From contig CAYIZI010000002.1 in assembly GCA_964368135.1 (NCBI GenBank), positions 16,241-80,240 on the forward strand: a DNA stretch of 64,000 bases, in the 5' to 3' direction. The DNA comes from an uncultured Candidatus Saccharibacteria bacterium. GTDB taxonomy: Bacteria; Patescibacteriota; Minisyncoccia; 2-02-FULL-40-12. The notes beneath the pieces were generated by a model. That model did not search any database. It saw only the letters and a program-made list of their open reading frames with translations, and was not told where the DNA came from. A program made the position numbers and the translations under genes. Positions 1 to 64,000 of the stretch are shown here, piece by piece. Numbering within the stretch: the first letter of the stretch is position 1; the number at the start of each line of letters is the position of its first letter.

Positions 1-315
1 GGAAAATTCATGAAACAAAAAATCCTCCCTGATTACGTTTCCGTAGCTTGAGAGAATTCCTTTTATTCTGATAACTTCATCTTTCAGGTTAAAGCCGTCG
101 AAATTTTTCCTCAATTCTCTTAAAGATGCTTCTTCAATCTGGCGAATCCTTTCTCTGGTAATCTTATATTTTTTCCCGATAGATTCTAAAGTTTCTACGG
201 TCCCAGTTTTTAAACCAAATCTCCTGGAGATAATATCTTCGCCCCTAGAACTTAAGGATTTTAAAACATCTGAAATAGAGTTAGTGAATTTGGTTTTTTC
301 TTGCTCATTCAACAT
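1..315 (-). CDS. sigma-70 region 4 domain protein (N-terminal part; 3' end runs off the window)
   Basis: Minus-strand ORF starting at the ATG at 313-315 and running off the window start. The translation MLNEQEK...DIISRRFGL...TLESIGKKYKITRERIRQIEEASLRELRK matches sigma-70 region 4.1/4.2 HTH consensus (RFGL; TRERIRQIE). It is not in the ORF track because no stop codon lies within the window. Confidence 0.55.
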   Translation of the reverse strand, partial: MLNEQEKTKFTNSISDVLKSLSSRGEDIISRRFGLKTGTVETLESIGKKYKITRERIRQIEEASLRELRKNFDGFNLKDEVIRIKGILSSYGNVIREDFLFHEFS

Positions 316-329
316 ATCAGGGTTATAAT
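301..329 (+). promoter_or_regulatory. putative sigma-70 promoter of murD (TTGCTC-17nt-TATAAT), near-leaderless
   Basis: TTGCTC at 301-306, a 17-nt spacer, then TATAAT at 324-329. The murD ATG is at 347, so the leader is only about 11 nt and shows no Shine-Dalgarno. Confidence 0.35.
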
Positions 330-346
330 ATCATTTACTTTATACT

Positions 347-1627
347 ATGTCAACAATCAATTTGAAAAACAAGAAGATAGCTATTTTAGGGCTGGGCCGC
401 GAGGGCTCGGCCACTTTAAAGTTCCTCAAAAAAAATAAAATAAAGGCGGATGTACTGGATTTAAAACTTGATAAAAATTATGCTGATCAAATTAAAAATT
501 ATGAGGTTATTTTCAGAACTCCGGGCTTTCCCCGGCTCCATCCCGGGCTTTTGACTGCAGAAAAAAACGGAGTAATTATTTCAAGTCATATTAAATTATT
601 TTTTGACTTATGTCCGGTAAAAATTATCGGCATTACCGGCACCAAAGGAAAAACCACAACTGCCTCTCTGGTTTATCAGATTCTAAAAAGCAGGTACGGG
701 AAAAAGGTATTTCTTGCCGGGAATATCGGTGAACCGGCCTTGGATATTTTGCCAAAGCTGAAAAAAGATTCCCTGATTGTCCTTGAGCTTTCAAGTTTCC
801 AGCTTCAGGATTTATACAAAAGTCCTCACGTAGCTGTAATTACCAATGTAGCTCTGGACCATATGGATCCAGCCGGAAAATTTGCTCCGGCCACTCATCA
901 AACCGCCAAAGAATACTTTGACGCTAAGATGAATATTCTAAAACATCAAAAATATGGGGATTTTGCCATAATCCATCCATCGCTTAAAAAGAAAACTAAA
1001 AATGTAGGCCAGGGTAAAAAAATATATCCCACTCCCCTGCCCTTAAAAACCAAACTAATTGGTAGACACAATTTAGAAAATATTGCTCTGGCCGCAGCCG
1101 TCGGAAAAATCTTTAAAGTGCCGAAAAATAAAATTCTAAAAGCCGTTGAAAATTTCAAAGGCATTGAGCACCGGCTTGAATTTGTCGCTAAAATTAACGG
1201 CGTTTCTTTTTATAACGATTCGGCCGCCACCAACCCGGACGCGACTTTGACAGCGCTAAAATCATTTGAAAAACCAGTTCACTTGATTTTGGGCGGCTCG
1301 GATAAAGGATTAGATTATAAAAATTTAATAAAATATATTGCCAAAGCCAAAAATATTAAGACCGTGGTGCTTATTGGACAGATAAAGAATAAATTAAATA
1401 AATTATTAAAGAATTACGAATTACGAATTACGAATTTAAAGACCAAAAGGGTTAAAACCTTAAAAGAAGCTGTATTGACTTGTTTTAAAAGTAGTGGTAG
1501 AAATGAGGTGGTCCTTTTGTCTCCGGCGGCGGCGAGTTTTGATATGTTTGCCAACTACGCCCAGCGCGGGGATGAGTTCAATAAAATCGTAAACAGAATG
1601 GAGGAGAGAAATGCCCGGAGTAAATGA
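347..1627 (+). CDS. murD: UDP-N-acetylmuramoyl-L-alanine--D-glutamate ligase
   Basis: 426 aa. Has the Mur ligase ATP-binding motif GITGTKGKTTT, an N-terminal Rossmann segment (KKIAILGLGREG) and the Mur ligase C-terminal domain. Carries an in-frame (AATTACG)3 insertion encoding NYELRITN near the C-terminus. Confidence 0.9.
   Translation: MSTINLKNKKIAILGLGREGSATLKFLKKNKIKADVLDLKLDKNYADQIKNYEVIFRTPGFPRLHPGLLTAEKNGVIISSHIKLFFDLCPVKIIGITGTKGKTTTASLVYQILKSRYGKKVFLAGNIGEPALDILPKLKKDSLIVLELSSFQLQDLYKSPHVAVITNVALDHMDPAGKFAPATHQTAKEYFDAKMNILKHQKYGDFAIIHPSLKKKTKNVGQGKKIYPTPLPLKTKLIGRHNLENIALAAAVGKIFKVPKNKILKAVENFKGIEHRLEFVAKINGVSFYNDSAATNPDATLTALKSFEKPVHLILGGSDKGLDYKNLIKYIAKAKNIKTVVLIGQIKNKLNKLLKNYELRITNLKTKRVKTLKEAVLTCFKSSGRNEVVLLSPAAASFDMFANYAQRGDEFNKIVNRMEERNARSK
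1412..1436 (+). repeat. heptanucleotide microsatellite (AATTACG)3AATT, copy 1 (inside murD, sense orientation)
   Basis: Exact 25-nt string AATTACGAATTACGAATTACGAATT read directly on the + strand. Confidence 0.9.
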
Positions 1628-1904
1628 TCGTATTGTAATAGTCTTCCCCTCTGATTGGTCGGCTGTTGAAGTAATTAAAATCGTCTACGACTTTGAAAAC
1701 ATTATCCGGAAGGAACGAACTGTTTTCAAAGACCTGGGTGATCGGCTTAGATTTACCCTGTTCCTCAATAGACCCGATACGTCAGACGAAGGAGAGGCGT
1801 CAAGATATGTAAACTTGGCATATGAGTTTACAAACAGGCTGTTCGAAGCCGGCTGCGAATTGATTGAAACAGATATCGCCGACTTCCGCGTCTCGACCGC
1901 CTGA
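1611..1904 (+). CDS. hypothetical protein (97 aa)
   Basis: ORF overlapping the murD 3' end by 17 nt. GC is intermediate; no recognisable motif. Confidence 0.35.
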   Translation: MPGVNDRIVIVFPSDWSAVEVIKIVYDFENIIRKERTVFKDLGDRLRFTLFLNRPDTSDEGEASRYVNLAYEFTNRLFEAGCELIETDIADFRVSTA

Positions 1905-1956
1905 TCCGAAAAAACCTCTCGCCAACCAAAGAGCCTGTCTGAAGCGACCGGCTCTT

Positions 1957-2835
1957 TTACTTTTTATGCAACACCATCAAAATAGGACTGGCTACGAATA
2001 TAGATGAATAAGCCCCAGAAGCGATTCCGATAATTAAAGCTAAAGAAAAATTTTTCAAAGTCGGACCGCCGAAAATGTAAATCGCAATTACGGCAAAAAG
2101 AGTAGTTAAGGTCGTATTTATAGAACGGACTAAGGTTTGTTTAATACTCCGATGAACTGTTTCGTTAAAATTCCCTGAAGGATTTTTAAAAACATTCTCT
2201 CTGATTCTATCATAAACCACCACCGTATCATTGATTGAATAACCCAAAATGGCCAGGGCCGCGGCAATCATTGGCGCGTCAATCTGAACCCCCTTGAATA
2301 GACCGAGTAAAACAAAAACTCCGATCGGTATTAATAAGTCGTGGATTAAAGCGATAACTGCACCCAAGGCCAGAACAAAAGGACTTATCACCCCGCCGAT
2401 TTTTCTAAAAACAACGGCTAAGTAAGCTGAAATTAAGAGCAAAGCCGCTACTATCGCAATAATGCTTTTTCTTTTTAGTTCCGCGCCGATAGTTAAACCG
2501 ATTGAATCAAACCGTTTTTCCTCAAGCTCGCCCAATTGATTTAAACCATTTAAAACTTCCTGATGTTTTTCTTCCGAAATCTCCGGCATCCTGATTAACA
2601 ATCCTTTCTCACCTGCCTGTGAAATTGCCGCATTTGTTATTCCTTCTTTTTCTAAAATCTCTCTTATCCTCCCTAATTCGTAATTCGTAATTCGTAATTC
2701 ACTAAATTCTGCTTCTAACAACGCTCCACCAGTGAAATCAATCCCTAAATTCAAGCCGTAAATCAAAAACACCGCCAGAGAAGCGAGCATCAAAATAACC
2801 GAGATTGAAAAGAAGATTTTGTAGAGAGTCAGCAT
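1957..2835 (-). CDS. secF: protein translocase subunit SecF
   Basis: 292 aa. Has an N-terminal TM segment, a periplasmic domain, and the C-terminal six-TM SecD/SecF/RND-like bundle (GLNLGIDFTGG...). Size fits SecF rather than SecD. Contains copy 2 of the (AATTACG)3 repeat encoding ELRITNYEL. Confidence 0.85.
   Translation of the reverse strand: MLTLYKIFFSISVILMLASLAVFLIYGLNLGIDFTGGALLEAEFSELRITNYELGRIREILEKEGITNAAISQAGEKGLLIRMPEISEEKHQEVLNGLNQLGELEEKRFDSIGLTIGAELKRKSIIAIVAALLLISAYLAVVFRKIGGVISPFVLALGAVIALIHDLLIPIGVFVLLGLFKGVQIDAPMIAAALAILGYSINDTVVVYDRIRENVFKNPSGNFNETVHRSIKQTLVRSINTTLTTLFAVIAIYIFGGPTLKNFSLALIIGIASGAYSSIFVASPILMVLHKK
2675..2699 (-). repeat. heptanucleotide microsatellite (AATTACG)3AATT, copy 2 (inside secF, sense orientation)
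   Basis: The + strand reads AATTCGTAATTCGTAATTCGTAATT, which is AATTACGAATTACGAATTACGAATT on the secF sense strand. Confidence 0.9.
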
Positions 2836-2902
2836 AAAGTAATTCTATCATATAAAATTTTGCCGCCGACATCCATACTGAACGCCGGCGGCAACGAAAG
2901 TG

Positions 2903-3688
2903 CTAAACCTTGCTGTTTTTCGGCTGATACCAGAACAAACCTCCTTCTGTGGTCACTGTGAAATCACCGAAGAGATGAGGATACCGTTTGGTGACGATTT
3001 CTCCCACCTTACCGAAAACGAGACGAATTTCTTCTTCGGCGGTCGGGTGAGTCCGCATTTCCAGAATCCATCGAATGGTCCGCGGATTGGCTGACCAGCC
3101 GATGGTCGTAGCCAAACCGATTGGAGCGATTCGGCGCATCGCCGAGGTGATGACCTTCTTAACATGAAAAGGAACTCCCGAATCGTCAAGGCGGAAAAGT
3201 TCGGCAAGCTTGATCTGAAGTCCCTCCAAATGACGGAATGTCTCGCCGAAAACCTCAACAGCCTGCTCGTTTTCACGAATGACCGTCGGCAGCCACTGAC
3301 CAAGATCTTCGAGCCGCACAAACCGGAGGGACTCCTGGGAAATGGCTACGCCGGCACGATGCCGTACGAGTTCGTGAGTGAACACCCGCGAAACGTCGAC
3401 AAAAACAAAGTTCATCACCGGATGCTCGATGACCGAACCGTGCTTCACGTTCAAAATGTTCCCAAGGTAGTCGCTGTTGTGCTCACGAATCTTGGTGACG
3501 TTCCGGTTCATTCCAGGCTGGAAACTCCGATAACATAACCTGCCCATAACCTCCACCAGTTTTTCGGAGTCGGTCGGGGCATCGGAAACCCAATCTGGGA
3601 TGCCAAGATAATCGAGATAGGCCCAAAGTCCTTCTTCGACAATCCTGGTTTCGCCGACAAGGAAAACTTGCGGTTCGACTTTATGCAT
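2903..3688 (-). CDS. thyX: FAD-dependent thymidylate synthase ThyX
   Basis: Contains the ThyX signature ELVRHRAGVAISQESLR (RHR-X7-8-S motif); length about 260 aa. The start is chosen at the internal ATG at 3688, which follows a GGGGAGG Shine-Dalgarno at 5-nt spacing. The track ORF extends to 3745. High GC (>55%) unlike the flanks. Confidence 0.8.
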   Translation of the reverse strand: MHKVEPQVFLVGETRIVEEGLWAYLDYLGIPDWVSDAPTDSEKLVEVMGRLCYRSFQPGMNRNVTKIREHNSDYLGNILNVKHGSVIEHPVMNFVFVDVSRVFTHELVRHRAGVAISQESLRFVRLEDLGQWLPTVIRENEQAVEVFGETFRHLEGLQIKLAELFRLDDSGVPFHVKKVITSAMRRIAPIGLATTIGWSANPRTIRWILEMRTHPTAEEEIRLVFGKVGEIVTKRYPHLFGDFTVTTEGGLFWYQPKNSKV

Positions 3689-3863
3689 TGTCGCCTCCCC
3701 GATTTTTTTTGAGCGTAACGCAGTGGTACCATCCACCGTCCGCACCCTTTTTCAGTTCGACTTTTGCTGTCACTTCCTCTACGAGTTGGTTGCCATCGTA
3801 AATGATAACCCTGGCAGGATGATGAGAAGTGCCTACTTCTTGTTCAAGTTCAACCTTTACCAT
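3681..3863 (-). CDS. small hypothetical protein (60 aa), translationally coupled to thyX
   Basis: Starts MVKVELEQE..., preceded by a GGAGGG Shine-Dalgarno. Its stop overlaps the thyX start (ATGCATAA, 8-nt overlap). Same high-GC composition as thyX. Confidence 0.4.
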   Translation of the reverse strand: MVKVELEQEVGTSHHPARVIIYDGNQLVEEVTAKVELKKGADGGWYHCVTLKKNRGGDNA

Positions 3864-3904
3864 AAACCCTCCTGGTTTTTTTGATATCATTAATCTTATG
3901 AAAA

Positions 3905-3933
3905 AGAAAGGGCGGCGCATTGCGCCACCCGAT
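3905..3933 (-). terminator. putative GC-rich hairpin between dcd and the small ORF (attenuator/terminator candidate)
   Basis: GGGCGGCGC-ATT-GCGCCACCC inverted repeat (9-bp stem, one mismatch), followed on the minus strand by TTTCTTTTTC. Confidence 0.35.
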
Positions 3934-3944
3934 AGCTCACCTCT

Positions 3945-4496
3945 TCACAGAGTCTTCTGCCCCTGGAAGCGGACCCCCTGGAGTTTATCGTAGGTACGTT
4001 CGCACTCGCCATCGAGTTCCTCAAATGACAAATGAACCATGCCCATGTCGCCATAGATTCGTATTGGGACTGGGCTGGAGTTGGCTATATGGATGCGGAG
4101 CCGACCCTCCCAGCCAGGACTGATGCTCGAGATGTTGAGGCCGATGCCGACGCTGGAGTAAACAGTTTTCCCCACGCCGTGGGCAACGCAGTTCGGCGGA
4201 ATCCGAAAATACTCCAGAGTCATCGCCTCCGCAAAACCTCGCGGAGGGATGTCGTAGTACGGAACCGCTGACTTCTCAAAGTAAAACTCGTGGTCTAAGT
4301 TTAGGGGATCAAGCGTCTTGCCAGCGGCAACGGCCCAATCAAAGACCAAGATGCGCGGATCAAGCCGGGCGTCGTAGCCGGCTGGCTGAAGACCATAGGA
4401 AATGATTCCGTCTCCGGCCACACGCTCTGAAAACGGCGCAATCATCCAGTGTTCCAAAGCCATTTTCCTAATCCACCAATCGGGTTTTGATGCCAT
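3945..4496 (-). CDS. dcd: dCTP deaminase (dUTPase-fold)
   Basis: 183 aa. Has SYGLQPAGYDARL and GWEGRLRIHIANSSPVPIRIYGDMGMVHLSF, characteristic of the dCTP deaminase/dUTPase beta-barrel family. A GGGAGGTGA Shine-Dalgarno lies 4 nt before the ATG. High GC. Confidence 0.7.
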   Translation of the reverse strand: MASKPDWWIRKMALEHWMIAPFSERVAGDGIISYGLQPAGYDARLDPRILVFDWAVAAGKTLDPLNLDHEFYFEKSAVPYYDIPPRGFAEAMTLEYFRIPPNCVAHGVGKTVYSSVGIGLNISSISPGWEGRLRIHIANSSPVPIRIYGDMGMVHLSFEELDGECERTYDKLQGVRFQGQKTL

Positions 4497-4566
4497 AACT
4501 CACCTCCCGGGTAAGCAAAGCTAATCCACCAAGAAACGAACCAAAGTTGCTGGACTTAGTGTAGGG

Positions 4567-4968
4567 TCATTTCTTCTCAAAGTCCAGACAGACCGAATTG
4601 ATGCAGTATCTCTTTCCGCCTCGCTCACGCGGCCCGTCGTCAAAGACATGGCCCAGGTGAGCCCCGCATTTTTTGCAGAGAACTTCGGTTCGATTCATGC
4701 CACCACTATAATCCGGTTTCAACTCAATATTTCCCAGATTCTTTGGCTGGGTAAAACTTGGCCAGCCAGTTTCAGAATCAAACTTGGTATCCGAAGAAAA
4801 AAGCTCGGTCCCGCAAATCGCGCATTTATACATCCCCTTTTCGTGGTGCTTCCAATACTTACCCGAAAACGGCGCCTCGGTCCCTTTCTTCCTGGCTACT
4901 TCATATAGCTCCGGTGATAGTTCTTTATCTTTTTTCACTTTATTATTTTTATTCATATTATTTCTCAT
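4567..4968 (-). CDS. msrB: peptide-methionine (R)-S-oxide reductase MsrB
   Basis: SelR domain with two CxxC pairs (CAICGTEL...CKKCGAHLGH) and the GWPSF active-site motif. Has an N-terminal low-complexity N/K-rich extension. Confidence 0.85.
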   Translation of the reverse strand: MRNNMNKNNKVKKDKELSPELYEVARKKGTEAPFSGKYWKHHEKGMYKCAICGTELFSSDTKFDSETGWPSFTQPKNLGNIELKPDYSGGMNRTEVLCKKCGAHLGHVFDDGPRERGGKRYCINSVCLDFEKK

Positions 4969-4990
4969 AGCATCTTTGAATTTATTTTTG

Positions 4991-5230
4991 TTAAAGCTTA
5001 TATGTTTTTTCGCTGCGTTTCTGAATAGTAATAATAAATATAGAATTATTACTCTTACTGAAAATGATTCTTAATCTTTCCTTGCGTAATCGGAAAATAT
5101 CCTGATAGCCTTTTAATTTTTTAATATTAAGACTATTCCAATCCAAAGAAACTATTTTTTCAATTAAAAACTCGAGAAGTCTCCTGTCATCTTTGTTAAA
5201 TTTAGAAAGTAGTTTTTTAAGAGGCGGCAT
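4991..5230 (-). CDS. type II toxin, RelE/ParE family
   Basis: 79 aa. The C-terminal KGYQDIFRLRKERLRIIFSKSNNSIFIITIQKRSEKTY fits the RelE/ParE consensus (fRlRvGdyRiiy...i.il.i.hRkd.Y). Overlaps the upstream antitoxin by 14 nt. Confidence 0.65.
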   Translation of the reverse strand: MPPLKKLLSKFNKDDRRLLEFLIEKIVSLDWNSLNIKKLKGYQDIFRLRKERLRIIFSKSNNSIFIITIQKRSEKTYKL

Positions 5231-5459
5231 TTAGCTTATGAAGCTCTCTCAAAATTTTTTTGGCATCCACACCCTTTTTATTTAGTTTAGTAAAATCAAC
5301 GACGGTTTCCCAAAATCCCTCTTCTTCGTCAACAGAAGAAATCTTAAAAAGTGGTTTTGATTTTTTTACTACAATAAAAGACTCGCCTTTTTCTATACGA
5401 GAGATATATTTTTGCATATTTTCTCTCAACTCTTTTAATCCCAAAATATTGGTTCTCAT
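5217..5459 (-). CDS. type II antitoxin, Phd/YefM family
   Basis: 80 aa. The N-terminus TNILGLKELRENMQKYISRIEKGESFIVVKKSKPLFKI is typical Phd/YefM. It lies upstream of the toxin and overlaps it. Confidence 0.7.
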   Translation of the reverse strand: MRTNILGLKELRENMQKYISRIEKGESFIVVKKSKPLFKISSVDEEEGFWETVVDFTKLNKKGVDAKKILRELHKLNAAS

Positions 5460-5467
5460 AATGCTTA

Positions 5468-5489
5468 AAGTTTATCTTAAGATAAACTT
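5468..5489. promoter_or_regulatory. perfect 22-bp palindrome (AAGTTTATCTT|AAGATAAACTT) 9 bp upstream of the antitoxin start: putative TA operator
   Basis: Read directly from the sequence. It lies in the secA-antitoxin intergenic gap (5460-5507). Confidence 0.5.
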
Positions 5490-5507
5490 GGTGTCAAGGT
5501 TCATATT

Positions 5508-8096
5508 TTATTTCCCATGACAATGTTTATACTTTTTCGGACGGCCATCCGGATGTTTCGCCCCGCACCAGCAGGGGTCGTTGCGGCCGATTTCCTTGCC
5601 TTGGGGTGATTTGTTTACGTTAACCGCGACTGACTGCGGCTGAACCGGCCGCATTTCAACACCGACTTTAAAAATCAGATTCACCACCTGATACTTTATT
5701 GACTTTAACAACCGCTCAAATATCTTTTGTCCTTCAATCCGGTATTCAACCAGGGGGTCGCGCTGGCCATAAGCCCGCAGATTAACCGAGTCGCGTAAAT
5801 ATTCCATCTGTTCAAGATGGTCAATCCAAAGCTCGTCAATTACCCGAAGTAAAACAAATTTCTCAATATTCCTTATCCCCTCTTCGCCGATTTTCTCTCT
5901 CCGCTCATTATACTTTTGTTTAACAAATTCTAAAATCCTCTGTTTTAAATTTTCTTTATTTTGAATTTCATTTAAAATTTGAAATTTAAAATTTGTAATT
6001 GTGTTTATTGTTTCCTCTATCTCTTTAAGATTCCATTCCGGCCCTTGAGTATGAACCCCAACCATTTCACTGACAAACTCGTTAAAATAATCAAAAATCA
6101 TCTCCCGGCGTTCCGGCGATTGAGAGTCCAAAATATTTTTCCGTAAACCATAAATGGTCTCCCGGTGCTTATTCATCACATTATCAAACTCAAGAACGTA
6201 TTTTCTAGCGTCAAAATGGTGGCCTTCAATTTTACTCTGGGCCTGCTCAATTGACCGGCTGACCAAATTATGCTCAATCGGCTGGTCTTCTGGAAAGCCA
6301 AGCCGCTCCATTAAGCTCTTAATTCTTTCACCGCCAAAAATCCTGATAACATCATCATCCAGAGAAACGAAAAACTGGCTTGAGCCCTGATCGCCCTGCC
6401 GACCGGAGCGGCCCCGAAGCTGATTATCAATTCTACGGGCCTCATGCCGTTCTGTCCCGATAACATGAAGTCCGCCGACTTGTTTAACTTTCTCTGCATT
6501 ATCAGCACTTGGCGGATTGCCGCCTAAAATTATATCCACTCCCCGGCCAGCCATATTGGTCGCCACCGTTACTTGGCCAAATTTACCAGCTTGGGCAATT
6601 ATCTGGCCTTCTGATTCGTGGTTTTTGGCGTTTAAGACGTTGTGAGGAATGCCCTCACGCCTAAGCATTTCTGAAATTAGTTCATTTTTCTCAATTGAAA
6701 CCGTGCCGACTAAAACCGGCTGACCCCTCAGATGTCTTTCTTTAATCTCTTCAACTAATGCCTTCCATTTGGCATCGGCGGTCTTGTAAATCCGGTCAGG
6801 CAAATTTTCTCTTATCATCGGCTTATTGGTCGGCACCACAACGACATCAAGATTATAAACCTTATGAAACTCTTCGCTTGAAGTAGCCGCGGTTCCGGTC
6901 ATTCCGGCCAATTTTTTATACATCCGGAAATAGTTCTGGAAAGTAATGGTGGCCATAGTCCGCGACTCTCTTTGAATGGCCACGCCTTCCTTGGCCTCCA
7001 CGGCCTGATGGAGTCCCTCTGACCAGCGCCGGCCGGGCATAAGGCGGCCAGTAAACTCATCAACAATAATGACTTCGCCATTTTTAATCACATAATCTTT
7101 ATCGCGCTTAAACAAAACATTGGCCCGCAAAGCTTGCTCAAGATGATGAACATAACGCATCCCGCCGTGCTCATAAATATTTCCAATCCTAAGCATTTTC
7201 TCCACCTTGTCTATCCCGGAATCGGTTATGGTTGCGGCTCTTAATTTTTCATCAACATTATAATCTTGATTTTCTTTCAAATGAGGAACAACTCTGGCAA
7301 AAGTTTTGTAAAGCTCGCCTGATTCGGTATCCGGCGCGGAAATAATCAAAGGAGTTCTGGCTTCGTCAATCAGAATTGAGTCAACCTCGTCAACTATGGC
7401 AAAGTTATGGCCTTTGGCCTGGGACATCTGACTCAAATCGTAAACCATATTGTCCCGAAGGTAGTCAAAGCCGAATTCATTATTAGTGCCGTAAGTGATG
7501 TCAGTTTCGTAGGCCTGGCGCCTTGTTACCGGCCGCAGAAACTCATGGAAAACCCTGAATGCTCCTTGGGCATCACGCATCTCATCTTTCTCGGTGTGGC
7601 CGGGGTCATAAACATAACTAGCATCATGATTAATACAACCAACAGTCAAGCCTAAGGCATTATAAATCTGTCCCATCCAAACCGTGTCGCGCCGGGATAA
7701 AAAATCATTGACGGTTACGATATGCACTCCCTGACCTGATAAAGCATTCAGATAAACTGCTAAAGTTGAGGCTAAAGTTTTGCCCTCACCGGTTTTCATC
7801 TCTGCTATTTTACCTTGATGCAAGACAATGCCGCCGATAAGCTGAACGTCAAAATGCCGCTGGCCCAAGGTGCGCTTAGCCGCCTCGCGGACCGTCGCAA
7901 AGGCCTCAGGCAACAAGTCATCAAGAGTTTCGCCTTTCCCCAGCCTCTTTTTAAATTCCTCGGTCTTTTCCTTTAGTTGAGTATCCGAAAACTCCCCAAA
8001 TTCGCCTTCAAGCTTATTTATCTTCTCAACCAATGTCTGGGCTTTTTTTAGATACTTTTGATTCGCATCACCAAAGAGATTAGATAGAAAACTCAT
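5508..8096 (-). CDS. secA: preprotein translocase ATPase SecA
   Basis: 862 aa. Has DEAD-like motor motifs (GKIAEMKTGEGKTL Walker A; DEVDSILIDEARTPLIIS) and a C-terminal zinc finger (CWCGAKHPDGRPKKYKHCHGK). Confidence 0.95.
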   Translation of the reverse strand: MSFLSNLFGDANQKYLKKAQTLVEKINKLEGEFGEFSDTQLKEKTEEFKKRLGKGETLDDLLPEAFATVREAAKRTLGQRHFDVQLIGGIVLHQGKIAEMKTGEGKTLASTLAVYLNALSGQGVHIVTVNDFLSRRDTVWMGQIYNALGLTVGCINHDASYVYDPGHTEKDEMRDAQGAFRVFHEFLRPVTRRQAYETDITYGTNNEFGFDYLRDNMVYDLSQMSQAKGHNFAIVDEVDSILIDEARTPLIISAPDTESGELYKTFARVVPHLKENQDYNVDEKLRAATITDSGIDKVEKMLRIGNIYEHGGMRYVHHLEQALRANVLFKRDKDYVIKNGEVIIVDEFTGRLMPGRRWSEGLHQAVEAKEGVAIQRESRTMATITFQNYFRMYKKLAGMTGTAATSSEEFHKVYNLDVVVVPTNKPMIRENLPDRIYKTADAKWKALVEEIKERHLRGQPVLVGTVSIEKNELISEMLRREGIPHNVLNAKNHESEGQIIAQAGKFGQVTVATNMAGRGVDIILGGNPPSADNAEKVKQVGGLHVIGTERHEARRIDNQLRGRSGRQGDQGSSQFFVSLDDDVIRIFGGERIKSLMERLGFPEDQPIEHNLVSRSIEQAQSKIEGHHFDARKYVLEFDNVMNKHRETIYGLRKNILDSQSPERREMIFDYFNEFVSEMVGVHTQGPEWNLKEIEETINTITNFKFQILNEIQNKENLKQRILEFVKQKYNERREKIGEEGIRNIEKFVLLRVIDELWIDHLEQMEYLRDSVNLRAYGQRDPLVEYRIEGQKIFERLLKSIKYQVVNLIFKVGVEMRPVQPQSVAVNVNKSPQGKEIGRNDPCWCGAKHPDGRPKKYKHCHGK

Positions 8097-8335
8097 GGTT
8101 TAAATATAGTACTGAAAAAACTTGATTTTTTCAAATTTTCTGGAGGTGAAAAGCCCGCAGGGTATAGTTATTGAGGAACCTCTTGAGCCGAGCCGTTAAG
8201 AGAAGATATTTAATGTAGCGAGGCGAAAGAGGAGTGAGGGTTTTTTCTGAAAAACAGAGAATTAAGATAATTATATAAGTTGTACGAGGCCGAACGTTTC
8301 CGAAACAACTGTACCCGAGAGGCTTTTCACCAATG

Positions 8336-8644
8336 TTATTTTCCAAGGTACTTCTTGATCTGACGCTGGAGTTCGTCTTTGACGCGGTTGATGGCAGTGC
8401 GCAGGTCTTTATTGGTATCAGTCGCCCGCAAGAGTTTTCCCGGCAATTTCAAATTCGCTTCGGCATACCAGACTATGCCTTTATGATGATGCCGCGATGG
8501 TTTGCCTATTTCCACCCTCGCCTCGACTGCTGTCGGGTCAACTTTTTTCAAAAACTTTTCTAAACTGCCAATTTTTTTCTCAACCCAAATAACCAATGCA
8601 TCATCTAACTTTATATTTGTCGGATTGATTTTTATGTGAAACAT
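8336..8644 (-). CDS. hpf: ribosome hibernation promoting factor (HPF/RaiA family, short form)
   Basis: 102 aa, starting MFHIKINPTNIKLDDALVIWVEKKIGSLEKF... with a conserved HHHKG. Matches the sigma-54 modulation/ribosomal subunit interface protein family. Confidence 0.75.
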   Translation of the reverse strand: MFHIKINPTNIKLDDALVIWVEKKIGSLEKFLKKVDPTAVEARVEIGKPSRHHHKGIVWYAEANLKLPGKLLRATDTNKDLRTAINRVKDELQRQIKKYLGK

Positions 8645-8645
8645 A

Positions 8646-10370
8646 TTACTGAATTAATTCCTGAATCTTTGCTCTGGTTTTCGCACCCACATACCCGATT
8701 TGCGGAAAAATTCCATACTTTTGCTGAAATCTTATGACCGCGCTTCTGGTAAAAGGGCCAAAATAACCAGTCACCCGGGCTTCCGGATAAACACCCTGGC
8801 TGATTAAAAACTCCTGAAGCCAGCTTACATCATTCCCCCTTAAACCGACAAATAAGTCTCGGGGCAGGGAAGGCTGCATTGGCGGCTGGCTTATTTGCTG
8901 GCCCTGCAAACGAAGCAGCTCCTCCTGCAAACTTCTTATTTGATCTAAAATCACCTGAATTGATTGACCGGCTAAATTAAGCAGGGTCGGTGTTGGCACC
9001 GGAGTGACTATATTTTCCGGAACTTCAGAAACAATTTGAGCTTGAATAGTAAAAGCCGCAACCGGATCATTGTCAGTAAAATCAGATGTTTTTGATTGAT
9101 TAGCTGGAATTACAACCACTTTATAAACATCTGAACCAAAACCTTTAATAAAATTAACCCCGCTACCCCCGCTTAAACTCATAAAACCAATCTCTTTCTG
9201 ACCGTTAACATAAAAAACAATATAAGGAATTAAAAACTTTGAACCAGTCGGACCGCTGAAATATAGTTTTAAATTCCCTTCAAGGCCGATTGGGGTGGTA
9301 AACTCATACCACACCGGCTGCCAGTCTTTAACCGAATTTGAAAGAGATAAGTTACTGCCCAGCCCGGAAGTTGAACTGCTTTGAGTTGACGAAATCTTAA
9401 AGTCTTTAAGATGAGCAGTTTTATAGGCAAATTTCCCTGAAGCTACTGAACTGTCATTTAAAATATTAGCCATGGTCCAATTGGTAAATACGTCTGAAAA
9501 GATTTCACTAAAACCGTTTAATCTTAAAGTTTCATTTATAGATTCAATGCCGATTTTTGAACTTCTCAAAGAGTCAATTAGGATCTTATCGCCATAATGA
9601 TCGGCTAAATAGTAAGCGAAAAGAGTGATTACCCCGTAATCGGGTGATAAATTTTTCCATTCGGCCAAGGGCTCGGAAGGGCTTTGACTAAAAGCAAAAA
9701 CTCGCCGCCTTAAGTTTGAATTATTATAATCGTCGTCGTAACCAACGATCTTGATAGAATATTCGGAACGCAACTCATTTAACCAGGTGTCTTCAGTCGC
9801 CTTTCTTAAAAACTCCTTCTGGTTAAAACCTATTAGGTGCTGGAATTCGTGAGCCAAAAATATCTTAGCTTTTCCACCGACAACCGAATCAGCGCTTACA
9901 AAAAACATTTCTCTTTCATTGGAGTTCTGAACTTCTGTTTTTTTGTAAAGATGGCTGGTATCAAAATATCCGCCGGCTGGATCTTTAAGTTTGGTAAATA
10001 AAATTATAATTTTAGGGTCGTTGTCAATTCCAGGATTTGGCTCCAGGCCCCAGAATGCCCTTTCAATCGGATAAATTCGGTTATCAAATTCCTGGGCTAA
10101 TTCATCTAATTTTGTTAAAAATAAATTTCTTTCCGGCTCTGAAATTCCGGCCCAGTAGTCATCGGATACATATAAGTAAGCGGTGACTGAAATTTTCCTT
10201 AAAGTGGCGGAAACTTTATCTCGGCCAAGATACTCAAACTTAGGGTCGATATTAAACTGAACTGTTTGGCCAATGACATCAGCGGAAACGACATTAAAAA
10301 TCAAAAAATAAAAACTGGATAAAAAAACGAGCAGAAATAAAAAAAGTTTTACTTTATTAAAACTTCTCAT
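8646..10370 (-). CDS. secreted putative zinc metallopeptidase (HExxH) with C-terminal peptidoglycan-binding domain
   Basis: Has an N-terminal signal/TM segment (KLFLFLLVFLSSFYFLIF), an HEFQH motif, and a C-terminal PG_binding_1-like repeat (LQEFLISQGVYPEARVTGYFGPFTRSAVIRFQQKYGI). Confidence 0.5.
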   Translation of the reverse strand: MRSFNKVKLFLFLLVFLSSFYFLIFNVVSADVIGQTVQFNIDPKFEYLGRDKVSATLRKISVTAYLYVSDDYWAGISEPERNLFLTKLDELAQEFDNRIYPIERAFWGLEPNPGIDNDPKIIILFTKLKDPAGGYFDTSHLYKKTEVQNSNEREMFFVSADSVVGGKAKIFLAHEFQHLIGFNQKEFLRKATEDTWLNELRSEYSIKIVGYDDDYNNSNLRRRVFAFSQSPSEPLAEWKNLSPDYGVITLFAYYLADHYGDKILIDSLRSSKIGIESINETLRLNGFSEIFSDVFTNWTMANILNDSSVASGKFAYKTAHLKDFKISSTQSSSTSGLGSNLSLSNSVKDWQPVWYEFTTPIGLEGNLKLYFSGPTGSKFLIPYIVFYVNGQKEIGFMSLSGGSGVNFIKGFGSDVYKVVVIPANQSKTSDFTDNDPVAAFTIQAQIVSEVPENIVTPVPTPTLLNLAGQSIQVILDQIRSLQEELLRLQGQQISQPPMQPSLPRDLFVGLRGNDVSWLQEFLISQGVYPEARVTGYFGPFTRSAVIRFQQKYGIFPQIGYVGAKTRAKIQELIQ

Positions 10371-10396
10371 AAATAAATCATAGCAGATTTTTCAAA

Positions 10397-12643
10397 TCAG
10401 CGAAGTGAGTTTATGAAATCCTGGGCTTCTTTGGTGTAGTTCGGGTCAATTTTTGCCGCCATTTGAGCGGCTTGAATGGCCTTACTTATCTCCCCTGTTT
10501 CTTTATAGGCCACTGCTAAAGAAGCAAAGTATTGAGGATTTTTTGGATTAAGTTTGACTAAAGCCTCATAAATTTCGGCGACTTTTTGGAAATTTCGCAT
10601 TCTCAAATAAATTTCGGCCACTCTCAAAGCATCTACTTCATTACTTTTATACTCGTAGCCGGACTTCTCAATGATCTCAGCGCCTTTCTGAAGATCGCCA
10701 GCCTGGGCGGTGGTAATGCCAAGATACCAGTGAGAAAGCTTGACCTCTGGATTTAACTCAACCACTTTTTCAAACCATTCAATCGCTGTTTTGTAGTCTT
10801 TTTTATTAAGGTAAACCTGAGCAACTTCATAATAAGTTCGGACAAAGGTTGGTGAAATTTCAAGAGCTTTAAGGCTGTTTTCTAAAGCCAGGTCATTAAA
10901 AGAAGAATTGGGGTCATTTTTGCCAAGGACAATGTAAGCCCGGCTGATATAAAGGTAAGGCAGATAATCCTGTGGTGATTCTTCAACATTTTTTTGGACA
11001 TTTTGGACGGCCACTAATAATCTTTCTGCTGTTTTTTGATCCACGCCAGTTTTTGAGGTAAGTTCCAGAATGTATTGGGCATAGCGGTGGCGGATTTCAT
11101 ACTTTCCAAAAGTGTCGTAGCTCATTGCTTTTTTGAATTTTTCAAAAGCCAAATCATGGTTGCCGCTCCAGGAAGCGATAATTGCTCTGGTGGTAGCATA
11201 GTTGGCTTTGGCTGGCACGACTTCAAAGAAATAAATTGAGAAAACTGCGATAATGACCAAGACCATGCCTGCGAAATTAGCCATTAAGTCTCTTTTTGGC
11301 TGAAGATTTTGAAGCTGCTGGTTTAAACTTTCTACCCTTAGCTGATTAATTAATCCAAGGATGATGAAAAACATTATAAAGTTGGCCGAGGTATCAAAAA
11401 TAAAGGAATTGTGAATCATATAGGCGACCAAGGTGGCAATCAAGCCGGCCTTTAATATTTTTTCTTCAGGATTTGAGTTCAGCCGTCTTAAATCTTGAAA
11501 GGCCCGATAGTAAATCAAAAGATAAGATAAAAAGCCGACCAAGCCCATAGTGAAAAGAACTTCAAGAAATTGATTGTGAGCCCGGTCAAATAAAGTTTCA
11601 GAACCTATTCCCCTAAAGAACTTGGGATTAAAGTGTTTTGAAAAAGGAATATTAAACATTTCCGGGCCCCAGCCCAAAAATATGGTTTTTAATGAATCGT
11701 TCCAGCCATTAAAACCAGCCTGCCAAGCCCAGGCTCGGGTCTGAACCGTATAGGCCGTAGGTGAAATGTCTGAATAGCGGGCCAAGTATTGATTCTCTCT
11801 CACAAAATCAGCCTTGCGCAGAGAGTACAAAGTTCCGGCAACAATAATAACCAGGATTGAAAAATAGATGGTATATCTTTTAACTTTAGGCGACCCAAAA
11901 CCAGCCGAGTATAAAAAACCAAATAAGATTACGCCGACAACCACGCCAAGCACCGAACCCCTGACTCCGGTCAGTAAAATCGCCAAAGCATCTATCAGAA
12001 AAACTGAACCGTAGAAAAATTTTTGGTTGTAAGAATTGCCGGGCTTAAAAAAGAGCATCAAAGCCAAAAAGGCATTAATTATAATGTAACCGGCAAAAAG
12101 AGCCGGGTTGCCAATGGTCCCGAAAATTTTTGCCCGGCCGCCAGAACCAATCACCCAGCTTAAATCAGTTTTTTGCAAAAACCCGTAAAAGGCCGAAAGC
12201 AAACTGACAAATAAAGATAGTTTAATAAAAGTAAGCCATTCTTCTTTTTTCCTTAAAACTCCAGTGGCAATAGCGAAGAAACCCCAGAAGTGCAGAAAAC
12301 TCAACCAGCCGCCCATTCGCTCTAAACTGCCAAAAAAGCTCTGATAAGTATTGGTGCTGGTAAAAGTGACCAAACCAAAAGCGGCTGTGAAAATCGTTAT
12401 CGCCCAAAAAAGAGGCGTTCGGGGAGGCGTAAATCTATAACCGTATCTGATTAACAAAATTATGTAAAAAACCGCCAGAATCTCAACCAAGGAACGAAAA
12501 ACAATAATCTTGCCAAAGTGAAAGGGCGAGATATACTGACTGAAAATAATTAGAGGGATAAAAGCAACAAAATAAATTCCATATTTCAGGAATTTTAGCA
12601 GGGCCGGCACCGCTGTTCTGGTATTGCTTTTTTGGTTTGACAT
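10397..12643 (-). CDS. O-antigen ligase (Wzy_C) family membrane protein fused to C-terminal TPR repeats
   Basis: About 12 TM helices with a Wzy_C-like loop (LTGVRGSVLGVVVG). The C-terminal ~300 aa form TPR-like repeats (AIEWFEKVVELNPEVKLSHWYLG...). Confidence 0.7.
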   Translation of the reverse strand: MSNQKSNTRTAVPALLKFLKYGIYFVAFIPLIIFSQYISPFHFGKIIVFRSLVEILAVFYIILLIRYGYRFTPPRTPLFWAITIFTAAFGLVTFTSTNTYQSFFGSLERMGGWLSFLHFWGFFAIATGVLRKKEEWLTFIKLSLFVSLLSAFYGFLQKTDLSWVIGSGGRAKIFGTIGNPALFAGYIIINAFLALMLFFKPGNSYNQKFFYGSVFLIDALAILLTGVRGSVLGVVVGVILFGFLYSAGFGSPKVKRYTIYFSILVIIVAGTLYSLRKADFVRENQYLARYSDISPTAYTVQTRAWAWQAGFNGWNDSLKTIFLGWGPEMFNIPFSKHFNPKFFRGIGSETLFDRAHNQFLEVLFTMGLVGFLSYLLIYYRAFQDLRRLNSNPEEKILKAGLIATLVAYMIHNSFIFDTSANFIMFFIILGLINQLRVESLNQQLQNLQPKRDLMANFAGMVLVIIAVFSIYFFEVVPAKANYATTRAIIASWSGNHDLAFEKFKKAMSYDTFGKYEIRHRYAQYILELTSKTGVDQKTAERLLVAVQNVQKNVEESPQDYLPYLYISRAYIVLGKNDPNSSFNDLALENSLKALEISPTFVRTYYEVAQVYLNKKDYKTAIEWFEKVVELNPEVKLSHWYLGITTAQAGDLQKGAEIIEKSGYEYKSNEVDALRVAEIYLRMRNFQKVAEIYEALVKLNPKNPQYFASLAVAYKETGEISKAIQAAQMAAKIDPNYTKEAQDFINSLR

Positions 12644-12676
12644 CAGTTATTTTCTATGCTAATTACAGGTTAATTT

Positions 12677-14044
12677 ATGAAACGACTGTCCTTATTTCTG
12701 GGCGATATTGCGGTACTTTACGCCTCTTTATACTTAACTTTACTGGTCCGTTACGGACTTGATTTTAGCTCTCAACTTCCCCTCCACTTACTCCCTTTTT
12801 CTTTAGTTTTTATTTTATGGATTCTGGTTTTCTATATCGCCAATCTTTATGAACTGAATTTCGCCAAAAATTCGCCCGAATTTTACTCTTCCTTATTTAA
12901 GTCAATTACTGTCTCGGCAATTATCTCGGTTCTATTCTTTTATTTGATGCCTTTTGTAATTGAAACGGTTCAAATCGAGCCGAGAAGAAATCTTTTAATT
13001 TACATCGCCGTCTTTACCGGTTTGGTCTCGTTGTGGCGCTATCTTTATAACCGACTATTAGGCAAAACCTTTAAAAATAATACTATAGTTGTCGGCTTCA
13101 ATCAAATTGCTTTTGATTTAGCCAAGTTTTTAAATAAAAATCCGCAATATGGCTACAATTTAAAATACGCCCTTGACGTTTCCGAACAGGCCGCTTTCTC
13201 TTTTGAAAATGTTGATTTCAGGCAAGTCCGCGGCGCTAAAGATATTGAAAAGATTTTGGAGACCAATCATATCAACACGATTATTTTAAGCCCCGAGGCC
13301 TATCGCCTGCCCGATATTATTGACGTTTTTTATAAAGCCAGCAAAAGAAACGTCCAGTTTACAAACCTGGCCAGTGCCTATGAAAGAATCCTGAAAAAAA
13401 TCCCGCTTGAATCGGTGAATCAGCTTTGGTTTTTAGAAAATATCTCCCGCGGAGAAAAAAGACTTTATGAATTTTTGAAACGAGCCCTTGATATGTTACT
13501 GGCTATAATCGGCCTTGCTGTTTTAATCGTCTTATTTCCATTTGTCGCCCTGGCCATAAAATGGGGAACCGAAGGACCTATATTCTATAAACAAATCAGA
13601 ATCGGCAAGGGAGGAAAAACTTTTGAGGTCATAAAGTTCAGAACAATGATTAAAGATTCAGAAAAGTACGGCCCGGTCTGGGCAACCAAAAAAGATCTCC
13701 GAGTCACAACGATTGGGGGCCTTTTAAGAAAGACCCGCTTAGACGAACTGCCGCAAGTAATCAATATCCTAAAAGGAGAAATGTCAGTGGTTGGTCCAAG
13801 AGCTGAAAGACCAGAATTTGTTCAGAAATTAAAAAAAGAAATTCCTTTTTATGAAGAAAGGCTTTTAACAAGGCCTGGGCTTACCGGCTGGGCCCAGATA
13901 AATTTCGGAAAAGATCTGGATTCATCAGATACCAAAGAAAAACTTCAATATGATTTGTATTACATCAAGAACCGCTCACTCACGATTGACTTGGCCGTAA
14001 TTTTAAAAACGATCAAGACGGTTCTCTCGGCCACAGGCTGGTAA
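12677..14044 (+). CDS. polyprenyl-phosphate hexose-1-phosphate transferase (WbaP/CpsE-type initiating sugar transferase)
   Basis: Has an N-terminal TM region, then the bacterial sugar transferase domain with the hallmark KGEMSVVGPRAERPEF. Confidence 0.8.
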   Translation: MKRLSLFLGDIAVLYASLYLTLLVRYGLDFSSQLPLHLLPFSLVFILWILVFYIANLYELNFAKNSPEFYSSLFKSITVSAIISVLFFYLMPFVIETVQIEPRRNLLIYIAVFTGLVSLWRYLYNRLLGKTFKNNTIVVGFNQIAFDLAKFLNKNPQYGYNLKYALDVSEQAAFSFENVDFRQVRGAKDIEKILETNHINTIILSPEAYRLPDIIDVFYKASKRNVQFTNLASAYERILKKIPLESVNQLWFLENISRGEKRLYEFLKRALDMLLAIIGLAVLIVLFPFVALAIKWGTEGPIFYKQIRIGKGGKTFEVIKFRTMIKDSEKYGPVWATKKDLRVTTIGGLLRKTRLDELPQVINILKGEMSVVGPRAERPEFVQKLKKEIPFYEERLLTRPGLTGWAQINFGKDLDSSDTKEKLQYDLYYIKNRSLTIDLAVILKTIKTVLSATGW

Positions 14045-14353
14045 AAAATTTTTTATAATAGCAAAAAAGTTATCAACATATTGCTTGAAAAGAAAAAATT
14101 CTTTATTTTTAAAATAGCACGAGCCTTCGCGCTCATTTTAGAAAGGAGTATCTAAAAAACAGTGGACAAAAATTCTAAAATTTCCGCGAAGCCAACAACT
14201 CAAGAAGAAATCATTCCACCACTCAAACAAACGAGGCCGAAAAGACCTCACCAGGATGACGAAGAAGAACCTGAAGCTTCTTCCCCTGCCCGCGGCAACA
14301 TCAGTCGCGATCCAATGGTTGAGTGAAAACGATTTCCGAATGAGATACGGGGC

Positions 14354-15382
14354 TTAAGCCAAGTCCCGTTTCTTTTTCCTAAGTTTTTCTCTTATCGGGA
14401 TTTCGGAATCAAGAACTGTTTTCACGGCATTGCCAAAAGCTAATTCCATCTCTCTAACTTCTCTGATAAGCTCGGCGAGCTCGTGCGGCTCAAGACTGGC
14501 GGCCTGGTCAGTGCCAAACATATTTTTATCCAAAGTAATATGCCGTTCGATTAAATGAGCGCCGATGGTAGCTGCAGCCAACGATGGCGCAATTCCTTTT
14601 TCATGGCCGCTATATCCTACCGGCATTCCGGGAAATTCCCGCCTTAACTTATCAATCATTTTCAGATTAAGCTCTTCTTCTTTGGCCGGGTAAGTTGAAA
14701 CAGTATGTAAAAGAATCAAATTATCAGTGCCTAAAATTCTGACTGCATGTTTAATTTCATCCATTGTGCTCATGCCGGTAGATAAAACAACTGGCCGACC
14801 CTTTTCTTTTATTTTTTCTAATAACTCATTATGGGTAAGAGAGGCGGAAGCAACTTTATAGCAAGGGAGGTTAAACCCTTCCAGAAAATCAACGCTCTCT
14901 AAATCCCAAGGCGAAGCAAACCAAAAGATTCCTTTAGTATTGCAGTAGCGGTCAATCTCTTTGTACTCGTCTTTTGTAAATTCCAAAGCCCACTTCAAAT
15001 CGCCGTTGGTTGAATCTTTAAAATCAGATTTTTTAAGACGCTCAACCGACTCTTTCGGTAGTACTCCCCTTTTGACGGCGTTTTCCAAAACCGCTCTGTC
15101 AACCTGCCGCGGCTTAGCCAATTCCTCGGCTGAATAAACCGCCGGTACCGTTCGTTTTTGAAACTTTACGGCCTGGGCTCCGGCTTCAACCGCCGCATCA
15201 ATCAGTTTCTTGGCAATCTCCAAACTGCCGTTATGATTTATCCCGATTTCAGCCACAAAAAAACAAGGCTGTTTTTTACCTACAGCAATATTGCCAATAT
15301 GGATATCGTGAGTATCTAAAGATGAATTACCAACTATAGTCCTGGCAAATCTTGCTATTGGAGAAAAAAATGCTTTAAACAT
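14354..15382 (-). CDS. N-acylneuraminate-9-phosphate/nonulosonic acid synthase family (NeuB/PseI/LegI-like)
   Basis: NeuB TIM-barrel motif FFVAEIGINHNGSLEIAKKLIDAAVEAGAQAVKFQ; length 342 aa, consistent with a C-terminal SAF domain. Confidence 0.75.
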   Translation of the reverse strand: MFKAFFSPIARFARTIVGNSSLDTHDIHIGNIAVGKKQPCFFVAEIGINHNGSLEIAKKLIDAAVEAGAQAVKFQKRTVPAVYSAEELAKPRQVDRAVLENAVKRGVLPKESVERLKKSDFKDSTNGDLKWALEFTKDEYKEIDRYCNTKGIFWFASPWDLESVDFLEGFNLPCYKVASASLTHNELLEKIKEKGRPVVLSTGMSTMDEIKHAVRILGTDNLILLHTVSTYPAKEEELNLKMIDKLRREFPGMPVGYSGHEKGIAPSLAAATIGAHLIERHITLDKNMFGTDQAASLEPHELAELIREVREMELAFGNAVKTVLDSEIPIREKLRKKKRDLA

Positions 15383-15457
15383 TGTAATGTAATTTTATCA
15401 TAGAATATTAATAATAACTGGTCAATTTTAGAAATTTGAGGTAGTATATTTAAGCTT

Positions 15458-16345
15458 ATGAAAGAAAATTTTAGAATTGGCTTCATCTGCATCGGTCCAG
15501 AAAGAAGTGGGACAACCTGGCTTTATCAATGTTTAAAGGAGCATCCTGAAATCTGCGTTTCCGAGCCAAAAGAAGTCAACTTTTTTAATTCCACTCAAAG
15601 TTTCTGGCGGAAAGATCTTATCGGCAAAAGCAATTACGAGAAAGGTTTGGATTGGTACAAAAAACATTTCAATCATTGTGGACCTGGCAAAAAAATTATC
15701 GGAGAATTTACCCCGATTTACCTACATTCTCCAGAGGTCCCGGAAAGAATCCACAAACATTTTCCGGATACGAGATTAATTTTAATTTTAAGAAATCCTA
15801 TTGAACGTCTTTACTCACACTATATGTACACCAAACTAAAAGGATTTTATGAATTGCCGTCTTTTGAAGAAGTTATTGAAAAAGAAAGAGGTTTTGTTGA
15901 AGAAAGCTTATACAATAAACATCTCCAAAATTATCTAAAGTACTTCCCGCGAGAACGTCTTTTGATAATGATTTATGAAGATATAGAAAAAAATCCCGGG
16001 GCTTTTGTTAAAGAAGTGTTTAGATTTTTAGAGATAGACGAAAACTTTGTACCGCCATCAGTAAATAAAACCATCAACCCAGCCGGAACAGTAATGGTAA
16101 GAAATAAAATCTTATCTATAAAAGATTTCGTTAAAAAAATCCCAGGCGGGAAACTTATAATTCAGCTTTTCAAAAAAACTTCTTTTTATAAAAAATTAGT
16201 TGATTCGTTAGCCACCAAAACCGGCACGGTCAAAGCCGACTACGGCAAAATCAACCCAGAAACAAAAAAACGGCTCGCCGAATTTTACAAAAAAGATATT
16301 GAAAACTTAGAAAAATTCCTTGGCCGAGATTTAAGTTGGAAATGA
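15458..16345 (+). CDS. sulfotransferase family protein
   Basis: Has the PAPS 5'-phosphosulfate-binding motif at the N-terminus (IGPERSGTTWLYQCL) and a 3'-phosphate-binding region (LILRNPIERLYSHY). Confidence 0.7.
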   Translation: MKENFRIGFICIGPERSGTTWLYQCLKEHPEICVSEPKEVNFFNSTQSFWRKDLIGKSNYEKGLDWYKKHFNHCGPGKKIIGEFTPIYLHSPEVPERIHKHFPDTRLILILRNPIERLYSHYMYTKLKGFYELPSFEEVIEKERGFVEESLYNKHLQNYLKYFPRERLLIMIYEDIEKNPGAFVKEVFRFLEIDENFVPPSVNKTINPAGTVMVRNKILSIKDFVKKIPGGKLIIQLFKKTSFYKKLVDSLATKTGTVKADYGKINPETKKRLAEFYKKDIENLEKFLGRDLSWK

Positions 16346-16355
16346 TATTCTAAAA

Positions 16356-16395
16356 GTTAAAAAAATAAAACGGGCTCGTCAAGCGACGAGCCCGT
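16356..16395 (-). terminator. rho-independent terminator downstream of the cupin gene (possibly bidirectional)
   Basis: Perfect 11-bp stem ACGGGCTCGTC/GACGAGCCCGT with loop AAGC (16370-16395), followed on the minus strand by TTTTATTTTTTT. Confidence 0.75.
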
Positions 16396-16407
16396 TCGCA
16401 ACCAAGA

Positions 16408-16869
16408 TCAGGTTTTGACCTCGATCCCCTCCAGATACTCCAGCCGGACTTTGCCTTCCGGCAGAGCCACCTTCACCACCATCAGATGACAAAGGTCAGG
16501 AGTAAAGTGCTGATGGGCCTGGCCGGCCGGGATGTGCAGCCAGTCACCCTCGTAAAGAACTACCTCCTTGCCGCCTTCGATGCTGTTAGCAAGGAAAGTC
16601 AGACCGTCTTTTGTCCAGGGATCCACGAGTCGGCCGCCCAGAACAAAACGAACGCTCCCCTCCATACAGAAGAACACGTCGTCCTCGTGGAGATGGACTT
16701 CGGCCGGACGATGCTCCACGTGGAGATTCCGGAGGAATCGAACCGGAAATCCTTCCTCGTACAGCTTGGCCGACCCTTCCAGTACATGACTCCCCTTTTT
16801 CTCGGGTTCCCCGTAGAATTCCCTTACCACACGTCCAAACACATGTCTGACTGGCCTCAACTCGCTCAT
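16408..16869 (-). CDS. cupin domain protein
   Basis: 153 aa. Cupin beta-barrel motifs (HxH...E, LHIPAGQAHQ). GC-rich. Confidence 0.6.
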   Translation of the reverse strand: MSELRPVRHVFGRVVREFYGEPEKKGSHVLEGSAKLYEEGFPVRFLRNLHVEHRPAEVHLHEDDVFFCMEGSVRFVLGGRLVDPWTKDGLTFLANSIEGGKEVVLYEGDWLHIPAGQAHQHFTPDLCHLMVVKVALPEGKVRLEYLEGIEVKT

Positions 16870-16885
16870 TGCGTCCTCCTTGGAC

Positions 16886-17962
16886 CTAAACCGCCCTGAA
16901 TACGAAATAGAAAGCCTGGGCCTGTGTCAGTAGATTCTTTTCTTCTTCAATCAAAGTATCTACCAGTTCAGCTTCGGCCTCCTCAATGATCTTCATCTTC
17001 TGTACCAACGGTAAATCTACCGTCGCCAAGTTGATCGGAACGATAATCGGGTAGAAGTCAACCGACCTTACAAGGGACGGCTCTTCAACCACAACTGTCC
17101 TCTCAAGATCAAACCCGGCTTGGGTGGCTAAATCCGGCATCTCGCTGACCCTGAACATTTTCGCATCCTTTGGAGCATCTCTTTTGATTGAGTGCCTCTC
17201 CATAAGAATCCTGTTTAGAATCGAATTCAGCTTGACGAAAACAGGATTATTATTAGAGCCGGATTTATTGAAATGCTCTTCCCGAGAAGGGTCAGTTTCT
17301 AAGGCAGTCACCTGGCGCGGTTCCATCACAACCAGAACGCCGCCAGTCTGTAGAAGGCTCCTTGCCTTCGACAGCACCTTCACGATGCAGCCGTCGGTTT
17401 CGGGCTTAAGCCCATCTTCTTCAAGCTTCTTCTTGAGTTGGTTGATTGGCCAATGAAGGACATTGTTGGCCACAGCCACATCAAAAAGAGTATCTGAAGA
17501 AAAAGACATCAGGGGTGAAGTCATTATCCGCAGCTTCAACGACTCCCAGAAGCTGTTCTGGCGAAACCCCCGCCGGAAAAATTTTAGGTATTCGACGGTT
17601 CTTTCAAACCGACGGCCCAAAACTTCTTTGGCCCCTTTCTGAACCAGCCATTCCTCCACGTCACCGCCTTCCAGAAGCAAAAACCCCATCATTTCGGTCA
17701 TTGCCCTGGAATTATCAATGGCGGTTATTGAGGCCGGGCAAAACCCAGAAATGGCAAAAGTAGAGGTACCATAACCGCAGCCAATATCCAGAACATCCTT
17801 GCCTCTTAAGCCGCCACTGGCAGTTTCGGCCAGAAGGGCTGAATTCTGGGATTGACGCAGATATGAACCACGAACCCAGCCTTCGACAGAATAAATGGCT
17901 GGGAACAAACCCTCAAAAAGATCGCCCTTGGGGTCGTAAGCATGGATAGGTCCTTCACTCAT
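16886..17962 (-). CDS. class I SAM-dependent methyltransferase
   Basis: Motif I VLDIGCGYGTSTF. GC-rich, in a possible operon with the cupin gene. Confidence 0.65.
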   Translation of the reverse strand: MSEGPIHAYDPKGDLFEGLFPAIYSVEGWVRGSYLRQSQNSALLAETASGGLRGKDVLDIGCGYGTSTFAISGFCPASITAIDNSRAMTEMMGFLLLEGGDVEEWLVQKGAKEVLGRRFERTVEYLKFFRRGFRQNSFWESLKLRIMTSPLMSFSSDTLFDVAVANNVLHWPINQLKKKLEEDGLKPETDGCIVKVLSKARSLLQTGGVLVVMEPRQVTALETDPSREEHFNKSGSNNNPVFVKLNSILNRILMERHSIKRDAPKDAKMFRVSEMPDLATQAGFDLERTVVVEEPSLVRSVDFYPIIVPINLATVDLPLVQKMKIIEEAEAELVDTLIEEEKNLLTQAQAFYFVFRAV

Positions 17963-18032
17963 TTCTCACCTTCCTTGAAGTTGATTTTCAATTTTTAAAC
18001 AGGATTTAACGGACGATACCCTGGACTTCAAG

Positions 18033-18061
18033 ACTATAAAAGAATGAAGTACTTTTGTCAA
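18033..18061 (-). promoter_or_regulatory. near-consensus sigma-70 promoter (TTGACA-17nt-TATAGT) for the methyltransferase-cupin operon
   Basis: Minus strand reads TTGACAaaagtacttcattctttTATAGT. It lies about 70 nt upstream of the MTase ATG, which is preceded by GGAAGGTGAG. Confidence 0.55.
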
Positions 18062-18879
18062 GATTTTGGATTGGCAAAAACATTATCAGTAAATTTAACC
18101 AACACTTTATAAAATCCTGGCGGGTTATCAATAAATGGGAAATGATGACTTTGGGGTATGGCCTTAACTAAACATCTGCTCTTTTTTAATTTCTCTATAA
18201 CCGATAGCCAGTTTTTATTTTCTGCACCATAAATAAAGATTTTGGGCAAATTTATTTTTAAAAAATTTTTAAGAAGATGTCCGTTCTTACAAATTTTGGC
18301 GTGAGAAACGCTAAAATCAAAATATGATTTTATTGAAACACCGTCCAATTGTCTGCCATATCTTTTAAATCCTCGGTTTTTTGATTTTTTCAAATCTTCA
18401 ACCATATCCGGGAAAAGTCTATTTCTAAAAATATCGAGGCCGGCTTTTTTAATCTTTCTTGACCACCGGGCATTTTGAGAAACCAAACTTCCTTCAACAT
18501 TCACGAAGCCGGCAACTTTTTTCGGATATTTTTCGGCATATAAAAGAGTAGCTATGCCGCCGATGCTGTGGCCGACTAAAATGAATTTTTTAAATGAAAA
18601 CTTTTTAGCGGTGTGCTCAATGATTTTTACTAAATCATTTATTCCTAAACTTTTTCTGGATGGATAAAGAGAATTACCAACTCCCGGCCAATCAAAAGCA
18701 AAAATTTCGTAATCTTTAAGTCCTTTAACTTTTACAGCATCGATAAAATCTTCTTTTGAACAGCCTAAACCATGAATAAAAATTATTGTCCCTCTTTTAC
18801 CGGGTCGATAAAAATACCTGATTTTAATTTTCGAATTTTTTAATTTAATCGGAAATTTTGAAAGATTAATATTTTTCAT
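18058..18879 (-). CDS. alpha/beta hydrolase fold protein
   Basis: HGLG oxyanion motif and GHSIGG nucleophile elbow (GxSxG). AT-rich, like the host genome. Confidence 0.7.
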   Translation of the reverse strand: MKNINLSKFPIKLKNSKIKIRYFYRPGKRGTIIFIHGLGCSKEDFIDAVKVKGLKDYEIFAFDWPGVGNSLYPSRKSLGINDLVKIIEHTAKKFSFKKFILVGHSIGGIATLLYAEKYPKKVAGFVNVEGSLVSQNARWSRKIKKAGLDIFRNRLFPDMVEDLKKSKNRGFKRYGRQLDGVSIKSYFDFSVSHAKICKNGHLLKNFLKINLPKIFIYGAENKNWLSVIEKLKKSRCLVKAIPQSHHFPFIDNPPGFYKVLVKFTDNVFANPKS

Positions 18880-18906
18880 AAAAATTTATTTAAATAAGGC
18901 GACAGT

Positions 18907-18942
18907 GAGCCTCCAAAGATTTTATAAAATCTTTGGAGGCTC
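18907..18942. repeat. perfect 36-bp palindrome (hairpin stem about 16 bp): terminator/attenuator or operator
   Basis: GAGCCTCCAAAGATTTTA|TAAAATCTTTGGAGGCTC, lying between the P-loop gene end (18952) and the hydrolase start (18879). Confidence 0.6.
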
Positions 18943-18951
18943 AAGTAAAAC

Positions 18952-19686
18952 TCAAGAACTTCGGACTTGTTCGAGCATCGCCACTGCCTCGGCAACGCGT
19001 CTTTTCAGTTCTTCTTCGCTGATCGGCATCTCGCCTCTCAGAAAAGAAAAAACTTCCTCGCGCTGATGAACCAGTGATTCTTGTGATTCGTCTGAAGTGT
19101 TAAGGTACAAAGGAATGTAACCAGCCGGCGGAATCTCAATCTGTCGGGCGCCACGAAGGAAACCGTCGAAGTCGAACACGCTGGCGTTGGTGATATTGCC
19201 GACGGTTTCCAATTCCCGCTGACGATAAGCAATCCGCCGCCTGACCGCCTCCAAATCGCAGTAGAAGTAGATGCATCTGAAATGTACTGTGATCGGCAAT
19301 TCCGGAATCGGTTTCCCGTCCCTTTCTGCTTCCTCACGCTCAATGGTCTGAAGGTACCAGTTGGCGCTTTCAAGCATCTCAACGAACGGCACCTGGTGAG
19401 CTTTACGAGTCAGCATCACCATTTCCAGAAACACGGCTTGAGGCCTCTCTACTATCAGCTTAGTCTTCACCTCGAATCGAGTCGCCTCGTTCTTGAAGAC
19501 GTGCTCGATCTTAACGATGTGAACGTCACTTCTCGTCGGCCAGAAGCGCTGACGGACATCGTCCATAGACACAAAAACAGCATCCTTGTACTCGGGTAAA
19601 CTCATTACCCAATTCCGGAAGAATGACTTGCCGCTGAAAACCAGACCGGAGAAAACACTGACCAAAATCACCTGATTATTACCCAT
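18952..19686 (-). CDS. P-loop NTPase/kinase-like hypothetical protein
   Basis: Walker A motif GLVFSGKS near the N-terminus. GC is intermediate to high. No further family recognised. Confidence 0.4.
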   Translation of the reverse strand: MGNNQVILVSVFSGLVFSGKSFFRNWVMSLPEYKDAVFVSMDDVRQRFWPTRSDVHIVKIEHVFKNEATRFEVKTKLIVERPQAVFLEMVMLTRKAHQVPFVEMLESANWYLQTIEREEAERDGKPIPELPITVHFRCIYFYCDLEAVRRRIAYRQRELETVGNITNASVFDFDGFLRGARQIEIPPAGYIPLYLNTSDESQESLVHQREEVFSFLRGEMPISEEELKRRVAEAVAMLEQVRSS

Positions 19687-19713
19687 ACCATCCTCCTTTT
19701 TAATGAACCGTTG

Positions 19714-19743
19714 TTGACTTTTTCAAGCTAATACCTTATATAA
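19714..19743 (+). promoter_or_regulatory. putative sigma-70 promoter (TTGACT-17nt-TATATAAT) for the KdsC-like phosphatase gene
   Basis: TTGACT at 19714-19719 and TATATAAT at 19736-19743; the ATG is at 19757. Confidence 0.45.
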
Positions 19744-19756
19744 TTAAATCAATAAT

Positions 19757-20281
19757 ATGTCAAACAGCCGTATAAAAATTCCTAAAAAACTCTTACTAAA
19801 ACTAAAAAGACTTAAACTTGTCGGTTTTGATTTCGATGGCATTTTCACTGATGGAAAAGTTATATTGAGCGAAGATGGAATTGAACATGTGATATGTAGC
19901 CGCAAAGACGGACTTGGTATTAATGAACTGCAACGTCTCGGCTTGAAATTGACAGTTATTTCAAAAGAACCAAATAAAATAGTTGCGACGCGAAGTAAAA
20001 AACTTAAAATCGAGTATGCTCACGGGATAAACGATAAATTAACTCTCTTTAAAAAAATACTTAAAGAAAAAAAGATAAGCCCTTCAGAGGCGGCTTTTAT
20101 GGGTGATGATTGGAATGATTTGGAGTGTATGAATTATGCCGGTGTGGCTTTTACTGTAGCTGACGCAAACCCTCTATGTAAAAGGGTCGCTGATTATACA
20201 ACTAGCCGAAAGGGAGGTGATCACGCCATAAGAGAAATATGCGATTTAATTGTTTTAGCAAAAGAAAAACGGTATAAATAA
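19757..20281 (+). CDS. HAD-IIIA phosphatase, KdsC/nonulosonate-9-phosphate phosphatase family
   Basis: FDFDGIFTDG motif I and GDDWNDLECM motif IV; 174 aa, typical of KdsC-type phosphatases. Confidence 0.7.
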   Translation: MSNSRIKIPKKLLLKLKRLKLVGFDFDGIFTDGKVILSEDGIEHVICSRKDGLGINELQRLGLKLTVISKEPNKIVATRSKKLKIEYAHGINDKLTLFKKILKEKKISPSEAAFMGDDWNDLECMNYAGVAFTVADANPLCKRVADYTTSRKGGDHAIREICDLIVLAKEKRYK

Positions 20282-20282
20282 T

Positions 20283-21167
20283 TTAGCCAAACAAACTCGT
20301 AATCACTATTCCAGCAAGCATTATACTGGTGGCAAGTAATCTCTCTTTTATATTTTTTTCCTGTAAAAGCCGACCGCTTAAAATCACGGCCCAAAATGAC
20401 CAGAGCCGCTTAACACTGGCGGCATAGGCGGCCAAAGTGTAGTTAAGTGCTTGGGCAGTCAGAAAAAAACCGGCAATATTGACCACAACCATTAAAAAAA
20501 TAATGCGCCGATTTACTTTTAAATGTTTAAAAATCGAAAAATCTTTTTTCTGAACAGTATAAATAGCCAAACTGACTAACCCGACAATAATCAGATAAAT
20601 TGCAGAAAAAAACAAAGCTGATGAAGTTACTACCGCTTTTTTATCAAAAGGAAAAGAAAAAGCAAAAAATAAGGCACCTAATATCCCTAAAAGTATGCCT
20701 TTCTGTTCAAAAATATTGGCTAAACTAATTTTTTTGCCCTCCGGATTAACTAAAAACCAAAGGCCGGCTATAGTAGTTAAAACGCCAATCATGCCCCAGA
20801 AAGATGCTTTCTCGCCCAAAATAAAAAAACCGGTTATTAAAACAAGCGGCGGGGTCAACAGTCTGGTTGGAGAAATTATAGAAGCATCATCCTGACTAAA
20901 GGCTTTGTAGTAAATCCAGTGGCCGAATAAGCCCAAGACAGAAGTCATAAAAAAAGCCAACCAAAAGCCTTGTTTAATCTCCGGGAAATCGAAAAAGAAA
21001 ATAAACAAAATAGAAATAAAAATACCGGAAAGCAAAAAATTAAAAGCAAGAAGGAGTCTCTCGTTTATCTTGCCGTCTCTCAGGGCATACCTGATTACTA
21101 CATCCAAAAGCCCGGCGAAAAAAGTGCCGGGAATCATAAAGAGTAGAAATAATTTAATGTTCTCCAT
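20283..21167 (-). CDS. EamA/DMT-superfamily transporter
   Basis: About 10 TM helices in two 5-TM halves; 294 aa. Confidence 0.6.
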   Translation of the reverse strand: MENIKLFLLFMIPGTFFAGLLDVVIRYALRDGKINERLLLAFNFLLSGIFISILFIFFFDFPEIKQGFWLAFFMTSVLGLFGHWIYYKAFSQDDASIISPTRLLTPPLVLITGFFILGEKASFWGMIGVLTTIAGLWFLVNPEGKKISLANIFEQKGILLGILGALFFAFSFPFDKKAVVTSSALFFSAIYLIIVGLVSLAIYTVQKKDFSIFKHLKVNRRIIFLMVVVNIAGFFLTAQALNYTLAAYAASVKRLWSFWAVILSGRLLQEKNIKERLLATSIMLAGIVITSLFG

Positions 21168-21730
21168 TATTTCTTTTTAGAACTGCTTTTCGCCTGAATA
21201 ATCAAATCACAAACTTCTCTTACTGCTCCGTCACCGCCTTTGGCTTTAGTCACGTAATCAGCCACTTTTTTTGCTTCTTTGGCGCCATCACCCACGCAGA
21301 CCGAAAGGCCGACAAATTTCATTATTTCAATGTCGCCGGTGCTGTCGCCGACAAAACAAATATCCTTTAAGCTTGCCTTGGGATGATTTTCTTTTAAATA
21401 CTCTTTGAGACCAGCAACTTTGTCTTTATTCTGGACTAAAGGAACGCCGAGCTTCCAGGCCCGGGCCTGGACATAACCGCTTCTCTGGGTAGTTAAAATA
21501 AAAACCGAAACCCCGACATTTTCTTTCCGCACTAAATCTATCCCCTGACCGTCTTTATGAGAATATCTGGCCGATTCAAAAACATAAACAAAATCTCGAC
21601 CGGTATGCTGGCTCGCCGCTTCTTTGGTCATAATAACACCGGTATCAAGATATAAAGGCGTCAGCACCCCGTCATTATCAAGAGCCAGGACTTTTACTTT
21701 CTTGAATTTGTCTAAAAGTTTTTTAGTCAT
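21167..21730 (-). CDS. HAD-IIIA phosphatase, KdsC family (second copy)
   Basis: LDNDGVLT motif I and GDSTGDIEIM motif IV; 187 aa. Confidence 0.65.
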   Translation of the reverse strand: MTKKLLDKFKKVKVLALDNDGVLTPLYLDTGVIMTKEAASQHTGRDFVYVFESARYSHKDGQGIDLVRKENVGVSVFILTTQRSGYVQARAWKLGVPLVQNKDKVAGLKEYLKENHPKASLKDICFVGDSTGDIEIMKFVGLSVCVGDGAKEAKKVADYVTKAKGGDGAVREVCDLIIQAKSSSKKK

Positions 21731-21850
21731 ATTAGAGTCATATTAGATTTAAATAACAATAATTCTTTGAATCGTCAATTGTTGTAATTTTTCAAAAAAT
21801 GATAGATAATATAATCCTGAACTTTTCGCACCTTACCAAGGAGGTTAGAC

Positions 21851-23620
21851 ATGGCGAAGCTAAACGTAATCCAGCCCCATATCCACCCTTCAGAGGTGGT
21901 AAGGGGCATAACGGCAAGAGATCTTGAGGGTCTCAACGTTGTTTTCATCAATATGCCGCTTCGGGAAACGGCGCTACCAAACACCACACCCGAGGGTCCG
22001 CTATTAATGGCGACAAACCTGATTCGGAACTATGGGGTTAGTGCTTCAGTAATTGACCTCAACGCTTACCGGATTAAAGACGAGCTGGCTCAAAAACGCG
22101 GACTCCCGCGAGGCCGCCACCTGACCGAAGAAGAGGCCTTTGGTAAAATCCAACGCCATTTCCTCAAATTTGGCGAACCAGACCTTGTTTGCCTTTCAGG
22201 AATGATCACCACTCTGAAGTGGCAAAAAGCAGTGGCGGGAATGGTCCGCCGGCTGGTACCTAACACTATGCTCGTTTCTGGCGGGGGCCTGGCTACTGAA
22301 TTAAAAGTGGGACTGTTTAACTACACCCCTGAACTCGATGGAGTGGCCCACTCCGAAGGAGACGATGTCATCGTCAAAATCTGCTACGACGCGGCGGTTA
22401 TTCGGCGCCACGGCCGGCAACATGCTCTCAACTCGGGCAAGCTCGAACCCTATTTACTGCAGGACGGCTCCGGCCGTCTGATGTACGAAGGCGATCGGCC
22501 CGATGATTTGGACCGATTCCCATGGGTTGACCTTGAGCTTTTGCGCGAAGATGTTGACGGGGTCAAAATCCTTGAGCAATATCTTCAAGCCGAAGCTTGG
22601 GGACTTAGCGCAAACAACAGCTCGGCGGCACCGTTTGTAACCGCGCCGAAAACCACTTCGGTTTCTTCCCGCGGCTGTCCCTATGGCTGCAAATACTGCT
22701 ATCGGGGCGCCCAAGGAGAACGCAAGTGGCACGTGAGGTCGGCCCGCCATCTGGTTGAGGAAATGAAAGAACACATGGCAAAGTACGGCATAGCTTTCAA
22801 GAGCTGGCCGGACGACAACTTTGCGGTGACATTCAAAAGGATTAAGGAACTCCGGGATATCATTGTCGCAGAAGGCATCAAGATTCCCTGGGGAACCCAC
22901 ACTCGCCTCGACGAAGCCGGTGGCTTTGTTCCTAACTCACGTCAACCCCATCACGAGAGAAACTTCTTTACCGACTATATCTTTGAGGATCCGCTCCGGA
23001 TCAAGCTAATGGCTGAAGCCAACTGTAAGTACGTCGGCTTTGGACCAGAAAGCGCTCACCCAGACACCCTTGAAGAACTCGGCAAAGGAGGCTTCACTCT
23101 CAAGGCAGGTTTGATCCCAGTTGGAGTCAACGGCCATACCTACTACTTCCCCAAAGCCATGATCTATGGAACCAAGCACACCATGGAAGCGGGGATTCAC
23201 GCCAACATGACCTGGATCAAGTTTAATCCGGGAGAAACGCTGGAACGGCTCAAGCAGACAGTTGCCTTCATCAAATGGCAGATTGATTACTACGCAACCT
23301 TCGGAATACCGGAAGAAGCGGTGAATAAAAACATGTTCACTCTTACCTGGTATCCTGGGACGGAACTAATCAATCACCCTAAGGTGAGGTTAGAACTTTC
23401 GCGCGTCTTCGGTCTGAATTTCCAAAGGATCAACGGCAAGTGGGACCCTGTCTGCGATGAGGCGTTCTACCGGTATTGCCTGGAACTAGACGACGCCACC
23501 AAGCTCCTTCACGGCCCGGACGGCGAACCGCTGAACTTCAGCGAAATGCCAAACGACTTGGCCCTACAAATCAACGAGTATGTCAGCTCCGGCCAAACTC
23601 TTCGTATCCTGGACATATAA
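21851..23620 (+). CDS. B12-binding domain radical SAM protein (class B radical SAM-like)
   Basis: N-terminal cobalamin-binding-like Rossmann segment, then the radical SAM CxxxCxxC motif (CPYGCKYC). 589 aa. About 52-55% GC in about 33% GC surroundings. Strong AAGGAGG Shine-Dalgarno. Confidence 0.7.
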   Translation: MAKLNVIQPHIHPSEVVRGITARDLEGLNVVFINMPLRETALPNTTPEGPLLMATNLIRNYGVSASVIDLNAYRIKDELAQKRGLPRGRHLTEEEAFGKIQRHFLKFGEPDLVCLSGMITTLKWQKAVAGMVRRLVPNTMLVSGGGLATELKVGLFNYTPELDGVAHSEGDDVIVKICYDAAVIRRHGRQHALNSGKLEPYLLQDGSGRLMYEGDRPDDLDRFPWVDLELLREDVDGVKILEQYLQAEAWGLSANNSSAAPFVTAPKTTSVSSRGCPYGCKYCYRGAQGERKWHVRSARHLVEEMKEHMAKYGIAFKSWPDDNFAVTFKRIKELRDIIVAEGIKIPWGTHTRLDEAGGFVPNSRQPHHERNFFTDYIFEDPLRIKLMAEANCKYVGFGPESAHPDTLEELGKGGFTLKAGLIPVGVNGHTYYFPKAMIYGTKHTMEAGIHANMTWIKFNPGETLERLKQTVAFIKWQIDYYATFGIPEEAVNKNMFTLTWYPGTELINHPKVRLELSRVFGLNFQRINGKWDPVCDEAFYRYCLELDDATKLLHGPDGEPLNFSEMPNDLALQINEYVSSGQTLRILDI

Positions 23621-23644
23621 GTAGTGCGGACTCTCGTACGCCAG

Positions 23645-23692
23645 GAAAAAAGCCCGACAGGTTCATCTTGTCGGGCTTCGCTCTTTATTTTT
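23645..23692. terminator. bidirectional rho-independent terminator between the convergent radical SAM and cytidylyltransferase genes
   Basis: AAAAAA-GCCCGACAGG-ttcatc-TTGTCGGGC-TTcgcTCTTTATTTTT: a hairpin with an A-tract upstream and a T-tract downstream. Confidence 0.75.
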
Positions 23693-24398
23693 CGCCCCCT
23701 CTCCTCTTCAAAATCTTGCCAATCAGCCAAAACTGGTATTCGCTGTCAACTTGGAGAGAGTCTTCCTCGGTCATCTGGACAATCGCCATTTTCCCGCCCC
23801 AGCGATGGCCGATTTTATGAAATAAATCTGTCTTAGTTATATAAAAAGCTCCGTTCTCATGATAAACTTTTGGTAAATCCTGCCTGACCACTCTTTTCAT
23901 CACCGGAACTTCCGGTTCAAAAGCAACCTCTCTGCCTGACTCATCAACCTTCGGCCGCCATTTCCACTCATAGGTTTCAGGCAAAAAAGCAGTGATGCAA
24001 GAATCAAAACCTTGATTCTTTACCCTATTCACGCACTCCTTTATAATTTCTGATTTTAAAAGCGGCGAAGTCGGCTGAATGCAGGAAACGAAATCAGGCA
24101 CGTAATTTTCTTTTTCTCTTAAATAATCCAAAGCATGTTTAATTACCGGCTCAAGAGTAATCTTATCGCCAGCCAGTTCTTTTGGCCGGTCAACCACCTC
24201 GGCCCCGAATTTCTTAGCCACTCCCGCAATCTCGGCATCGTCAGTTGAAACAATCACCCTATCCACTACACCAGAATTCAAAACCGCTTCAATAGTATGA
24301 GCAACTAAGGGCTTCTCGTTTAACAATCTTATATTTTTTCGGGGCACTCCTTTGGAACCGCCCCGCGCCGGAATTATAGTAATAATTTTTGGCTTCAT
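23685..24398 (-). CDS. acylneuraminate/nonulosonate cytidylyltransferase family (CMP-NeuAc/CMP-Kdo synthetase-like)
   Basis: N-terminal IIPARGGSKGVPRKN motif; 237 aa. Confidence 0.75.
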   Translation of the reverse strand: MKPKIITIIPARGGSKGVPRKNIRLLNEKPLVAHTIEAVLNSGVVDRVIVSTDDAEIAGVAKKFGAEVVDRPKELAGDKITLEPVIKHALDYLREKENYVPDFVSCIQPTSPLLKSEIIKECVNRVKNQGFDSCITAFLPETYEWKWRPKVDESGREVAFEPEVPVMKRVVRQDLPKVYHENGAFYITKTDLFHKIGHRWGGKMAIVQMTEEDSLQVDSEYQFWLIGKILKRRGGEK

Positions 24399-24403
24399 AA
24401 TTT

Positions 24404-25021
24404 TTATACTTTGTGGCTAAGGCGGAAAAATAAGTAGTTAGAGATTATATGGACCAATAAAAGATGCAGCGACTCTACCGGCCCATAGTGGCCCTTTGGC
24501 GAAGTTGCGGTAATTACATGAGCGCAGCAGTTTTTTGCCTCACCGCCGTCAAATCCAAGAACCCCGACAGTGTTTCCGCCTTTAGAATTAACATATTCTA
24601 TAGCTCTAATCAAGTTTGGCGAATCTCCGCTTCCTGAAAAAACAATAAGAACATCGCCGGGTTTATAAAGATTCCTCAACTGCCCGACAAAAACTTTCTC
24701 ATATCCCTCGTCATTGCCTAAAGCGCTTAGGTAAGGAACGCTGTCGCTTAAACTTAGGGTTCTAAACGGCTTGTCTTCCCCGGCCCCGGCGCAAAGAGCC
24801 AAGTCTTCGACAAAATGAGAAGCATTAGCCGCGCTTCCGCCGTTTCCCACTACAAAAATCATTGAACCGCGCTCCCTTGCTTCTAAAAGAGTGTCAACTA
24901 ACTTTTCAACTGAGCCAATGTCAATCGATTTTGTTAAATCAAAAAAATGTTCGGTATATTTTTTGAAAAACTGATTGAACGATCCGTTTGATTCTTTAAA
25001 AAATTGTTCTATCTGTTTCAT
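24404..25021 (-). CDS. SIS-domain sugar-phosphate isomerase (GmhA-like sedoheptulose-7-phosphate isomerase)
   Basis: VVGNGGSAANASHFVEDL and SGSGDSPN motifs; 205 aa, single SIS domain. Confidence 0.65.
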   Translation of the reverse strand: MKQIEQFFKESNGSFNQFFKKYTEHFFDLTKSIDIGSVEKLVDTLLEARERGSMIFVVGNGGSAANASHFVEDLALCAGAGEDKPFRTLSLSDSVPYLSALGNDEGYEKVFVGQLRNLYKPGDVLIVFSGSGDSPNLIRAIEYVNSKGGNTVGVLGFDGGEAKNCCAHVITATSPKGHYGPVESLHLLLVHIISNYLFFRLSHKV

Positions 25022-25024
25022 TAT

Positions 25025-26023
25025 TTATTGCTTCATCAAAACCACTCCTTTAATTAATTTGCCTGATTCTAAATCATTTAATCCTTCGTTTATTTGGTTG
25101 AAAGTATATTCTTTGGTAATAAGTTTAGCTAAAGGCAAAACACCGCCAAGATGCTCTTCAACAAATCCCGGCATATCTTTATCCAAAAAAGTCCCGCCGC
25201 CCCAGCTCCCTAAAATCTTTTTTCCTTTTATTAAATCAAAAGGGTCAATAGAGATTTTGGCAGCCGGAGGAAGATTGCCGGCCAAAACCACGATTCCATT
25301 GTCTTTGGCTGATTCAAAAGCTTTTTCCATTGCCTCTTTTGAACCAGAACATTCTATCACAAAATCAAATTTTCTTAAATTAATTTCAGCCGGATTAATC
25401 GCTTCTACACCCAATGCTTCCTTGGCCCATTTAAGTTTCCAGTCAACTATATCAATAGCTGTAGTTCTTGCGCCTAAGCTTTGGGTTTTAATCAAGGCAC
25501 TTGCGCCAACGCCGCCTATACCAAAAACTGCCGCCGTATCATCTTTTTTGATATTCAAATTTTTCGCAATCCCGCCGCCGGTCAAAACGGCACAACCAAG
25601 CAAAGCGGCGACAGAGGGGTTTACTTTTTTATCAATTGACACCACCCTATTTTCGGAAATAACCGCATATTCAAGAAAAGTCGCGGCTGGCCCGGCGTTA
25701 ACCAGACCTTTTTCGCTTTTATATTTTGGCGGTTCTGCCTCAATCCCCTCTCCTTTTATCCAACTAACAACCACATAATCATCATTTTTTACTTTCTTAA
25801 CACCCTCACCAATATCCAAAACTATTCCCGAAGCTTCATGGCCCATAAGATGGGGAATGTATTCTTTTCCTTTTCTGCCTTTTATTTCGTTTAACTGGCT
25901 GTGGCAAAGCCCGCTGGCTAAAATTTTAACCAAAACCTGGCCAGACTTAAGGGCTGGCACTTCCAGTTCTTCAATATAAAGAGGCCCGCCTATATTTCTT
26001 AAAACTGCAGCTTTGGTTAACAT
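25025..26023 (-). CDS. zinc-binding MDR-family alcohol/sugar dehydrogenase
   Basis: GLCHSQ...GHEASG catalytic zinc motif and a GxGxxG Rossmann segment (GIGGVGASA). Confidence 0.65.
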   Translation of the reverse strand: MLTKAAVLRNIGGPLYIEELEVPALKSGQVLVKILASGLCHSQLNEIKGRKGKEYIPHLMGHEASGIVLDIGEGVKKVKNDDYVVVSWIKGEGIEAEPPKYKSEKGLVNAGPAATFLEYAVISENRVVSIDKKVNPSVAALLGCAVLTGGGIAKNLNIKKDDTAAVFGIGGVGASALIKTQSLGARTTAIDIVDWKLKWAKEALGVEAINPAEINLRKFDFVIECSGSKEAMEKAFESAKDNGIVVLAGNLPPAAKISIDPFDLIKGKKILGSWGGGTFLDKDMPGFVEEHLGGVLPLAKLITKEYTFNQINEGLNDLESGKLIKGVVLMKQ

Positions 26024-26027
26024 TTAT

Positions 26028-26684
26028 TTAAGGAATAAACCAATAGTAATCACCGGTATAGCCGACTTCTTTAAAAAGTTTCTTCCAGCCGTCGACGCTT
26101 AAAATAGTTTGAGCCGTCAAATTCCACATCATCATTCTTTTATTTTCTTCTTTATTTCGGTAGGCATCTACGGTAATATAGGCGTGTTTTTTCTTGACTC
26201 GCTCTATTTCTTTAATCGCTTTTTTGCAGTCTTTCAAAGGCAAGTTGTGAACCGTATTGATAGAAATAACCAAGTCAAAAGAATTATCGTCAAACTGGCT
26301 TAAATCCTTGGCATTGCCGACAGAAAGAATAGGTTTAATTTTGGGCATAGAATTTTCAACGGCGTATTTAGAAATGTCTATGCCCCTTATGGTAATAAAA
26401 GGAAGCCAGTATAAAAAGTCGTTAAGCATAAAACCTTTGGCCGAACCAACATCCAAAACACTGCTTTCATTTGTTAAGCCGTAGTAATTTATGAAATCCC
26501 TGACTACTGACGCCCAGCGGCCGTCATATCTATAACCTCCGTAGCCGCGCGCACGAGATCCATCAAAAAACTCTTTTCCGAACTGTCTGGCAATTTTAAT
26601 ATCTTCTTTGGTCTTTTCGGTACCTCTTGCCTCAACGTTTCTTTTCGGTTTCGGATATTTAGTTAAAAGATCTAATTCAGGCAT
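26028..26684 (-). CDS. class I SAM-dependent methyltransferase
   Basis: VLDVGSAKGFMLND motif I. Confidence 0.55.
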   Translation of the reverse strand: MPELDLLTKYPKPKRNVEARGTEKTKEDIKIARQFGKEFFDGSRARGYGGYRYDGRWASVVRDFINYYGLTNESSVLDVGSAKGFMLNDFLYWLPFITIRGIDISKYAVENSMPKIKPILSVGNAKDLSQFDDNSFDLVISINTVHNLPLKDCKKAIKEIERVKKKHAYITVDAYRNKEENKRMMMWNLTAQTILSVDGWKKLFKEVGYTGDYYWFIP

Positions 26685-26686
26685 AA

Positions 26687-27190
26687 TTAAACTGTATAAA
26701 CTTTTCCTTCCTTTATTGATTTTATAATATCCCTGCTGGCAAATTTTTTATCCTTGGTATACCTAATTAAACAACCGGCTTTAATTGCATCTCTTTTCTC
26801 ATTTAAAAAACTTCCTGATTTTGAATTTATATAGTCAGGCCCTCTGATGTAATATTTTGGTTTTATTAAATTGATAATCTTTGATACATTACTCTGTTTA
26901 TTATGTCTATTAAATATGGCAAAATCAACGGAACTTAACTGACTGACCATATACGCTCTTAAATCTTCATTAAAAATTGGCCGACCCGGGCCTTTTTGTT
27001 TTCTTACTGATTTATCATCAGCCACAGCTACGACTAAAACATCGCAAAGCTTTTTGGCTGATTCAAAATGCATAACATGGCCTGGGTGCAAAAGATCGTA
27101 GTTACCATTGCAAAACCCGATTCTTTTACCTTGTTTTCTGTAATTTTCTATTATCTTGGCTAATTTACTGATTGAAACTACTTTTCCCAT
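26687..27190 (-). CDS. cytidylyltransferase-like nucleotidyltransferase (HldE domain II / heptose-1-phosphate adenylyltransferase-like)
   Basis: GFCNGNYDLLHPGH: the (H/T)xGH nucleotidyltransferase motif. The start is chosen at the internal ATG (MGKVV...) to avoid a 56-nt overlap with the next gene; the track ORF runs to 27259. Confidence 0.6.
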   Translation of the reverse strand: MGKVVSISKLAKIIENYRKQGKRIGFCNGNYDLLHPGHVMHFESAKKLCDVLVVAVADDKSVRKQKGPGRPIFNEDLRAYMVSQLSSVDFAIFNRHNKQSNVSKIINLIKPKYYIRGPDYINSKSGSFLNEKRDAIKAGCLIRYTKDKKFASRDIIKSIKEGKVYTV

Positions 27191-27203
27191 ATTAAAATTT
27201 AAA

Positions 27204-28208
27204 TCATTTTTTATGGATATATTTAATGGGATGTTTCTGAATTTCGCTCCAAGAATCATTTATCCATTTTATTACTTCATCAACGCCTTTTTCTAATTTT
27301 ACTTTTGGCTTCCAATTGAGCCGCTTGGCAGTATTAACAAAATTTAACTTATAAGTGGCATCTTGGGCTGGTCGGCCAGCGCTTATTTCAACTGAATCAT
27401 TAAAATTTACTCCCATCTTCCGACAAACGAGCGATACTAAATCTTTTATCATTATATTTTTCTCGCTGGAAAAGTGATAAACTTCTCCGGGCTGGCCTTT
27501 TGAAATAATTTTATGGATGCCTCTAATAACGTCCTCAATATGAATAAAGCTCCGGCTAATCAATCCTCCTTGATGTAAAGGAATTTTCTGGCCCTTTTTT
27601 ATTAAAACAATTGATTTCGGGATTATTTTAAAAAGCTGCTGGTGCGGTCCATAAACATTAGCCGACCGGACAAAAGAAACCGGAAAATTAAATTTCTTAA
27701 AAAGGGTAATTAAAAACAAATCGCCAGCCCCTTTTGAAGCGGCGTAAGGAGTCGAGGGATTAAAGTAGTTAGGATTTTCGTCTCCTTTGTACGAACCATA
27801 TACTTCAGGAGTTGAAATTTGAATGTATTTTTTCAAATAACTTCTGTCTTTCAAACGATTGGTTAAATTCACGATGGCCAGAGTGTTTGTTCGGAACCAA
27901 TCTTCAGACCTTTGCCAGCTTACTTCCACAATGCTTTGGGCAGCAAAGTTTATTATAACCTCTGGTTTCTCTTTATCAAAAATTTTTATGATCTTATCTA
28001 AGTCTTTATTCAAATCAAGCTGATAAAAACTGAATCTTGAAGCTTGTGGCCTTTGCTTTTTGTAAAGATACGGTAAAAAAACCGCTGACTTCTCTGGCGA
28101 ACGGCTTAAACCAAGAACTTTAAAATCTGTGTTCTTTAGAAAATAGTCAACGCAGTGGCTCCCAGAAAATGAATTACTCCCAATAATAGCAATTTTCTTT
28201 ACTCTCAT
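27204..28208 (-). CDS. NAD-dependent epimerase/dehydratase (extended SDR) family
   Basis: GxxGxxG-like N-terminus (IIGSNSFSGSH) and the YxxxK catalytic motif. Confidence 0.6.
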   Translation of the reverse strand: MRVKKIAIIGSNSFSGSHCVDYFLKNTDFKVLGLSRSPEKSAVFLPYLYKKQRPQASRFSFYQLDLNKDLDKIIKIFDKEKPEVIINFAAQSIVEVSWQRSEDWFRTNTLAIVNLTNRLKDRSYLKKYIQISTPEVYGSYKGDENPNYFNPSTPYAASKGAGDLFLITLFKKFNFPVSFVRSANVYGPHQQLFKIIPKSIVLIKKGQKIPLHQGGLISRSFIHIEDVIRGIHKIISKGQPGEVYHFSSEKNIMIKDLVSLVCRKMGVNFNDSVEISAGRPAQDATYKLNFVNTAKRLNWKPKVKLEKGVDEVIKWINDSWSEIQKHPIKYIHKK

Positions 28209-28220
28209 AAATTTTATAAG

Positions 28221-29306
28221 TTAAAAAGGGCCTTTAAAATCTTTATCTGGCACATCAAGCGGTGTGATTCTATTTTTTTCTTCCTCTTTAATCAAAACTT
28301 CTAACTTTTTCCTGTTTCCGCCGACCATCTTAACAACTTTTCTGGCAATATCTATATACCTTGGATAATAATACTTTGCTAAGGCCGGCGTTGAGGGAGT
28401 CGGCAAATCAGGAGAAGTGATTCTTTGAGGATTGGTTAAAAGTTTAACCTTTTGATTTTCAGAAACAGCCGCAATAATCTCTGCGGCGGCGCCAAAACTT
28501 TTATAGCCAAGGTCAGCAACCAGTAACCTTTTTGTTTTAGATACAGAATCAAAAATAGTTTGTTCGTCTAATGGTTTTAGAGTTCTTACATCTATAATTT
28601 CCGGATTTATTCCCATTTTCTTTAATAAATTTGCGGCTTTAATGGATTCAATCGTCATATGGGAAGTTGAAACGATAGTGATCGCCTCCCCTTTTTTAAC
28701 GATGCTGGCTTTGCCAATAGGAACTTTATAATAACCGCTTGGAACTTGCCCAAAAGTATCATGAAGCCAGCGATGGTCAATATAAATAACTGGGTTATTG
28801 TCTTCAATCGCCGAAACCATTAAACCTTTGGCATCAGCCGGGGTTGACGGCATCACTACTTTCAAACCCGGAATATGGGCATAAACTGCCTGGAGGTTTT
28901 GAGAATGTTGAGCCCCCTGTCCCCAACCCATACCAATAGTCACCTTAATGACCAAAGGAACTGACTGCCTGCCGCCAAACATATAATGCCACTTAGCCGC
29001 ATTATTAATTACTTGTTCTAACGCAAGTAAGCTAAAATCAACTCTTTGATGAGTCAAAACGGGCCGCATCCCGCTAATCGCCGCTCCAATACAGACGCCG
29101 GTTATGCCATTTTCAGAAACCGGCATATCCATTACTCTATTTCCCCCATATTTTTTTTGAAGCCCCACTGTAGCACCAAAAATCCCTTTCGGATCAGGAA
29201 CACCTAAACCTATCACAAAAACCGATCTATCTTTTTTTAAAGATAGATCTAATGCCTCATTAATGGCTTGAACATAGGTTATATTATGCGCCGTAGAGCC
29301 CTTCAT
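28221..29306 (-). CDS. TPP-dependent 2-oxoacid dehydrogenase E1 beta subunit / transketolase C-terminal-like
   Basis: Transketolase pyrimidine-binding and C-terminal domains (MDMPVSENGITGVCIGAAISGMRP). The start is moved to the internal ATG (MKGST...). Confidence 0.6.
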   Translation of the reverse strand: MKGSTAHNITYVQAINEALDLSLKKDRSVFVIGLGVPDPKGIFGATVGLQKKYGGNRVMDMPVSENGITGVCIGAAISGMRPVLTHQRVDFSLLALEQVINNAAKWHYMFGGRQSVPLVIKVTIGMGWGQGAQHSQNLQAVYAHIPGLKVVMPSTPADAKGLMVSAIEDNNPVIYIDHRWLHDTFGQVPSGYYKVPIGKASIVKKGEAITIVSTSHMTIESIKAANLLKKMGINPEIIDVRTLKPLDEQTIFDSVSKTKRLLVADLGYKSFGAAAEIIAAVSENQKVKLLTNPQRITSPDLPTPSTPALAKYYYPRYIDIARKVVKMVGGNRKKLEVLIKEEEKNRITPLDVPDKDFKGPF

Positions 29307-30249
29307 ATAAATATTCCTTTGGTGGGAATTTGCTTTTTTTAGCAAAATCAAACGCCTCTTTTATCTTTTCTTCTACATCTTTTTTGATTTTATCCAACTC
29401 CTTTTGAGAAACTATCTTATTTTTAAGAAGGTGACCCTCAAAATGCCTAACCGGATCTTTTTTCTTCCATGCCTCCACTTCTTTCTTATCCCTATATCCT
29501 AAATGATCATCATAAAACGGACCGCAATGTTCACGCCACCGATAAGTTAAAAACTCCAAAAATACCGGGCCTTCCCCTTTTCTTATTTTCTTAACCGCCT
29601 CGGAAACAGTTTTATAAATATCTAAAACATTATTGCCGTCGTGCTGGGAAGCGGTTATGCCATGCCCTTCAACTAATTTATAAATGGGGCGATTTGGCTG
29701 TCTTTCTGATAAAGGGGTGTAAACCGAGAAAAAATTATTTTCGCAGACAAATAAAATCGGCAATTTTTTAAAAGCGGCGAAGTTTAAACTTTCATGAAAA
29801 ACTCCTTCTTCAGCCGTTCCATCGCCTATAAAAGCAACTGTAATTTTATTTTTACCTTTTAATTTATTAGCAAAAGCGGCGCCAACGGCGATGGGCATAC
29901 TATTTCCGACAATTGGAGTAGCTCCGCCAAAACCAGCCTCAAGATCAATTAAATGCTGGGAACCGCCTTTCCCTTTGGAACAACCTGTCTCTTTTCCGTA
30001 AATTTCGGCAATCATTTTATCTAAGTCTCCTCCTTTAGCCAGATAATGAGCATGGCAACGGTGAGTGCTGTAAACAATGTCATCTTTTTTTAAATTTTCG
30101 CAAACCCCGACTGCCACAGCTTCCTGACCAATAGATAAATGAACCGGACACCGCATTTCCTGATCCGGATATCTTTTAGCAATCTCTTCGTCAGTCAACC
30201 TGATTAAGAGAAGTTTTTGGTATAAAGATAAAAGTAGTTTTAAAGACAT
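29284..30249 (-). CDS. TPP-dependent dehydrogenase E1 alpha subunit-like
   Basis: E1-alpha signatures: CPVHLSIGQEAVAVG and the TPP-binding GDGTAEEG...N motif. Confidence 0.6.
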   Translation of the reverse strand: MSLKLLLSLYQKLLLIRLTDEEIAKRYPDQEMRCPVHLSIGQEAVAVGVCENLKKDDIVYSTHRCHAHYLAKGGDLDKMIAEIYGKETGCSKGKGGSQHLIDLEAGFGGATPIVGNSMPIAVGAAFANKLKGKNKITVAFIGDGTAEEGVFHESLNFAAFKKLPILFVCENNFFSVYTPLSERQPNRPIYKLVEGHGITASQHDGNNVLDIYKTVSEAVKKIRKGEGPVFLEFLTYRWREHCGPFYDDHLGYRDKKEVEAWKKKDPVRHFEGHLLKNKIVSQKELDKIKKDVEEKIKEAFDFAKKSKFPPKEYLYEGLYGA

Positions 30250-30253
30250 AAAA

Positions 30254-32056
30254 TTAATTTGAAGAAATATCTAACGGCTTTACTATCATATTTTCTAAAA
30301 ATTCTTTTCTTTCCAAGAATGGCTCCGGGTCTTCATTTGGCCGTCCAAACTTAACTTGAGGGACGACCCGATGTTCCGGCTTGATTTCAACATTGCAAAA
30401 AACCGGACCCCTACTCTTGAAAACATCCCTTATTTTATCACTCAATTCACTATTTTTGGCAATATTTACGGTTTTAAAACCATAGGCCTTAGCCACCCTT
30501 AAAAAGTCGGGAAAGGCGAGCCCTCCTTTAATTGAAGAGGCAAAGTACTTTGAGCCCAACCACTGGTCTTGAGTTTGCTGAATCATGCTGTGGCCATGGT
30601 TATTAATCAAAAATATCTTAATCGGCAACTTATGCCTTATTACCGTGGCCAACTCCTGAATATTCATCTGTAAAGCTCCGTCGCCAGTTACGCAAATAAT
30701 CGGTCTTTTATTTAAGGCAAAACTTGCTCCAATCGCCGCCGGCAAGGCCCAACCCATAGCTGTATTGTTCCAGTCATGATAAAGCCGCTGATTCTTTTTA
30801 AATTCAAACCCTTGCATCATCCAAGCCACGGTGCAGCCAGTATCAATAACAATAGCCTCGCCTTCCCGGCACTCGTTTGAAAGTTCTTTAACAAATACAT
30901 ATGGATTCACCTCTTTTTGTTTTTGGTATTCGGACAAGCACACAGGATATTTATTTTTCCAAAAAATAATCTGCTTAAACCACTCAGAAATATTTTGTTT
31001 TTCAATGTGAAAAATTTTACTATTCATCATTTTCAAAAAATCTTTAGCATCTGCTTTAATAATTAAATCAACATTCAGCCCAAATTTCTTAAACTTACCA
31101 AGCTCGTAAGGGTCAATATCGATAAATACTTTTTTGGCCTCTCTGGCAAAAGTATTAGGAGGACTGCCGGTGGCTTTGGTATCCAACCTCGTACCAATAG
31201 TTAAAACCAAATCAGAATTTTGAACGGCAAAATTAGCATAGCGAGTACCGTGAGTGCCAAATGTGCCGACTAACAAGGGGTGATTGGCTGACAATAAATC
31301 AGCTATACCCCAAGTGGGCACTACCGGGAAACCTAATTTATTTATAAATTCTTCCGCTTCCTTGTCTGCTTTTGCCAAACGAATCCCCCACCCCAAAACC
31401 ACAACTGGCCTTTTGGCTGTTTTGATAAATTCAAGACATTGTTGGATCTGGCTACCTAATTTATTCGAAGTTTTAGTTTCAGATTTTGACGGGCTAAAAG
31501 ATTTCAACTTAACAGGATTGATTTCTTCTCTTTGAATATTGTCAGGTATATCAATTAATACTGGGCCGGGCCGGCCGGACTTGGCAATATAGCAGGCTTT
31601 TTCCAACTCATAACGTATTTTGGATGGCTCATCTATCAAAACCGCATATTTAGTTATTGGTTTATAAATATCCAAAGTATCTGTCTCTTGAAAACCAATC
31701 TGCCTCACTCCGGTATTGCCTTTCATCCTGAATGTGGCGACCTGGCCGGTAATGAAAATCACCGGCACCGAATCATAATAAGCCGAGCAGACACCGGTCA
31801 TCATATTGGTTGCCCCTGGTCCGCTGGTTGAAACTGCCGCACCCAAATTTCCGGTTGCCCTGGAATAACCATCAGCCGCCATTGCTCCGGCCTGTTCATG
31901 CTGGGGACAAACAAAGTCTATACCCGGAGTGTCGGCAATAGCGTGAATCAAATGCAAAGACGCACCTCCAGATACCGCAAAAACGTATTTGATTCCTTGC
32001 TTCTTCAAAAATTGAGCGACATAATTAGAAAGTTTCATATATTTTAAATATGCCAA
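30254..32056 (-). CDS. thiamine-pyrophosphate enzyme of the acetolactate synthase large-subunit (IlvB/YerE-like) family
   Basis: TPP N-terminal pyrimidine domain (FAVSGGASLHLIHAI...GPGATN), a central domain, and a C-terminal TPP-binding GDGALQMNIQEL...NN motif; 600 aa. Confidence 0.65.
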   Translation of the reverse strand: MAYLKYMKLSNYVAQFLKKQGIKYVFAVSGGASLHLIHAIADTPGIDFVCPQHEQAGAMAADGYSRATGNLGAAVSTSGPGATNMMTGVCSAYYDSVPVIFITGQVATFRMKGNTGVRQIGFQETDTLDIYKPITKYAVLIDEPSKIRYELEKACYIAKSGRPGPVLIDIPDNIQREEINPVKLKSFSPSKSETKTSNKLGSQIQQCLEFIKTAKRPVVVLGWGIRLAKADKEAEEFINKLGFPVVPTWGIADLLSANHPLLVGTFGTHGTRYANFAVQNSDLVLTIGTRLDTKATGSPPNTFAREAKKVFIDIDPYELGKFKKFGLNVDLIIKADAKDFLKMMNSKIFHIEKQNISEWFKQIIFWKNKYPVCLSEYQKQKEVNPYVFVKELSNECREGEAIVIDTGCTVAWMMQGFEFKKNQRLYHDWNNTAMGWALPAAIGASFALNKRPIICVTGDGALQMNIQELATVIRHKLPIKIFLINNHGHSMIQQTQDQWLGSKYFASSIKGGLAFPDFLRVAKAYGFKTVNIAKNSELSDKIRDVFKSRGPVFCNVEIKPEHRVVPQVKFGRPNEDPEPFLERKEFLENMIVKPLDISSN

Positions 32057-32244
32057 GGCATTTTATCTTTAAGAGTTATAAAAAGTGAACCGTCGCGATA
32101 GCTTGTCGGCATCTGTTCAAGTTTCTCAACTATTTGCCAATTAATTTTTTGGGCAAAAAGATTAACGCCAATTTTTTTAAAATGACTAAAAATATATTTG
32201 GCATTTGTCTCATTGCCCACCTCCGTAATAGCATCAGTAGTCAA
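32044..32244 (-). CDS. small hypothetical ORF (66 aa) filling the gap between the ALS-like and SDR genes
   Basis: ORF only. It overlaps both neighbours by a few nt. No motif; may be spurious. Confidence 0.2.
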   Translation of the reverse strand: MTTDAITEVGNETNAKYIFSHFKKIGVNLFAQKINWQIVEKLEQMPTSYRDGSLFITLKDKMPWHI

Positions 32245-33059
32245 CTATTTATACTCCCGAACTTTCTTAATTTAAATAGATGCCGATCTTCAGCTAATTT
32301 TCTTTCAAGTTCTTTATCGCCCCAGTCATCATGAATAACACTGATATTGCGTCCGCTCACAATTTTTTTAGGCGCATTAACTGCCCAATCGCAGCAATCA
32401 AGAACGCGCTCCATCGGGGTAAAGTCATCGGTTTTAAATTTTTCAAGAGTCCGCTGATAACTTTCTCCGGCTTTTAAACCGGCTTCAATTATCTGATTGT
32501 GAATTTTTGTCTTGACCCAGCCAGGGCCAACGGTAACGAAACGGGTATCCGGAATTTCGGCATCCAAAAGTTCGCACATTTTAACGGTCGCTATTTTAGA
32601 AATCGTATAAGCCGAGGAGTTCACCGGCGCGTTATTAATTCCGCCTGCTGAAAAAAATAAAACGCAGGGCTCCAAATTAGACTTAATTCTTCTTGTCGGG
32701 AGCAACTCATGGACTAACTGCATCTGGCCAGTAAAATTTGTTTTAAACGAATTGTCCCAATCATCAAAGTTAGAGTCATTAAAAGAACCAACTGGTTTTA
32801 ATAAACCAACGGATATAACTAAAATATCCCACGCTTGGCAAATTTTTTTAAACTCGCCGGCTGCTTTGTGAACCGACGAAGAATCTGAAACATCGCAGTG
32901 TATAAGACTGACATCATCTTTTTTTAATTCTTTAACCTCTGGAGATAATGTTTTATAAGTCCCGAATATCTTCCAGCCGCGCCTTAACCACCTATCAGCT
33001 ATAGCTAAACCAATATCGCTTGAAATACCAATTATAATTACCGATTTATTCTTTTCCAT
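32241..33059 (-). CDS. short-chain dehydrogenase/reductase (SDR) family oxidoreductase
   Basis: SDR glycine-rich N-terminus IIGISSDIGLAIA and catalytic YTISK. Confidence 0.6.
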   Translation of the reverse strand: MEKNKSVIIIGISSDIGLAIADRWLRRGWKIFGTYKTLSPEVKELKKDDVSLIHCDVSDSSSVHKAAGEFKKICQAWDILVISVGLLKPVGSFNDSNFDDWDNSFKTNFTGQMQLVHELLPTRRIKSNLEPCVLFFSAGGINNAPVNSSAYTISKIATVKMCELLDAEIPDTRFVTVGPGWVKTKIHNQIIEAGLKAGESYQRTLEKFKTDDFTPMERVLDCCDWAVNAPKKIVSGRNISVIHDDWGDKELERKLAEDRHLFKLRKFGSINS

Positions 33060-33060
33060 T

Positions 33061-34053
33061 TTAAATCAAATTTATTGATTTCATTAATTTGACATTATGA
33101 TAAATCGGGTTATTTATGCCGTATTTAATCAAGCCTTTTTCAAAAGCTTTGGCGATATTCAAAACCGCATCTTCAATCTTGAATTTTGGAATAAAACCTA
33201 ATTCTTCTTTAATTTTCTCCGAATTAAGATGATAAGACCTTTCATCGTGAGTATTCACTTTTTCTATATTAATATCTTTTTCTATATTATTTTCTTTTAA
33301 AATCTGGGCTATCAATTTAGCCGTATCTTCCACATTCATATTTAAAAAACCAGCGTTAAATACTTTTTCATTTACTTTTTGTTCCGGCGCTTCAAGTAAA
33401 AGTTTATAAACTCTAATCATATCTTCAATATTAATTTGGGGCCTTAACTGGGTTCCGCCAAAAACCAAAATTTTTTTATTGACTAAAGCATGAATTGTTA
33501 GGGTATTTACAAGCAAATCCAAGCGCATTCGGGAAGCATAACCGCAAACACTGCCCGGCCGCACGATTACATAGTTTTTTAAATTAGATTTTCTTAAAAC
33601 ATTCTCGCAGTATAATTTATACTTGCCATAGTCTGTAATGGGTTTGCCTCTGACATTTTCAGTTACCTCCCCGTCTTGAACTCCATATATGCTGGCCGAA
33701 CTGGCAAATACCAGCCTTTTAATTTTGTTTCTTTTAACGGTTTCAAGAACATTGAAAAAAGCGTCGTAATTTATTGATTTGCCAAGCTCCGGATTCAGCT
33801 CAAAGCTCGGGTCATTGGAAATACAGGCCAAATGAATAAGATAATCAATTCCTCGCCCGGCTTTTATCAGTTTTTCCCTATCTCTTATATCCCCTTTTAT
33901 CTCTATTAAATTTTTATTCTTTATTTCCCTAAAGACATCGCCATATAAATATAAATCATAAACTGCCACTTTATAGCCGTCCTTAAGCAAGCTTGGCACC
34001 AAAGCTGAACCAACATAACCCGCCCCGCCGGTGATTAAAATTGTTTTATTCAT
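33061..34053 (-). CDS. NAD-dependent nucleotide-sugar epimerase/dehydratase
   Basis: TGGAGYVGS Rossmann motif and YxxxK (YGKYK). Confidence 0.7.
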   Translation of the reverse strand: MNKTILITGGAGYVGSALVPSLLKDGYKVAVYDLYLYGDVFREIKNKNLIEIKGDIRDREKLIKAGRGIDYLIHLACISNDPSFELNPELGKSINYDAFFNVLETVKRNKIKRLVFASSASIYGVQDGEVTENVRGKPITDYGKYKLYCENVLRKSNLKNYVIVRPGSVCGYASRMRLDLLVNTLTIHALVNKKILVFGGTQLRPQINIEDMIRVYKLLLEAPEQKVNEKVFNAGFLNMNVEDTAKLIAQILKENNIEKDINIEKVNTHDERSYHLNSEKIKEELGFIPKFKIEDAVLNIAKAFEKGLIKYGINNPIYHNVKLMKSINLI

Positions 34054-34056
34054 AAA

Positions 34057-35133
34057 TCAGCTTAAAGTGTTTTTGATAAAATTAACCAAGCTCTTTTTAG
34101 TAATTGATTCTTTATTACCAATAATATCTACGGCTAAAGCCCCAACTGCATTTCCGATGAAACAGATCAGTTCCAGAGGAACTTTGTTATAGATTAAGGG
34201 CGAACTAATGGCAAAAAAGGCGTCGCCAGCACCAACTTTATCAATATCCTTAACTGCAATAGAGGGGACTTTACACACCTCTATCTTGCTTTTATTTTTA
34301 TAACCAATAGAGCCGTTAGGTCCATGGGTAACAATCATAAATTTAGAGCGCACTTTTTCAAATATACCCTTAGCCACTTCCTCTAATTCGCCGTCTTTTG
34401 TCCGGCGATCCAATCTAATTTCCCGCTCATCAAGACATAAATAATCTGCTTTTGGATAAAAAGAGATGGTATGATAACCAAAGTTACCGGCATTAACTTG
34501 AGTATTCACCGACAAAAACTTAGCCTTAGCGACTAAAAGATCTCTTGATTTTTGATTGAGCATAGCATGACCGAAATCTGTACAAACTACTAAATCGTAT
34601 TTGGAAAGAAGCGGCTTTAATTTTTTAACCAATTCATCAGTTTGCTCTTTGGTTAATTCACTATCATCTATTACATAAAATTCCAAAAGCTTGCGAAAGG
34701 TAACGTCTTCCAAGAATCTCCTTTTAATTATTGTCGGCGAACTTTTCTTATAAAAAAACAGCGGCTTTATATTCTTTCTTAAATTCTGCCTTATAAATCT
34801 CTCCTGCGAATCTTTTTCGCCAAGCATCGCAAAAAGACCAACTTCTTTGCAAAAATCGGCTAAATGATTAGCCACGGCTAAAGAGCCACCGGGATATAAC
34901 TCCCTTTTTATATATTTCAAGACGATTATCGGTTCTTTGGCTGACTTACCGATCACCGAACCAAATTGGTACTCATCAATAATTGCTTCGCCAACCACCA
35001 GAACTTTTAAGTCTTTAAGATTTTCAAGGCATTCCAAAATGTAATCAAGAGAATATTGCTTGGAAAACTGCTTCAAATAATTTTGAACCTCTTCAGAATA
35101 ATAATTTTGGGGCGATGATTTGATTTCAGTCAT
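34057..35133 (-). CDS. PfkB-family carbohydrate kinase (HldE domain I / heptose-7-phosphate kinase-like)
   Basis: Ribokinase-fold motifs: the N-terminal GEAIIDEY and the C-terminal VGAGDAFFA anion hole. Confidence 0.6.
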   Translation of the reverse strand: MTEIKSSPQNYYSEEVQNYLKQFSKQYSLDYILECLENLKDLKVLVVGEAIIDEYQFGSVIGKSAKEPIIVLKYIKRELYPGGSLAVANHLADFCKEVGLFAMLGEKDSQERFIRQNLRKNIKPLFFYKKSSPTIIKRRFLEDVTFRKLLEFYVIDDSELTKEQTDELVKKLKPLLSKYDLVVCTDFGHAMLNQKSRDLLVAKAKFLSVNTQVNAGNFGYHTISFYPKADYLCLDEREIRLDRRTKDGELEEVAKGIFEKVRSKFMIVTHGPNGSIGYKNKSKIEVCKVPSIAVKDIDKVGAGDAFFAISSPLIYNKVPLELICFIGNAVGALAVDIIGNKESITKKSLVNFIKNTLS

Positions 35134-35271
35134 AGTTAATACTTCCCCTTCTCTTTTAAACTAAACAATACTATAATAGATTATAGAAACTTTCTGTTTC
35201 TGTCCAGAACCTTTTTGGGTTCTGATGAACCTTCAAAAAACAGAATAAAGTGAAACATAAGGAGACCGACA

Positions 35272-37353
35272 ATGTCTGACGAACGGCTTACCGTTTATCT
35301 GGCTGACCTCACCCACACCGGCCAGCTAATCGCCACTAATTTCCATCCTTTGGCGATTGGGCTGATCGCTGCCTACGCCCAAAAAACGCTTGGCGACGCG
35401 GTGGAGGTTGAGCTTTTTAGGTATCCAGAAGATCTGAAGGCCGCCCTGGAAAGACGGCCGCCCCAAATTTTGGGGTTTTCAAACTACTCCTGGAACTGCA
35501 ATCTCGCTTACGAGTTTGCCAAGCGGGCAAAACAAAAGTATCCACGGACGGTCATTGTAGGCGGGGGTCCTAACTATGGGCTCTCAAGAGAAGAACAAGA
35601 AAGGTTCTGGCGCCGCTATCCCCTTCTTGATTTTTACGTAGTCAAAGAAGGAGAAATGAGCCTAATCGAGTTGATCGGTGCCTTGACTCGATATGAATTC
35701 AATGTGGCAGCCCTAAAGAACGACGGAACGATAATTCCCAACTGCCACTACGTTCAGGGCGGCAAATTCGTCTGCGGAGAGCTTCTTGATCGCCTCAAAA
35801 GCTTAGACGAAATTCCATCGCCTTACCTCGCCGGGTTGATGGACAAGTTCTTCGACAACATCCTCATCCCGATGACCCACACCACCCGAGGCTGCCCCTT
35901 TAGATGCACTTTCTGCACCGAGGGAGTAAGCTACTTCAACAGGGTGGCGAGGCGAGCTAACCTGGGCATTCTGGCTGAAGAGCTGGAATACATCGCCCGG
36001 AGAGTCGGAACGGTCCAGGATCTGATTATCACCGATGCGAACTTCGGGATGTTCAAAGAAGACATTGAAAAAGCGAAGATAATCGCCGTCATCCAGGCAA
36101 GACACGGCTGGCCACGGCACATTCATGTTTCTGGAGGAAAAAACCAGAAAGAGCGGCTCTTGGAAGTGGCTTCGCTGATCAATGGGGCCATGAACGTCGC
36201 GGCCTCGCTTCAGTCAACCGACAAACAGGTCCTGCTGAACATCAAACGCTCCAATATCTCGGTTGAAGAGCTCAGCCAGGTTGGACTAAAAGGAGGCGAA
36301 ATAGACGCCAACACCTATGCCGAAATCATTCTGGGGCTCCCGGGCGATTCTTTGAAAGCCCACACTCAAAGTCTTCGGGATGCGGTCAATGCCGGCTTGA
36401 GCTTCCTGCGGCTCTACCAGCTGATTATGCTCTACGACACCGAACTGAACACGCCGGAAACCCGAAGGGCTTTCGGGATGCAGACGAGGTTCCGGGTAAT
36501 GCCGCGGTGCTTTGGCCAGTATCAGCTTTTCAACGAAACTTTCCCTTGCGCCGAGACCGAAGAAATCTGCGTGGCCCAGGACTCGCTCTCTCTTGACGAC
36601 TACCTCTCCTGCCGGGAGCTGGACCTGACCGTGGAAATCGTCCACAATGTTCATCTCTTCAGAGAACTCTTCGGCCTCTGTAAAAGAATCAGTTTCCCCT
36701 GGTTTGACTTTCTGCTTCGGTTCCACGAAAGACACAAAGAGTATAGCCCGGCCCTGGCCGAGCTTTACGACAAATTCAGGGAAAACACTATTAGAGCATT
36801 GTGGGTGTCAGAAGAAGAAGCTCAAGCCTATGCCCAAGAACATCTCGAACAGTATATCTCGCACGAACTCGGGGTGAACGAGCTGTTCACGGCAAAAGCG
36901 GTAGCTTTCTTCCTCCTGCAGGACCAACTACGCGAGGCGCTCTTCAAAGAAACAAAGATACTCATGCAGGAACTTGGCCAGCTTGATCCAATGATGTCTT
37001 TGTATCTTGATGAGCTAAAGGAGTTTTCAAGACTCCGGAAAGGAGACCTTCTTAAAACCGAGGTTGGTCTTGAAGGAAAGTTCCACTTTGACTTCAGGGC
37101 CATAATGAGCCGGGATTTCTGCGTCGATCCCAGTGAGTACGTACTGGATTCGCCGCTTGTCTACCATTTCTCGCATAGCAATGAACAAAGGAAAGCGATT
37201 CAAAGCTATGTCCATCAGTATGGTCTGGGAGTGGTCGGACTCGGCCGAATCCTGATGCGAGCCCATGTAAAACGGCTCTTCCGGAACGTCACCAGGCCCG
37301 GAGAGCCAATCTCAACAGAACCTTCTCAAACAATGCACGCACTAAACCTTTAA
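35272..37353 (+). CDS. B12-binding domain radical SAM protein (second, paralogous architecture)
   Basis: N-terminal B12-binding-like domain plus CPFRCTFC (CxxxCxxC); 693 aa. High GC (about 55%). AAGGAG Shine-Dalgarno. Confidence 0.7.
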   Translation: MSDERLTVYLADLTHTGQLIATNFHPLAIGLIAAYAQKTLGDAVEVELFRYPEDLKAALERRPPQILGFSNYSWNCNLAYEFAKRAKQKYPRTVIVGGGPNYGLSREEQERFWRRYPLLDFYVVKEGEMSLIELIGALTRYEFNVAALKNDGTIIPNCHYVQGGKFVCGELLDRLKSLDEIPSPYLAGLMDKFFDNILIPMTHTTRGCPFRCTFCTEGVSYFNRVARRANLGILAEELEYIARRVGTVQDLIITDANFGMFKEDIEKAKIIAVIQARHGWPRHIHVSGGKNQKERLLEVASLINGAMNVAASLQSTDKQVLLNIKRSNISVEELSQVGLKGGEIDANTYAEIILGLPGDSLKAHTQSLRDAVNAGLSFLRLYQLIMLYDTELNTPETRRAFGMQTRFRVMPRCFGQYQLFNETFPCAETEEICVAQDSLSLDDYLSCRELDLTVEIVHNVHLFRELFGLCKRISFPWFDFLLRFHERHKEYSPALAELYDKFRENTIRALWVSEEEAQAYAQEHLEQYISHELGVNELFTAKAVAFFLLQDQLREALFKETKILMQELGQLDPMMSLYLDELKEFSRLRKGDLLKTEVGLEGKFHFDFRAIMSRDFCVDPSEYVLDSPLVYHFSHSNEQRKAIQSYVHQYGLGVVGLGRILMRAHVKRLFRNVTRPGEPISTEPSQTMHALNL

Positions 37354-37375
37354 CCACCTGAAAGGAGGTGTCATA

Positions 37376-37413
37376 AGAGGCGAAACCCACGCCTCTTCTT
37401 TTTTTATTTTTTT
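37376..37413 (+). terminator. rho-independent terminator of the second radical SAM gene
   Basis: AGAGGCG-aaaccca-CGCCTCT hairpin followed by TCTTTTTTTATTTTTTT. Confidence 0.7.
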
Positions 37414-38600
37414 ATCAAATATGGCCAATCTAAAATTGACTCATCTGCATTATCTAAATCTAATCCCTTTTTCCATTTTTCTTTATTAACTTTATCTAAC
37501 AAATCTTCAAACTCTTTAATCAATAATTCCGGCGTTTCACGCTCCCAGATTAATTTTTGAAGCTCTTTATTCTGCCAAGGTAAAAGATTATCAGACTTGA
37601 ACCACCAGTTATAATTATAGCTGATATCCGGGGCATGAAAGCTTACAATAATATAGGGAATATTTTCACTCAAAATGGCAAAAGAAGCAGGTCCGGAAGA
37701 AGTAGCCATATAAAAAAGAGAATACTTGATAAATCCAAAAGTATGTTGGATATTAGTATTGTAATCCTGGGCAAAAATTAAGTTAGGCAGTTTTTGAAAC
37801 TCTTTTGGAATCTCACTTTTTCTACTCAATATAATGAAAGCAATATTTTTATGTTTCTTTGAACAATAATCAAAAAAATCCACCCAAGCACCTATTTTGG
37901 CGTTGCGGTGTTGGGCAAAAAATGGATTCATCCGCAAATTTACCGCAACTAGATATCTATCTTTGATATATTTTTTTATAAATGCTCTAACCCATAAGTT
38001 TGCAGCTTCGGGTAATTCAATCTCTGATAAAAATCTCTCCTTATTATAAAAGCGCCGCAAGAATCGGTAATAGCCGCGAGCAAAGCTTTGATTATTCGCA
38101 TATTTAAAAATTGAGGGACAGATAAAGTATCGGCTATGATTTTTAGCTAAGAATGACTCAAGCTCATCTTTTGAGTTAAAAATAAAAACCGAGCCAAGTT
38201 TCGGATTTACATTTAAAAGAGGAAAAAGCTCGGCTAAATGATAATGAAAATTATCTTTATTTATCCAAGAAGTGTACTTCCAATGGCCGACCGGACTTTC
38301 TGGGTTATAAACCAAAGCCATATCAATTTTATCAACCTTCCTAAGATGAGCCTCGCATAAAAGCCGGATCTGGAATTCAAGCATATTCCCGACAGCCACA
38401 TCAGTTACCTTAAAATCATTAATACCTAAAATTCTTTTTTCTTTTTCTACGGTTGGTATTTTTGACCGCTTTTTTATCATGTATGAAACCAAATGGAAAA
38501 AGCCTAAAAAATTCATTTTATACCAACGCTGATAGACTACGTATCTTAACCAATTAACTATCTTCTCTAAAAATTTTTGATTTTGTATTTCGAATTGCAT
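37404..38600 (-). CDS. hypothetical protein, possible GT-B glycosyltransferase (GT9 heptosyltransferase-like C-terminal motif)
   Basis: 398 aa. The C-terminal MATSSGPASFAILSENIPYIIV loosely resembles the GT9 DSGPxHLAAA motif. Weak. Confidence 0.3.
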   Translation of the reverse strand: MQFEIQNQKFLEKIVNWLRYVVYQRWYKMNFLGFFHLVSYMIKKRSKIPTVEKEKRILGINDFKVTDVAVGNMLEFQIRLLCEAHLRKVDKIDMALVYNPESPVGHWKYTSWINKDNFHYHLAELFPLLNVNPKLGSVFIFNSKDELESFLAKNHSRYFICPSIFKYANNQSFARGYYRFLRRFYNKERFLSEIELPEAANLWVRAFIKKYIKDRYLVAVNLRMNPFFAQHRNAKIGAWVDFFDYCSKKHKNIAFIILSRKSEIPKEFQKLPNLIFAQDYNTNIQHTFGFIKYSLFYMATSSGPASFAILSENIPYIIVSFHAPDISYNYNWWFKSDNLLPWQNKELQKLIWERETPELLIKEFEDLLDKVNKEKWKKGLDLDNADESILDWPYLIKK

Positions 38601-38616
38601 TTCTTTTGCCTATTTC

Positions 38617-39879
38617 TTATATGGAGGTATATTTTTTCTTATCTTTTAAAAATAAAGTTAAAGTAATCAAACTTACGATTGTTGAGGTAGCTATTCTTGA
38701 AACGACCGCCCCCCAAAGACCGAATTTAGGAATTAAAATAATAAAAAAACCAAGAAGAGAAAAATCATTAAGCACTTTTAAAAAATACAGTCTTTTAACC
38801 TCCACTTTGGCAAGCCAGATATAATTAATAAATGAAAACATTACGAATACAATCGGAAGGGCTAAAATGATCGAGTATTTGACTGATCCCACATAAGCCG
38901 GGAAAAAAAATCTATAAGCCCACGGAAGGATGGTTATATAACCGATAACAATAAAAACCCCAGCCAAAGTAGCGAATAATAATTTTCTCCCAATTGCAGA
39001 ATATATTTCTGGATAGCTTCTTTTAGCAAACCTCGGCAGAGCTATTTCCGGAACAATCTCTACAAGCCCCTGAAGTTTTCTAATTGGAAGAAGGGCAAAT
39101 TTATAAATAGCTAACTCTACCGGACCAACTAAATGAAACATTAAAAGCTGGTCTATTCTTTTAACTATAACGCCGGCAATATTCATGAAAGTTAAATGCA
39201 TTCCAAAACGTTTAGTTTCAGCAGAAACCTTTCTATTATTTTGATATTTTTTGATGATCCAAAATAGAAAAATAAAATAAGCTAAAGATGAAGGAATAAA
39301 ATATGCCAAAAGAATATAAGGCACATAACTTGTATTAAAAAGAACAATAATCATTACTGCCACTGAAACCGATGTCACTACAGAGTTTACTAAAGGTATT
39401 TTTGAAAATAAACCCTTTGCCCTTAAAAAGTTGTAAAGAATCTTTGATATTAAACTAAAAGGTAAAAAAATAGAAACAATTAAAAAAGATAAGGCAAACA
39501 TATTATTGCCCATTTGAAGATAATACAAAGTGAAGCCGAGAGCGATTAAAGACGAAATCAGACCGTATCTTAATTTATACTGAACCCCTCTTTGGAGTTC
39601 TCCTTCAAAACCCTGGGCCACGCTTTTTGTAACCGCATACGGAAGTCCGCTGATTGCAAAAACTGCAAAAATTTCAACCCACGTTTGAATAAGACTATAT
39701 GTTCCATAAGCAGCCTGGGGAATTAATCTTGCAAATGCTATTGCTTGAATAAATGCTCCAACGTTGGAAATAACCTGGTCCAAAACCGACCAAGAGCCTC
39801 CCTTTAAAACATAATGAAAATCAATGCCAGTGATTTGAGTAAACTTATCTATATAAAATTTTATCTTGTTTTTAAGCAT
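38617..39879 (-). CDS. Wzx-type polysaccharide/O-unit flippase (MOP superfamily)
   Basis: 420 aa with about 12-14 TM helices; N-terminal pattern typical of O-antigen/teichoic acid export proteins. Confidence 0.65.
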   Translation of the reverse strand: MLKNKIKFYIDKFTQITGIDFHYVLKGGSWSVLDQVISNVGAFIQAIAFARLIPQAAYGTYSLIQTWVEIFAVFAISGLPYAVTKSVAQGFEGELQRGVQYKLRYGLISSLIALGFTLYYLQMGNNMFALSFLIVSIFLPFSLISKILYNFLRAKGLFSKIPLVNSVVTSVSVAVMIIVLFNTSYVPYILLAYFIPSSLAYFIFLFWIIKKYQNNRKVSAETKRFGMHLTFMNIAGVIVKRIDQLLMFHLVGPVELAIYKFALLPIRKLQGLVEIVPEIALPRFAKRSYPEIYSAIGRKLLFATLAGVFIVIGYITILPWAYRFFFPAYVGSVKYSIILALPIVFVMFSFINYIWLAKVEVKRLYFLKVLNDFSLLGFFIILIPKFGLWGAVVSRIATSTIVSLITLTLFLKDKKKYTSI

Positions 39880-41263
39880 TAGTTTTTACTGAACCTAACA
39901 CATAAGAAGCTATTTTTTCGGCTGCCTTGCCGTCAAATTTCCAGCAGTAGGCCTGCTTAAAAACTTTCCTTTTGTCGCTGTCAAGCGAAGGGTCATCAAG
40001 ATATTTATTAATCCATTCAGCTAATTCTTCCTTATTCTTAACCAAAGGAGTCATCCCGAAACTCATCCAGGAAATTTGATTTTCTTCAAACCGCCATCTT
40101 CTTGGAAGGCTTCGTAGAAAGGGCACATCTTTTGGTTTTTCCCAGCCGTCAAAATTAATGGTAATCAACGGTTTATCAAATATTGATACATCAATAATAA
40201 TTGAAGACATAGAATTAATAATTAAAGAAGAATAATGCAAAGAGTCAAAAATATGCTGGAAAAAAGTTTCGTTATCCAGTTCGCCTTCTTTTTTGCCTTT
40301 CTCTAACTGGCTGGGTTTAGCCGGTCCGGGCGCATCAATTATAAAATTTTCGTCCGGCACAAATTTTGACAAATCAACCGGCAAAAAAGGATGGAGACGT
40401 ATAATAAACTGAACATCTTGAGGAATCTTTTTCTCCTTATATAAATCTTTCAATATTTGGCAGGTTTGCCAATCAGTATCAATAAAAAAATGGCCGGCCG
40501 GAGCGAATAAAATCAATCTTTTATTCGGATCGGCTCCTATTTTTTTATAGAAATCATCTCGCGGACTCGGTTTCATCTCCAAGTATTTTTCAAACTGGGG
40601 TATGCCGCTCAAACAAATAATATTTTCGCTGATATTGTGATACCTTAACATATCTTTTTTCATCACTTCATTGTGAACTATTAATTTGTCTGGAATAAAT
40701 CGCAGATAACCCACGGCTGTAGTGTTATCCCAAGACCGCAGCATAGCGACAGTTTTTATACCTAAATATTTAGTATTTTTAAGCAAAATTGAGTCGGAAT
40801 CATTAAAAACATCGGTCACAAAAACAATATCCGGATTATATCTATCAAAATAAACCTGGAACGGTCTGGGATTGTTTAATTTGTAATCAAGCCAGCGGAT
40901 AAATTTTTTAAACGGTGTGATGGGGGCAAAAATTTTCGTAAAAACAAGAGAAAAATAATATTTTGGTCTGTTCCCTACTTTCTTTAGGGCTTCCATTTTA
41001 TGAAACTTCATTACATTTGTATCAAGAAGCCATTCGGCCATTCTAATAAAAAACTTATTTCTCCCGCTTCTGATTTCCTGATTCAAATCAATTCCTTCAA
41101 CGATTACGTTGTCTTTTTGATAAATATCTCTAAAGTAATTTTCTTTGTCTTTAAAAACAAAAAGAACTACCCGTGCTTTCTTAGCCAAATTGTCTAAGAC
41201 GCCAGAATTTAAAATATTCTTGGTAACAAAAGGGTGAAAATTAGACAAAAAAATGGTTTTCAT
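39872..41263 (-). CDS. hypothetical protein (candidate glycosyl-/glycerophospho-transferase of the glycan cluster)
   Basis: 463 aa soluble ORF with no diagnostic motif. Its position between the flippase and the aminotransferase suggests a transferase. Confidence 0.3.
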   Translation of the reverse strand: MKTIFLSNFHPFVTKNILNSGVLDNLAKKARVVLFVFKDKENYFRDIYQKDNVIVEGIDLNQEIRSGRNKFFIRMAEWLLDTNVMKFHKMEALKKVGNRPKYYFSLVFTKIFAPITPFKKFIRWLDYKLNNPRPFQVYFDRYNPDIVFVTDVFNDSDSILLKNTKYLGIKTVAMLRSWDNTTAVGYLRFIPDKLIVHNEVMKKDMLRYHNISENIICLSGIPQFEKYLEMKPSPRDDFYKKIGADPNKRLILFAPAGHFFIDTDWQTCQILKDLYKEKKIPQDVQFIIRLHPFLPVDLSKFVPDENFIIDAPGPAKPSQLEKGKKEGELDNETFFQHIFDSLHYSSLIINSMSSIIIDVSIFDKPLITINFDGWEKPKDVPFLRSLPRRWRFEENQISWMSFGMTPLVKNKEELAEWINKYLDDPSLDSDKRKVFKQAYCWKFDGKAAEKIASYVLGSVKTNA

Positions 41264-42357
41264 AACAAACTTTTAACTTTGTTGATAATATAATCTTGCT
41301 CCTTTTTGGTTAAACTCGGGTAAAGAGGCAAAGTTATGGTTGAAAACCCAAGTTTTTCGGCAATCGGGAAGTCGCCTGGCTTAAAGCCAAATGTCTTCCG
41401 GTAATACGGCTCAAGGTGAATCGGATTAAAATGAATTGAGGTCTGAATACCGGCTTTTTTCAGTTCTTCCCTGATTTTATCTCGTTTCTCTGGCTCTACC
41501 CAAATTATAAACATATGATAAGCGTGTTTTGAATTTGGGACTTCTTTCGGAAAAAAAAGCCCATCTATATCTTTTAGTTTTGCCGCATAATACTTCCAAA
41601 GTTTTTTTCTTACTTGATATTGTTTGTCAATTCTCTTTAACTGGCCTAAAAGTAAAGCCGCCTGAAAACTGGTCAAAGAATACTTATAACCAAGCATGGT
41701 CATAAATCTGGCTTCGCCGGTTCTGACTACTCCGCCTTCGCCATATAATTTAAGTCTCTCGGCAGTTTCTTTATTATTTGATGTAGCTAATCCGCCTTCG
41801 CCAGAAGTAATATTTTTCGCCACATGAAAACTGAAACAGGCAGAAAAACTTTTTTGACCAGGCCTGATGCCGCCTCTCCTCGCCTCAATCGCATGGCAGG
41901 CATCTTCAATAATTTTCAATTTATACTTGTCGGCAGTCCTCTTTAAATTTTTCATATCAGCCATCTGGCCATAGAGATGAACCGGAATTATAGCTTTGGT
42001 CTTTTTAGTTATCGCTTTTTTTACTTTTGAAACATCAATCAAACCTGTTTCTGGTTCAACATCAACAAAAACCGGCTTGGCCCCGACATACAAAATCGCA
42101 TTACTTGTGGCGACATAAGATAAAGGGGTGGTAATTACTTCATCGCCTGGCCCCACTCCGGCCGCCAACAAAGAAACATGCAAAGCCGCTGTGCCGCTTG
42201 AATTTAAAACCGTGTCTTTTACTCCAAGATATTTGGCAAACTTTTCCTCAAACTCTTTTGAAATATTATTATAAGTCAGCCAGCCTGATTTGATGGCTTT
42301 GACTGCTTCTTTAATATCACTCTCGGTTATATATGGATTAAGAAATTGAATTTTCAT
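41260..42357 (-). CDS. DegT/DnrJ/EryC1/StrS-family PLP-dependent sugar aminotransferase
   Basis: N-terminal E..V.....SGW.T pattern and the active-site lysine region (SFHVAKNITSGEGG). Confidence 0.8.
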   Translation of the reverse strand: MKIQFLNPYITESDIKEAVKAIKSGWLTYNNISKEFEEKFAKYLGVKDTVLNSSGTAALHVSLLAAGVGPGDEVITTPLSYVATSNAILYVGAKPVFVDVEPETGLIDVSKVKKAITKKTKAIIPVHLYGQMADMKNLKRTADKYKLKIIEDACHAIEARRGGIRPGQKSFSACFSFHVAKNITSGEGGLATSNNKETAERLKLYGEGGVVRTGEARFMTMLGYKYSLTSFQAALLLGQLKRIDKQYQVRKKLWKYYAAKLKDIDGLFFPKEVPNSKHAYHMFIIWVEPEKRDKIREELKKAGIQTSIHFNPIHLEPYYRKTFGFKPGDFPIAEKLGFSTITLPLYPSLTKKEQDYIINKVKSLL

Positions 42358-43075
42358 TGGAAAAAATTAATAATTTATACTTTGATTTTTTTGATCCGCT
42401 TAAGAAAGTAAACCACTCCCCTGCTTTGGTCAAAAAATAACTGACAAAATTAGCGCCCAGGTGATGGAAAAGAAAACTGTCTATAAAATTAACCGGCCTG
42501 ACTTCTTGAAGCTTTAAATTATGATTACCAAATCGTTCCACCAATTCTTTGGACGTCTCAACCTCTTTGTATCCTAAGCCTTTTTGAAATTCCGGTACTT
42601 CTTCTGGAAAATACTCAAGTAAAAAAATTTGAGCGCCTTTTTTCATTCTTTGGAAATAATTTAAAAGTGCCTCCCGGGATTCTTTGGGCATATGGACATA
42701 TACTGTGGTCATCACGACTGCATCTGCATTCTTAACCGCTTCTTCAGCGGCCGGACTTGGAACTGGTCCTTCTAAAAACTCAACTTTACTCTTACTGCCG
42801 TGCTTTCGCCTGGCTATTTCAATATTAAAAGGAAAATCAAAACCGTAAATTTTAGCGCCATCGTCAATTATTCTGCTTAACGCCGATGTGTAATCACCTA
42901 CTCCGCAGCCAATATCAACTATTGTTTTTAAACCCTTAAAATCGTTTCTTTTAAATGCGCTGGTCCTGATTTCAAAAGCATATTTATCTTGCCATTTGTT
43001 ATTGTAATGACAAGGACTGTCGCTTTTTTCAGCCTTTTCCTGCCAGTATTTTTTTACCCCTTCGTAATTATACAT
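42338..43075 (-). CDS. class I SAM-dependent methyltransferase
   Basis: IVDIGCGVGDYT motif I. Confidence 0.6.
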   Translation of the reverse strand: MYNYEGVKKYWQEKAEKSDSPCHYNNKWQDKYAFEIRTSAFKRNDFKGLKTIVDIGCGVGDYTSALSRIIDDGAKIYGFDFPFNIEIARRKHGSKSKVEFLEGPVPSPAAEEAVKNADAVVMTTVYVHMPKESREALLNYFQRMKKGAQIFLLEYFPEEVPEFQKGLGYKEVETSKELVERFGNHNLKLQEVRPVNFIDSFLFHHLGANFVSYFLTKAGEWFTFLSGSKKSKYKLLIFSNENSIS

Positions 43076-43079
43076 TGTC

Positions 43080-44219
43080 TTATTTATTGATTACTTGATT
43101 ATAAACATCAAGATAAAATTTCGCGGTATGATCCCAGGTATTTTTGGCGGCTTCGGAAACAGAATTTTTTATCATTTCTTGGTGTAATTTATGGTTGCCC
43201 AAAATTTTTCTTATTGCTTCGGCAATTCCTTGAATATTATCTTCATCAACTAAAAATCCATTGTAGCCGTCTTTAACCACATACTCAGAGCCAAAGCCAC
43301 GAGTGGTGATTACCGGTGCTCCAGAAGCCTGCGCTTCGTAGTAAACCATCGGAAACCCCTCAAAGGCGCCATCTCTTGTTTGAGCCGCCAAAACCATAAT
43401 CGCGCATCGATTATATAGCTCTCGAAGCTGGTCATCGGTCACCCGGCCAACAAAATGAACTTTATTTTCAAGGTTGTGTTTTTTTATCAGCTCTATTAAG
43501 TAGTTAACAAATCCTTCGGCTGATTTCGTTTCACCGACGACTTTATAGTGTAAATTCGGAAATTCATTTTTTAACAAAGCCAGCGCCTGAATAGTCACAT
43601 CAGCGCCCTTTCTGGGTTTGACTCCGCCAACTGTAAATATGAAAGGCGGGTCTTCTTTTTTAACATTTTCCATCTGATAAAAAGTTTTCGGATCAACTCC
43701 GAATGGGATAAACTTCCAAAATTTCAGCTTAACTACTTGTTCTATTAATTCAATATTTTTCAACGAACCGGTAGCCACCAACGAGGCGCGCTTATACATT
43801 AATTTCATCAGTTGTCTTTTTACAAAATCTTTAGGACTGTATCCGCGGGGTGGCACTGAATAGGTTCCGGCAATGGTCAAAAAAAATGGAATTCCTAAAA
43901 AAACACTGGCTAAAGCCGCCCCTGGCGCAAACGGTTCCATCATACTATGAATACCGTCACAGCCGCGAAAATACTTTAGAGAGTTTAAAAAAACATTTAA
44001 TTGGGTTTTCAAATTAAAACTATTGTCTTTAGTCGGCAAGACTTTATGGATTTTTAAAGTATCATTCTCATTGCTGGCATCTTTTCTGGTTAAGACAACG
44101 GTATCTACTTGTTTTGCCGCCGATTCTATTATCCCTTTTGAATATCTGTCCCAGCCGCCATGTGAAGATAAAGATGAAGTCACGTATCCAATTTTAAGTT
44201 TTTGTTGCATACCATTCAT
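43080..44219 (-). CDS. glycosyltransferase family 4 (GT-B)
   Basis: C-terminal E..ASG.PVI donor-binding motif (YYEAQASGAPVITT). Confidence 0.7.
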   Translation of the reverse strand: MNGMQQKLKIGYVTSSLSSHGGWDRYSKGIIESAAKQVDTVVLTRKDASNENDTLKIHKVLPTKDNSFNLKTQLNVFLNSLKYFRGCDGIHSMMEPFAPGAALASVFLGIPFFLTIAGTYSVPPRGYSPKDFVKRQLMKLMYKRASLVATGSLKNIELIEQVVKLKFWKFIPFGVDPKTFYQMENVKKEDPPFIFTVGGVKPRKGADVTIQALALLKNEFPNLHYKVVGETKSAEGFVNYLIELIKKHNLENKVHFVGRVTDDQLRELYNRCAIMVLAAQTRDGAFEGFPMVYYEAQASGAPVITTRGFGSEYVVKDGYNGFLVDEDNIQGIAEAIRKILGNHKLHQEMIKNSVSEAAKNTWDHTAKFYLDVYNQVINK

Positions 44220-45189
44220 AAGTTTTTTTCAATCCTTCTGCTAATTTAGTTTTAGGCTCCCAACCGACATCTTTCTTAATTTGTTTAATTTCAGGGCATC
44301 TTCTTTGAACACTGCCAAAAGGCGCTGAATCTGATTTTACCCTTCTTGGTTTCCAGCCAGCTACTTTAAAAAGATTTTTAGCCAAATCTCTAATTTTTAA
44401 TTCCTCTGATGTGCCGATATGATAAGTTCTCCCATCTGTCTTCTTTGATTCCATAACCATAATCATTGCTTTCACTGCATCATCTATGTAGCAAAACGAG
44501 CGCGTATGGCTGACTCCATAAATTGGAAAAGGATCAACTTTTTTATTAATTCTTTTGATAAGTTCGGGAATTACATGGTCACTTCCCGCTCTTGGTCCGT
44601 AAAAATTATGAGGTCTGACGATAGACATCCTGAACTTATAATGATTAGCATAGTGAATTAAAAACTGCTCTCCTATCAGTTTTGTGCCAGCATAAGTCCA
44701 GCGGGGGTTATAAACATCGGAAACCAAAAGAGGAACACTTTCCGGAGTTGGCACCGGCAGCTTACCGAACAAATCTAAAGCTCCGGCATAAGCCTCATTT
44801 GAAGAAGTAAACAGAATTTTGGCATTCTTCTTTTTATTCTTTCTTATAAACCAATCAAGAATATTTATTAAAGTTAAGATGTTAATCCGCAAAACCTCGT
44901 GAGGTATTTTGTAAAAATACTTCGTCCCATTGATTGCCGCAAGATGATAAACATAGTCATAACTGGAACCCAATTTTTTTATTGATTTAGGATCAGTTAA
45001 ATCAGCTTTAATAAACTTAACCCCCGGTCTTTTCAGTAGATTTAGAAAGTATTTATCTGGTTTCCCGCGGAAAAAATTATCAACTAAAACCACTTCCTCG
45101 CCCAAATCCAAAAGGCGCTTTGCTAAATGATAACCGACAAATCCGGCTCCGCCGGTAATTAAATTTTTCTTTTTATTGTTATTATCCAT
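44194..45189 (-). CDS. NAD-dependent epimerase/dehydratase (UDP-glucuronate decarboxylase / dehydratase-like)
   Basis: ITGGAGFVGYHL Rossmann motif and YAGTK catalytic YxxxK. Confidence 0.7.
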   Translation of the reverse strand: MDNNNKKKNLITGGAGFVGYHLAKRLLDLGEEVVLVDNFFRGKPDKYFLNLLKRPGVKFIKADLTDPKSIKKLGSSYDYVYHLAAINGTKYFYKIPHEVLRINILTLINILDWFIRKNKKKNAKILFTSSNEAYAGALDLFGKLPVPTPESVPLLVSDVYNPRWTYAGTKLIGEQFLIHYANHYKFRMSIVRPHNFYGPRAGSDHVIPELIKRINKKVDPFPIYGVSHTRSFCYIDDAVKAMIMVMESKKTDGRTYHIGTSEELKIRDLAKNLFKVAGWKPRRVKSDSAPFGSVQRRCPEIKQIKKDVGWEPKTKLAEGLKKTYEWYATKT

Positions 45190-45191
45190 AA

Positions 45192-46088
45192 TTAACCGAA
45201 AATCTTTTTAAATTTTGATGAAATTTTTTGCCCCAGCAGTTTAAATAATCTGCTAAAACTTATATCTGACTGATAATGCCAGCCTGAAAACCATTCAGGC
45301 AACCCTTCTTCTTTTGCTTTATGAGTTGTATTAACGGCCAGAACCGCTTTGAATAATGCGTTATTGTGGCTGGCTGAGAAAGCCGATATATCCTTAGGTA
45401 AACAGTGCCCTCTAAATGATCTGCCATACCGGAGATAATTCCTGTTCTCAAACAGAAAATTTAAAATGTTATCGGGATTGACGCTGCTTTGTTGAACGGC
45501 ATTGCCAAACTCATTCACAAAAGCAATCCTGGTCGCATTCCATATATTTGACAGATATTTTATATAGGAAGCCTCTTCCGGTGTCCCTTCAAAAACTTTA
45601 TTGGCTTGGCCCTGCCATTTTTTCAGAAAACTCGGCTTCAATATGTTATTCCGCGCACCAATTGCAAGATAATATGGGTGGAAACATTCTTCCACGCCAT
45701 GTTTCTCATGTAAAAATTCCGGAACATAAAAATCAAAGTCAAGTTTTTGTAAATGCTTGGGTAAAACTGTGGAGCGTAAAATTATTCTGCCCTTAGCGCT
45801 TTTAACCGAGCCAAGAGCTTCTTTAATTAAAGAAATATCCTGATTACCTTTTTCATCAACCCGATCACCAACACAGACAAGATACCAAGTATTTTCACTA
45901 TCCTGCTCTAAAGCATTATTTAACGGCCTAATCTTTTCATAAGCCTTTTCGTAATTTGGATATCTCTTTTCTGGATTCACTATATCATAGTAAAAAACCG
46001 GATGACCCATCATCGTTAAAGCCAAAGCATTGGCCTGCCCGACCCAGCCATAACCAATAACCACAATTTTTTCTTTTGAGCCGGTCAT
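45192..46088 (-). CDS. nucleotide-sugar dehydrogenase family protein, short form lacking the C-terminal nucleotide-sugar-binding domain
   Basis: VIGYGWVGQANA (GxGxxG) and a catalytic Cys context GHCLPKD resembling UDP-glucose dehydrogenase GGSCFPKD. Only 298 aa. Confidence 0.45.
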   Translation of the reverse strand: MTGSKEKIVVIGYGWVGQANALALTMMGHPVFYYDIVNPEKRYPNYEKAYEKIRPLNNALEQDSENTWYLVCVGDRVDEKGNQDISLIKEALGSVKSAKGRIILRSTVLPKHLQKLDFDFYVPEFLHEKHGVEECFHPYYLAIGARNNILKPSFLKKWQGQANKVFEGTPEEASYIKYLSNIWNATRIAFVNEFGNAVQQSSVNPDNILNFLFENRNYLRYGRSFRGHCLPKDISAFSASHNNALFKAVLAVNTTHKAKEEGLPEWFSGWHYQSDISFSRLFKLLGQKISSKFKKIFG

Positions 46089-47779
46089 ATTAATTTGTTT
46101 CTCTCTAAATAATTAATGGTTTTTTTAACGCATTGATTAACATTTTCCTTATGAGTATCCAACCTTATTTGAGGACTTAACGGCCGCTCATAAGGGTCGG
46201 AAATCCCGGTAAAATGCTGGATTAATCCTTGGCGGGCTTTCTGATAAAGGCCTTTAGTATCTCGTTTCTCACAAATCTCAAGCGGACAATCACAGAAAAC
46301 CTCTATAAAATTCTTGGCTTCTTTTTTTGCCATTTCTCTGTGTTTTAGATAAGGAGAAATAAAAGAAGCGACAACGCCGATTGAATTTTTACTCAATAAA
46401 CCCGCCAAGTATCCGGCCCGTCTGATATTTTCATCTCTGTCCTCTTTTGAAAAGCCCAAGTCTTTCCCTAAGTACTGCCGGAAAATATCTCCGTCTAACC
46501 GTTCTGCTTTAATGCCGCGTCTTTGCAAGATCTCGTAAACTTTATTGGAAATCGTGGTTTTGCCAGCCTGGGAAAGCCCAGTAAACCAGAGAACAAAACC
46601 TGATTTAGAGTTTGAATTATCTTTATATATCCCGTCAACCAAGGCATTATTACTCATTGAAAGAAAATTGTAAATTTCAGGATAAATAAACCATTCTGGC
46701 GGCTCCTGCTTTTCTTTCAAATAATTTCTGAACATTGTCCCGCTGAAAGAAGTTTTCTGGGCTTTGGGATATGAATTTGTAAAACCGTGTTGAGTAAATT
46801 GAGGATAATAAACCACTTCTGGAAATTTCAGAATTTCTATACCGATTTCATCTTTTTTAAAATTACTGAATATTTCTTGGGCGGCAAAAGGCGGATAATA
46901 GCTGCCCACCCCGGCATGATCGCGGCCAACAATAAAATGGGTTGCCCCGTAGTTTTTCCTAACTAAGGCGTGCAAAGCCGCTTCTCTTGGCCCGGCGTAT
47001 TTCATTTTCAAAGGTAAAATGCCCAAAAATACCTTATTTGAGGGAAAATATTTATCGATTAATATCTGATAGGAGGCCAGGATATACTCGTCTTTGAAAT
47101 CGCCTACTTTCTTCTCGCCCATAACCGGCTGAATAAAAAGACCGTCGGTTAATTTAAGGGCTTCTTTTTGAACAAACTCATGACCGCGATGAGGAACGTT
47201 GCGAGTCTGAAATCCGGCCACTGTTTTCCAACCTCTTTTTTGAAATATCTTTCTTGTCTCGCTTGGAAAAAAATTATATTCCGGAAAAAGAGTTTTTGAA
47301 TTATCCAACAACAAAACCTCACCGCCGATTAAATATTTTTTCATTTTGTAGACATAAGCCACGCCCGGATGCTCTTTGTCTAATGTCTGAAAAACATTTT
47401 GGTTAAATTCTTCTTTGCTGAAAGGATAAATTTCAATATCCTTAAGAACGGCAATTAGTTTTTTATCAGAATCAATTAGTAAAACCAGTTTTTCTTTTCT
47501 TAATCTTTTTGAATCTTCTTCTGAAATATCCAAAACAATTGGAATCGGCCAAACCACTCCATTAATTAGTCTCATCTTTAAAAGAACACTCTTAAAATCT
47601 TTTTCTCTTAAAAATCCAATAAGCGGCGAATAAACGCCGTTGGCTATATTTTTTACTTCCTGAATCTGGTCTTTAGTTAAATTAAGAGATTTTAACTTTT
47701 TGGCTTTAGATAAAAATTCTTCTTTTTTTAAAGAAGATAAAACTTTATTTATCAATTTCCCGCCGTGCGGTTGAATCAT
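46085..47779 (-). CDS. bifunctional sulfate adenylyltransferase / adenylylsulfate kinase (PAPS synthase; Sat-CysC fusion)
   Basis: ATP sulfurylase QTRNVPHRGHEF motif in the N-terminal two thirds; the APS kinase P-loop GLSQAGKTT and downstream kinase motifs in the C-terminal ~180 aa. Confidence 0.8.
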   Translation of the reverse strand: MIQPHGGKLINKVLSSLKKEEFLSKAKKLKSLNLTKDQIQEVKNIANGVYSPLIGFLREKDFKSVLLKMRLINGVVWPIPIVLDISEEDSKRLRKEKLVLLIDSDKKLIAVLKDIEIYPFSKEEFNQNVFQTLDKEHPGVAYVYKMKKYLIGGEVLLLDNSKTLFPEYNFFPSETRKIFQKRGWKTVAGFQTRNVPHRGHEFVQKEALKLTDGLFIQPVMGEKKVGDFKDEYILASYQILIDKYFPSNKVFLGILPLKMKYAGPREAALHALVRKNYGATHFIVGRDHAGVGSYYPPFAAQEIFSNFKKDEIGIEILKFPEVVYYPQFTQHGFTNSYPKAQKTSFSGTMFRNYLKEKQEPPEWFIYPEIYNFLSMSNNALVDGIYKDNSNSKSGFVLWFTGLSQAGKTTISNKVYEILQRRGIKAERLDGDIFRQYLGKDLGFSKEDRDENIRRAGYLAGLLSKNSIGVVASFISPYLKHREMAKKEAKNFIEVFCDCPLEICEKRDTKGLYQKARQGLIQHFTGISDPYERPLSPQIRLDTHKENVNQCVKKTINYLERNKLI

Positions 47780-49449
47780 AGTTTATAAACAATAAAACCG
47801 CTTTGTTCAAAAATCTTGTCAAAATTCTGCTTATCTAAATGCCAACCCTGGTCTTTATTAGTATCCCAAATAATATAATCAACCCGGTATTTTTTCAATC
47901 TTTTTCCAAAATTATCTTTTCGGATCTCTTGAGCCACGGCGATGACTTTATTTATTTCTTCTTCCGGCAGCCGAGTCTCGTCTTTTAATTTAAGACCTAA
48001 CAATCTCCGCCATTTGTTGGCCTGGACCGCGTCGCCATATTTATCCGCATATCGAACTCCCCAAATCGCCCTCTCGTTTTCAAATACAAAGTCTCGATCA
48101 AGCTCTTCAAAAAAATTATTTAAAATAAAGCGCTCCTGGATTTCAGTATCAGACATTATAAACAAATTAGCATTACGGGAATAATAAACATTATTGGCCG
48201 TATATACCGGAAGAAAACTTGAAATTTCTTCATTGGCGTAAACAACCGAATCAAAAGTAGTATTTTCATTAAACCAATCAAAAACCGTTTTATATTTCTG
48301 GCTATAAATAGCTTGGTCTGAAATCCTTAAAGTTTTATTTACATAATCATTGACTCCCTGGAAAACAAAAAAGCCAATAATCAATAAAAATACTCCTCGC
48401 CAAATATTGTTCAAATGAAATTTACTTGTCGAAGCAAAAAGATAGTAAAGAGTAAAAACCATAAAAAATATTGCCAACATTCGGTAGTGGCCGAATTCGA
48501 ACTTTTGGCCGGTAATAATATTCTGGTTGGTAACTATTAAAATGGAAACAATACCAGCAATAAAAAATAAAATCTCTTTGTTTATTCTGATGGTTTTCAA
48601 CCGATGCAAAACTCCTATCAAAAGCAAAACTATCAATGATAGAGCAACTGTTTTGATTTCAGACGGCGAACGAGAAAAAACCAATTGAAGACGGGTTAAG
48701 GTCTCTTGATACTCTGGGAGTTCGGCTGCTAAAAAAGTAAAGTAAAAATAAACAGAACCAATAATTAGACCGCCGATTAAAATTTTCAAAAATTGCTTTG
48801 ATAGTAATCTATCTCTGAAAAAAGAGATAAAAACTAAAATGACTAAAAATACTAGGTAAAAAGTCCAATAAAAGGGATAGATATAAAATAAGAGTCCAAA
48901 ATTTATAATATTTAATGGTAAAATCCATTTTTTAGGACGATCCTTAATAAGGAGCCAAAGCAAAGTAAATTGGGTTAGCCAAAATAAAAATACGAACTGA
49001 GGAATAATCGGCCGGGTAAATTTAAAAATAAAAATTCCGAAAAACAAAAAAACGGCAAAAATATTAGCCCAAAATTTTGAAGGACGTATTAAATAAAAAG
49101 CTATGTAAGTTAGAATAAAAACAGTAGCCGGAAGAATAAAACTGTAAAGTATCCTTCCTTGAACAACCGAAAGATTTAAAAATTTCAACGGCTGGGCTAA
49201 AAGAAATTCGGGCAAAAATAATTGTTGGGGCAGTTGATTTTTATGTTCGGATAAATAGGCATTGCCTAAAGTTGGATGGCCATCTATGACGTCTTTAATT
49301 CTAGCCAGATAAAAGAGCTCATCATCTATGATTTGAGGCAAAATTCCTTTATACTCACCACCCAGTGAAATCTGAAAATAAAAAAACGGCAGAATCATTA
49401 AAAAACCTAAAACTAAAGCTATAATTAAAATTGGCCAATGATTTTTCAC
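47776..49449 (-). CDS. polytopic membrane protein, GT-C-like glycosyltransferase candidate (partner of the DPM-synthase-like GT2)
   Basis: 557 aa with about 12 TM helices and a C-terminal soluble region. 4-nt overlap with the GT2 gene. Confidence 0.4.
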   Translation of the reverse strand: MKNHWPILIIALVLGFLMILPFFYFQISLGGEYKGILPQIIDDELFYLARIKDVIDGHPTLGNAYLSEHKNQLPQQLFLPEFLLAQPLKFLNLSVVQGRILYSFILPATVFILTYIAFYLIRPSKFWANIFAVFLFFGIFIFKFTRPIIPQFVFLFWLTQFTLLWLLIKDRPKKWILPLNIINFGLLFYIYPFYWTFYLVFLVILVFISFFRDRLLSKQFLKILIGGLIIGSVYFYFTFLAAELPEYQETLTRLQLVFSRSPSEIKTVALSLIVLLLIGVLHRLKTIRINKEILFFIAGIVSILIVTNQNIITGQKFEFGHYRMLAIFFMVFTLYYLFASTSKFHLNNIWRGVFLLIIGFFVFQGVNDYVNKTLRISDQAIYSQKYKTVFDWFNENTTFDSVVYANEEISSFLPVYTANNVYYSRNANLFIMSDTEIQERFILNNFFEELDRDFVFENERAIWGVRYADKYGDAVQANKWRRLLGLKLKDETRLPEEEINKVIAVAQEIRKDNFGKRLKKYRVDYIIWDTNKDQGWHLDKQNFDKIFEQSGFIVYKL

Positions 49450-50147
49450 TTTTTAAACTTTAATTTAAATGGCAGCCAAATTGCCTCCCAAATGTTTTTG
49501 AAAGACATCTTTGACTGGCCCTCTCTTCTTTCGTTAAAAATAATCGGATGTTCGGAAATTTCGTAGCCGGCTTTAAAGATTTTGTATTTAAATTCAACCA
49601 AAAAAGCATAGCCCTCTGATTTTATTGAATCTAAATCAACATTTTTTAATATATCTTTGCGAAAACACATAAAGCCGGTGGTCAAATCATGAATTGGCAC
49701 GCCAAGGATTGTTCTGGCATAAAAGTTGGCGAAGCGGCTTAAAAGTTTCCGTCGCAAATCCCAGTTCTCAATCTTACCATCTTGAACATAGCGAGAACCA
49801 ATAACTATGTTATGCCCTGATAACTTTTTCACCATTTCCGGCACTTCTTTATGGTCATGAGAAAAATCGGCATCCATCATTACCACCGTTTCAAAGTTTT
49901 CTTCGTTTATTATTTTTTTGAAGCCATCGAGGTAGGACTTGCCAAAACCCTTATTGTTAAATCTCTGGTGAAGGGCCAGTCGCGGAAATTTATCCTGCAA
50001 CCCTCTTACGACCTCGGCCGTGCCGTCAGGCGAATTATCATCTATTACCAAAATCGAAACTTCGGGATGATGTTCAAAAATACTCTGCGTCAAAGAAGAG
50101 ATATTCTCTTTTTCATTGTAAGTCGGAATAATAATTAAGATTTTCAT
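49446..50147 (-). CDS. GT2 polyprenyl-phosphate sugar synthase (dolichol-phosphate mannosyltransferase/ArnC-like)
   Basis: IIIPTYNE...DDNSPDGT...DAD motifs typical of DPM1/ArnC-type GT2. Confidence 0.75.
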   Translation of the reverse strand: MKILIIIPTYNEKENISSLTQSIFEHHPEVSILVIDDNSPDGTAEVVRGLQDKFPRLALHQRFNNKGFGKSYLDGFKKIINEENFETVVMMDADFSHDHKEVPEMVKKLSGHNIVIGSRYVQDGKIENWDLRRKLLSRFANFYARTILGVPIHDLTTGFMCFRKDILKNVDLDSIKSEGYAFLVEFKYKIFKAGYEISEHPIIFNERREGQSKMSFKNIWEAIWLPFKLKFKK

Positions 50148-50190
50148 CCCTATTCTTGAATTACATTACATATGTAATATAATTCAAGAG

Positions 50191-51375
50191 TCAAATTTTA
50201 TTGATTATAAACTCTAAAATTTTTTCTGCTCTTTTCTGCCAGGTATAATTTTGTACGTCCTTAAAAGCATTTCTGCTTATTTTTTCGGCCAAATCTGAAT
50301 TCTCTAAAATCTTTTTTATGCCGGCAACAAAACCACTTAGATTTTCTGATTTTACCAAAACGGAATTCTCTTCATTAAGTACTTCTCTGACGGTTGGCAA
50401 ATCAGTGGCCACAATCGGTCTTTTTGAGGCCATATACTCAAAAAGCTTTAAAGGCGACATATAAAATGCATAGTGCTGTATATTCGGAAAGGGCATTATT
50501 AAAATATCAAAAGCTTTTAAATAAACCGGAATTAAATTATGCTTAATCCGGCCAACAAATAAAATCCGCTCATTTAAATTCTCTTTTTCACTTAATTTTT
50601 TGTAATAATCTATATCTTTTTTAATTCCGCCGACTAAAACAAGGGTGCAATCTTTTGGTAAAAACTTGATAGATTCAATCGCAAAATCAACCCCCTTTTT
50701 CATGCCCATTGTTCGGAGTTGGCCGACATAGCCAATAAGGATTTTATCCGGCGGCAAATTCAATTTTTTTCTTACCTCTTCTTTGGAAACATCTATGTCA
50801 AATTCTTCTAAATCAACCGCGTCTGGAGCAACTAAAATATTTTCCGGACCGAAACCAAACTTAACAAACTCATTTTTTAAGTTATTAGTAATAACGATAA
50901 TTTTTAGATTAAGTTCCTTAAATCTTCTATAAAAACGAATTACCGCTCTGCTTTTTGAAAAACGATGAGCTTCAAAAAAAATGTTTTTTTTGAAAAAACT
51001 TAAAAAATATAAGGGCAGCTCGTCTCGGGAATAAATAAAATCAGCTCGGTAAAAAATTGCATAAAAGGTAACGAAAACTGCCGAAATAAAGCTTTTTATA
51101 AAAAAGGATAATTTATCTGATTTCCCAGGTAAGTAAAAATCAATGGCTGGAATTTTTTTAATCCTGAAATTCTTCTTAACTCCGTAATAAGAAAAAAGGT
51201 CCTCTTTAACAGGATTAATTCTAAAAGGATATACGAGTTTCACTTCAATGCCTTTTTGGGCAAGAGCTTCGCAGGTTTTTGAGATTTGAAGCCCATATGC
51301 TTTTTCAGTCGGCAGCCTTTGATTAACTAAATAGAAGAGCTGTTTTCCCATTTTTTTAAATTTTTTGCTATCCAA
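50191..51375 (-). CDS. glycosyltransferase family 4
   Basis: GT-B C-terminal domain (PIVATDLPTVREV). Confidence 0.65.
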   Translation of the reverse strand: MDSKKFKKMGKQLFYLVNQRLPTEKAYGLQISKTCEALAQKGIEVKLVYPFRINPVKEDLFSYYGVKKNFRIKKIPAIDFYLPGKSDKLSFFIKSFISAVFVTFYAIFYRADFIYSRDELPLYFLSFFKKNIFFEAHRFSKSRAVIRFYRRFKELNLKIIVITNNLKNEFVKFGFGPENILVAPDAVDLEEFDIDVSKEEVRKKLNLPPDKILIGYVGQLRTMGMKKGVDFAIESIKFLPKDCTLVLVGGIKKDIDYYKKLSEKENLNERILFVGRIKHNLIPVYLKAFDILIMPFPNIQHYAFYMSPLKLFEYMASKRPIVATDLPTVREVLNEENSVLVKSENLSGFVAGIKKILENSDLAEKISRNAFKDVQNYTWQKRAEKILEFIINKI

Positions 51376-52067
51376 TTGCTTGCCTTTAGCAACGAATCAA
51401 AAGATGAACCAGTATCCACCCATTGGCCATTTATAGTTTCGTAAAAGAGCCGGTTTTCTTTTAGATATAAATTATTCAAATCGGTAATCTCTAGTTCTTG
51501 GCGCTTTGAAGGTTTTAATTTTTTTATTTTCTGAAACACGTCATTGCTGTACAGATAAAAACCAGTAACCGCGTATTTTGATTTTGGCTTTTTCGGCTTT
51601 TCTTCTATCCTGATTATTTTTTCATGACTGTTAAATACCGGAACGCCGAAATTGTGCGGGTCTTTTACTTTTTTCAGAAAAACCATGGCCCCGCCTTTAA
51701 AACTCTTAATCTCTTTTTGAAAGCTTTTTGTATAAAAATTATCGCCTAAGATTACGGCGACATTATCCCCTTCGGCAAAATATTCGGCGTAACTCAAAGC
51801 GTCGGCAATACCGCCGTCATTTTTATCCTGCAAAGCAAAAGATAATTTAACTCCGTACTCTTTTCCGGAACCCAAAAAATTCATAAAGTGCCCGGCATGC
51901 TCTCTTCCGCAGACAACCATTATATCAGTCACGCCGGAGTTTCTAAGGGTCTGTAAGGAATACAAAATCATCGGTTTGTCATAAACCGGCAGTAAATGCT
52001 TATTAGTTATCAGGGTCAGCGGTTGTAACCGGGTGCCTAAGCCGCCGGCCAGAATCACGCCATGCAT
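51327..52067 (-). CDS. rmlA: glucose-1-phosphate thymidylyltransferase
   Basis: MHGVILAGGLGTRLQPLT signature. The start is taken at the internal ATG that overlaps the rmlB stop (ATGCAT...TAA); the track ORF is extended to 52124. Confidence 0.8.
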   Translation of the reverse strand: MHGVILAGGLGTRLQPLTLITNKHLLPVYDKPMILYSLQTLRNSGVTDIMVVCGREHAGHFMNFLGSGKEYGVKLSFALQDKNDGGIADALSYAEYFAEGDNVAVILGDNFYTKSFQKEIKSFKGGAMVFLKKVKDPHNFGVPVFNSHEKIIRIEEKPKKPKSKYAVTGFYLYSNDVFQKIKKLKPSKRQELEITDLNNLYLKENRLFYETINGQWVDTGSSFDSLLKASNWIAKNLKKWENSSSI

Positions 52068-52069
52068 AT

Positions 52070-53104
52070 TTATTTCTTGATATGCGGATTTAAGGCCTCT
52101 TTCTTTTTTATGGCCTTCATCCAATCCTGGTTTTTAACATACCAATCAATTGTCTTGTAAAAAGCATCTTTAAATCTGTATTGCGGCCGCCAGCCAAGTT
52201 CTCTTTTAATTTTTGCCCAGTCCAGCGAATAGCGGCGGTCATGCCCGGGCCGGTCAGCGACAAATTCTATCCAGGCTTCATCTTTGCCAAAATAATTTAG
52301 GATCATTTTGGCTATTTCCAGATTACTTCTTTCATTATCGGCTCCGATATTATAAGTTTCTCCCGGTTTCCCTTTGAGCAAACAGGCTTCAATTCCCCGG
52401 CAATTATCTAAAACGTAAATCCAGTCGCGCATATTTTTACCATCTCCATAAAGCGGTAATTTCTTATTTTCCAGCATTCTTAAAATGAAAAAGGGAATCA
52501 ATTTTTCCGGATACTGATAAGGGCCAAAATTATTGGCGCTGTGAGTGACTATTACTGGCACGCCCCAAGTTTTCCAGTAAGAGCGGCACAAAAGATCGCC
52601 TCCGGCTTTGGTGGCGGAATAAGGATTATTTGGAGCAAAAGAAGTAGTTTCTTTAAATTTATTTTTTGACCCTAAATCAATGGCTCCGTAAACCTCATCA
52701 GTAGAAATCTGGACATACTTTTTAACCCAAGGAGAATTTTTAACTGCTTCAAGCAGATTGTGGACGCCGACAATATTGGCCTGAATAAATCCAAGCGAAC
52801 CATTGTGAATGCTTTTATCAACGTGGGTGGCCGCGGCGAAATTTACGATATAATCCGGCTTATGTTTATTGATAACTTCACGAAGATTTTGGAAATCGGA
52901 AATATCTCCTTCAACAAATTTATACTTTTTGTTTTTCTCAATATCCCTTAGATTTAACTTGCTGCCTGAATAATTTAAACTGTCTAAATTTATGATTTTA
53001 ATCCGCGGATATTTAGAGAGAATATAACGGATAAAGTGAGAACCGATGAAACCGGAGCCGCCGCTAACAAGAATAGTTTGATTATTAAAATTTGTATTCT
53101 TCAT
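52070..53104 (-). CDS. rmlB: dTDP-glucose 4,6-dehydratase
   Basis: SGGSGFIGSHF Rossmann motif and catalytic YSATK; 344 aa. Confidence 0.8.
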   Translation of the reverse strand: MKNTNFNNQTILVSGGSGFIGSHFIRYILSKYPRIKIINLDSLNYSGSKLNLRDIEKNKKYKFVEGDISDFQNLREVINKHKPDYIVNFAAATHVDKSIHNGSLGFIQANIVGVHNLLEAVKNSPWVKKYVQISTDEVYGAIDLGSKNKFKETTSFAPNNPYSATKAGGDLLCRSYWKTWGVPVIVTHSANNFGPYQYPEKLIPFFILRMLENKKLPLYGDGKNMRDWIYVLDNCRGIEACLLKGKPGETYNIGADNERSNLEIAKMILNYFGKDEAWIEFVADRPGHDRRYSLDWAKIKRELGWRPQYRFKDAFYKTIDWYVKNQDWMKAIKKKEALNPHIKK

Positions 53105-53113
53105 ATCTAAAAA

Positions 53114-54283
53114 TCACAAGCTTCTCAAAAATTTTTCCAATTTCCTGGCCACGACCCGATGACTATATTTAACCAGCATATATTCCCGGCCCTCCTCGCC
53201 CATTTTCTTTCTAACTTCTGAATTTGAAGCTAAACGAATCATCGCTTGGGCCAGGGCTTGAGGATTTTTCGGTTCTATTAAAACTCCGGTCTTGCCATCA
53301 AGGACAGCTTCGCTTATCGCTCCGATTTTTGTAGAAATTACCGGCAAACCACTGGCAGATGCTTGAAGAATTGACCAACCATACTGCTCCTCCCAGCCCT
53401 GTCTTGGTTCGGATGGATGAACAAAAATGTCACTGGAAGCCAAAATCGGCGGGAGCTGGTCATTGGGCAGCCATTCAATAAACAAAATTTTATCTCCCAG
53501 AGAAAGCTTTCTTGCCAACTCCCTGGCCTCCTGCCAAAGCGGACCCATTCCTATCATTACCAAGTGAGATGAGGGAACCTGTTTAACTACTTTACTAAAA
53601 GCCTTGATAGTTGTAAATACGCCTTTTCTTTCATCAAACACAGCTCCGAAAAGAAAAACTACTTTATTTTCTAAATTATACTTTTTTCTAAAATCATTGG
53701 GGATATCAGGTTTAAATAAATCTGAGTCAACTCCTGATTGAGGAATAACTTCGGTTCTAATTATTGAATTCAGATAAGGCTTTAAAACATCGTAAGCCTG
53801 TTTTGACCCGCATAAAGCTCCGGCGCTTAAATTAATATTTTGTCTTATCAAGCATTCTTTAATTTTTAATTTTGGCCCGCTGGCTATTTCAGGATAAGGA
53901 AGATTCTGCCAGGTTAAAAAAACATGTTTTAGGCCGAGTTTCTTGCAAAGCCGGCTATATAAATATGTAGTCAGTAAATACGGCTCGGCCGAACTTAAAA
54001 GCACGTCGCCAGGTTTTGAAAGCTTTCTCAAAATTGTGCCTAAATTCGGCATCCAAGCCTTTAACAGGCCTCCGATAATGGGATAGCGTGAGTGATAAAA
54101 AGGCGCCCAGGCAGGAATTATAGAAAAATCAGAACTTTGCGGAGGCTTAACTATTAACTTGCCGCCTTTGGCCTTCCAAATTTTTGGTAAAATAAAAACC
54201 AGATCTTCTTTGTTTGTAAAATAATCAAAAACACGAAGGTGCCGTTCATAAATGTATGTGTATGATGGAATGAATATGGCCAT
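53114..54283 (-). CDS. glycosyltransferase family 4
   Basis: GT-B C-terminal motif (QASASGLPVISTKIG). Confidence 0.7.
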   Translation of the reverse strand: MAIFIPSYTYIYERHLRVFDYFTNKEDLVFILPKIWKAKGGKLIVKPPQSSDFSIIPAWAPFYHSRYPIIGGLLKAWMPNLGTILRKLSKPGDVLLSSAEPYLLTTYLYSRLCKKLGLKHVFLTWQNLPYPEIASGPKLKIKECLIRQNINLSAGALCGSKQAYDVLKPYLNSIIRTEVIPQSGVDSDLFKPDIPNDFRKKYNLENKVVFLFGAVFDERKGVFTTIKAFSKVVKQVPSSHLVMIGMGPLWQEARELARKLSLGDKILFIEWLPNDQLPPILASSDIFVHPSEPRQGWEEQYGWSILQASASGLPVISTKIGAISEAVLDGKTGVLIEPKNPQALAQAMIRLASNSEVRKKMGEEGREYMLVKYSHRVVARKLEKFLRSL

Positions 54284-54284
54284 T

Positions 54285-54899
54285 TTATTTATTTAATCTC
54301 TCCAAAACAAAAAAATGGTGGAAAGGCGATTCAGGATTGATATAATCTTTTAAAATTTTAAAGCCGACTTGCCTGATTTCTTTTTTAACTTTTCTTAAAG
54401 AATAATTATGCTTGCCTATTTCCCAGTAGTGCTCGCCGTCAAACTTATGTTTAACTAACCCAGAAATTTTGAAAAAAATTTTAATCCTCTTTATTAGCGG
54501 TGCCTTAAAAATCGCGTAAAAAGTCCAACCCCAATGAGGCAAAGAAATCACGGCGTATTTTTGGGAAATCCTTTTTATCTCGCTTAAAGCTTTTCTAAAA
54601 TTTTCATAGGGTAAATGTTCAAGAACCTGAAAACAAACTACCAACTCAAAAGAACTGCCTTTAAAAGGAATGTCCAAAACACTGCCGACCACATCGGGTT
54701 TTCTTTCGGGATTAATGTCCAACGAAACAATATCTATACCTGATTTCTTTAAATAGTCATATAAAAACCCATTGCCCTTCCCGATTTCGAGAACGCTTGA
54801 TGGATTTAAATTAAAAACCTCTCTGGCTTGATACCAATAGCTCATCCAGCGATGCTCGTGGTCATAATTTTTGGGATTAAAATGGTCCTTATCGGTCAT
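54285..54899 (-). CDS. class I SAM-dependent methyltransferase
   Basis: VLEIGKGNGFLYDYL motif I. Confidence 0.55.
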   Translation of the reverse strand: MTDKDHFNPKNYDHEHRWMSYWYQAREVFNLNPSSVLEIGKGNGFLYDYLKKSGIDIVSLDINPERKPDVVGSVLDIPFKGSSFELVVCFQVLEHLPYENFRKALSEIKRISQKYAVISLPHWGWTFYAIFKAPLIKRIKIFFKISGLVKHKFDGEHYWEIGKHNYSLRKVKKEIRQVGFKILKDYINPESPFHHFFVLERLNK

Positions 54900-56953
54900 C
54901 TTAGTGATTTAATGAAAATTTCAGAATCATCGGCATAGGCCGGGTCAAGCTCGGCCGCTTTTTGAGCATACTCAATCGCTTTTTCTTTCTCTCCTATCTT
55001 GGCATAGGTTGCCGCCAAAGAAGCATGAAGCTGGGCGTTTTTCGGCCTAAAGCGTCTAATGGCATAATGTTCGTATAAATAAGCAACTCTCTTATAATTT
55101 TCTCTCCTAATTTCAATGTCAATCATTTTCATTGTGTCGGTAAAAGATAAAATCCAAGGATAGTCTTTTTCAGCTTCCATAATCAGTTTATAACCGGTGT
55201 TAAAATTTCCAAAATCAATATAAAGCATGGCTTTCTGCCAGTACGATTCATCTGACTTTGGATTTAAAGATATCGCCAAATCGCTTATCTTTACGGCTTC
55301 TTCAAAATTTCCCTGCCCGGCTTTGGCAATAGCCAGCTGATAGTAAATCTGCTGGTGCCCAGGAAACTGGCTTTGGGCTTTTTTAATCACTTCTTCTGAT
55401 TTAGTATAAAATTCTTTATCAATCAATTTACCGGCCTGATTATTTAATGCTGAGGAAAAAATGTACCATATCAGATTATCGGGATCTTTGGCTAATATTT
55501 TACTAACTTTATCCAAGGAAGATAAAATTTCCATTTTCAATTCTTCATCTAATTCCTCGGCAATAACCGTCTTGTCCAATGTCGCCGAAGCAAACCGTTT
55601 AACTTTAAGCTGTTCCAAGGCTGGGTTGCCAAAACCAAACTGCAAAATAAAAATTAAAAGTAAAAAAATAATAAATACTGGGAATAAAAAACTTTTCCTT
55701 GTTAACCAACTGAAATTTAAATCCTCATTCCGGCTAATAAAAGCAGTCACCAGAAAAAACAACAAAAGACTTGAAAGTGAGTCAAAAATGAAAAGATTAT
55801 GAATAAATAAACCGGCAAATAAAGGGGTAAAAAAAAATAGATCTTTTTTCATAGTTGCGTAAAAAATAGAAAACCATACTAATAAATAAGCGGTCAGACC
55901 AAAAATTCCGGTGGTAGCAAGAATTTCCAAAAAAACATTATGAGCCCGGTCAAATACGTTTTCTTTAAAAGAATTTATAAAAAGAGAGGGATTGAAATTT
56001 TTGTAATAAACAAGAACAAAATTTTCAGGTCCCCAGCCAAGCAAAGGCATATCTTTGAAACCATTTATCGCCATTTTCCAAACCTCCAGCCGATTTGAGA
56101 TAGTACTGCCTTGGCTAAAACTTATATCTGACAACCTGCCTAAAATAAAATTGGACCTTAAAAACTCAATATTCCGGACAGTAAAAAAGCCGACAAAAAT
56201 TAAAAGTAAAACAAGAAAAACAGCGGCTAAATATTTTGGCTGATAATACTTTTTGATGTATAAAAACAGAAAAATTATAAAACCGACAGCCAATCCGAGC
56301 ACCGCTCCTCTGACTGCCGTTAGAATAACCGATAAAGATAAAAACAAAAACAAAAGAGCATAAAATATTTTCTTTTTTTTATTGAATGCTTCTTCAAAAA
56401 ACCATAAGGACAGAAAAGAATGAATTAATAGATAGCCGGCAAGTAGCGCCGGATTGCCCAAAGTGCCAAAAATCCTTTTGCTGTCGGAAAACTGCCTGAA
56501 ATAGCCGTAAAATACTTCGGCCACAAGAGCGGTAAAAACCCCAACCAATAACGAAAATTTTAAAAGCAGGTCCCAGTCGGATTTTGATTTAAACACGCCG
56601 GAAGCAACCAGAAATAAAACAAAAAAGTAAAGCAAATTCAGAAGGCCGATAGAGCCGCGGCTATAGTTGCCCCAGATGCTTCGTTGAATTTCAGTGCTGA
56701 ATAAAACTGATAAAGCATAAACTGATACAAAAATGGTTAGGGATAGGGTTATGAAATTTAATTTGGGCAGAAAACTTTTGTCTCTTCTTACTAAAAATAG
56801 ATAGAAAATAAGAATCAAAAGAGAAAGGGTCCTAAAATAAAAAACTTTTCCGGAATAAAAAGCTGAAGTTGATTGGGGTAAAACAATTAAAGGCAGAAAT
56901 AGAATTAATACGAAAAGAAAAGATATTACTGATTTATACAGATTGGTTTTCAT
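54896..56953 (-). CDS. O-antigen ligase (Wzy_C) family membrane protein fused to C-terminal TPR repeats (second copy)
   Basis: Multi-TM N-terminal domain with LTAVRGAVLGLAVG, then TPR-like C-terminus. Same architecture as 10397..12643. Confidence 0.7.
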   Translation of the reverse strand: MKTNLYKSVISFLFVLILFLPLIVLPQSTSAFYSGKVFYFRTLSLLILIFYLFLVRRDKSFLPKLNFITLSLTIFVSVYALSVLFSTEIQRSIWGNYSRGSIGLLNLLYFFVLFLVASGVFKSKSDWDLLLKFSLLVGVFTALVAEVFYGYFRQFSDSKRIFGTLGNPALLAGYLLIHSFLSLWFFEEAFNKKKKIFYALLFLFLSLSVILTAVRGAVLGLAVGFIIFLFLYIKKYYQPKYLAAVFLVLLLIFVGFFTVRNIEFLRSNFILGRLSDISFSQGSTISNRLEVWKMAINGFKDMPLLGWGPENFVLVYYKNFNPSLFINSFKENVFDRAHNVFLEILATTGIFGLTAYLLVWFSIFYATMKKDLFFFTPLFAGLFIHNLFIFDSLSSLLLFFLVTAFISRNEDLNFSWLTRKSFLFPVFIIFLLLIFILQFGFGNPALEQLKVKRFASATLDKTVIAEELDEELKMEILSSLDKVSKILAKDPDNLIWYIFSSALNNQAGKLIDKEFYTKSEEVIKKAQSQFPGHQQIYYQLAIAKAGQGNFEEAVKISDLAISLNPKSDESYWQKAMLYIDFGNFNTGYKLIMEAEKDYPWILSFTDTMKMIDIEIRRENYKRVAYLYEHYAIRRFRPKNAQLHASLAATYAKIGEKEKAIEYAQKAAELDPAYADDSEIFIKSLR

Positions 56954-58211
56954 AATTTTTGATTATCGCTAATGATATGCCGGCAAAAATCCATAAATAT
57001 TTGGTGAAAAGAAAATCATGAAACAAACCGTCAACCAAAATAGCCGTCATTATCCCGACCAAACTAAGAGCCAAATAATTCTCGTCCTTAATTCTCATCA
57101 AGCCTCTGAAAATCAGATAAATAAAAATTAAAAGGGGCAGTAAACCAAAAATACCTCCTGAGGTAAGAGCGGCAAGATAGGTACTATGCGAATTAACCTC
57201 GTCCCGCCATTCAATATTTTCAATATCGGGCCGGAACTCTCTCCAGTTTTTTTCAAAACCTTTATGACCCAAACCGATGAGGAAGGTCTGCGGCGACTGA
57301 AAAACCATATCTTTGGCCGCCACCAAAAAAGCATAACGGCTTCTGACTGAAAAATGACCTGGATTAAATACTACTTCTTTTGCGATTTGGGTAGAACTTT
57401 TCCCTGCTCCGTACTCATAGTTTCCAGCTCCTTTTTTAAAAGGAAGGTAAAAAACTAAAATAACTAAAAATAAGGCGACAACTGAGTAAGTAGTGAGTTT
57501 TCTTCGATAGCTTGAGGGGGTGATTATAAATAGAAAAATAAAAGAAACAAATAAAGCCAGCCAAGCCCCTCTGGAAAAGGTCAGTAAAAGAGCAATGGCA
57601 CTTAAAAAGAAAGTCAATAACCAAGTCTTTCTTTCATTTTTAGAACTGTAAATAAAAAAAACTAAAAATAAAGGCAAGGCAATAGCTAAATGCAAACCGA
57701 ATAAAGAAGGATAATTGGTAAAGCCGGTGGCAAAATAAGTCGTTTCTTCGTAGCCGAAATACTTTGCAATATAAGTAAAATCTCCTATGTAAAACTGAAG
57801 AATCCCTAAAATTGCGGCGGTTATCGTAAACCAAGCGAAGACTTTAAAAAATTTTCCTAAATACTCCTGTTGGAGAAAGGAAAAAAGATAGGTAACGGCC
57901 AGTAAGGAAAACAAAGAAAAAGAAGCTTTAAAAAACGGGCCGTTATTTATCAGGGTGCTTAAAAATAAAATCCCGCTGAAGATTATTAAATAATTAAAAA
58001 GGGACGGCCAATATATTTTCCTTTCAATCAGCTGTTTTAAACCAAATAATAAAACGGCGGTTATAAGCAAAATCTGGGTTATAAAAAACGGTTTCCCAAA
58101 AAATTCAAAACTGATATTTGGAAAGTAGGGAAACAGAAAATAACTTAAAGCGATTAAAATCACGAGCCACTGAATGAAACTTTCTTTGATAAAAATTTTT
58201 AATATCTTCAT
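56934..58211 (-). CDS. O-antigen ligase/polymerase-like (Wzy_C) membrane protein
   Basis: 425 aa with about 10-12 TM helices and the Wzy_C loop TFSRGAWLALFVS. Confidence 0.65.
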   Translation of the reverse strand: MKILKIFIKESFIQWLVILIALSYFLFPYFPNISFEFFGKPFFITQILLITAVLLFGLKQLIERKIYWPSLFNYLIIFSGILFLSTLINNGPFFKASFSLFSLLAVTYLFSFLQQEYLGKFFKVFAWFTITAAILGILQFYIGDFTYIAKYFGYEETTYFATGFTNYPSLFGLHLAIALPLFLVFFIYSSKNERKTWLLTFFLSAIALLLTFSRGAWLALFVSFIFLFIITPSSYRRKLTTYSVVALFLVILVFYLPFKKGAGNYEYGAGKSSTQIAKEVVFNPGHFSVRSRYAFLVAAKDMVFQSPQTFLIGLGHKGFEKNWREFRPDIENIEWRDEVNSHSTYLAALTSGGIFGLLPLLIFIYLIFRGLMRIKDENYLALSLVGIMTAILVDGLFHDFLFTKYLWIFAGISLAIIKNYENQSV

Positions 58212-59257
58212 CCCATTATTGCTGCTAAGTTATTCAAAATATTCTGAATATTATGCCGTTTAATTACTTGACTTCTTAAAAAGGGGCCTATTGAAATCGG
58301 GTTTTTCAGATATAATTCAATTTTATTGCTTAAATCAGCCGGGTCGTTCCACTGAAAAATAAATTTATCCTGATAACTCCCGAGATCCTGGGCAAATCCT
58401 TTATTGGCAACAAAAATTACAACCCCAGAAGCCATTGCCTCAAGAACCACTTTGTCCAGGCCTCCGGTTGGTGAGCCATTAATTAAAATGTCGGTTTCCT
58501 GATAAACGGGCGGCAACTGATTATAAGGTATGTAATCTAAAATATCTACATTTTTCTGGAGTTTTAAACTATTAATTAAATCTTTTAATTGCTGAAGGTA
58601 CTGGCCGTCTTTTGGATAAATCGGCCGGCCAATTATTTTTAATTTAACATTATAGCCCTTCTTTTTTAAGATACTCATTGTTTTGATTATGGTAATGTAA
58701 TCTTTTATCGGCGAAATTCGGCCTATTGAGGTAATCCGCCAAATTTTACTTTTATCAAAAACATCCTCTTGAGGTTTTAATTTAAAATAATCTGTATCTA
58801 TGCCGTGGCCAGTTACTATCTTTTTAGAAGTCCTTAAAGTAAGACTTGACTCCGAAGAAGTTAATATTTTATCGGATAAAAAAGCAGCCGCCCTTAATTT
58901 AAATGAAGTTTTACGGTGGCTGTACCATAAAATTATTTTTTTTCTGAAAATTTTAGCGGCAGGCCAAGACAAAATTACGAAAATCGGCGACATATGAGCG
59001 AAAATTGCTTGGCTTTTAGGCGTTAATCTAAACAAATATTTATAAAATCTCCGAAACTTTTTTATTTTCGAGGCACCAATCTCATAGCCAAGAGAGTAAA
59101 TAAAAACATTGGAAGGCAAATTATAATTCCCTTTCCCGATTGTTATTACGAAAACTTTATTGAAATGGCGGGAAAATTCTCTTAACCAACCAACAAAAAA
59201 TCCCCGCAAGTCATCTGTTTCGTCAACTCGTTGAGCAATAACTAAAAGATTTTTCAT
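58208..59257 (-). CDS. glycosyltransferase family 4
   Basis: LEAMASGVVIFVANKG donor-binding motif. Confidence 0.7.
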   Translation of the reverse strand: MKNLLVIAQRVDETDDLRGFFVGWLREFSRHFNKVFVITIGKGNYNLPSNVFIYSLGYEIGASKIKKFRRFYKYLFRLTPKSQAIFAHMSPIFVILSWPAAKIFRKKIILWYSHRKTSFKLRAAAFLSDKILTSSESSLTLRTSKKIVTGHGIDTDYFKLKPQEDVFDKSKIWRITSIGRISPIKDYITIIKTMSILKKKGYNVKLKIIGRPIYPKDGQYLQQLKDLINSLKLQKNVDILDYIPYNQLPPVYQETDILINGSPTGGLDKVVLEAMASGVVIFVANKGFAQDLGSYQDKFIFQWNDPADLSNKIELYLKNPISIGPFLRSQVIKRHNIQNILNNLAAIMG

Positions 59258-60375
59258 TTTATCAAGGATAGTAGCCCCTCGGCATAATTTTTAATGGCGG
59301 CCTTTTTCTCAAAATTCTTAACAATTTCCAGGCCAGCGACACTGTACTTTTTATAATCTTCGAGATTATTAAGTAACTCAAAAGCTTTCTCGGCAATGTC
59401 ATTTCCATCCCAATTAATTATTCGGCCGGATTTTTTATCTTCAATAATGTCTGGAATAATCCCAACCGGAGTGGCAATTACCGGTATCCCGCAAGCCATC
59501 GCTTCAAGAAGGGTTCTTGGACCACCTTCATTATAGGAAGGGACAATTAATATTTTAGATTGATTCATTAATTTTGCTATTTCTTCTGGATCTTTGGCCC
59601 AACCGTAAAACATAACATTGTCTTTCAATTCTAACCTCTCGCTTCTAACTTCTAACTTCTTTTTTTCTGGGCCATCGCCGACAATCAATAATTTGGTATC
59701 CCGCATATTATATTTAATATTTAATATTTTTAGAGAATCAATTAATAGATTTAATCCTTTGTTTTTTACTAAACGACCAACAAAGATTAAGTCGTATTTT
59801 TTGCCCAAGTTTAGAGGTTTAAAAGTATCTAAATCAATATAAAAAGAAGGGATATAGGCAATTTTTCCTTCAGACACTCCTGATTCTAATAAAAATTCTC
59901 TGACTTGTTTTTTATTCACTACCCTCACTGCTTTTACTTTTAAAGAATCATATTTAATAAAAAGACGGGTCAGCCAGCGATAAAGTTTTTCTTTAAAATC
60001 TGCAGCTTTGGGATAGCCGGGAATATGATGAATTTCAAGTACATAGGGAACTTTTATTTTCTGCCAAAGCAATCTTGCGCCTATTCCATTATAAAAAGGG
60101 GGGTATTCATGAACCGTCATCAAATCAAATTTCTGGTCTCTGTAAATTTCCTGACCTCTTTTTAAAATCCAAAAGGGCTGCCAAATCTTTGGCCAGGGCG
60201 AAGGATGAATAAAAACATTACCAAAATAATTTGCCGATAAATGGGGAGAAGAAACCTTGGGAATAATAATATCAATTCTGTCCCAGTATTTATGAAATTC
60301 TTCCAAAGTATTATAAAAAGCGCCGCGTTTAACCTCGGCTAAAGATTTATCTCCTGAAATCATTAATAATTTCAT
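59254..60375 (-). CDS. glycosyltransferase family 4
   Basis: LLEAMACGIPVIATPVG motif. Contains an in-frame (GAAGTTA)2.5 microrepeat. Confidence 0.7.
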   Translation of the reverse strand: MKLLMISGDKSLAEVKRGAFYNTLEEFHKYWDRIDIIIPKVSSPHLSANYFGNVFIHPSPWPKIWQPFWILKRGQEIYRDQKFDLMTVHEYPPFYNGIGARLLWQKIKVPYVLEIHHIPGYPKAADFKEKLYRWLTRLFIKYDSLKVKAVRVVNKKQVREFLLESGVSEGKIAYIPSFYIDLDTFKPLNLGKKYDLIFVGRLVKNKGLNLLIDSLKILNIKYNMRDTKLLIVGDGPEKKKLEVRSERLELKDNVMFYGWAKDPEEIAKLMNQSKILIVPSYNEGGPRTLLEAMACGIPVIATPVGIIPDIIEDKKSGRIINWDGNDIAEKAFELLNNLEDYKKYSVAGLEIVKNFEKKAAIKNYAEGLLSLIK

Positions 60376-61553
60376 CGAGTTAAGGCGGCTGCAGTTTCTT
60401 TTGTCATTTTATCAACGTTGAATTTTTTGGCTGTTTTCTTACCCTCTTCTATAAATTTATCTCTTATGTCTTCGTGCTCAAAAATTGCCTTAATCGCCTC
60501 AACTAAGTTTAATTCGTCATTATACTTGACCATAAAACCGTTTCCGCCTTGTTTTATAACTTCTGGATTTCCACCGGCATTGGTGGTAATCACCGGCACT
60601 CCGACAGCCATGGCTTCCAGAATCTGATGGGAGAAACCCTCATAGGCCGTATTCAAAACGAACATATCCGCCGCCGCCAAGTAAGTTTTAAGCTCCTCTT
60701 GCGACTTTCTACCGACTATATAGACTTTATTGTTTAAGCCTAAATTATTTTTCATCAATTCCAAATTTTCTTTTTCTGGACCATCACCAACTATAACTAA
60801 TCTCAAAAATTGATTCTCTTTTAAAAGTTCAGGCATTATTTTTATGAGCATCTTAAAGCCCTTCCAGGGAACTAATCTTCCGGCTGACAAAATAATACTG
60901 CCGGAAATTCCGATCTTTTCTCTGGCTTTTTCTTTTTCCAGGTTTAACGGCTTAAAATCCGTACCGTTATAAATAACCTTGATTTTCTCAGGCTTTACTC
61001 CCCAGTACCGAACAACTTTTGCCAAAAAACGAGATGGAACAACAACCATATCGGCTGCTTGGCAAACTCTTTCCTGGATTTTTCTCAAAGTATTAAATTT
61101 ACCTGATAATTTTTTATTTTGAAAATCAATTACTTCAGTAATCTCGTTTTTTGAATTTTGAACATGGTATTGTTCCCAGGAGTAATCGCCGGTTATCTTA
61201 ACAATTAACCTCTTCTTTAAAAATTTATTGGCTAAGTAACTCGGATAGCCTGAACTCACCGGCCCTTGGGCGTAAATAAGACTGCTATCTTTTGCTACTT
61301 TTAACAATTTCATCATATATCGAAAGTAAGTAAAGATTTTGGGCGGAAAGTTTTTTATACGGTGAACTTTAAAATTAAGCTCTTTATCTTCGGGAAACTT
61401 TCTTTTTATAGAACGGACAACCACATCTACTCCAAAACCAGCCCCAATGAGTTTTGGTGTTATTTGTCTGATATAACTTGATGGCCCGCCGATATCAGGC
61501 CAAAAATTTCCTGCTGCAATAGTGATTTTCTTTTTAACTGATACTTGCTTCAT
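60372..61553 (-). CDS. glycosyltransferase family 4
   Basis: ILEAMAVGVPVITTNAGG motif. Confidence 0.7.
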   Translation of the reverse strand: MKQVSVKKKITIAAGNFWPDIGGPSSYIRQITPKLIGAGFGVDVVVRSIKRKFPEDKELNFKVHRIKNFPPKIFTYFRYMMKLLKVAKDSSLIYAQGPVSSGYPSYLANKFLKKRLIVKITGDYSWEQYHVQNSKNEITEVIDFQNKKLSGKFNTLRKIQERVCQAADMVVVPSRFLAKVVRYWGVKPEKIKVIYNGTDFKPLNLEKEKAREKIGISGSIILSAGRLVPWKGFKMLIKIMPELLKENQFLRLVIVGDGPEKENLELMKNNLGLNNKVYIVGRKSQEELKTYLAAADMFVLNTAYEGFSHQILEAMAVGVPVITTNAGGNPEVIKQGGNGFMVKYNDELNLVEAIKAIFEHEDIRDKFIEEGKKTAKKFNVDKMTKETAAALTR

Positions 61554-62685
61554 AAACTTTTCTCATTTCTTCGGCTATTTTGTCCCAGTTATATTTTTCT
61601 TTAACTAAACTTTGCCCATTTTTAATTAAATTTTCTCTTAAACTATCATCAGTTAAAATATGAGAAACTTTCTCAGCCAAGCTTTTATGGTTATTTGACT
61701 CACAAAAAAGACCAGTCTCTCTATCTTTAAGAAAGTCGTTAATGCCGCCGACTGGCGTGGCAACTACCGGTAAACCGGCGGCCATGGCTTCTAAAAAAGC
61801 AGTGCCTAAGCCCTCTGACCGAGAAGGCCGGACAAAGACATCAGCCTGAGCTAAATACCCGGGAACCTCTTCATTTGGAATATTGCCAAGAAAGTTTACT
61901 CTATCTGCGACGCCCAACTCTCGGCTTAATTTTTCTAAACTTTTGCGTTCAGGTCCGTCTCCGATAATTCGTAATTCGTAATTCGTAATTGATAAATTTT
62001 TTAATGATTTAATAAGAATATCAATTCCGTTTTTTCTAACCAACCTCGAAACCGTGATTATCACTTTTTCTTTATTGTTTTTCTTATTACTTATTACTTT
62101 TAAATTATTACTTATTGTTGCTCCATTCGGCACAATGTAAAGCGGCGCTTTTTTATTAAATTTTTTGGCAAATTCGGATAGATAACTGCTAATGGCTGTA
62201 ATTGTGTCGGCTTTTCTTATAATTCTTCTCTGCCAAAATCTATCAAAAGGCGAATTGCGGCCTAAATCACCTTCTTGTAAAGTCAAAACAAATGGAACCT
62301 TGGGATAAAAAAATTTAAAAAGGTAGGCCGCGGCCGAACCTTGCGAAGCCATCATCCCGTGAATTAAATCATATTTCTTAACTTTATGTAGATTTATGGC
62401 TTTCAGAAAACCCAAATTCGGCAAAAGCGGTTTGTCTAAAAATCTGTTGCCGGCGCCGATGCGGTAGACATTAACATTGCCGATTTTTTCAAAATCAGGC
62501 AGGCCTCTCTTTAGCTTGGCGGTTATTAAATCAAACTCTATATTGATCAGTCGGCCGGTTATTTCTTTTACGGCTAACTCCGCTCCGCCGACAAATGGCA
62601 GATAAGCCGTTGAAAAAAGTAAAATTTTCATCATTGATTTATTTTTTTGTTTTACTATAATGTCATAAATGATTGATAAAATCAA
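61534..62685 (-). CDS. glycosyltransferase family 4
   Basis: FLEAMAAGLPVVATPVGG motif. Contains copy 3 of (AATTACG)3 encoding SITNYELRI, and a (GTAATAA) microrepeat. Confidence 0.7.
   Translation of the reverse strand: MILSIIYDIIVKQKNKSMMKILLFSTAYLPFVGGAELAVKEITGRLINIEFDLITAKLKRGLPDFEKIGNVNVYRIGAGNRFLDKPLLPNLGFLKAINLHKVKKYDLIHGMMASQGSAAAYLFKFFYPKVPFVLTLQEGDLGRNSPFDRFWQRRIIRKADTITAISSYLSEFAKKFNKKAPLYIVPNGATISNNLKVISNKKNNKEKVIITVSRLVRKNGIDILIKSLKNLSITNYELRIIGDGPERKSLEKLSRELGVADRVNFLGNIPNEEVPGYLAQADVFVRPSRSEGLGTAFLEAMAAGLPVVATPVGGINDFLKDRETGLFCESNNHKSLAEKVSHILTDDSLRENLIKNGQSLVKEKYNWDKIAEEMRKVYEASIS
61966..61990 (-). repeat. heptanucleotide microsatellite (AATTACG)3AATT, copy 3 (inside GT4 gene, sense orientation)
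   Basis: The + strand reads AATTCGTAATTCGTAATTCGTAATT, identical to copy 2. Confidence 0.9.
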
Positions 62686-63880
62686 TCAGGTTGCGAATAT
62701 AAATAACCCCAAGAAAAGGGTTTTATTTATCATCACTAAATCCGAATTAGGCGGCTCTCAAAGATTTCTATACGAATTTACTACCCGGCTTAACCCTCAA
62801 AAATATGATATAGGTGTGGCCGCCGGACCAGAAGGAAACTGGGATTTGCTTAATCGGCTTAATAAAAAAGGAATCAAAACATTTAAACTTGAGTATCTGC
62901 GCCGGGAAGTCAGTCCACTTTACGATATTCCGGCAGTTTTTGAACTGATAAATTTAATAAATAAATTTAAACCCGAATATCTTCATTTAAACAGTTCTAA
63001 AACCGGGGTGCTGGGCAGCATCGCAAATCAGATACTAAAAATAATCAAGCTAAAACAATATAAAAAAATGAAACTAATCTACCGAATCGGCGGCTGGGCA
63101 TTTAATGACCCTTCTTTTGGCTGGAAAAGGAAAGTGTGGCTCGCGGCCGAAAAGGTAACTGCCGGATTTAAAGACATAATCATTACCGAAAGCGGACCAG
63201 ACGAAATTCAGGCAAAAAAATTAGGAATAAAACCAAAAATTGAAGTTAAAACAATCCACAACGGAATTGATGCTTTGAGAATGGAATTTTTGGAAAAAGA
63301 AACGGCAAAATTATACTTATTTAAAAATATCGGAAAGAGACACGGAAAAATTTTCCAAAAAAGATACAGTATCGGAACCATTGCTAATTTTTATCCCACC
63401 AAAGGGCTGGAATATTTAATTGAAGCAATGCGAATTTTAAAAAACACAGACTTCAACCTGATAATCATCGGCGACGGCCTGGAAAGAAAAAAACTTGAAT
63501 CTAAAATCGCGGAGTATGAACTGAAAAATGACATAATTTTAGCGGGTCAAATTCAAGATGCTTACAAATACCTAAAGGCCTTTGACATTTTTATTTTGTC
63601 TTCAATTAAAGAGGGATTTCCTTGGGTGATCCTGGAAGCCATGGCCGCAAAACTGCCGATTATTGCTACTCGCGTTGGAGCCCTGGAAGAAATGCTTGAA
63701 AACGGCAAGAGCGGGATTTTGGTTGAATCGAAAAATCCTCGGCAGATGGCTGAAGCAATAAAATATCTTCTGGAGAACGAAACAGTTAGACAAGAAATAG
63801 CCATTCAAACTCATCAGACAGTTTTATTTAAATTCACTATGGAAAAGATGGTGAGAGAGACAGAAGAACTCTTTAATTAG
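62669..63880 (+). CDS. glycosyltransferase family 4
   Basis: ILEAMAAKLPIIATRVGA motif. The only + strand GT4; convergent with the next gene. Confidence 0.7.
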   Translation: MIDKINQVANINNPKKRVLFIITKSELGGSQRFLYEFTTRLNPQKYDIGVAAGPEGNWDLLNRLNKKGIKTFKLEYLRREVSPLYDIPAVFELINLINKFKPEYLHLNSSKTGVLGSIANQILKIIKLKQYKKMKLIYRIGGWAFNDPSFGWKRKVWLAAEKVTAGFKDIIITESGPDEIQAKKLGIKPKIEVKTIHNGIDALRMEFLEKETAKLYLFKNIGKRHGKIFQKRYSIGTIANFYPTKGLEYLIEAMRILKNTDFNLIIIGDGLERKKLESKIAEYELKNDIILAGQIQDAYKYLKAFDIFILSSIKEGFPWVILEAMAAKLPIIATRVGALEEMLENGKSGILVESKNPRQMAEAIKYLLENETVRQEIAIQTHQTVLFKFTMEKMVRETEELFN

Positions 63881-64000
63881 TTCTCATCTTAGATAAAATT
63901 TCTTTTATCGCCGCTTCAACTTCACTGTCGCGGCCAGAAGCAAAATCTAATCCTGACTCAAGATTTTGAACGGCCAAATCAAAATTATTTGTGGCAAGAT
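63876..64000 (-). CDS. C-terminal fragment of an unidentified protein (gene continues beyond the window)
   Basis: Open minus-strand frame ...LATNNFDLAVQNLESGLDFASGRDSEVEAAIKEILSKMRTN* ending at 63876 and overlapping the GT4 stop by 5 nt. Confidence 0.3.

Follow-up and report, generated by a model that had tools for sequence, protein, structure and literature searches.

Class B radical SAM enzymes, in which a B12-binding domain is joined to a radical SAM domain, catalyse C-H functionalisations that rank among the hardest known, and only a few of them act on sugars. Carbohydrate-like substrates are tailored by the class B enzymes GenK and GenD1 (gentamicin) and Fom3 (fosfomycin). AprD4, a radical SAM 1,2-diol dehydratase that carries a B12-like domain and operates with AprD3, is a B12-independent enzyme. 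ThDP-dependent formation of branched sugars relies on YerE-type enzymes or on E1 alpha/beta pairs, as in avilamycin. To our knowledge, no known ulosonic acid pathway includes a radical SAM enzyme, be it for Kdo, KDN or sialic acid (KdsD-KdsA-KdsC-KdsB; NeuB-NeuA; Bacteroides KDN-9-P). Likewise, pairing of the GmhA/HldE/HldD heptose pathway or of ThDP systems with a B12 radical SAM enzyme corresponds to no described pathway. Our literature search returned no paper combining 'radical SAM' with 'nonulosonic'; the literature searched tied no such enzyme to ulosonic-acid or heptose-nucleotide pathways, and no relevant paper was found for legionaminic acid, pseudaminic acid or Patescibacteria/CPR. 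According to a review (PMC9204698), the class B enzymes characterised so far are mostly methylases.

Here, we analysed a window, i.e. a contiguous stretch of 64,000 nucleotides, from the genome of an ultra-small member of the Patescibacteria (CPR, Paceibacteria-type) in a groundwater metagenome. It carries two radical SAM genes, designated rSAM1 and rSAM2. With moderate confidence, we read them as two intact, independently transcribed and distantly related class B-type genes, each a long-standing part of a different sugar-nucleotide tailoring module, whose high GC content is gene-specific and maintained.

Two intact radical SAM genes with their own expression signals

Both genes are intact ORFs with ATG starts, exactly as first annotated, encoding 589 (rSAM1) and 693 amino acids (rSAM2). 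They lie on the plus strand against most of their neighbours, as do only 7 of the 56 large ORFs of the window. The genes and their predicted expression signals are:

21782 to 21810, plus strand: promoter-like site TTGTAA-17-GATAAT (consensus match only)
21838 to 21844, plus strand: Shine-Dalgarno sequence AAGGAGG of rSAM1, 6 nt 5' of the ATG
21851 to 23620, plus strand: rSAM1, with N-terminal B12-binding-like Rossmann domain, C276xxxC280xxC283 loop and C-terminal domain
23650 to 23692, no strand assigned: 12-bp GC-rich hairpin flanked by an A-run and a T-run
35259 to 35264, plus strand: Shine-Dalgarno sequence AAGGAG of rSAM2, 7 nt 5' of the ATG
35272 to 37353, plus strand: rSAM2, TokK/CysS/KedN5-like, with G68-x-S-x-Y-x-W74, GGP, EGE, C208xxxC212xxC215 and D255-A-N257
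37375 to 37413, plus strand: hairpin AAGAGGCG...CGCCTCTT followed by a T-tract, predicted intrinsic terminator of rSAM2

The promoter-like site sits in a 120-bp AT-rich spacer between rSAM1 and a divergent HAD phosphatase gene, and the hairpin 3' of rSAM1, which is located where the rSAM1 and cytidylyltransferase genes converge, probably acts as a bidirectional terminator. The Shine-Dalgarno sequences and the hairpin/T-tract terminators reported in the first pass were recovered at both genes, the hairpins with their T-tracts spanning 23650–23678 and 37375–37397. In a search for cobalamin, SAM and other upstream riboswitches, no match in the window reached the gathering threshold; a single match near rSAM2 was at chance level.

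Both proteins carry the CxxxCxxC motif noted earlier (CPYGCKYC at residues 276–283 of rSAM1; CPFRCTFC at residues 208–215 of rSAM2), whose cysteines are invariant in either family alignment. In both cases the loop lies inside a Pfam Radical_SAM domain (PF04055) scoring above threshold (39.1 bits for rSAM1 and 36.1 bits for rSAM2 vs. 29.5), which places the two proteins in the radical SAM superfamily. Pairwise comparison, as had been suggested, revealed distant relatives sharing 24% identity (E 3e-5), and this low identity rules out that rSAM1 and rSAM2 are recent paralogues.

rSAM2 resembles TokK and CysS, whereas rSAM1 represents a divergent family

The claim that both proteins have an N-terminal B12-binding domain held at the Pfam threshold for rSAM2 but not for rSAM1, where a probable B12-binding domain was recovered by family profile and fold. 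In rSAM2, the B12-binding domain (PF02310) scores 40.6 vs. 32.1 bits at residues 21–132 and precedes the radical SAM domain, which is the domain order of class B. Alignment of rSAM2 with TokK yielded an E value of 1.9e-46 over residues 23–459, covering the B12 and radical SAM domains, and alignment with CysS 1.3e-26. Enzymes of the TokK group are marked by a lower-axial A/G-x-S-x-Y-x-W motif, GG, GE, and D-A-N in place of GGE (PMC9204698). Of the five TokK motifs, rSAM2 keeps four at the aligned positions, and the residues concerned (G68-F-S-N-Y-S-W74, G97-G-G-P, E126-G-E, D255-A-N257) are invariant or nearly so in the family. By its sequence, rSAM2 is therefore clearly TokK/CysS-like. There are also differences: the Trp that follows the Cys loop in the TokK group (C-x3-C-x2-C-x-W) is absent from rSAM2 (C215-T216-E217), being replaced by a Glu that is invariant across the rSAM2 family; identity to the TokK/ThnK/CysS group is only ~30%; the C-terminal ~230 residues have no match; and rSAM2 lies among nucleotide-heptose/glycan genes rather than in a carbapenem, cystobactamid or enediyne cluster. 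Its best NCBIfam match, the KedN5 family (NF033712), scores 150.3 bits, far under the cut-off of 700 bits.

For rSAM1, the Pfam B12-binding score remained below threshold (19.6 vs. 32.1 bits). The rSAM1 family profile, though, matches the B12 domain of TokK (E 3e-10), and an AlphaFold model of rSAM1 (pLDDT 87.9) gave full-length Foldseek matches to TsrM (8e-16), AprD4 (8e-14), TokK (5e-13) and OxsB (3e-12). The assignment of rSAM1 to class B rests on this predicted fold, to which AprD4 corresponds equally well, and on the profile match to the TokK B12 domain. Class B architecture is supported for rSAM2 and probable for rSAM1. The N-terminal domain of rSAM1 is strongly conserved and keeps the motif skeleton A-x-S, GG and E-G-D, while an invariant Thr occupies the position of the lower-axial Trp76 of TokK. 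Mean column identity in the family is 61%, and one homologue has an intein exactly at the third cluster cysteine. NCBIfam scores of rSAM1 are weak (BchE 59, KedN5 32, AprD4 26 bits); scores for the BchE, AprD4, HpnJ, PhpK and TsrM equivalogs range from 12 to 59 bits vs. cut-offs of 480–600, and neither rSAM1 nor rSAM2 reaches the cut-off of any curated NCBIfam family. Judged by these scores, rSAM1 is a member of a divergent, uncurated family. GenK, GenD1 and Fom3 produced no NCBIfam or PDB match to the rSAM proteins above noise.

rSAM1 is part of a conserved cassette for a probable CMP-ulosonic acid

The earlier placement of both genes in a glycan cluster proved correct, as both lie within glycan biosynthesis loci. 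The genes around rSAM1, here called module A, are predicted to encode the following products:

14354 to 15382, minus strand: NeuB-family ulosonic acid synthase
16408 to 19686, minus strand: accessory block of cupin, SAM methyltransferase, alpha/beta hydrolase and P-loop kinase-like ORF, also present in the related genome L010
19757 to 20281, plus strand: KdsC/YrbI-family HAD phosphatase (TIGR01670, 125 bits vs. cut-off 107)
20283 to 21167, minus strand: EamA-family transporter
21167 to 21730, minus strand: second KdsC-like HAD phosphatase, divergent from rSAM1
23685 to 24398, minus strand: PseF-like CMP-sugar cytidylyltransferase (CTP_transf_3)

The cytidylyltransferase is the commonest neighbour of rSAM1 homologues, CTP_transf_3 being found in 50–56 of 82 loci, followed by NeuB within 6–10 kb (43–50 of 82) and a KdsC-like HAD phosphatase (~40 of 82). 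The divergent HAD/rSAM1 arrangement is kept in many CPR loci, and compact versions of the cassette occur in L178, L179 and L013. Outside the CPR, Roseibium has the order NeuB-HAD-methyltransferase-rSAM1-cytidylyltransferase and Polyangiaceae have only the rSAM1-cytidylyltransferase pair. Hence, Paceibacteria-type CPR share a conserved rSAM1 cassette, which is found also in Roseibium and Polyangiaceae. Module A resembles the Kdo, KDN and sialic acid pathways in its NeuB-family synthase, KdsC/YrbI-type phosphatases, PseF/KdsB-type cytidylyltransferase and SIS isomerase, but differs in that none of its proteins reaches an equivalog cut-off. It also differs from the GenK/GenD1/Fom3 systems, as rSAM1 cassettes carry ulosonic-acid genes instead of aminoglycoside or phosphonate genes. 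Nevertheless, Fom3 works on a substrate that a partner cytidylyltransferase has cytidylylated (PMC8158854), which parallels the tight rSAM1-cytidylyltransferase pairing.

By analogy, the NeuB-type synthase would condense PEP with a sugar phosphate, the KdsC-type phosphatases would take off the phosphate and the PseF-like cytidylyltransferase would yield the CMP-sugar, while rSAM1 may modify an unactivated carbon of the ulosonic acid or of its CMP conjugate. This modification need not be a methylation: it is possible, albeit doubtful, that rSAM1 acts by AprD4-like 1,2-diol dehydration followed by SDR reduction (deoxygenation), or by epimerisation or rearrangement as OxsB, HpnJ and BchE do. The rSAM1 model counts AprD4 among its best structural matches, AprD4 having the highest target-normalised TM-score (TMt 0.67) and a radical SAM core with weak similarity in sequence; the best NCBIfam matches of rSAM1 are non-methylases or weak; the invariant Thr replaces the lower-axial Trp; and in 35 of 82 loci an adh_short SDR is encoded no more than 6 kb from the rSAM1 homologue, much as AprD3 adjoins AprD4. 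However, module A in the window is without the SDR and AP_endonuc_2 partner of most CPR versions, the AprD4 score is far from its cut-off (26 vs. 500 bits), and the conserved N-terminal domain of rSAM1 retains motifs that align with the proven cobalamin domain of TokK. The prevalence of methylases among characterised class B enzymes likewise speaks against a non-methylase.

rSAM2 belongs to a predicted nucleotide-heptose module

rSAM2 belongs to module B, whose genes point to a nucleotide-activated heptose; these genes and the ORF on the far side of rSAM2 are:

24404 to 25021, minus strand: GmhA-like SIS sugar-phosphate isomerase (heptose pathway; a module B gene that is sometimes found in module A)
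25025 to 35133, minus strand: genes for Zn-ADH, methyltransferase, HldE-C-like nucleotidyltransferase, epimerase/dehydratase, E1 beta, E1 alpha, ALS-like ThDP enzyme, SDR, epimerase and PfkB (HldE-N-like) kinase, in this order, collinear in L095 and L097
37404 to 38600, minus strand: 398-aa ORF with no Pfam match, convergent with rSAM2, which it adjoins also in the closest orthologues

All ten module B genes recur in L177, a GC-rich non-CPR bacterium, as one co-directional operon at 34–63% identity. Module B shares the GmhA-like isomerase, PfkB kinase, cytidylyltransferase-like protein and epimerase/dehydratases with the GmhA/HldE/HldD pathway, and the E1 alpha/beta pair, ALS-like enzyme and SDR with ThDP branched-sugar pathways; it differs from the former by its split HldE. 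Together, GmhA, the split HldE, the two SDR-type epimerase/dehydratases, the E1 pair, the ALS-like enzyme and the SDR may produce a branched or extended heptose. Elsewhere, a Binatia homologue of rSAM2 adjoins a GHMP kinase and a nucleotidyltransferase, and one homologue with 68% identity stands alone between pheT and gyrB. The 398-aa ORF was considered as a universal partner of rSAM2 and dismissed, as it accompanies only the closest orthologues, the locus of the 68% homologue being without it.

The high GC content is old and maintained

The first-pass annotation had both genes above 50% GC amid neighbours of about 33%. Indeed, the rSAM genes stand at 52–53% (rSAM1: GC 0.526, GC3 0.60; rSAM2: GC 0.515, GC3 0.61), and the recommended GC3 comparison sets them apart from the rest of the window (GC3 ~0.35; mean GC 0.391), but their neighbours span 31–44%, with 33–44% in the genes directly adjacent, and are not uniformly at 33%. 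At four-fold sites, GC4 amounts to 0.60–0.64 as compared to a window median of 0.45. The plus strand as such is ruled out as the cause, since the other five plus-strand genes have 35–39% GC.

rSAM1 and rSAM2 are not the sole GC-rich genes of the window. Five others reach 49–56% GC, namely ThyX (2903–3745), DCD (3945–4496), the cupin gene (16408–16869), the methyltransferase gene (16886–17962) and an ORF at 18952–19686; the GC-rich members of the module A accessory block are its cupin, methyltransferase and kinase-like genes.

The annotation had read each gene as a single-gene island that looks recently acquired by horizontal transfer from a GC-rich donor. The GC step coincides sharply with gene ends (0.36 to 0.51 at 21850; 0.52 to 0.28 at 37400), each gene runs opposite to its neighbours with its own Shine-Dalgarno sequence and terminator, and the nearest non-CPR homologues of rSAM2 (62–63% identity) reside in GC-rich bacteria (GC 0.63–0.71). 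Comparison with related genomes largely refutes this conclusion and renders recent transfer very improbable. Orthologues with 76–86% identity occupy the same position in the same orientation and with the same GC excess in related CPR genomes (rSAM1 in L010, L178 and L179; rSAM2 in L095–L097), so that both genes sit in conserved multi-gene modules instead of islands. In a neighbour-joining tree, rSAM1 nests inside a CPR clade. AT-rich and GC-rich genes of the block have diverged equally, both in amino acids and at four-fold sites, since the split from L010 and L095, which rules out different transfer dates after that split as the cause of the GC mosaic; and similarity to L177 is the same for rSAM2 (62%) and for the adjoining AT-rich ThDP enzyme (63%). 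Flanking direct repeats at the rSAM genes are short and at chance level, the window contains no tRNA gene, and no integrase or transposase was found among the neighbours. Hence, of the signs of a recent island only a deviating composition was observed (GC 0.52–0.53 vs. 0.39), and not absence from the syntenic site or a conflicting phylogeny, insertion hallmarks or ongoing amelioration.

Compositional contrast could also arise if reads of a GC-rich organism had been joined into a CPR contig, but we assign practically no probability to such an assembly chimera. Two independent Logan assemblies, SRR32696705 and ERR3858115, span both rSAM2 junctions with 100% identity, over 22 kb and 15 kb, and chimerism is thereby excluded for rSAM2. 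The upstream junction of rSAM1 is collinear in L010, with 82% nucleotide identity over 18983–23616. Moreover, the rSAM1 and rSAM2 proteins are each found on several separate contigs, and the closest homologues of the GC-rich rSAM genes are CPR proteins.

rSAM1 is richer in GC than its surroundings in 51 of 51 CPR loci (median excess +0.079; ~0 in non-CPR loci), and polarised silent changes (GC>AT:AT>GC) are without AT bias in three rSAM1 lineages (7:7, 6:9 and 4:4) and in the window's rSAM2 (4:8). Pooled for rSAM1, 17 GC>AT changes face 20 AT>GC changes, as compared to 67% GC>AT expected under amelioration (p=0.007, from small counts). The excess in all CPR loci and the balanced silent changes indicate that the composition is maintained rather than decaying. 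An alternative, which we regard as rather unlikely, holds that GC-rich bacteria were the source from which both modules were taken up long ago and that stronger purifying selection slowed amelioration of the rSAM genes. It is in keeping with the presence of module B in GC-rich non-CPR genomes, with the GC-rich non-CPR homologues of rSAM1, with the largest GC excess being borne by the most conserved proteins, rSAM1 and NeuB, and with an excess of GC>AT changes in rSAM2 of L095 (10:2) and L096 (8:0). Yet, protein constraint does not spare four-fold sites, at which the GC excess is evident, the changes are balanced in the lineages listed above, and the excess persists across deep divergences at which silent sites are saturated. 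Judged from these sequence comparisons, the compositional anomaly is real, old, maintained and gene-specific, and is not a mark of recent import. An opposite-strand, single-gene GC island that resembled textbook horizontal transfer thus turned out, upon comparison, to have a stable gene-specific composition.

Proposed reaction and implications

Our best inference for both enzymes is sugar tailoring, most likely C-methylation, and we infer cobalamin use, substrates and the methylation outcome by analogy. C-methylation of a sugar, as put forward in the first pass, is a reasonable function, especially for the TokK/CysS-like rSAM2. By analogy to TokK, CysS, GenK and Fom3, the [4Fe-4S] cluster would cleave SAM to generate a 5'-deoxyadenosyl radical, which would take a hydrogen from a sugar carbon; methylcobalamin would then give a methyl radical, and a second SAM would remethylate the cobalamin. 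Methylation by rSAM2 may occur once or iteratively, possibly on a two-carbon branch introduced by the ThDP enzymes.

In dozens of CPR lineages, the highly conserved rSAM1 family shows tight linkage to genes for NeuB, KdsC-type enzymes and cytidylyltransferases. We tentatively propose that it provides an unrecognised radical, probably cobalamin-dependent, step to a new CMP-ulosonic acid (C-methylated or deoxygenated, Kdo/KDN-like), which would be common on the surface of Paceibacteria-type CPR and would also be present in cultured Roseibium. As Roseibium is cultivable, the chemistry of rSAM1 is experimentally reachable. If this proposal is true, the maintained GC excess would reflect special selection or recombination on the gene. 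No cobalamin uptake or synthesis genes were found within ~84 kb of the contig. The proposal would imply that episymbionts with reduced genomes depend on scavenged cobamides for their cell surface. Thus, if cobalamin is used, members of the CPR, despite their supposedly minimal metabolism, would have to obtain cobamides from outside to make their surface glycans, a testable dependency on hosts or neighbours.

Gene features and assembly context

Coordinates, strand and cluster motif of both radical SAM ORFs were re-read exactly as the first-pass annotation had reported them. Strong Shine-Dalgarno sequences (AAGGAGG for rSAM1 and AAGGAG for rSAM2) lie 6–7 nt 5' of the starts, and hairpins with T-tracts follow both genes, which likewise agrees with that account.

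Radical SAM genes and their 3' ends
21851–23620, +, rSAM1: 589 aa, ATG start, CPYGCKYC
35272–37353, +, rSAM2: 693 aa, ATG start, CPFRCTFC
23650–23678, rSAM1 3' end: GC-rich hairpin and T-tract
37375–37397, rSAM2 3' end: GC-rich hairpin and T-tract

Both genes are among only 7 of the 56 large ORFs on the + strand and thus run opposite to most genes, as described. The leader of rSAM2 contains a perfect 7-bp inverted repeat (35205–35224, CAGAACC-TTTTTG-GGTTCTG) located 3' of a TATAAT element (35173–35178); no Rfam family matches this repeat. The contig flanks code for FtsW, MraY, Ddl, AspRS, a Mur ligase, SecA/SecF and giant PG_binding_1 proteins. An assembly chimera is ruled out: across both rSAM2 junctions the window agrees at 100% identity with two independent assemblies from Logan, for 22 kb in one and 15 kb in the other, and a related genome is collinear over the upstream junction of rSAM1 (82% nucleotide identity).

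The glycan locus comprises at least eight glycosyltransferase genes beside three Wzy_C (O-antigen ligase/polymerase-like) genes (10397–12643, 54896–56953 and 56934–58211), two of which are fused to TPR repeats, and is unusually large for a reduced genome. A sulfotransferase (15458–16345) and a fused ATP-sulfurylase/APS-kinase for PAPS synthesis (46085–47779) suggest that the surface glycan of this CPR bacterium is sulfated.

The GC excess is maintained

Per-gene composition confirmed that both genes exceed 50% GC (rSAM1 0.526, GC3 0.60; rSAM2 0.515, GC3 0.61) as compared to a window mean of 0.391, and 150-bp windows place the GC step at the gene ends. However, their direct neighbours are not uniformly at 33% GC but range from 0.33 to 0.44, and five further genes lie at 49–56% GC (ThyX, dCTP deaminase, a cupin, a methyltransferase and ORF 18952–19686). 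The GC mosaic extends beyond the glycan locus: at 2903–4968, a run of GC-rich genes (ThyX 0.52, dCTP deaminase 0.55, MsrB 0.45) is set between housekeeping genes that are AT-rich (Mur ligase 0.38, SecF 0.39). At 16408–19686, the cupin, a 358-aa methyltransferase and a P-loop kinase-like ORF are GC-rich (0.49–0.56) with an AT-rich alpha/beta hydrolase (0.32) between them, and positions 4535–7838 of L010, from an 86%-related genome, show the same interleaved pattern.

The two genes had been read as single-gene islands recently acquired by horizontal transfer, a view that their excess of GC and GC3 as such would invite. Several lines of evidence speak against it. In a neighbour-joining tree, the window rSAM1 sits deep inside a CPR clade with H51-bin021 as its sister, apart from the non-CPR sequences, which group separately. 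L010 shows the contrast in the corresponding genes, those GC-rich in the window being GC-rich there and the interleaved AT-rich ones AT-rich; amino acid identities between the two loci are 89%, 87% and 91% for the AT-rich HAD174, EamA and HAD187, and 86% and 79% for the GC-rich rSAM1 and cupin. Identity at four-fold sites is 0.47–0.63 in both sets alike, versus 0.27 expected at saturation, and this equal divergence points to a common history with different composition. Polarised changes at four-fold sites balance out in three lineages of rSAM1 (7:7, 6:9 and 4:4) and in the window rSAM2 (4:8); pooled for rSAM1 they amount to 17:20, as compared to 67% GC-to-AT changes expected under decay to window composition (p=0.007). 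Neither flanking repeats nor tRNA or mobility genes were found, and the opposite-strand arrangement with its own promoter is itself conserved.

Rather than decaying, the GC excess is maintained: among the rSAM1 homologue loci (L014–L093), rSAM1 exceeds the GC of its surroundings in all 51 from CPR (median +0.079) and NeuB does so in 38 of 40 (+0.052), and the offset is about zero in 26 non-CPR loci. The patchy distribution makes it likely that whole modules moved between phyla longer ago.

rSAM1 belongs to a CMP-ulosonic-acid cassette

Homologues of rSAM1 at 53–86% identity are numerous. All named ones in the top 120 are Patescibacteria (Yanofsky-, Azam- and Parcubacteria). The closest relative of rSAM1 belongs to a MAG with the label 'Patescibacteria group bacterium H51-bin021_1', which makes a Paceibacteria-type CPR bacterium the very probable host. 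When species-representative genomes were scanned, the family turned up in numerous CPR classes. At 38–51% identity it extends to Roseibium (including cultured strains), Polyangiaceae, Planctomycetota, Acidobacteriota, Nitrospirae and Opitutia. Neighbours at 82 rSAM1 loci were counted in two independent ways, by tblastn with the window proteins and by de novo clustering with Pfam.

Genes recurring at 82 rSAM1 loci
CTP_transf_3 cytidylyltransferase: 50–56
NeuB: 43–50
KdsC-type HAD phosphatase: about 40
SDR: 35
TagF-like Glyphos_transf: 24
Wzx: 24
AP_endonuc_2: 21

The cytidylyltransferase mostly follows rSAM1 directly, the HAD phosphatase is mostly divergent at about -0.2 kb, and several SAM methyltransferases recur nearby. 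The closest relatives carry a compact NeuB-SDR-cytidylyltransferase-HAD cassette next to rSAM1, Roseibium sp. TrichSKD4 has the order flavoprotein-NeuB-HAD-(TylF MT)-MT-rSAM1-cytidylyltransferase, and one Polyangiaceae genome retains only the rSAM1-cytidylyltransferase pair. These loci show rSAM1 as a conserved part of a cassette for a CMP-ulosonic acid. The SDR and AP_endonuc_2 of other CPR cassettes are absent from the window, which contains the following partners.

Window partners of rSAM1
14354–15382: NeuB
19757–20281 and 21167–21730: two KdsC/YrbI phosphatases
23685–24398: PseF-like cytidylyltransferase
24404–25021: GmhA-like isomerase

The flavoprotein of the TrichSKD4 cassette (L046, 5257–14413; a cultured alphaproteobacterium) resembles ferredoxin-NADP reductases and could be the reductant. 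Next after this cassette is the gene of a possible protein glycosyltransferase, a TPR protein of 627 aa that is conserved across nine Roseibium loci.

Pfam Radical_SAM scored above threshold in both proteins. The cobalamin-binding-like domain ascribed to both reached the Pfam threshold in rSAM2 (40.6 bits) but not in rSAM1 (19.6 bits), where profile and fold comparisons point to it. Pairwise alignment, proposed earlier as a check for paralogy, gave 24% identity over 242 residues, and hence the two are not recent paralogues. No curated NCBIfam family was reached by rSAM1 (best BchE, 59 bits versus 481). AlphaFold, given 26 homologues, modelled rSAM1 confidently (pLDDT 87.9, pTM 0.88), and the model matches TsrM (8e-16), AprD4 (8e-14), TokK (5e-13), OxsB (3e-12), CysS and MgmA over their full length. 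The family profile matches TokK with E 3e-10, aligning A-L-S116-G-x-I-T120, GGG and S-E-G-D with A-L-S-C-Y-V-W, GG and G-E-G-E. Fold and profile together indicate that rSAM1 is built like class B enzymes, its homologous B12-type domain being a putative cobalamin binder. AprD4 provides a B12-free precedent for such an architecture. AprD4/AprD3-like deoxygenation, or another rearrangement, is a serious rival to methylation by rSAM1, albeit the less likely one. P0113, a 913-aa rSAM1 homologue, carries a LAGLIDADG-type intein of ~343 residues exactly at the third Cys of the CxxxCxxC loop.

rSAM2 belongs to a nucleotide-heptose/ThDP module

Three loci with rSAM2 orthologues (L095–L097, 76–80% identity) are arranged as in the window, that is E1beta-E1alpha-ThDP enzyme-SDR-epimerase-PfkB on one strand and rSAM2 followed by a 398-aa ORF on the other. 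On a non-CPR contig (L177, GC 0.63), a 62% homologue is placed midway in a single operon of co-directional genes that has all ten window genes, including HldE-type nucleotidyltransferase and kinase (fused there), GmhA, two epimerases, E1 alpha/beta, SDR and ThDP enzyme. Identities to the window are 34–63%, rSAM2 (61.6%) being about as conserved as the ThDP enzyme (62.6%). rSAM2 is a member of this module. In one Binatia genome, the genes beside a 63% homologue code for a GHMP kinase, a nucleotidyltransferase, DegT and another B12 radical SAM enzyme, and distant homologues (30–50%) occur in legionaminic/pseudaminic-type clusters with NeuB-cupin, NeuC-like epimerase, PglD, CBS-nucleotidyltransferase and cytidylyltransferase-TylF fusions.

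The Binatia locus (L176) holds two further B12-binding radical SAM genes (456–1961 and 13768–15789), so such enzymes can occur several per glycan cluster. In a higher-GC CPR MAG, which also holds an rSAM1 homologue (L055), a 68% rSAM2 homologue stands alone between pheT and gyrB, away from sugar genes (L094, 7150–9234).

Against solved structures, rSAM2 matched TokK (E 1.9e-46, residues 23–459) and CysS (1.3e-26); its best NCBIfam match, KedN5, stays at 150 bits far under the cut-off of 700. HMMER alignment placed G68-F-S-N-Y-S-W74 on A70-x-S-x-Y-x-W76 and D255-A-N257 on D250-A-N252 of TokK, whose GG and E-G-E motifs also recur (motifs of the TokK group are listed in PMC9204698). However, the Trp following the Cys loop in TokK is Glu in rSAM2. 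The motif positions, including this Glu, vary little or not at all among 27 homologues. Sugar-gene contexts and TokK-like sequence predict that rSAM2 is a sugar-nucleotide tailoring enzyme of the TokK-like methylase lineage.

Proposed functions and implications

The analysis itself shows the genes with their domains, motifs, fold and synteny, the phylogenetic placement and the composition statistics; for both enzymes, cofactor use, substrate and reaction outcome are what we infer from these comparisons. We somewhat favour the prediction that both modify activated sugars at unactivated carbons through radical chemistry. rSAM2 is quite probably a cobalamin-dependent C-methylase; it would act on a nucleotide-heptose-derived intermediate, maybe at a two-carbon branch put on by the ThDP enzymes, and possibly iteratively by analogy with TokK and CysS. 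The substrate of rSAM1 would be an ulosonic acid or its CMP conjugate, with methylation as the default reaction. Its pairing with a cytidylyltransferase offers a lead by analogy with Fom3, whose substrate is cytidylylated (PMC8158854).

The enzyme class is already known. Within it, rSAM2 adds a member to the TokK-like lineage, found here in a new pathway context, and rSAM1 represents an uncurated, highly conserved family, for which no link to NeuB/KdsC/cytidylyltransferase cassettes was found in the literature searched. As cultured Roseibium strains carry the rSAM1 cassette, its chemistry is open to experiment.

Follow-up and report, generated by a model that had tools for sequence, protein, structure and literature searches.

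The three consecutive ThDP-dependent enzymes encoded in this 64,000-nucleotide stretch of DNA (the window) appear to tailor a nucleotide sugar by the route proposed below, and not to serve pyruvate dehydrogenase (PDH) or branched-chain amino acid synthesis, a reading to which we assign a probability of roughly 0.6. The function predicted as most likely is a pair of ThDP-dependent C-C additions, one after the other, on a nucleotide-activated keto-heptose, so that the genes around them would form a cassette that probably equips a seven-carbon surface sugar with two-carbon branches. The sequence-only reading had also preferred sugar tailoring to central metabolism, and this is borne out by the grouping of the ALS-like protein with JanthE, by profile scores below cut-off, by the lack of E2, E3 and IlvN-like genes within 83.5 kb, by synteny with nucleotide-sugar genes across phyla and by the host, a Parcubacteria-type CPR bacterium whose genome comes from groundwater.

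Table 1. Genes of the block and neighbouring features, in window coordinates
Feature	Position	Strand	Length	Domains and remarks
NeuB homologue	14354-15382			
PseF/KdsB-like CMP-sugar cytidylyltransferase	23685..24398	-	237 aa	CTP_transf_3; last in block
GmhA-like SIS-domain ketose-phosphate isomerase	24404..25021	-	205 aa	SIS_2
Zinc-type medium-chain alcohol dehydrogenase	25025..26023	-	332 aa	ADH_N + ADH_zinc_N
Class I SAM methyltransferase	26028..26684	-	218 aa	Methyltransf_11/31/25
Nucleotidyltransferase, RfaE-domain-II/HldC-like	26687..27259	-		PF01467
RmlB-like NDP-sugar 4,6-dehydratase-like SDR	27204..28208	-	334 aa	GDP_Man_Dehyd + Epimerase
E1beta-type subunit	28221..29306	-	361 aa	Transket_pyr + Transketolase_C (ORF 28221-29351)
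E1alpha-type ThDP subunit	29284..30249	-	321 aa	PF00676, E 8e-70
YerE-like (ALS-family) ThDP carboligase	30254..32038	-	594 aa	TPP_enzyme_N, M, C, E 1e-35 to 1e-40 (ORF 30254-32056)
FkbM-type methyltransferase gene remnant	32053..32241	-		last 63 codons only
Classical short-chain dehydrogenase	32241..33059	-	272 aa	adh_short
Extended SDR, Cj1427-like NDP-heptose dehydrogenase/epimerase type	33061..34053	-	330 aa	
PfkB-family sugar-phosphate kinase, HldA/RfaE-domain-I-like	34057..35133	-	358 aa	PF00294; first in block
B12-binding radical SAM enzyme, KedN5-like C-methyltransferase type	35272..37353	+	693 aa	PF02310 + PF04055
Conserved protein without annotated function	37404..38600	-	398 aa	
TagF-family Glyphos_transf gene	39872-41263			

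All three genes were found in the place that the sequence-only reading had given them, with their ThDP motifs intact (Table 1). They are transcribed as ALS-like, E1alpha and E1beta, and E1alpha starts 4 nt past the ALS-like stop. The start of E1beta is most likely the ATG at 29306, with AAAGGA upstream as ribosome-binding site; from here the gene overlaps the E1alpha stop by 23 nt, and the description of the two as overlapping genes therefore stands. For the ALS-like gene the start is either the ATG at 32038 or the TTG at 32056 that limits the ORF, residue 1 of the protein from the ATG being residue 8 of the ORF. The alignment of homologues and of JanthE reaches back to residue 1 of the ATG-32038 protein, which shows the public gene call of 567 aa to be truncated. 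The catalytic Glu and the GDG...NN motif are intact in the ALS-like protein, and a GDG-X26-NN motif is present in E1alpha, homologues of which occur at 55-81% identity in the same cassette type. E1beta aligns with residues 3-320 of the 324 of Geobacillus PDH E1beta and keeps the catalytic Glu and His. Unlike PDH E1beta, it carries a C-terminal extension of about 31 residues that ends in DVPDKDFKGPF, and this tail motif (DVPDxxFxGPF) is kept in 22 of 27 cassette homologues.

The ALS-like protein was observed to group with the YerE-like enzyme JanthE and not with AHAS, which answers the question of its phylogenetic placement in favour of the YerE-like assignment. In a neighbour-joining tree with JanthE, IlvB, IlvI, plant AHAS and Gcl as references, 100/100 bootstraps support its grouping with JanthE and its separation from AHAS and Gcl. 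JanthE (8rph) is also its best solved relative at 340 bits, as against 306 bits for plant AHAS, and the two have a common 6-residue insertion after GQV. JanthE, which stands in this comparison in place of YerE, is only distant kin (340 bits over 560 residues) and has CDG where the ALS-like protein has the canonical GDG of the ThDP motif. The three-domain ALS-type architecture with its catalytic Glu is common to YerE and the YerE-like lyases (YpYerE, ErwE and JanthE), members of the decarboxylase superfamily of ThDP enzymes, and their genes likewise lie in surface-polysaccharide nucleotide-sugar clusters, near keto-sugar-forming SDRs and a reductase. YerE transfers acetyl from pyruvate onto a CDP-4-keto sugar and YerF then reduces the branch (PMC9306805). 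The yersiniose YerE belongs to a CDP-3,6-dideoxyhexose pathway, whereas the ALS-like protein lies in a pathway that appears to be of heptose type and, unlike YerE-type systems, is paired with an E1alpha/beta enzyme.

The AHAS large subunit (IlvB/IlvI/IlvG) shares its domain architecture, the catalytic Glu and the GDG-NN motif with the ALS-like protein, against which plant and bacterial AHAS give about 300 bits. However, the ALS-like protein forms a separate clade, its AHAS-specific acceptor residues are replaced, with Thr at the equivalents of both D376 and W574 of AHAS, and no regulatory subunit gene accompanies it. An IlvN/IlvH-like small subunit was not found within 83.5 kb, and the genes scanned included neither ilvC nor ilvD. 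The best-scoring NCBIfam model is that of the AHAS large subunit (TIGR00118), but its 455 bits stay below the cut-off of 538.

The E1 pair shares the fold, the ThDP motif and the E1beta Glu and His with pyruvate/acetoin dehydrogenase E1 (PdhA/PdhB, AcoA/AcoB). Its best-scoring NCBIfam models are those of PDH, again below their equivalog or subfamily cut-offs (E1alpha, TIGR03182, 325 bits versus 394; E1beta, NF006667, 303 bits versus 321); E1beta matches Geobacillus PDH E1beta at 243 bits and E1alpha the human E1alpha at 163 bits. In contrast to PdhA/PdhB and AcoA/AcoB, the pair stands among nucleotide-sugar genes and has no E2/E3 partners nearby. No E2 (lipoyl or 2-oxoacid_dh) or E3 was detected in the Pfam-scanned ORFs of the window or in the 10 kb past either end (83.5 kb, contig positions 7640-91173 of 97952), and the earlier statement that none is nearby thus holds beyond the window as well. 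E1alpha/beta-type enzymes of the aldgamycin, paulomycin and avilamycin pathways, and KbDH, branch sugars in antibiotic pathways as YerE does (PMC12247030, PMC4753412). These pairs (AviB1/AviB2, Pau11/Pau12, aldgamycin E1 and KbDH-alpha/beta, the alpha-keto acid dehydrogenase 2 class) likewise form heterotetramer-type E1alpha/E1beta enzymes without E2/E3, and they are found beside an NDP-sugar dehydratase-like gene and a ketoreductase (PMC12247030, PMC4753412). This likeness of gene context suggests that our pair belongs to the AviB1/AviB2-type sugar-branching clade, which by analogy gives it a branching precedent of its own that the sequence-only reading had lacked. The known pairs come from actinomycete antibiotic clusters, whereas the cassette pair occurs in surface-glycan loci (CPR, Planctomycetes, Elusimicrobia, archaea and others), together with a YerE-like enzyme and with the DVPDxxFxGPF tail.

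The neighbours that had been claimed for the trio, namely epimerase/dehydratase, SDR, PfkB kinase and cytidylyltransferase genes, were all found. The RmlB-like SDR scores 187 bits with TIGR01181 and has dTDP-glucose 4,6-dehydratases as its best PDB matches; its subfamily motif is S[ST]PE[VI]YG as against STDEVYG in RmlB. The catalytic Asp of RmlB is Pro here and the enzyme may therefore not eliminate the 6-hydroxyl. The Cj1427-like SDR, with the motif SSASIYG and no dehydratase Glu, best matches 6vo6/6vo8 (124 bits; HldD 3sxp, 67 bits). The kinase scores 107 bits with TIGR02198 and its sole PDB match is a heptose-7-phosphate kinase (4e84). The nucleotidyltransferase likely starts at Met 27190, giving 167 aa (165 aa in the orthologue of locus L008), and matches TIGR02199 at 105 bits and PDB entries 3elb, 3glv and 5x9q. 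The GmhA-like isomerase, at 85 bits to the GmhA models of NCBIfam, keeps His61 and His180 of E. coli GmhA, while Glu65 is Asp in all cassette copies. Judged from the GmhA-, HldA-, HldC- and Cj1427-like sequences, the activated sugar is most likely a heptose and not a hexose.

These heptose-type genes are divergent, all scoring far below the NCBIfam cut-offs. With the bacterial heptose nucleotide pathways (ADP-heptose, GmhA/HldE/GmhB/HldD; Campylobacter GDP-heptose modification, Cj1427 and DmhA; PMC10680097) the cassette has in common homologues of the isomerase, the PfkB kinase and the PF01467 nucleotidyltransferase, together with a 4-oxidising SDR and a dehydratase-like SDR. In contrast to these pathways, no GmhB-type phosphatase was found in the conserved core and ThDP carboligases are added; the cassette also lacks Campylobacter-type C3/C5 epimerase and C4 reductase genes. 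Where nucleotidyltransferase and kinase are fused (L006, L007, L095 and L096), their order is the reverse of that in HldE, with the nucleotidyltransferase first. The short-chain dehydrogenase, whose gene comes immediately after that of the dehydratase-like SDR in L095 and L096, is a candidate ketoreductase for a C-acetyl branch, and the zinc alcohol dehydrogenase (best PDB matches, class III ADHs) is a candidate second one.

About 11 genes make up the cassette: the GmhA-, HldA-, HldC-, RmlB-, Cj1427- and YerE-like genes, E1alpha/beta, two reductases and methyltransferases. An E1 pair lies within 10 kb of the ALS homologue in 18 of the 21 independent loci whose homologue is at least 55% identical but in only 4 of 25 loci with more distant homologues, and the arrangement is therefore not due to chance. 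Among the 21 close loci, a Cj1427-like SDR was observed in 16 and a short-chain dehydrogenase in 18. Within the cassette, conservation is highest for the ALS-like gene (62-72% identity). Related loci with the E1 pair come from Planctomycetes, Nitrospirota, Elusimicrobia, Omnitrophota and others, and the same genes were found together on Chlamydiae, Elusimicrobia, Pirellulales, Omnitrophota, Nitrospirota, Verrucomicrobia, proteobacterial and archaeal contigs. The order ALS-methyltransferase-zinc dehydrogenase is kept in L004, L007, L008 and L095, and that of E1alpha, E1beta and the dehydratase-like SDR in L007, L008, L095 and L096; this SDR gene always adjoins the E1 pair. As the YerE-like module has no E1 pair within 10 kb in three of the 21 close loci, the two ThDP systems could be separable from each other.

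A split transketolase (about 260 + 310 aa) was found in or beside the YerE-like position in L095, L096 and L026; it replaces the YerE-like gene in one archaeal relative and joins it in two others. Split-gene transketolases (miharamycin, amipurimycin) are a third proposed class of keto-sugar branchers; none lies in the window, and their occurrence in related cassettes lends support to a branching role. The candidates known so far are all from Streptomyces according to a review (PMC12247030), unlike those of the cassettes, which belong to an archaeon, a Nitrospiria MAG and an unclassified metagenome contig.

In addition, methyltransferase and accessory genes occur with the cassette. The SAM methyltransferase gene, seen in 20 of the 21 close loci, follows the ALS-like gene in most loci, and some homologues are fusion proteins of the two (P0057, 844 aa; P0087, 825 aa). 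By tblastn, the FkbM-type remnant is 57% identical to residues 223-285 of the 285-aa product of the intact L008 gene, on which PF05050 was confirmed, and at least 26 related loci carry an intact copy next to the ALS-like gene. The B12-radical-SAM enzyme (NF033712, 150 bits) is a divergent neighbour and a frequent accessory, with a 54%-identical homologue in L004 and similar genes in L006 and L096. The 398-aa protein has no Pfam or NCBIfam match and travels with the cassette; it is 45% identical to a protein of 407 aa encoded within the L008 cassette and 33% identical to a protein of L006. The CMP-transferase (TIGR03584, 151 bits), after whose gene a strong hairpin lies at 23650-23678, is present in L008 (70% identity), L006 and L004, is absent from the minimal cassette L007 and is an accessory outside the conserved core.

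We infer a route whose order of steps, nucleotide and product structure are putative, as are the heptose as substrate, the carbons that are attacked and the action of both ThDP systems on the sugar. The GmhA-like isomerase, HldA-like kinase and HldC-like nucleotidyltransferase would convert sedoheptulose 7-phosphate into a nucleotide-activated heptose, on which the two extended SDRs, RmlB-like (dehydratase-type) and Cj1427-like (dehydrogenase-type), would form ring ketones. The E1alpha/beta heterotetramer and the YerE-like enzyme would each decarboxylate a 2-oxo acid, most likely pyruvate, and each ThDP-bound acyl anion would add to a sugar ketone to give a tertiary alcohol with a C-acyl branch. 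The branch ketones would be reduced by the short-chain and zinc dehydrogenases and the product decorated by the SAM and B12-radical-SAM methyltransferases, before glycosyltransferases, a flippase and polymerases encoded around the cassette place it in a surface glycan. Two ketone-forming SDRs, two carboligases and two reductases are matching counts and therefore support two additions.

One ThDP system might instead make a donor or side product, the other alone branching the sugar; for example, the E1 pair might make or cleave an acyloin or an extended 2-oxo acid, to be used as donor by the YerE-like enzyme. YerE-like enzymes such as ErwE and MMAR_2332 reject pyruvate and need extended donors from other cluster enzymes, that of ErwE being 4-hydroxy-2-oxopentanoate (PMC9306805, PMC12247030), and one E1alpha/beta enzyme, the acetoin:DCPIP oxidoreductase, acts on free acyloins (PMC12247030). 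The high conservation of the ALS-like gene is also consistent with a demanding two-substrate site. We nevertheless consider this unlikely, as the core has no aldolase or other donor-building enzyme, the E1 genes adjoin the dehydratase-like SDR in every examined locus, as described for the antibiotic branching pairs, and the paired SDRs and reductases fit two additions better than one.

It is rather improbable that the kinase and the cytidylyltransferase-family enzyme activate a ThDP-built polyol or sugar phosphate, in place of an NDP-heptose, for transfer by a TagF-like enzyme as a phosphodiester substituent. The comparison here is with CDP-glycerol and CDP-ribitol. E1- and DXS-type enzymes are able to condense pyruvate with aldose phosphates, the top PDB match of the PF01467 nucleotidyltransferase is an ethanolamine-phosphate cytidylyltransferase, and a second TagF-family gene lies immediately upstream of the L008 cassette. 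Yet the TagF-like gene is absent from L004, L006, L007, L095 and L096, RfaE domains I and II and GmhA score best among the families, the kinase matches only a heptose-7-phosphate kinase in the PDB, and two NDP-sugar-type extended SDRs are core members.

It is quite improbable that the product is a higher ulosonic acid, in which case the modified sugar would first be set free, the NeuB homologue would condense it with PEP and the PseF-like CMP-transferase would activate the result. This scheme is modelled on the pseudaminic and legionaminic acid pathways. The CMP-transferase is part of the same block, the locus also contains NeuB and two KdsC-like phosphatases, and NeuB and/or the CMP-transferase lie near the cassette in L004, L006 and L008; against this, neither occurs within 10 kb in the minimal Pirellulales cassette or in most other loci, the phosphatases point to a separate Kdn/Kdo-type route from sugar phosphates, and no NDP-sugar hydrolase or 2-epimerase was found. 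Of the products that the sequence-only reading had offered, the branched sugar is retained and the nonulosonate is not supported for the conserved core, to which NeuB and the CMP-transferase are accessory. Parcubacteria-type CPR bacteria usually lack PDH complexes and amino acid biosynthesis, and the idea that a pyruvate/acetoin dehydrogenase E1 and an AHAS catalytic subunit sit in the polysaccharide locus by chance, despite their intact catalytic residues and central-metabolic best models, is largely refuted by the sub-cut-off scores, the missing partner genes, the tree and the retention of the trio inside sugar cassettes across many phyla.

On the preferred reading of two additions to a keto-heptose, the cassette pairs the YerE-type and E1-type (AviB1/AviB2-type) enzymes, which the literature treats as alternative routes of keto-sugar branching. 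Genes that resemble central metabolism would then be part of a conserved sugar-building cassette in many uncultured bacteria and archaea.

Three consecutive genes for TPP-dependent (ThDP) enzymes were confirmed on the minus strand at 28221-32056, as the sequence-only reading had proposed, with the transcription order ALS-like, E1alpha, E1beta. Pfam assigns TPP_enzyme_N/M/C to the 600-aa ALS-like ORF, E1_dh (PF00676) to the 321-aa E1alpha ORF and Transket_pyr with Transketolase_C (PF02779 and PF02780) to the E1beta ORF. The E1beta gene most likely begins at ATG 29306, with AAAGGA upstream, and this start would overlap the last 23 nt of E1alpha, in agreement with the overlap originally described for the pair. 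For the ALS-like gene, the start lies at 32038 or 32056, and the 567-aa call in the public record is too short, since homologues and JanthE (PDB 8rph), a characterised YerE-like enzyme, align from residue 1 of the protein starting at ATG 32038 (ORF residue 8). All three proteins retain intact ThDP cofactor and catalytic residues. Glu, GDG and NN of the ALS-like protein are invariant or nearly so among 83 aligned family members, E1alpha has the motif GDG-X26-NN, and the alignment of E1beta with 1w85 and 3duf shows that its Glu and His are kept.

Features of the ThDP-enzyme cassette and its surroundings, in window positions
Feature	Position	Strand	Remarks
Wzy_C membrane protein	10397-12643		O-antigen ligase/polymerase-type; two of the three with long TPR tails
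NeuB-family synthase	14354-15382
Sulfotransferase	15458-16345
KdsC/Kdn-9-P-phosphatase-like HAD	19757-20281
KdsC/Kdn-9-P-phosphatase-like HAD	21167-21730
B12-binding/radical SAM gene	21851-23620	plus	flanks minus-strand block; one of the two KedN5-like, C-methyltransferase type
GC-rich 12-bp hairpin	23650-23678		between convergent ends of radical SAM and CMP-transferase genes
PseF/KdsB-like CMP-transferase	23685-24398
267-aa TTG-initiated ORF	24975-25778	plus	antisense to Zn-ADH; proline/serine-rich, low-complexity
RmlB-like SDR	27204-28208
E1beta	28221-29306	minus
E1beta C-terminal tail	28221-28325	minus
E1alpha	29284-30249	minus
ALS-like	30254-32038	minus	ORF to 32056
FkbM-type methyltransferase remnant	32053-32241	minus
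Cj1427-like SDR	33061-34053
B12-binding/radical SAM gene	35272-37353	plus	flanks minus-strand block
Unassigned protein, 398 aa	37404-38600	minus	no Pfam/NCBIfam match
Fused ATP sulfurylase/APS kinase	46085-47779
Wzy_C membrane protein	54896-56953		O-antigen ligase/polymerase-type
Wzy_C membrane protein	56934-58211		O-antigen ligase/polymerase-type

The best solved relative of the ALS-like protein is 8rph (340 bits, against 306 bits for plant AHAS), an entry cited in a study of JanthE, which is a ThDP enzyme of the YerE-like type that accepts ketones (PMC12188165). Phylogenetic placement, named earlier as a check, was carried out with a neighbour-joining tree of 88 sequences and 583 columns, among them 82 homologues taken from the collected loci, three E. 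coli proteins (IlvB, IlvI and Gcl), Arabidopsis AHAS and JanthE, the tree's only characterised YerE-like member. The window family was found to group with JanthE, apart from IlvB, IlvI, AtAHAS and the glyoxylate carboligase Gcl, in 100/100 bootstraps, with JanthE nested within the family. Our alignments show that a 6-residue insertion after GQV is common to the family and JanthE. The AtAHAS acceptor-site residues D376, R377 and W574 correspond to Thr, Lys and Thr in the ALS-like protein; across the family, Thr was observed at the D376 position in 78/83 members and at the W574 position in 56/83, with JanthE likewise having Thr at the latter. The protein shares with YerE-like ThDP lyases the three-domain ALS-type architecture with Glu and GDG/NN, and its gene is likewise encoded with NDP-keto-sugar-type SDRs and candidate branch ketoreductases. 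YerE places activated acetaldehyde, derived from pyruvate, on a CDP-4-keto sugar, after which YerF reduces the branch (PMC9306805). By analogy, we infer that the ALS-like protein would take an acyl anion from a 2-oxo acid and add it to the ketone of a sugar.

In gene content and context, the E1 pair resembles the E1alpha/beta-type sugar-branching enzymes of the alphaKADH2 class, where an E1alpha and E1beta pair with intact ThDP sites likewise occurs with no E2/E3 in the cluster. Such enzymes have been proposed or shown to branch sugars in the aldgamycin, paulomycin, avilamycin and kibdelomycin pathways (PMC12247030, PMC4753412). The cassette E1beta extends about 31 residues past the C-terminus of Geobacillus E1beta, and this tail, which is absent from solved PDH E1beta, ends in DVPDxxFxGPF in 22/27 homologues. 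It was observed in the window and in the related loci L006-L008, L012-L024, L095 and L096, and an E1beta subclade at 43-46% identity is without the motif. Such a C-terminal tail is not known to us from E1beta proteins of the PDH type.

Homologues of the ALS-like protein with 64-85% identity were found on contigs assigned to Nomurabacteria, Nitrospirota, Saganbacteria, Chlamydiae, Elusimicrobia and Pirellulales, and more distant ones in DPANN-type archaea and Paenibacillus. The neighbouring genes were the same in the gene lists from Chlamydiae, Elusimicrobia, Pirellulales and one other contig. In a tblastn co-occurrence matrix over 88 loci, the co-travelling genes were E1alpha, E1beta, the RmlB-like SDR, a second extended SDR (Cj1427-like), a PfkB kinase, a PF01467 nucleotidyltransferase, a class I methyltransferase, a Zn-ADH, a short-chain dehydrogenase and an SIS isomerase; the three SDRs and the Zn-ADH lie in the same block as the trio and are co-conserved with it. 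When the count was restricted to loci flanked by 5 kb or more on either side, E1 genes were present within 10 kb in 18/21 loci whose homologue has at least 55% identity, against 4/25 with more distant homologues. The smallest cassette, from a Pirellulales contig (L007), holds E1alpha, E1beta, a dehydratase-like SDR, the ALS-like gene, a methyltransferase, a Zn-ADH, a fused nucleotidyltransferase-kinase and a second SDR. Homologues of E1alpha with 55-81% identity are abundant, and both contexts sampled from that side (L095 and the archaeal L096) were the same cassette. Across phyla, the ALS-like protein is the most conserved cassette member, with 62-72% identity against 28-60% for most neighbours. 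Some of its metagenome homologues, such as P0057 and P0087 (825-844 aa), are fused to a class I methyltransferase.

A split transketolase of about 260 + 310 aa takes the position of the ALS-like gene in L096 (14647-16374 of that contig), occurs together with the ALS-like gene and the E1 pair in L095 (15223-16978), and is also present in a further related locus, L026 (3449-5115). Because it replaces or joins the YerE-like gene, all three ThDP classes proposed to branch sugars are found in this cassette family, the archaeon included. The cassette therefore has an invariant part, formed by the isomerase, kinase/transferase, two extended SDRs, E1 pair and SDR, and a variable module, formed by a second carboligase (YerE-like or transketolase) with methyltransferases and the Zn-ADH. 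At least 26 related loci have an intact FkbM-type methyltransferase gene next to the ALS-like gene. Here, only the final 63 codons of this gene (57% identity) were found, in the 185 nt that separate the SDR gene from the ALS-like gene, as a 66-codon ORF that the public record annotates as a gene. One tailoring step has thus been lost in this genome, with the other core genes all intact.

The isomerase has GmhA as its best match (85 bits, cut-off 209); of the catalytic residues of E. coli GmhA, His61 and His180 are conserved in it and Glu65 is replaced by Asp. The PfkB kinase matches RfaE domain I (107 bits, cut-off 345), with a heptose-7-phosphate kinase as its sole PDB match, and the nucleotidyltransferase matches RfaE domain II (105 bits, cut-off 182). 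Where these two are fused (L007 13770-15332; also L006, L095 and L096), the transferase forms the N-terminal part and the kinase the C-terminal part, the reverse of the order in E. coli HldE as read from the NF008454 profile coordinates. No GmhB phosphatase was observed in the cassette core; two KdsC-like HAD phosphatases are encoded nearby. The closest PDB entries to the second extended SDR are 6vo6 and 6vo8, presumably Campylobacter Cj1427. This enzyme is a GDP-heptose C4-dehydrogenase (PMC10680097). The RmlB-like SDR is closest to dTDP-glucose 4,6-dehydratases, and its subfamily has S[ST]PE[VI]YG throughout where RmlB has STDEVYG; given this altered motif, it may dehydrate its substrate or merely oxidise it. 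Heptose is our best guess for the activated sugar, with all of these matches far below their family cut-offs.

YerE-type and E1-type enzymes are presented as the Gram-negative and Gram-positive solutions to one reaction (PMC4753412), and both systems are encoded here in one cassette. Two ketone-forming SDRs are matched in the cassette by two carboligases and two candidate ketoreductases, and these counts suggest that the sugar would undergo two successive ThDP-dependent additions. It seems unlikely to us that one ThDP system supplies the donor for the other. A further-reaching reading, tentative at a probability of about 35%, is that the cassette specifies an undescribed class of sugar, an NDP-heptose with two successive ThDP-dependent C-C additions (three in some relatives), for which the E1 pair and the YerE-like enzyme would be obligate partners rather than alternatives and the E1beta tail would replace the E2-docking function. 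In this doubly branched reading, the product would be doubly C-branched or chain-extended, with at least 11 carbons, and would be exposed at the cell surface in CPR bacteria, DPANN archaea, Planctomycetes and further uncultured lineages, while the DVPDxxFxGPF tail might, for example, dock or gate the sugar-nucleotide or a partner enzyme. Beyond family assignment and synteny, all of it is what we infer.

A role in central metabolism was rejected on cut-offs, phylogeny, missing partners and synteny. With NCBIfam models, the ALS-like protein scores 455 bits (TIGR00118 AHAS cut-off 538), E1alpha 325 bits (PDH E1alpha cut-off 394) and E1beta 303 bits (PDH E1beta cut-off 321). The sequence-only reading had seen no E2 or E3 nearby and had counted their discovery beyond the window against itself; no lipoyl/E2 or E3 gene was found at contig positions 7640-91173, among Pfam-scanned window ORFs and the genes called in the 10 kb beyond each end, and the gene lists of six related loci (L004, L006, L007, L008, L095 and L096) hold no E2/E3 genes. 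Pyruvate dehydrogenase E1 was rejected on these sub-cut-off scores and absent partners. Biosynthetic AHAS was likewise rejected, for its sub-cut-off score, the loss of D376, R377 and W574, and the lack of a small-subunit gene flanking the ALS-like gene, whose neighbours are an SDR, the methyltransferase remnant and E1alpha. Sulfoacetaldehyde acetyltransferase was dismissed because Xsc models score far under AHAS models, and phosphonopyruvate decarboxylase because no PEP mutase is encoded among the Pfam-scanned window ORFs.

The source contig, Hain_H51_01um_R3_53 in ENA (97,952 bp), is from a groundwater metagenome. It encodes a SecA with 72-81% identity to the SecA proteins of Patescibacteria/Parcubacteria MAGs, which marks the host as a CPR bacterium. 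One large surface-polysaccharide locus runs from about 12.7 kb to the right-hand window end. Encoded in it are an initiating sugar transferase, numerous glycosyltransferases of the GT4 and GT2 families, a Wzx-like flippase, a TagF-like transferase, an aminotransferase, a sulfotransferase and enzymes of PAPS synthesis, as well as three Wzy_C-type proteins, all in a single locus although the organism has a small genome. The sulfurylase/APS kinase and the sulfotransferase suggest that the surface glycan is sulfated; a sulfotransferase adjoins the cassette in L008 too. NeuB, the two HADs and the CMP-transferase suggest a separate CMP-ulosonic acid branch (Kdn- or Kdo-like). Conservation of the cassette does not extend to NeuB and the CMP-transferase; a nonulosonate was therefore rejected as its core, and the nonulosonate variant offered earlier as a possible product is to that extent not supported. 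The unassigned 398-aa protein has conserved counterparts within the cassette or adjacent to it in L008 (45% identity) and L006 (33%) and may be a dedicated transferase or another pathway enzyme. Similar B12-binding/radical SAM genes recur in L004, L006, L008 and L096. A promoter and terminator scan of 23400-35400 gave counts not above shuffled background. The hairpin in the table is the sole strong terminator-like structure in this 12-kb block and marks its 3' end; as nothing else stands out, the scan says little on operon structure. The ORF antisense to the Zn-ADH is almost certainly not a gene.

The enzyme classes and their chemistry are already known; the novelty appears to lie in the way YerE-like and E1 enzymes are paired, in the heptose-type setting, in the E1beta tail and in the spread over CPR, DPANN and further uncultured phyla. 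A search of the full-text literature, which did not cover the in-silico survey of Krug et al. 2024, found no account of a heptose-type cassette joining YerE-like and E1-type enzymes. ThDP-dependent branching of keto-sugars has so far been seen in a handful of lipopolysaccharide sugars (YerE type) and in actinomycete antibiotics (E1alpha/beta type), and this cassette is widespread in lineages with essentially uncharted surface chemistry, including genome-reduced CPR bacteria and DPANN-type archaea. If the reading is true, it would point to a new family of higher-carbon branched sugars and provide many carboligases that accept ketones, of interest for tertiary alcohol synthesis. It would also correct a systematic mis-annotation of metagenomes, where the labels acetolactate synthase and pyruvate dehydrogenase E1 can falsely imply central-metabolic capacity in CPR and DPANN genomes.

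Follow-up and report, generated by a model that had tools for sequence, protein, structure and literature searches.

The analysed window (the whole stretch of DNA, 64,000 nucleotides) encodes a fused ATP sulfurylase/APS kinase (PAPS synthase) and a soluble, carbohydrate-type sulfotransferase (ST) among genes for glycan synthesis. The host, assigned with the help of SecA homologues, is an ultra-small CPR bacterium of the Parcubacteria type, from groundwater of the Hainich (well H51). Since an intact PAPS synthase lies in a sugar-polymer operon and a carbohydrate-type ST is encoded nearby, the CPR host probably places sulfate on a surface polysaccharide or glycoconjugate through a sulfation branch of the cluster's own. 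The activity of the enzymes, the role of the ST as PAPS consumer and the glycan nature of the acceptor are the predicted parts of this reading; its observed parts are the gene identities, the integrity of the motifs, the structure of the operon and the recurrent co-location of both families in relatives. Both gene calls rest on strong domain matches over uninterrupted, full-length ORFs and not on chance motifs. The features concerned are listed in Table 1.

Table 1. Features of the window related to the proposed sulfation branch
Feature	Coordinates	Strand	Basis and remarks
Initiating polyprenyl-phosphate glycosyl-1-phosphate transferase (Bac_transf)	12677..14044	+	Pfam, NCBIfam
NeuB-family ulosonic/nonulosonic acid synthase	14354..15382	-	Pfam, NCBIfam; divergent from the ST, 75 bp between
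Soluble PAPS-dependent sulfotransferase (ST), carbohydrate-ST-like	15458..16345	+	Pfam, motif alignment, AF2 model, Foldseek
CMP-ulosonic acid synthetase (CTP_transf_3, PseF-like)	23685..24398	-	Pfam, NCBIfam
Co-directional array, 22 genes	37404..62685	-	Pfam; gaps <=43 bp, many 4-bp overlaps
Wzx-type flippase (Polysacc_synt)	38617..39879	-	Pfam
Truncated nucleotide-sugar dehydrogenase-like (UGDH-like) protein	45192..46088	-	Start codon overlaps PAPS synthase stop codon
Bifunctional ATP sulfurylase/APS kinase (PAPS synthase), PUA-Sat-CysC order	46085..47779	-	Pfam, NCBIfam, 2GKS alignment
GT-C-fold membrane protein, 557 aa	47776..49449	-	AF2 and Foldseek; stop codon overlaps PAPS synthase start codon

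The PAPS synthase and its operon

The initial annotation had read the 564-aa PAPS synthase ORF as a Sat-CysC fusion. Analysis of its domains and motifs confirmed this: three Pfam domains were found, namely PUA_2 (residues 2-159, E 4e-50), ATP-sulfurylase (residues 167-374, E 2e-78) and a C-terminal APS_kinase (residues 394-541, E 9e-57). The best match was the bifunctional SAT/APS kinase of Aquifex aeolicus (2GKS), which has the same order of PUA-like, Sat and C-terminal APS kinase domains and aligned with residues 24-561 (E 1e-121). In this alignment the Sat motifs QTRNVPHRGHE, AGPREA and VGRDHAG were kept, the segment VGRDHAGVG being aligned with its 2GKS counterpart (the GRDHAG motif of Sat). 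The APS-kinase motifs were likewise intact, including the P-loop GLSQAGKTT, LDGD, SFISPY and KGLY, as was a further conserved motif, GFSKEDRDENIRR. With all catalytic motifs of a proven bifunctional enzyme retained, the protein is predicted to be of the active type. The NCBIfam domain models sopT (390 bits, cut-off 323) and apsK (TIGR00455, 217 bits, cut-off 138.7) were passed but the whole-protein equivalog cut-off of NF004040 was missed (503 versus 669 bits), so the enzyme was classed as one of the same architecture and kind as the Aquifex-type equivalog, not as the equivalog itself. The settings also differ, since 2GKS belongs to the sulfur metabolism of a chemolithotroph and the window enzyme to the glycan operon of a CPR bacterium.

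The location of this gene within a glycan biosynthetic cluster, as proposed earlier, was borne out, as it lies inside a tight co-directional array and is joined by 4-bp ATGA start/stop overlaps to the genes on both sides. Besides the PAPS synthase, the array encodes seven GT4s, one GT2, a GT-C protein, two Wzy_C proteins, Wzx, a glycerophosphotransferase, DegT, RmlA/RmlB-like proteins, an epimerase and methyltransferases, according to Pfam. No Pfam or NCBIfam match was found for the neighbouring GT-C-fold protein, which has more than 1000 homologues. Its AF2 model (pLDDT 95) matched DPY19, STT3/PglB, AftA and ArnT in Foldseek, and the protein is probably a polyprenyl-phosphate-sugar-dependent glycosyltransferase or an oligosaccharyltransferase-like enzyme; its assignment as a transporter or an ST was rejected on account of this glycosyltransferase-type GT-C fold. 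On the other side, the UGDH-like protein consists of an N-terminal and a central domain, GHCLPKD containing the catalytic Cys, and lacks the C-terminal nucleotide-sugar-binding domain. The same truncated architecture was found fused to a PAPS synthase in P0074. However, as this version is only 26% identical to that of the window and no homologue adjoined a PAPS synthase in the GTDB loci, the two genes represent a recurring architecture and were rejected as a conserved pair.

The sulfotransferase

The second component, a protein of 295 aa, had been recognised initially by a PAPS-binding GPERSGTTW motif; the ORF, its Pfam domains and this motif were all present. Scores were well above the Pfam gathering thresholds for Sulfotransfer_1 (PF00685/PF13469 superfamily; E 2.5e-22, 79.9 bits, threshold 22) and for Sulfotransfer_3 (E 7e-17, 62.8 bits, threshold 27). 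Alignment with the heparan-sulfate (HS) 3-O-sulfotransferase 3-OST-1 recovered both PAPS-binding elements: the 5'-PSB GPERSGTTW was aligned with GVRKGGTRAL, and the 3'-PB RNPIERLYSHY with RDPSERVLSDY. Among 57 homologues, G13, R112, P114 and S120 were invariant and T19 was conserved in at least 90%. The candidate catalytic glutamate, E83 (GEFTPIY), was aligned with EKTPAY of 3-OST-1 and is also at least 90% conserved in the family. No hydrophobic segment was found in the protein.

The best sequence matches were 3-OST-1/3/5, the sulfotransferase domain of NDST and the bacterial 3RNL (E 5e-25 to 1e-15). The AF2 model (pLDDT 92.3) gave a similar picture: its top 50 Foldseek matches in the PDB were all sulfotransferases, headed by 3RNL, HS 3-OSTs and NDST (TM 0.65-0.83), whereas TPST, cytosolic SULTs and polyketide STs scored far below the glycosaminoglycan STs. 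The fold is thus predicted to be nearest to that of HS 3-O-sulfotransferases. The window protein has in common with HS 3-OSTs, NDST and 3RNL the 5'-PSB, the 3'-PB and a Glu-containing E-x-T-P-x-Y segment; it differs from the 3-OSTs by an Arg in the 5'-PSB (PERSGTTW) where these have a Lys, and from all three by its C-terminal ~90 residues, which are family-specific. Identity was only 21-25%, and the resemblance is not taken to point to a glycosaminoglycan acceptor. Given this low identity and an acceptor that is not readable from sequence, the protein was classed as working like a carbohydrate O-ST and not as a member of the 3-OSTs.

The ST gene is a monocistronic unit, with an AT-rich region upstream and a hairpin downstream, in a compositionally mosaic neighbourhood (GC of genes 0.31-0.56). 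It lies 30 kb from the PAPS synthase gene, on the opposite strand and in a separate transcription unit. A search with a jackhmmer profile of the ST revealed no second ST in the window. Two further ORFs screened as PAPS consumers (37404-38600 and 18952-19686) gave nothing or a weak AAA_33 match, even at E <= 1.

Gene neighbourhoods in relatives

The distribution of both genes was analysed on an unbiased set of 12 CPR/DPANN loci from a GTDB scan, in which the PAPS synthase shares at least 50% identity with that of the window and the flanks span at least 4 kb. Four of these loci had an ST no more than 2.3 kb from the PAPS synthase, and six had a CysQ-type PAP phosphatase adjoining it; one or the other was near it in nine of the 12, and a PAPS_reduct gene was found in a single locus. 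Taking all relatives together, an ST was adjacent to the PAPS synthase in L005, L007, L008, L009, L011, L022 and L097. The order was Bac_transf-PAPSS-ST-Wzx, followed by NeuB, CMP-synthetase and DegT, in L005, Bac_transf-PAPSS-Wzx-ST-ST in L007 (in both, a Bac_transf homologue immediately precedes the PAPS synthase) and simply PAPSS-ST in L097. Three STs flanked the PAPS synthase in L008, and two lay downstream of it in the Aenigmarchaeota loci L009 and L011.

Other parts of the window cluster recurred as well. Wzx adjoined PAPS synthase and ST in L005, L007 and L014, and NeuB was near one or the other in L005, L010, L011, L014, L016, L035 and L112. The CMP-ulosonic acid synthetase belongs to a sugar-precursor module (14-35 kb) that carries an ST both in the window and in L112, where ST and SIS genes overlap in a module syntenic with 14-32 kb of the window. 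Fusions of PAPS synthase with a GT4 (P0029) and with an NDP-sugar-dehydrogenase-like protein (the P0074 ORF described above) were both located inside GT operons. In L099 and L107, from other metagenomic bacteria, a CysDN/CysC plus ST design was found.

The nearest ST homologues (L093, L095 and L111; 72-78% identical) sit between homologues of GT4_a and GT4_b; in the window this slot is occupied by the epimerase, UGDH-like, PAPS synthase, GT-C and GT2 genes, indicating a slot replacement. No PAPS-synthesis gene was found within 10 kb in the four closest ST loci. As for the PAPS synthase, the best match among GTDB representatives, which do not include the genome of the window itself, was 63% identical, and enzymes from CPR and from DPANN Aenigmarchaeota were equally similar to that of the window (~62-63% identity). 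Across public CPR/DPANN assemblies the trait occurs widely and is therefore not special to the window. The earlier proposal that PAPS is plausibly used by the ST 30 kb away was strengthened by the pairing of both genes in relatives, the role of the ST as consumer being the predicted part.

It is possible to conceive of another acceptor, such as a lipid, a small metabolite or a protein tyrosine, or of a consumer ST encoded outside the window, with the ST at 15458 acting in an unrelated pathway. Some bacteria make sulfolipids and sulfated peptides. Such products are the bacterial precedents for this alternative (for RaxST, PMC4216712), which also draws on the acceptor not being readable from sequence, on the separate transcription unit of the ST in a mosaic region and on the closest ST loci, where PAPS synthase is not nearby. 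Nevertheless it appears unlikely, given that the ST fold is nearest to glycosaminoglycan STs and far from TPST, cytosolic SULTs and polyketide STs, that glycosyltransferase, Wzx or nucleotide-sugar genes surround the ST in all relatives examined, and that the window holds this ST only.

Sulfate reduction and PAP recycling

As the initial annotation had stated, sulfite reductase and CysH are absent from the window: no CysH, CysI, CysJ, CysD or CysN was found by Pfam among all 56 substantial ORFs or by phmmer with the E. coli proteins. The search was extended to 83.5 kb of the 98-kb contig (window and flanks), where no homologue of CysH, CysIJ, CysDN or CysQ, the last being the PAP phosphatase, and no recognisable sulfate transporter was detected. 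The further suggestion of the initial annotation, that a typical CPR genome would lack assimilatory reduction, proved not to hold universally. In the Levybacteria loci L041 and L042, a PAPS_reduct gene lies directly beside a PAPS synthase that belongs to another clade; the same proximity to a fused PAPS synthase was found in L038 and L053, and in L016, a Patescibacteria MAG from the same well, the distance between a PAPS_reduct gene and a PAPS synthase of the window's clade is 3.5 kb.

These loci favour an assimilatory role, in which the PAPS synthase would feed a CysH-type enzyme and a sulfite reductase from other parts of the genome, with no functional meaning to its place in the glycan operon; the span of the search, 83.5 kb of the host genome, leaves room for it. 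However, this role is improbable. Not only were CysH, CysI and CysJ absent from that part of the contig, but a sulfite reductase was found in none of the ~100 loci examined. CysH-linked PAPS synthases were only 37-40% identical to the window enzyme and formed a separate clade in an NJ tree (rough, and without support values), in which the window enzyme was placed in the ST/CysQ-linked CPR/DPANN clade. Nor would a housekeeping gene for assimilation be expected to be translationally coupled to genes of glycosyltransferases, or to have ST and CysQ as recurrent neighbours.

A sulfoquinovose-type route (sulfite plus SDR) was considered as well. The epimerase at 44194-45189 matched the NCBIfam UDP-sulfoquinovose synthase model over its Rossmann motif only (residues 8-43, 25 bits, cut-off 575); because of this restricted match and the absence of a PAPS reductase, the route was rejected for the window, and it was left open for relative L016.

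Intact P-loop, LDGD, SxxSP and KGLY segments are marks of catalytic as opposed to regulatory APS-kinase-like domains. It is very improbable that one activity is non-functional, for instance that a purely regulatory APS-kinase domain, as in fungal ATP sulfurylases, limits the protein to APS or to the ATP-forming direction. In favour of this, some fused Sat-APS-kinase-like proteins have a kinase-like domain that is inactive; those of Penicillium (1I2D/1M8P), whose domain is regulatory, were among the matches, and the whole window protein scored below the bifunctional equivalog cut-off. Against it, all four segments are intact, the best match is a catalytically bifunctional enzyme, the apsK model was passed, and the CysQ genes adjacent in relatives imply a turnover of PAP and hence of PAPS.

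Proposed pathway

For sulfation of a surface glycan, the following path can be proposed. In the cytoplasm, the fused PAPS synthase would convert sulfate and two ATP to APS and then to PAPS, from which the soluble ST would move the sulfuryl group onto a sugar hydroxyl. The acceptor may be a nucleotide-activated sugar, or an undecaprenyl-PP-linked repeat unit begun by Bac_transf. Sulfation would precede flipping of the repeat unit by Wzx, and Wzy-like and GT-C proteins would then polymerise or attach the unit outside, yielding a sulfated surface polysaccharide or glycoconjugate.

Comparison with known sulfation systems

The logic of a dedicated PAPS supply beside a carbohydrate ST is common to the window and to rhizobial NodPQ and NodH, involved in Nod-factor sulfation (PMC6192434, PMC8205485). 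Likewise, the mycobacterial sulfolipid pathway combines a pathway-linked PAPS supply, CysDNC, with the ST Stf0. In contrast to the GTPase-coupled CysD/CysN of NodPQ and CysDNC, the window sulfurylase, a fusion with CysC, is of the homo-oligomeric Sat type. Compared with NodH and Stf0, the window ST is 3-OST-like, and its presumed acceptor is a Wzx/Wzy-type polymer and not a lipo-chito-oligosaccharide or trehalose. The xss (synechan) cluster of Synechocystis is similar in that STs of PF00685/PF13469 are found amid many GTs, Wzx and Wzy (PMC8205485). For both clusters a sulfated extracellular polysaccharide is the predicted product. No PAPS synthase is among the xss genes as described (PMC8205485), whereas that of the window is a member of the operon; the window host is moreover a CPR bacterium.

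Sulfated glycoconjugates have been found chemically in mixed microbial EPS and environmental matrices, their bacterial genetic basis being poorly known (PMC10483923). For STs inside Wzx/Wzy clusters the precedent is cyanobacterial, and its authors state that they were aware of no other bacterial case (PMC8205485). The initial claim that sulfated glycans are uncommon in bacteria has to be read in the light of these EPS and cyanobacterial reports (PMC10483923, PMC8205485). Its second part, that they are undescribed in CPR organisms, agrees with a survey of the literature on sulfotransferases and PAPS-synthesis enzymes of CPR, Patescibacteria or Parcubacteria, in which no description of glycan sulfation was found. 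For the window, glycan sulfation is a sound prediction and would represent a known design, that of NodPQ/NodH and cyanobacterial xss, in a new lineage. This design is not unique to the window genome.

Implications for CPR and DPANN organisms

Attachment to a host is the way of life of CPR and DPANN organisms, and almost nothing is known of their surface chemistry. The locus and its many relatives offer a concrete candidate route by which these organisms could make a sulfated surface polymer, and the compact set of two enzymes, a fused PAPS synthase and a soluble carbohydrate-type ST, could be expressed in a heterologous host. The locus also shows that metabolic reconstructions should not, by default, count a match to sat or cysC in a CPR MAG towards sulfate assimilation. 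More tentatively, and with considerable doubt, the PAPSS-ST(-CysQ) module could be regarded as a trait that ultra-small episymbionts share by horizontal transfer, sulfating ulosonic-acid surface glycans or glycoproteins to give a glycosaminoglycan-like polyanionic coat. If so, sulfation of a prokaryotic nonulosonic/ulosonic acid would count as a novel modification of a sugar, and such a coat may play a role in host attachment or ion scavenging.

A PAPS synthase within a glycan-assembly operon

The Sat-CysC fusion recognized in the initial annotation proved to be real: its ORF is full-length, contains the quoted sulfurylase motif and comprises three Pfam domains, PUA_2 (E 4e-50), ATP-sulfurylase (E 2e-78) and APS_kinase (E 9e-57). 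Against NCBIfam, the protein exceeded the domain cut-offs of sulfate adenylyltransferase (390 bits versus 323) and adenylyl-sulfate kinase (217 bits versus 139) and scored below that of the whole-protein equivalog of the bifunctional enzyme (503 bits versus 669). The top match among solved structures was 2GKS, the bifunctional SAT/APS kinase of Aquifex aeolicus (residues 24-561, E 1e-121), with which motifs of the sulfurylase part (QTRNVPHRGHE, AGPREA, VGRDHAG) and of the kinase part (GLSQAGKTT as P-loop, LDGD, GFSKEDRDENIRR, SFISPY, KGLY) were aligned. From these kinase motifs, the domain is predicted to be of the catalytic type and not of the degenerate, regulatory kind seen in fungal enzymes. 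Homologues of the same architecture number in the thousands at ~60% identity, the named ones being Nealsonbacteria and Kuenenbacteria; fusion ORFs inside glycosyltransferase (GT) operons also join PAPS synthase to a GT4 (P0029) or to an NDP-sugar-dehydrogenase-like protein (P0074).

Pfam annotation of all substantial ORFs delimited a glycan supercluster from ~10.4 kb to past 63.9 kb of the window. The placement of the PAPS synthase inside it, as initially proposed, is borne out by 22 co-directional genes in series, spaced by 43 bp or less and often overlapping by 4 bp (see table). ATGA overlaps tie the PAPS synthase gene to both neighbours: its start codon shares bases with the stop codon of the membrane protein gene, and its stop codon with the start codon of the dehydrogenase-like gene. 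A model of the membrane protein (pLDDT 95) matched the GT-C glycosyltransferases DPY19, STT3/PglB, AftA and ArnT. Both overlaps and this fold place the PAPS synthase in translational coupling with genes of glycan assembly. Judging from its model, the membrane protein looks like an uncatalogued GT-C family of CPR glycan clusters. The dehydrogenase-like protein lacks the C-terminal nucleotide-sugar-binding domain, and a JGI contig (P0074, L110:314-2743) encodes a PAPS synthase fused to a protein truncated in the same way, at 26% identity only. The window holds three Wzy_C proteins beside only one Wzx and one initiating transferase, suggesting that a single cluster gives several outcomes of polymerisation or ligation.

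Positions (in the window) and features of the genes discussed
Feature	Position	Strand	Description
SecA	5508-8096		
Wzy_C proteins (O-antigen ligase/polymerase-like)	10397-12643, 54896-56953, 56934-58211	-	two fused to C-terminal TPR repeats
Precursor genes, first set	14-35 kb		NeuB, CMP-ulosonic acid synthetase, HAD phosphatases
Precursor genes, second set	14-35 kb		SIS isomerase, PfkB kinase, cytidylyltransferase
Precursor genes, third set	14-35 kb		TPP/E1 enzymes, two B12-radical SAM proteins, methyltransferases
Sulfotransferase	15458-16345	+	295 aa
AAA_33-like protein	18952-19686	-	244 aa; sub-threshold AAA_33 (P-loop kinase-like) match only
B12-binding radical SAM proteins	21851-23620, 35272-37353	+	high GC, strand opposite to neighbours
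TPP/E1 set	28221-32056	-	E1 alpha/beta (transketolase-like) subunits, acetolactate-synthase-like TPP enzyme
Operon, first group	62685 down to 37404	-	seven GT4s, one GT2, two Wzy_C proteins, methyltransferase
Operon, RmlA- and RmlB-like genes	62685 down to 37404	-	
Operon, middle		-	membrane protein, PAPS synthase, truncated NDP-sugar-dehydrogenase-like protein, in this order
Operon, last group	62685 down to 37404	-	epimerase, GT4, methyltransferase, DegT, glycerophosphotransferase, Wzx, unknown protein
Dehydrogenase-like protein	45192-46088	-	NAD-binding and central catalytic domains, Cys in GHCLPKD
PAPS synthase	46085-47779	-	564 aa
Membrane protein	47776-49449	-	557 aa; no Pfam/NCBIfam match, >1000 homologues

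The sulfotransferase and its genomic context

The sulfotransferase (ST) of the initial annotation was likewise recovered, through Sulfotransfer_1 (E 2.5e-22) and Sulfotransfer_3 (Pfam) and with its motif GPERSGTTW present. Its gene (GC 0.35) is divergent from NeuB, with 75 bp between them, and has a GC-rich hairpin downstream. The protein is predicted to be cytoplasmic, as no hydrophobic segment is present. By sequence, the best matches in the PDB were the bacterial ST 3RNL (E 5e-25), then heparan-sulfate 3-O-sulfotransferases (3-OSTs) 1, 3 and 5 (E 3e-21 to 1e-15). Both PAPS-binding motifs, whose joint loss would have counted against the initial proposal, are present and align, GPERSGTTW with the 5'-PSB loop and RNPIERLYS with the 3'-PB motif, as does GEFTPIY with the EKTPAY segment, which in 3-OSTs bears the catalytic Glu. 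Among 57 homologues, down to 31% identity, G13, R112, P114 and S120 were invariant, and T19, E83, N113 and R117 were at least 90% conserved. The AlphaFold2 model (pLDDT 92.3) was closest to 3RNL, 3-OSTs and the NDST sulfotransferase domain (TM 0.65-0.83, E 1e-15 to 1e-10), with tyrosylprotein, cytosolic and polyketide STs trailing (E 1e-6 or worse, TM <0.55), and this modelled fold points to a saccharide acceptor.

The nearest homologues of the ST (72-78% identical) were found in three comparison loci (L093, L095, L111) whose clusters are syntenic with the window at 33-60 kb. Shared genes are, on one side, epimerase, PfkB, B12-radical SAM, an unknown 398-aa protein, glycerophosphotransferase, DegT and GT4_a and, on the other, GT4_b, MT_d, GT4_d and GT4_e; an epimerase-ST-GMC-oxidoreductase block occupies the exact slot of the window's epimerase, dehydrogenase-like, PAPS synthase, GT-C and GT2 genes. 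In another locus (L112), whose operon is syntenic with 14-32 kb, an ST of 52% identity overlaps the SIS gene. The ST thus belongs regularly to the glycan supercluster, in both its modules. No PAPS-synthesis gene was present within 10 kb of the ST in L093, L095, L111 and L112, and the two genes need not adjoin, as in the window. The classical design of CysDN, CysC and several STs was observed in unrelated metagenomic bacteria (L099, L107).

The sugar-precursor module at 14-35 kb, in which the ST gene lies, is compositionally mosaic, with per-gene GC from 0.31 to 0.56. Across 14000-37400, examples are a cupin (0.56), the radical SAM genes (0.52-0.53), the AAA_33-like gene (0.50), an alpha/beta hydrolase (0.32) and a cytidylyltransferase (0.31); the cluster outside this region is uniform (0.32-0.40). 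Such a gene-by-gene mosaic suggests that sugar-tailoring genes were gained piecemeal by horizontal acquisition. The TPP/E1 set, kept in L112, is reminiscent of two-carbon branch-adding enzymes of branched-chain sugar pathways. Paired copies of the AAA_33-like protein are also kept there. The two B12-radical SAM proteins are probably C-methyltransferases for sugars; a homologue recurs beside PAPS synthase or ST clusters (L010, L093, L109, L111).

PAPS synthase loci in relatives

An identical PAPS synthase is found on a 97,952-bp contig of the ENA assembly ERZ1292643, whose record name, Hain_H51_01um_R3_53, points to the Hainich H51 0.1-um fraction; the window matches about 17.5-81.5 kb of this record in reverse complement. 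The CPR assignment of the host holds: SecA has homologues at 72-81% identity, and every named one belongs to the Patescibacteria/Parcubacteria group, Yanofskybacteria and Paceibacterota being at 63-67%. In the contig flanks were found peptidoglycan genes as well as those for an aminoacyl-tRNA synthetase and for large PG-binding or TPR proteins.

Scanning GTDB species-representative genomes, which do not include the window's own genome, yielded 80 PAPS synthase loci; those at 50% identity or more were Patescibacteria of several lineages and two Aenigmarchaeota (DPANN) at 62-63%. STs were sought with an ST profile and a broader jackhmmer profile, weaker matches being confirmed by Pfam. Distances of 4-2,220 bp to the PAPS synthase were found for the STs of L008 (three), L009 and L011 (two each) and L022. 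Among the 12 loci found via PAPS synthase only and having at least 4 kb of flank, 4 had an ST within 2.3 kb, 6 an adjacent CysQ-type 3'(2'),5'-bisphosphate nucleotidase, 9 one or the other, and one (L016) a PAPS_reduct gene. CysQ clears PAP, the by-product of PAPS-consuming reactions. Three metagenomic contigs, ascertained via both proteins and kept out of this count, showed the orders Bac_transf-PAPS synthase-ST-Wzx, followed by NeuB, acetyltransferase, aminotransferases and CMP-synthetase (L005), Bac_transf-PAPS synthase-Wzx-ST-ST (L007) and PAPS synthase-ST (L097). The commonest neighbour families (Pfam, 125 ORFs, nine loci) were epimerases/dehydratases, methyltransferases, radical SAM, Inositol_P, Sulfotransfer_3, DegT, NeuB and GT4.

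PAPS synthases of Aenigmarchaeota (L009, L011) and Patescibacteria (L008, L010) were equally similar to the window enzyme (62-63%), and downstream STs occurred in DPANN archaeal as well as CPR bacterial loci, which suggests that the module may have been transferred across domains among ultra-small episymbionts. A CysQ-PAPS synthase gene pair, with a fused Sat-CysC 42-44% identical to the window enzyme, was conserved in nine Heimdallarchaeota (or unclassified archaeal) MAG loci (L025-L035), one of which (L028) also had an ST and a CMP-synthetase nearby. In Aminicenantes and 'Eubacteriales' MAGs (L059, L060, L062, L064, L069, L072), an ORF segment of ~200 aa between the Sat and APS-kinase parts matched the sulfotransferase jackhmmer profile (E 1e-14 to 1e-19), for which either a P-loop cross-match or a domain truly inserted there could account.

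Sulfate reduction as an alternative

The fused enzyme might instead be paired with sulfate reduction. The initial annotation had seen no CysH or sulfite reductase in the window, and this was corroborated for the window and two 10-kb contig extensions (record positions 7,640-91,173): family annotation was negative for PAPS_reduct, sulfite reductase, CysD/CysN, Inositol_P (CysQ) and sulfate-permease families, no gene for sulfate uptake or PAP removal was recognised, and phmmer with E. coli CysH, CysI, CysJ, CysD, CysN and CysQ gave no match. The accompanying premise that CPR lack assimilatory reduction is not general, since PAPS_reduct directly adjoins the fused PAPS synthase in Levybacteria (L041, L042), as it does in a Tepidisphaerales MAG and a gammaproteobacterium. 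These CysH-linked enzymes were only 37-40% identical to that of the window, and none of the loci examined yielded a sulfite reductase homologue. A rough neighbour-joining tree, without support values, separated a CysH-linked clade, a Heimdallarchaeota CysQ-linked clade and a CPR/DPANN clade, the last holding the window enzyme and all ST-linked members. In L016, a Patescibacteria MAG from the same well (H51-bin334_1), a PAPS_reduct-domain protein (15205-15885, E 9e-34) lies inside a glycan-type cluster with epimerase, NeuB and DegT, at a distance of 3.5 kb to a pair of CysQ and PAPS synthase genes; it could provide sulfite for a sulfonated sugar or serve plain assimilation.

Proposed pathway and implications

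For glycan sulfation, the predicted synthesis of PAPS in the cytoplasm by the fused enzyme is well supported. The soluble 3-OST-like ST would then O-sulfate a sugar precursor or lipid-linked repeat unit, which would afterwards be flipped by Wzx and assembled outside by the Wzy-like and GT-C proteins. That this ST is the putative consumer of the PAPS, as initially proposed, is backed by comparative evidence from relatives. An ulosonic-acid-containing unit is a candidate acceptor because NeuB and CMP-synthetase neighbours recur.

Each part is standard, and the design has precedents in NodPQ/NodH and mycobacterial CysDNC/Stf0 (PMC6192434); the lineage is new. In Synechocystis, a further precedent, the xss STs lie within a Wzx/Wzy cluster, and the authors state that comparable ST genes were not known to them from EPS clusters of other bacteria (PMC8205485). 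Sludge EPS contains sulfated glycoconjugates, for which bacterial pathways are not well known (PMC10483923). A full-text literature search returned no work on CPR that deals with sulfotransferases or with PAPS synthesis for glycans. The trait is widespread in public CPR/DPANN assemblies and not peculiar to the window. It offers a clean, testable prediction on how the surface of episymbiotic ultra-small cells is built chemically, and it warns that sat/cysC in CPR MAGs should not be scored as sulfate assimilation.
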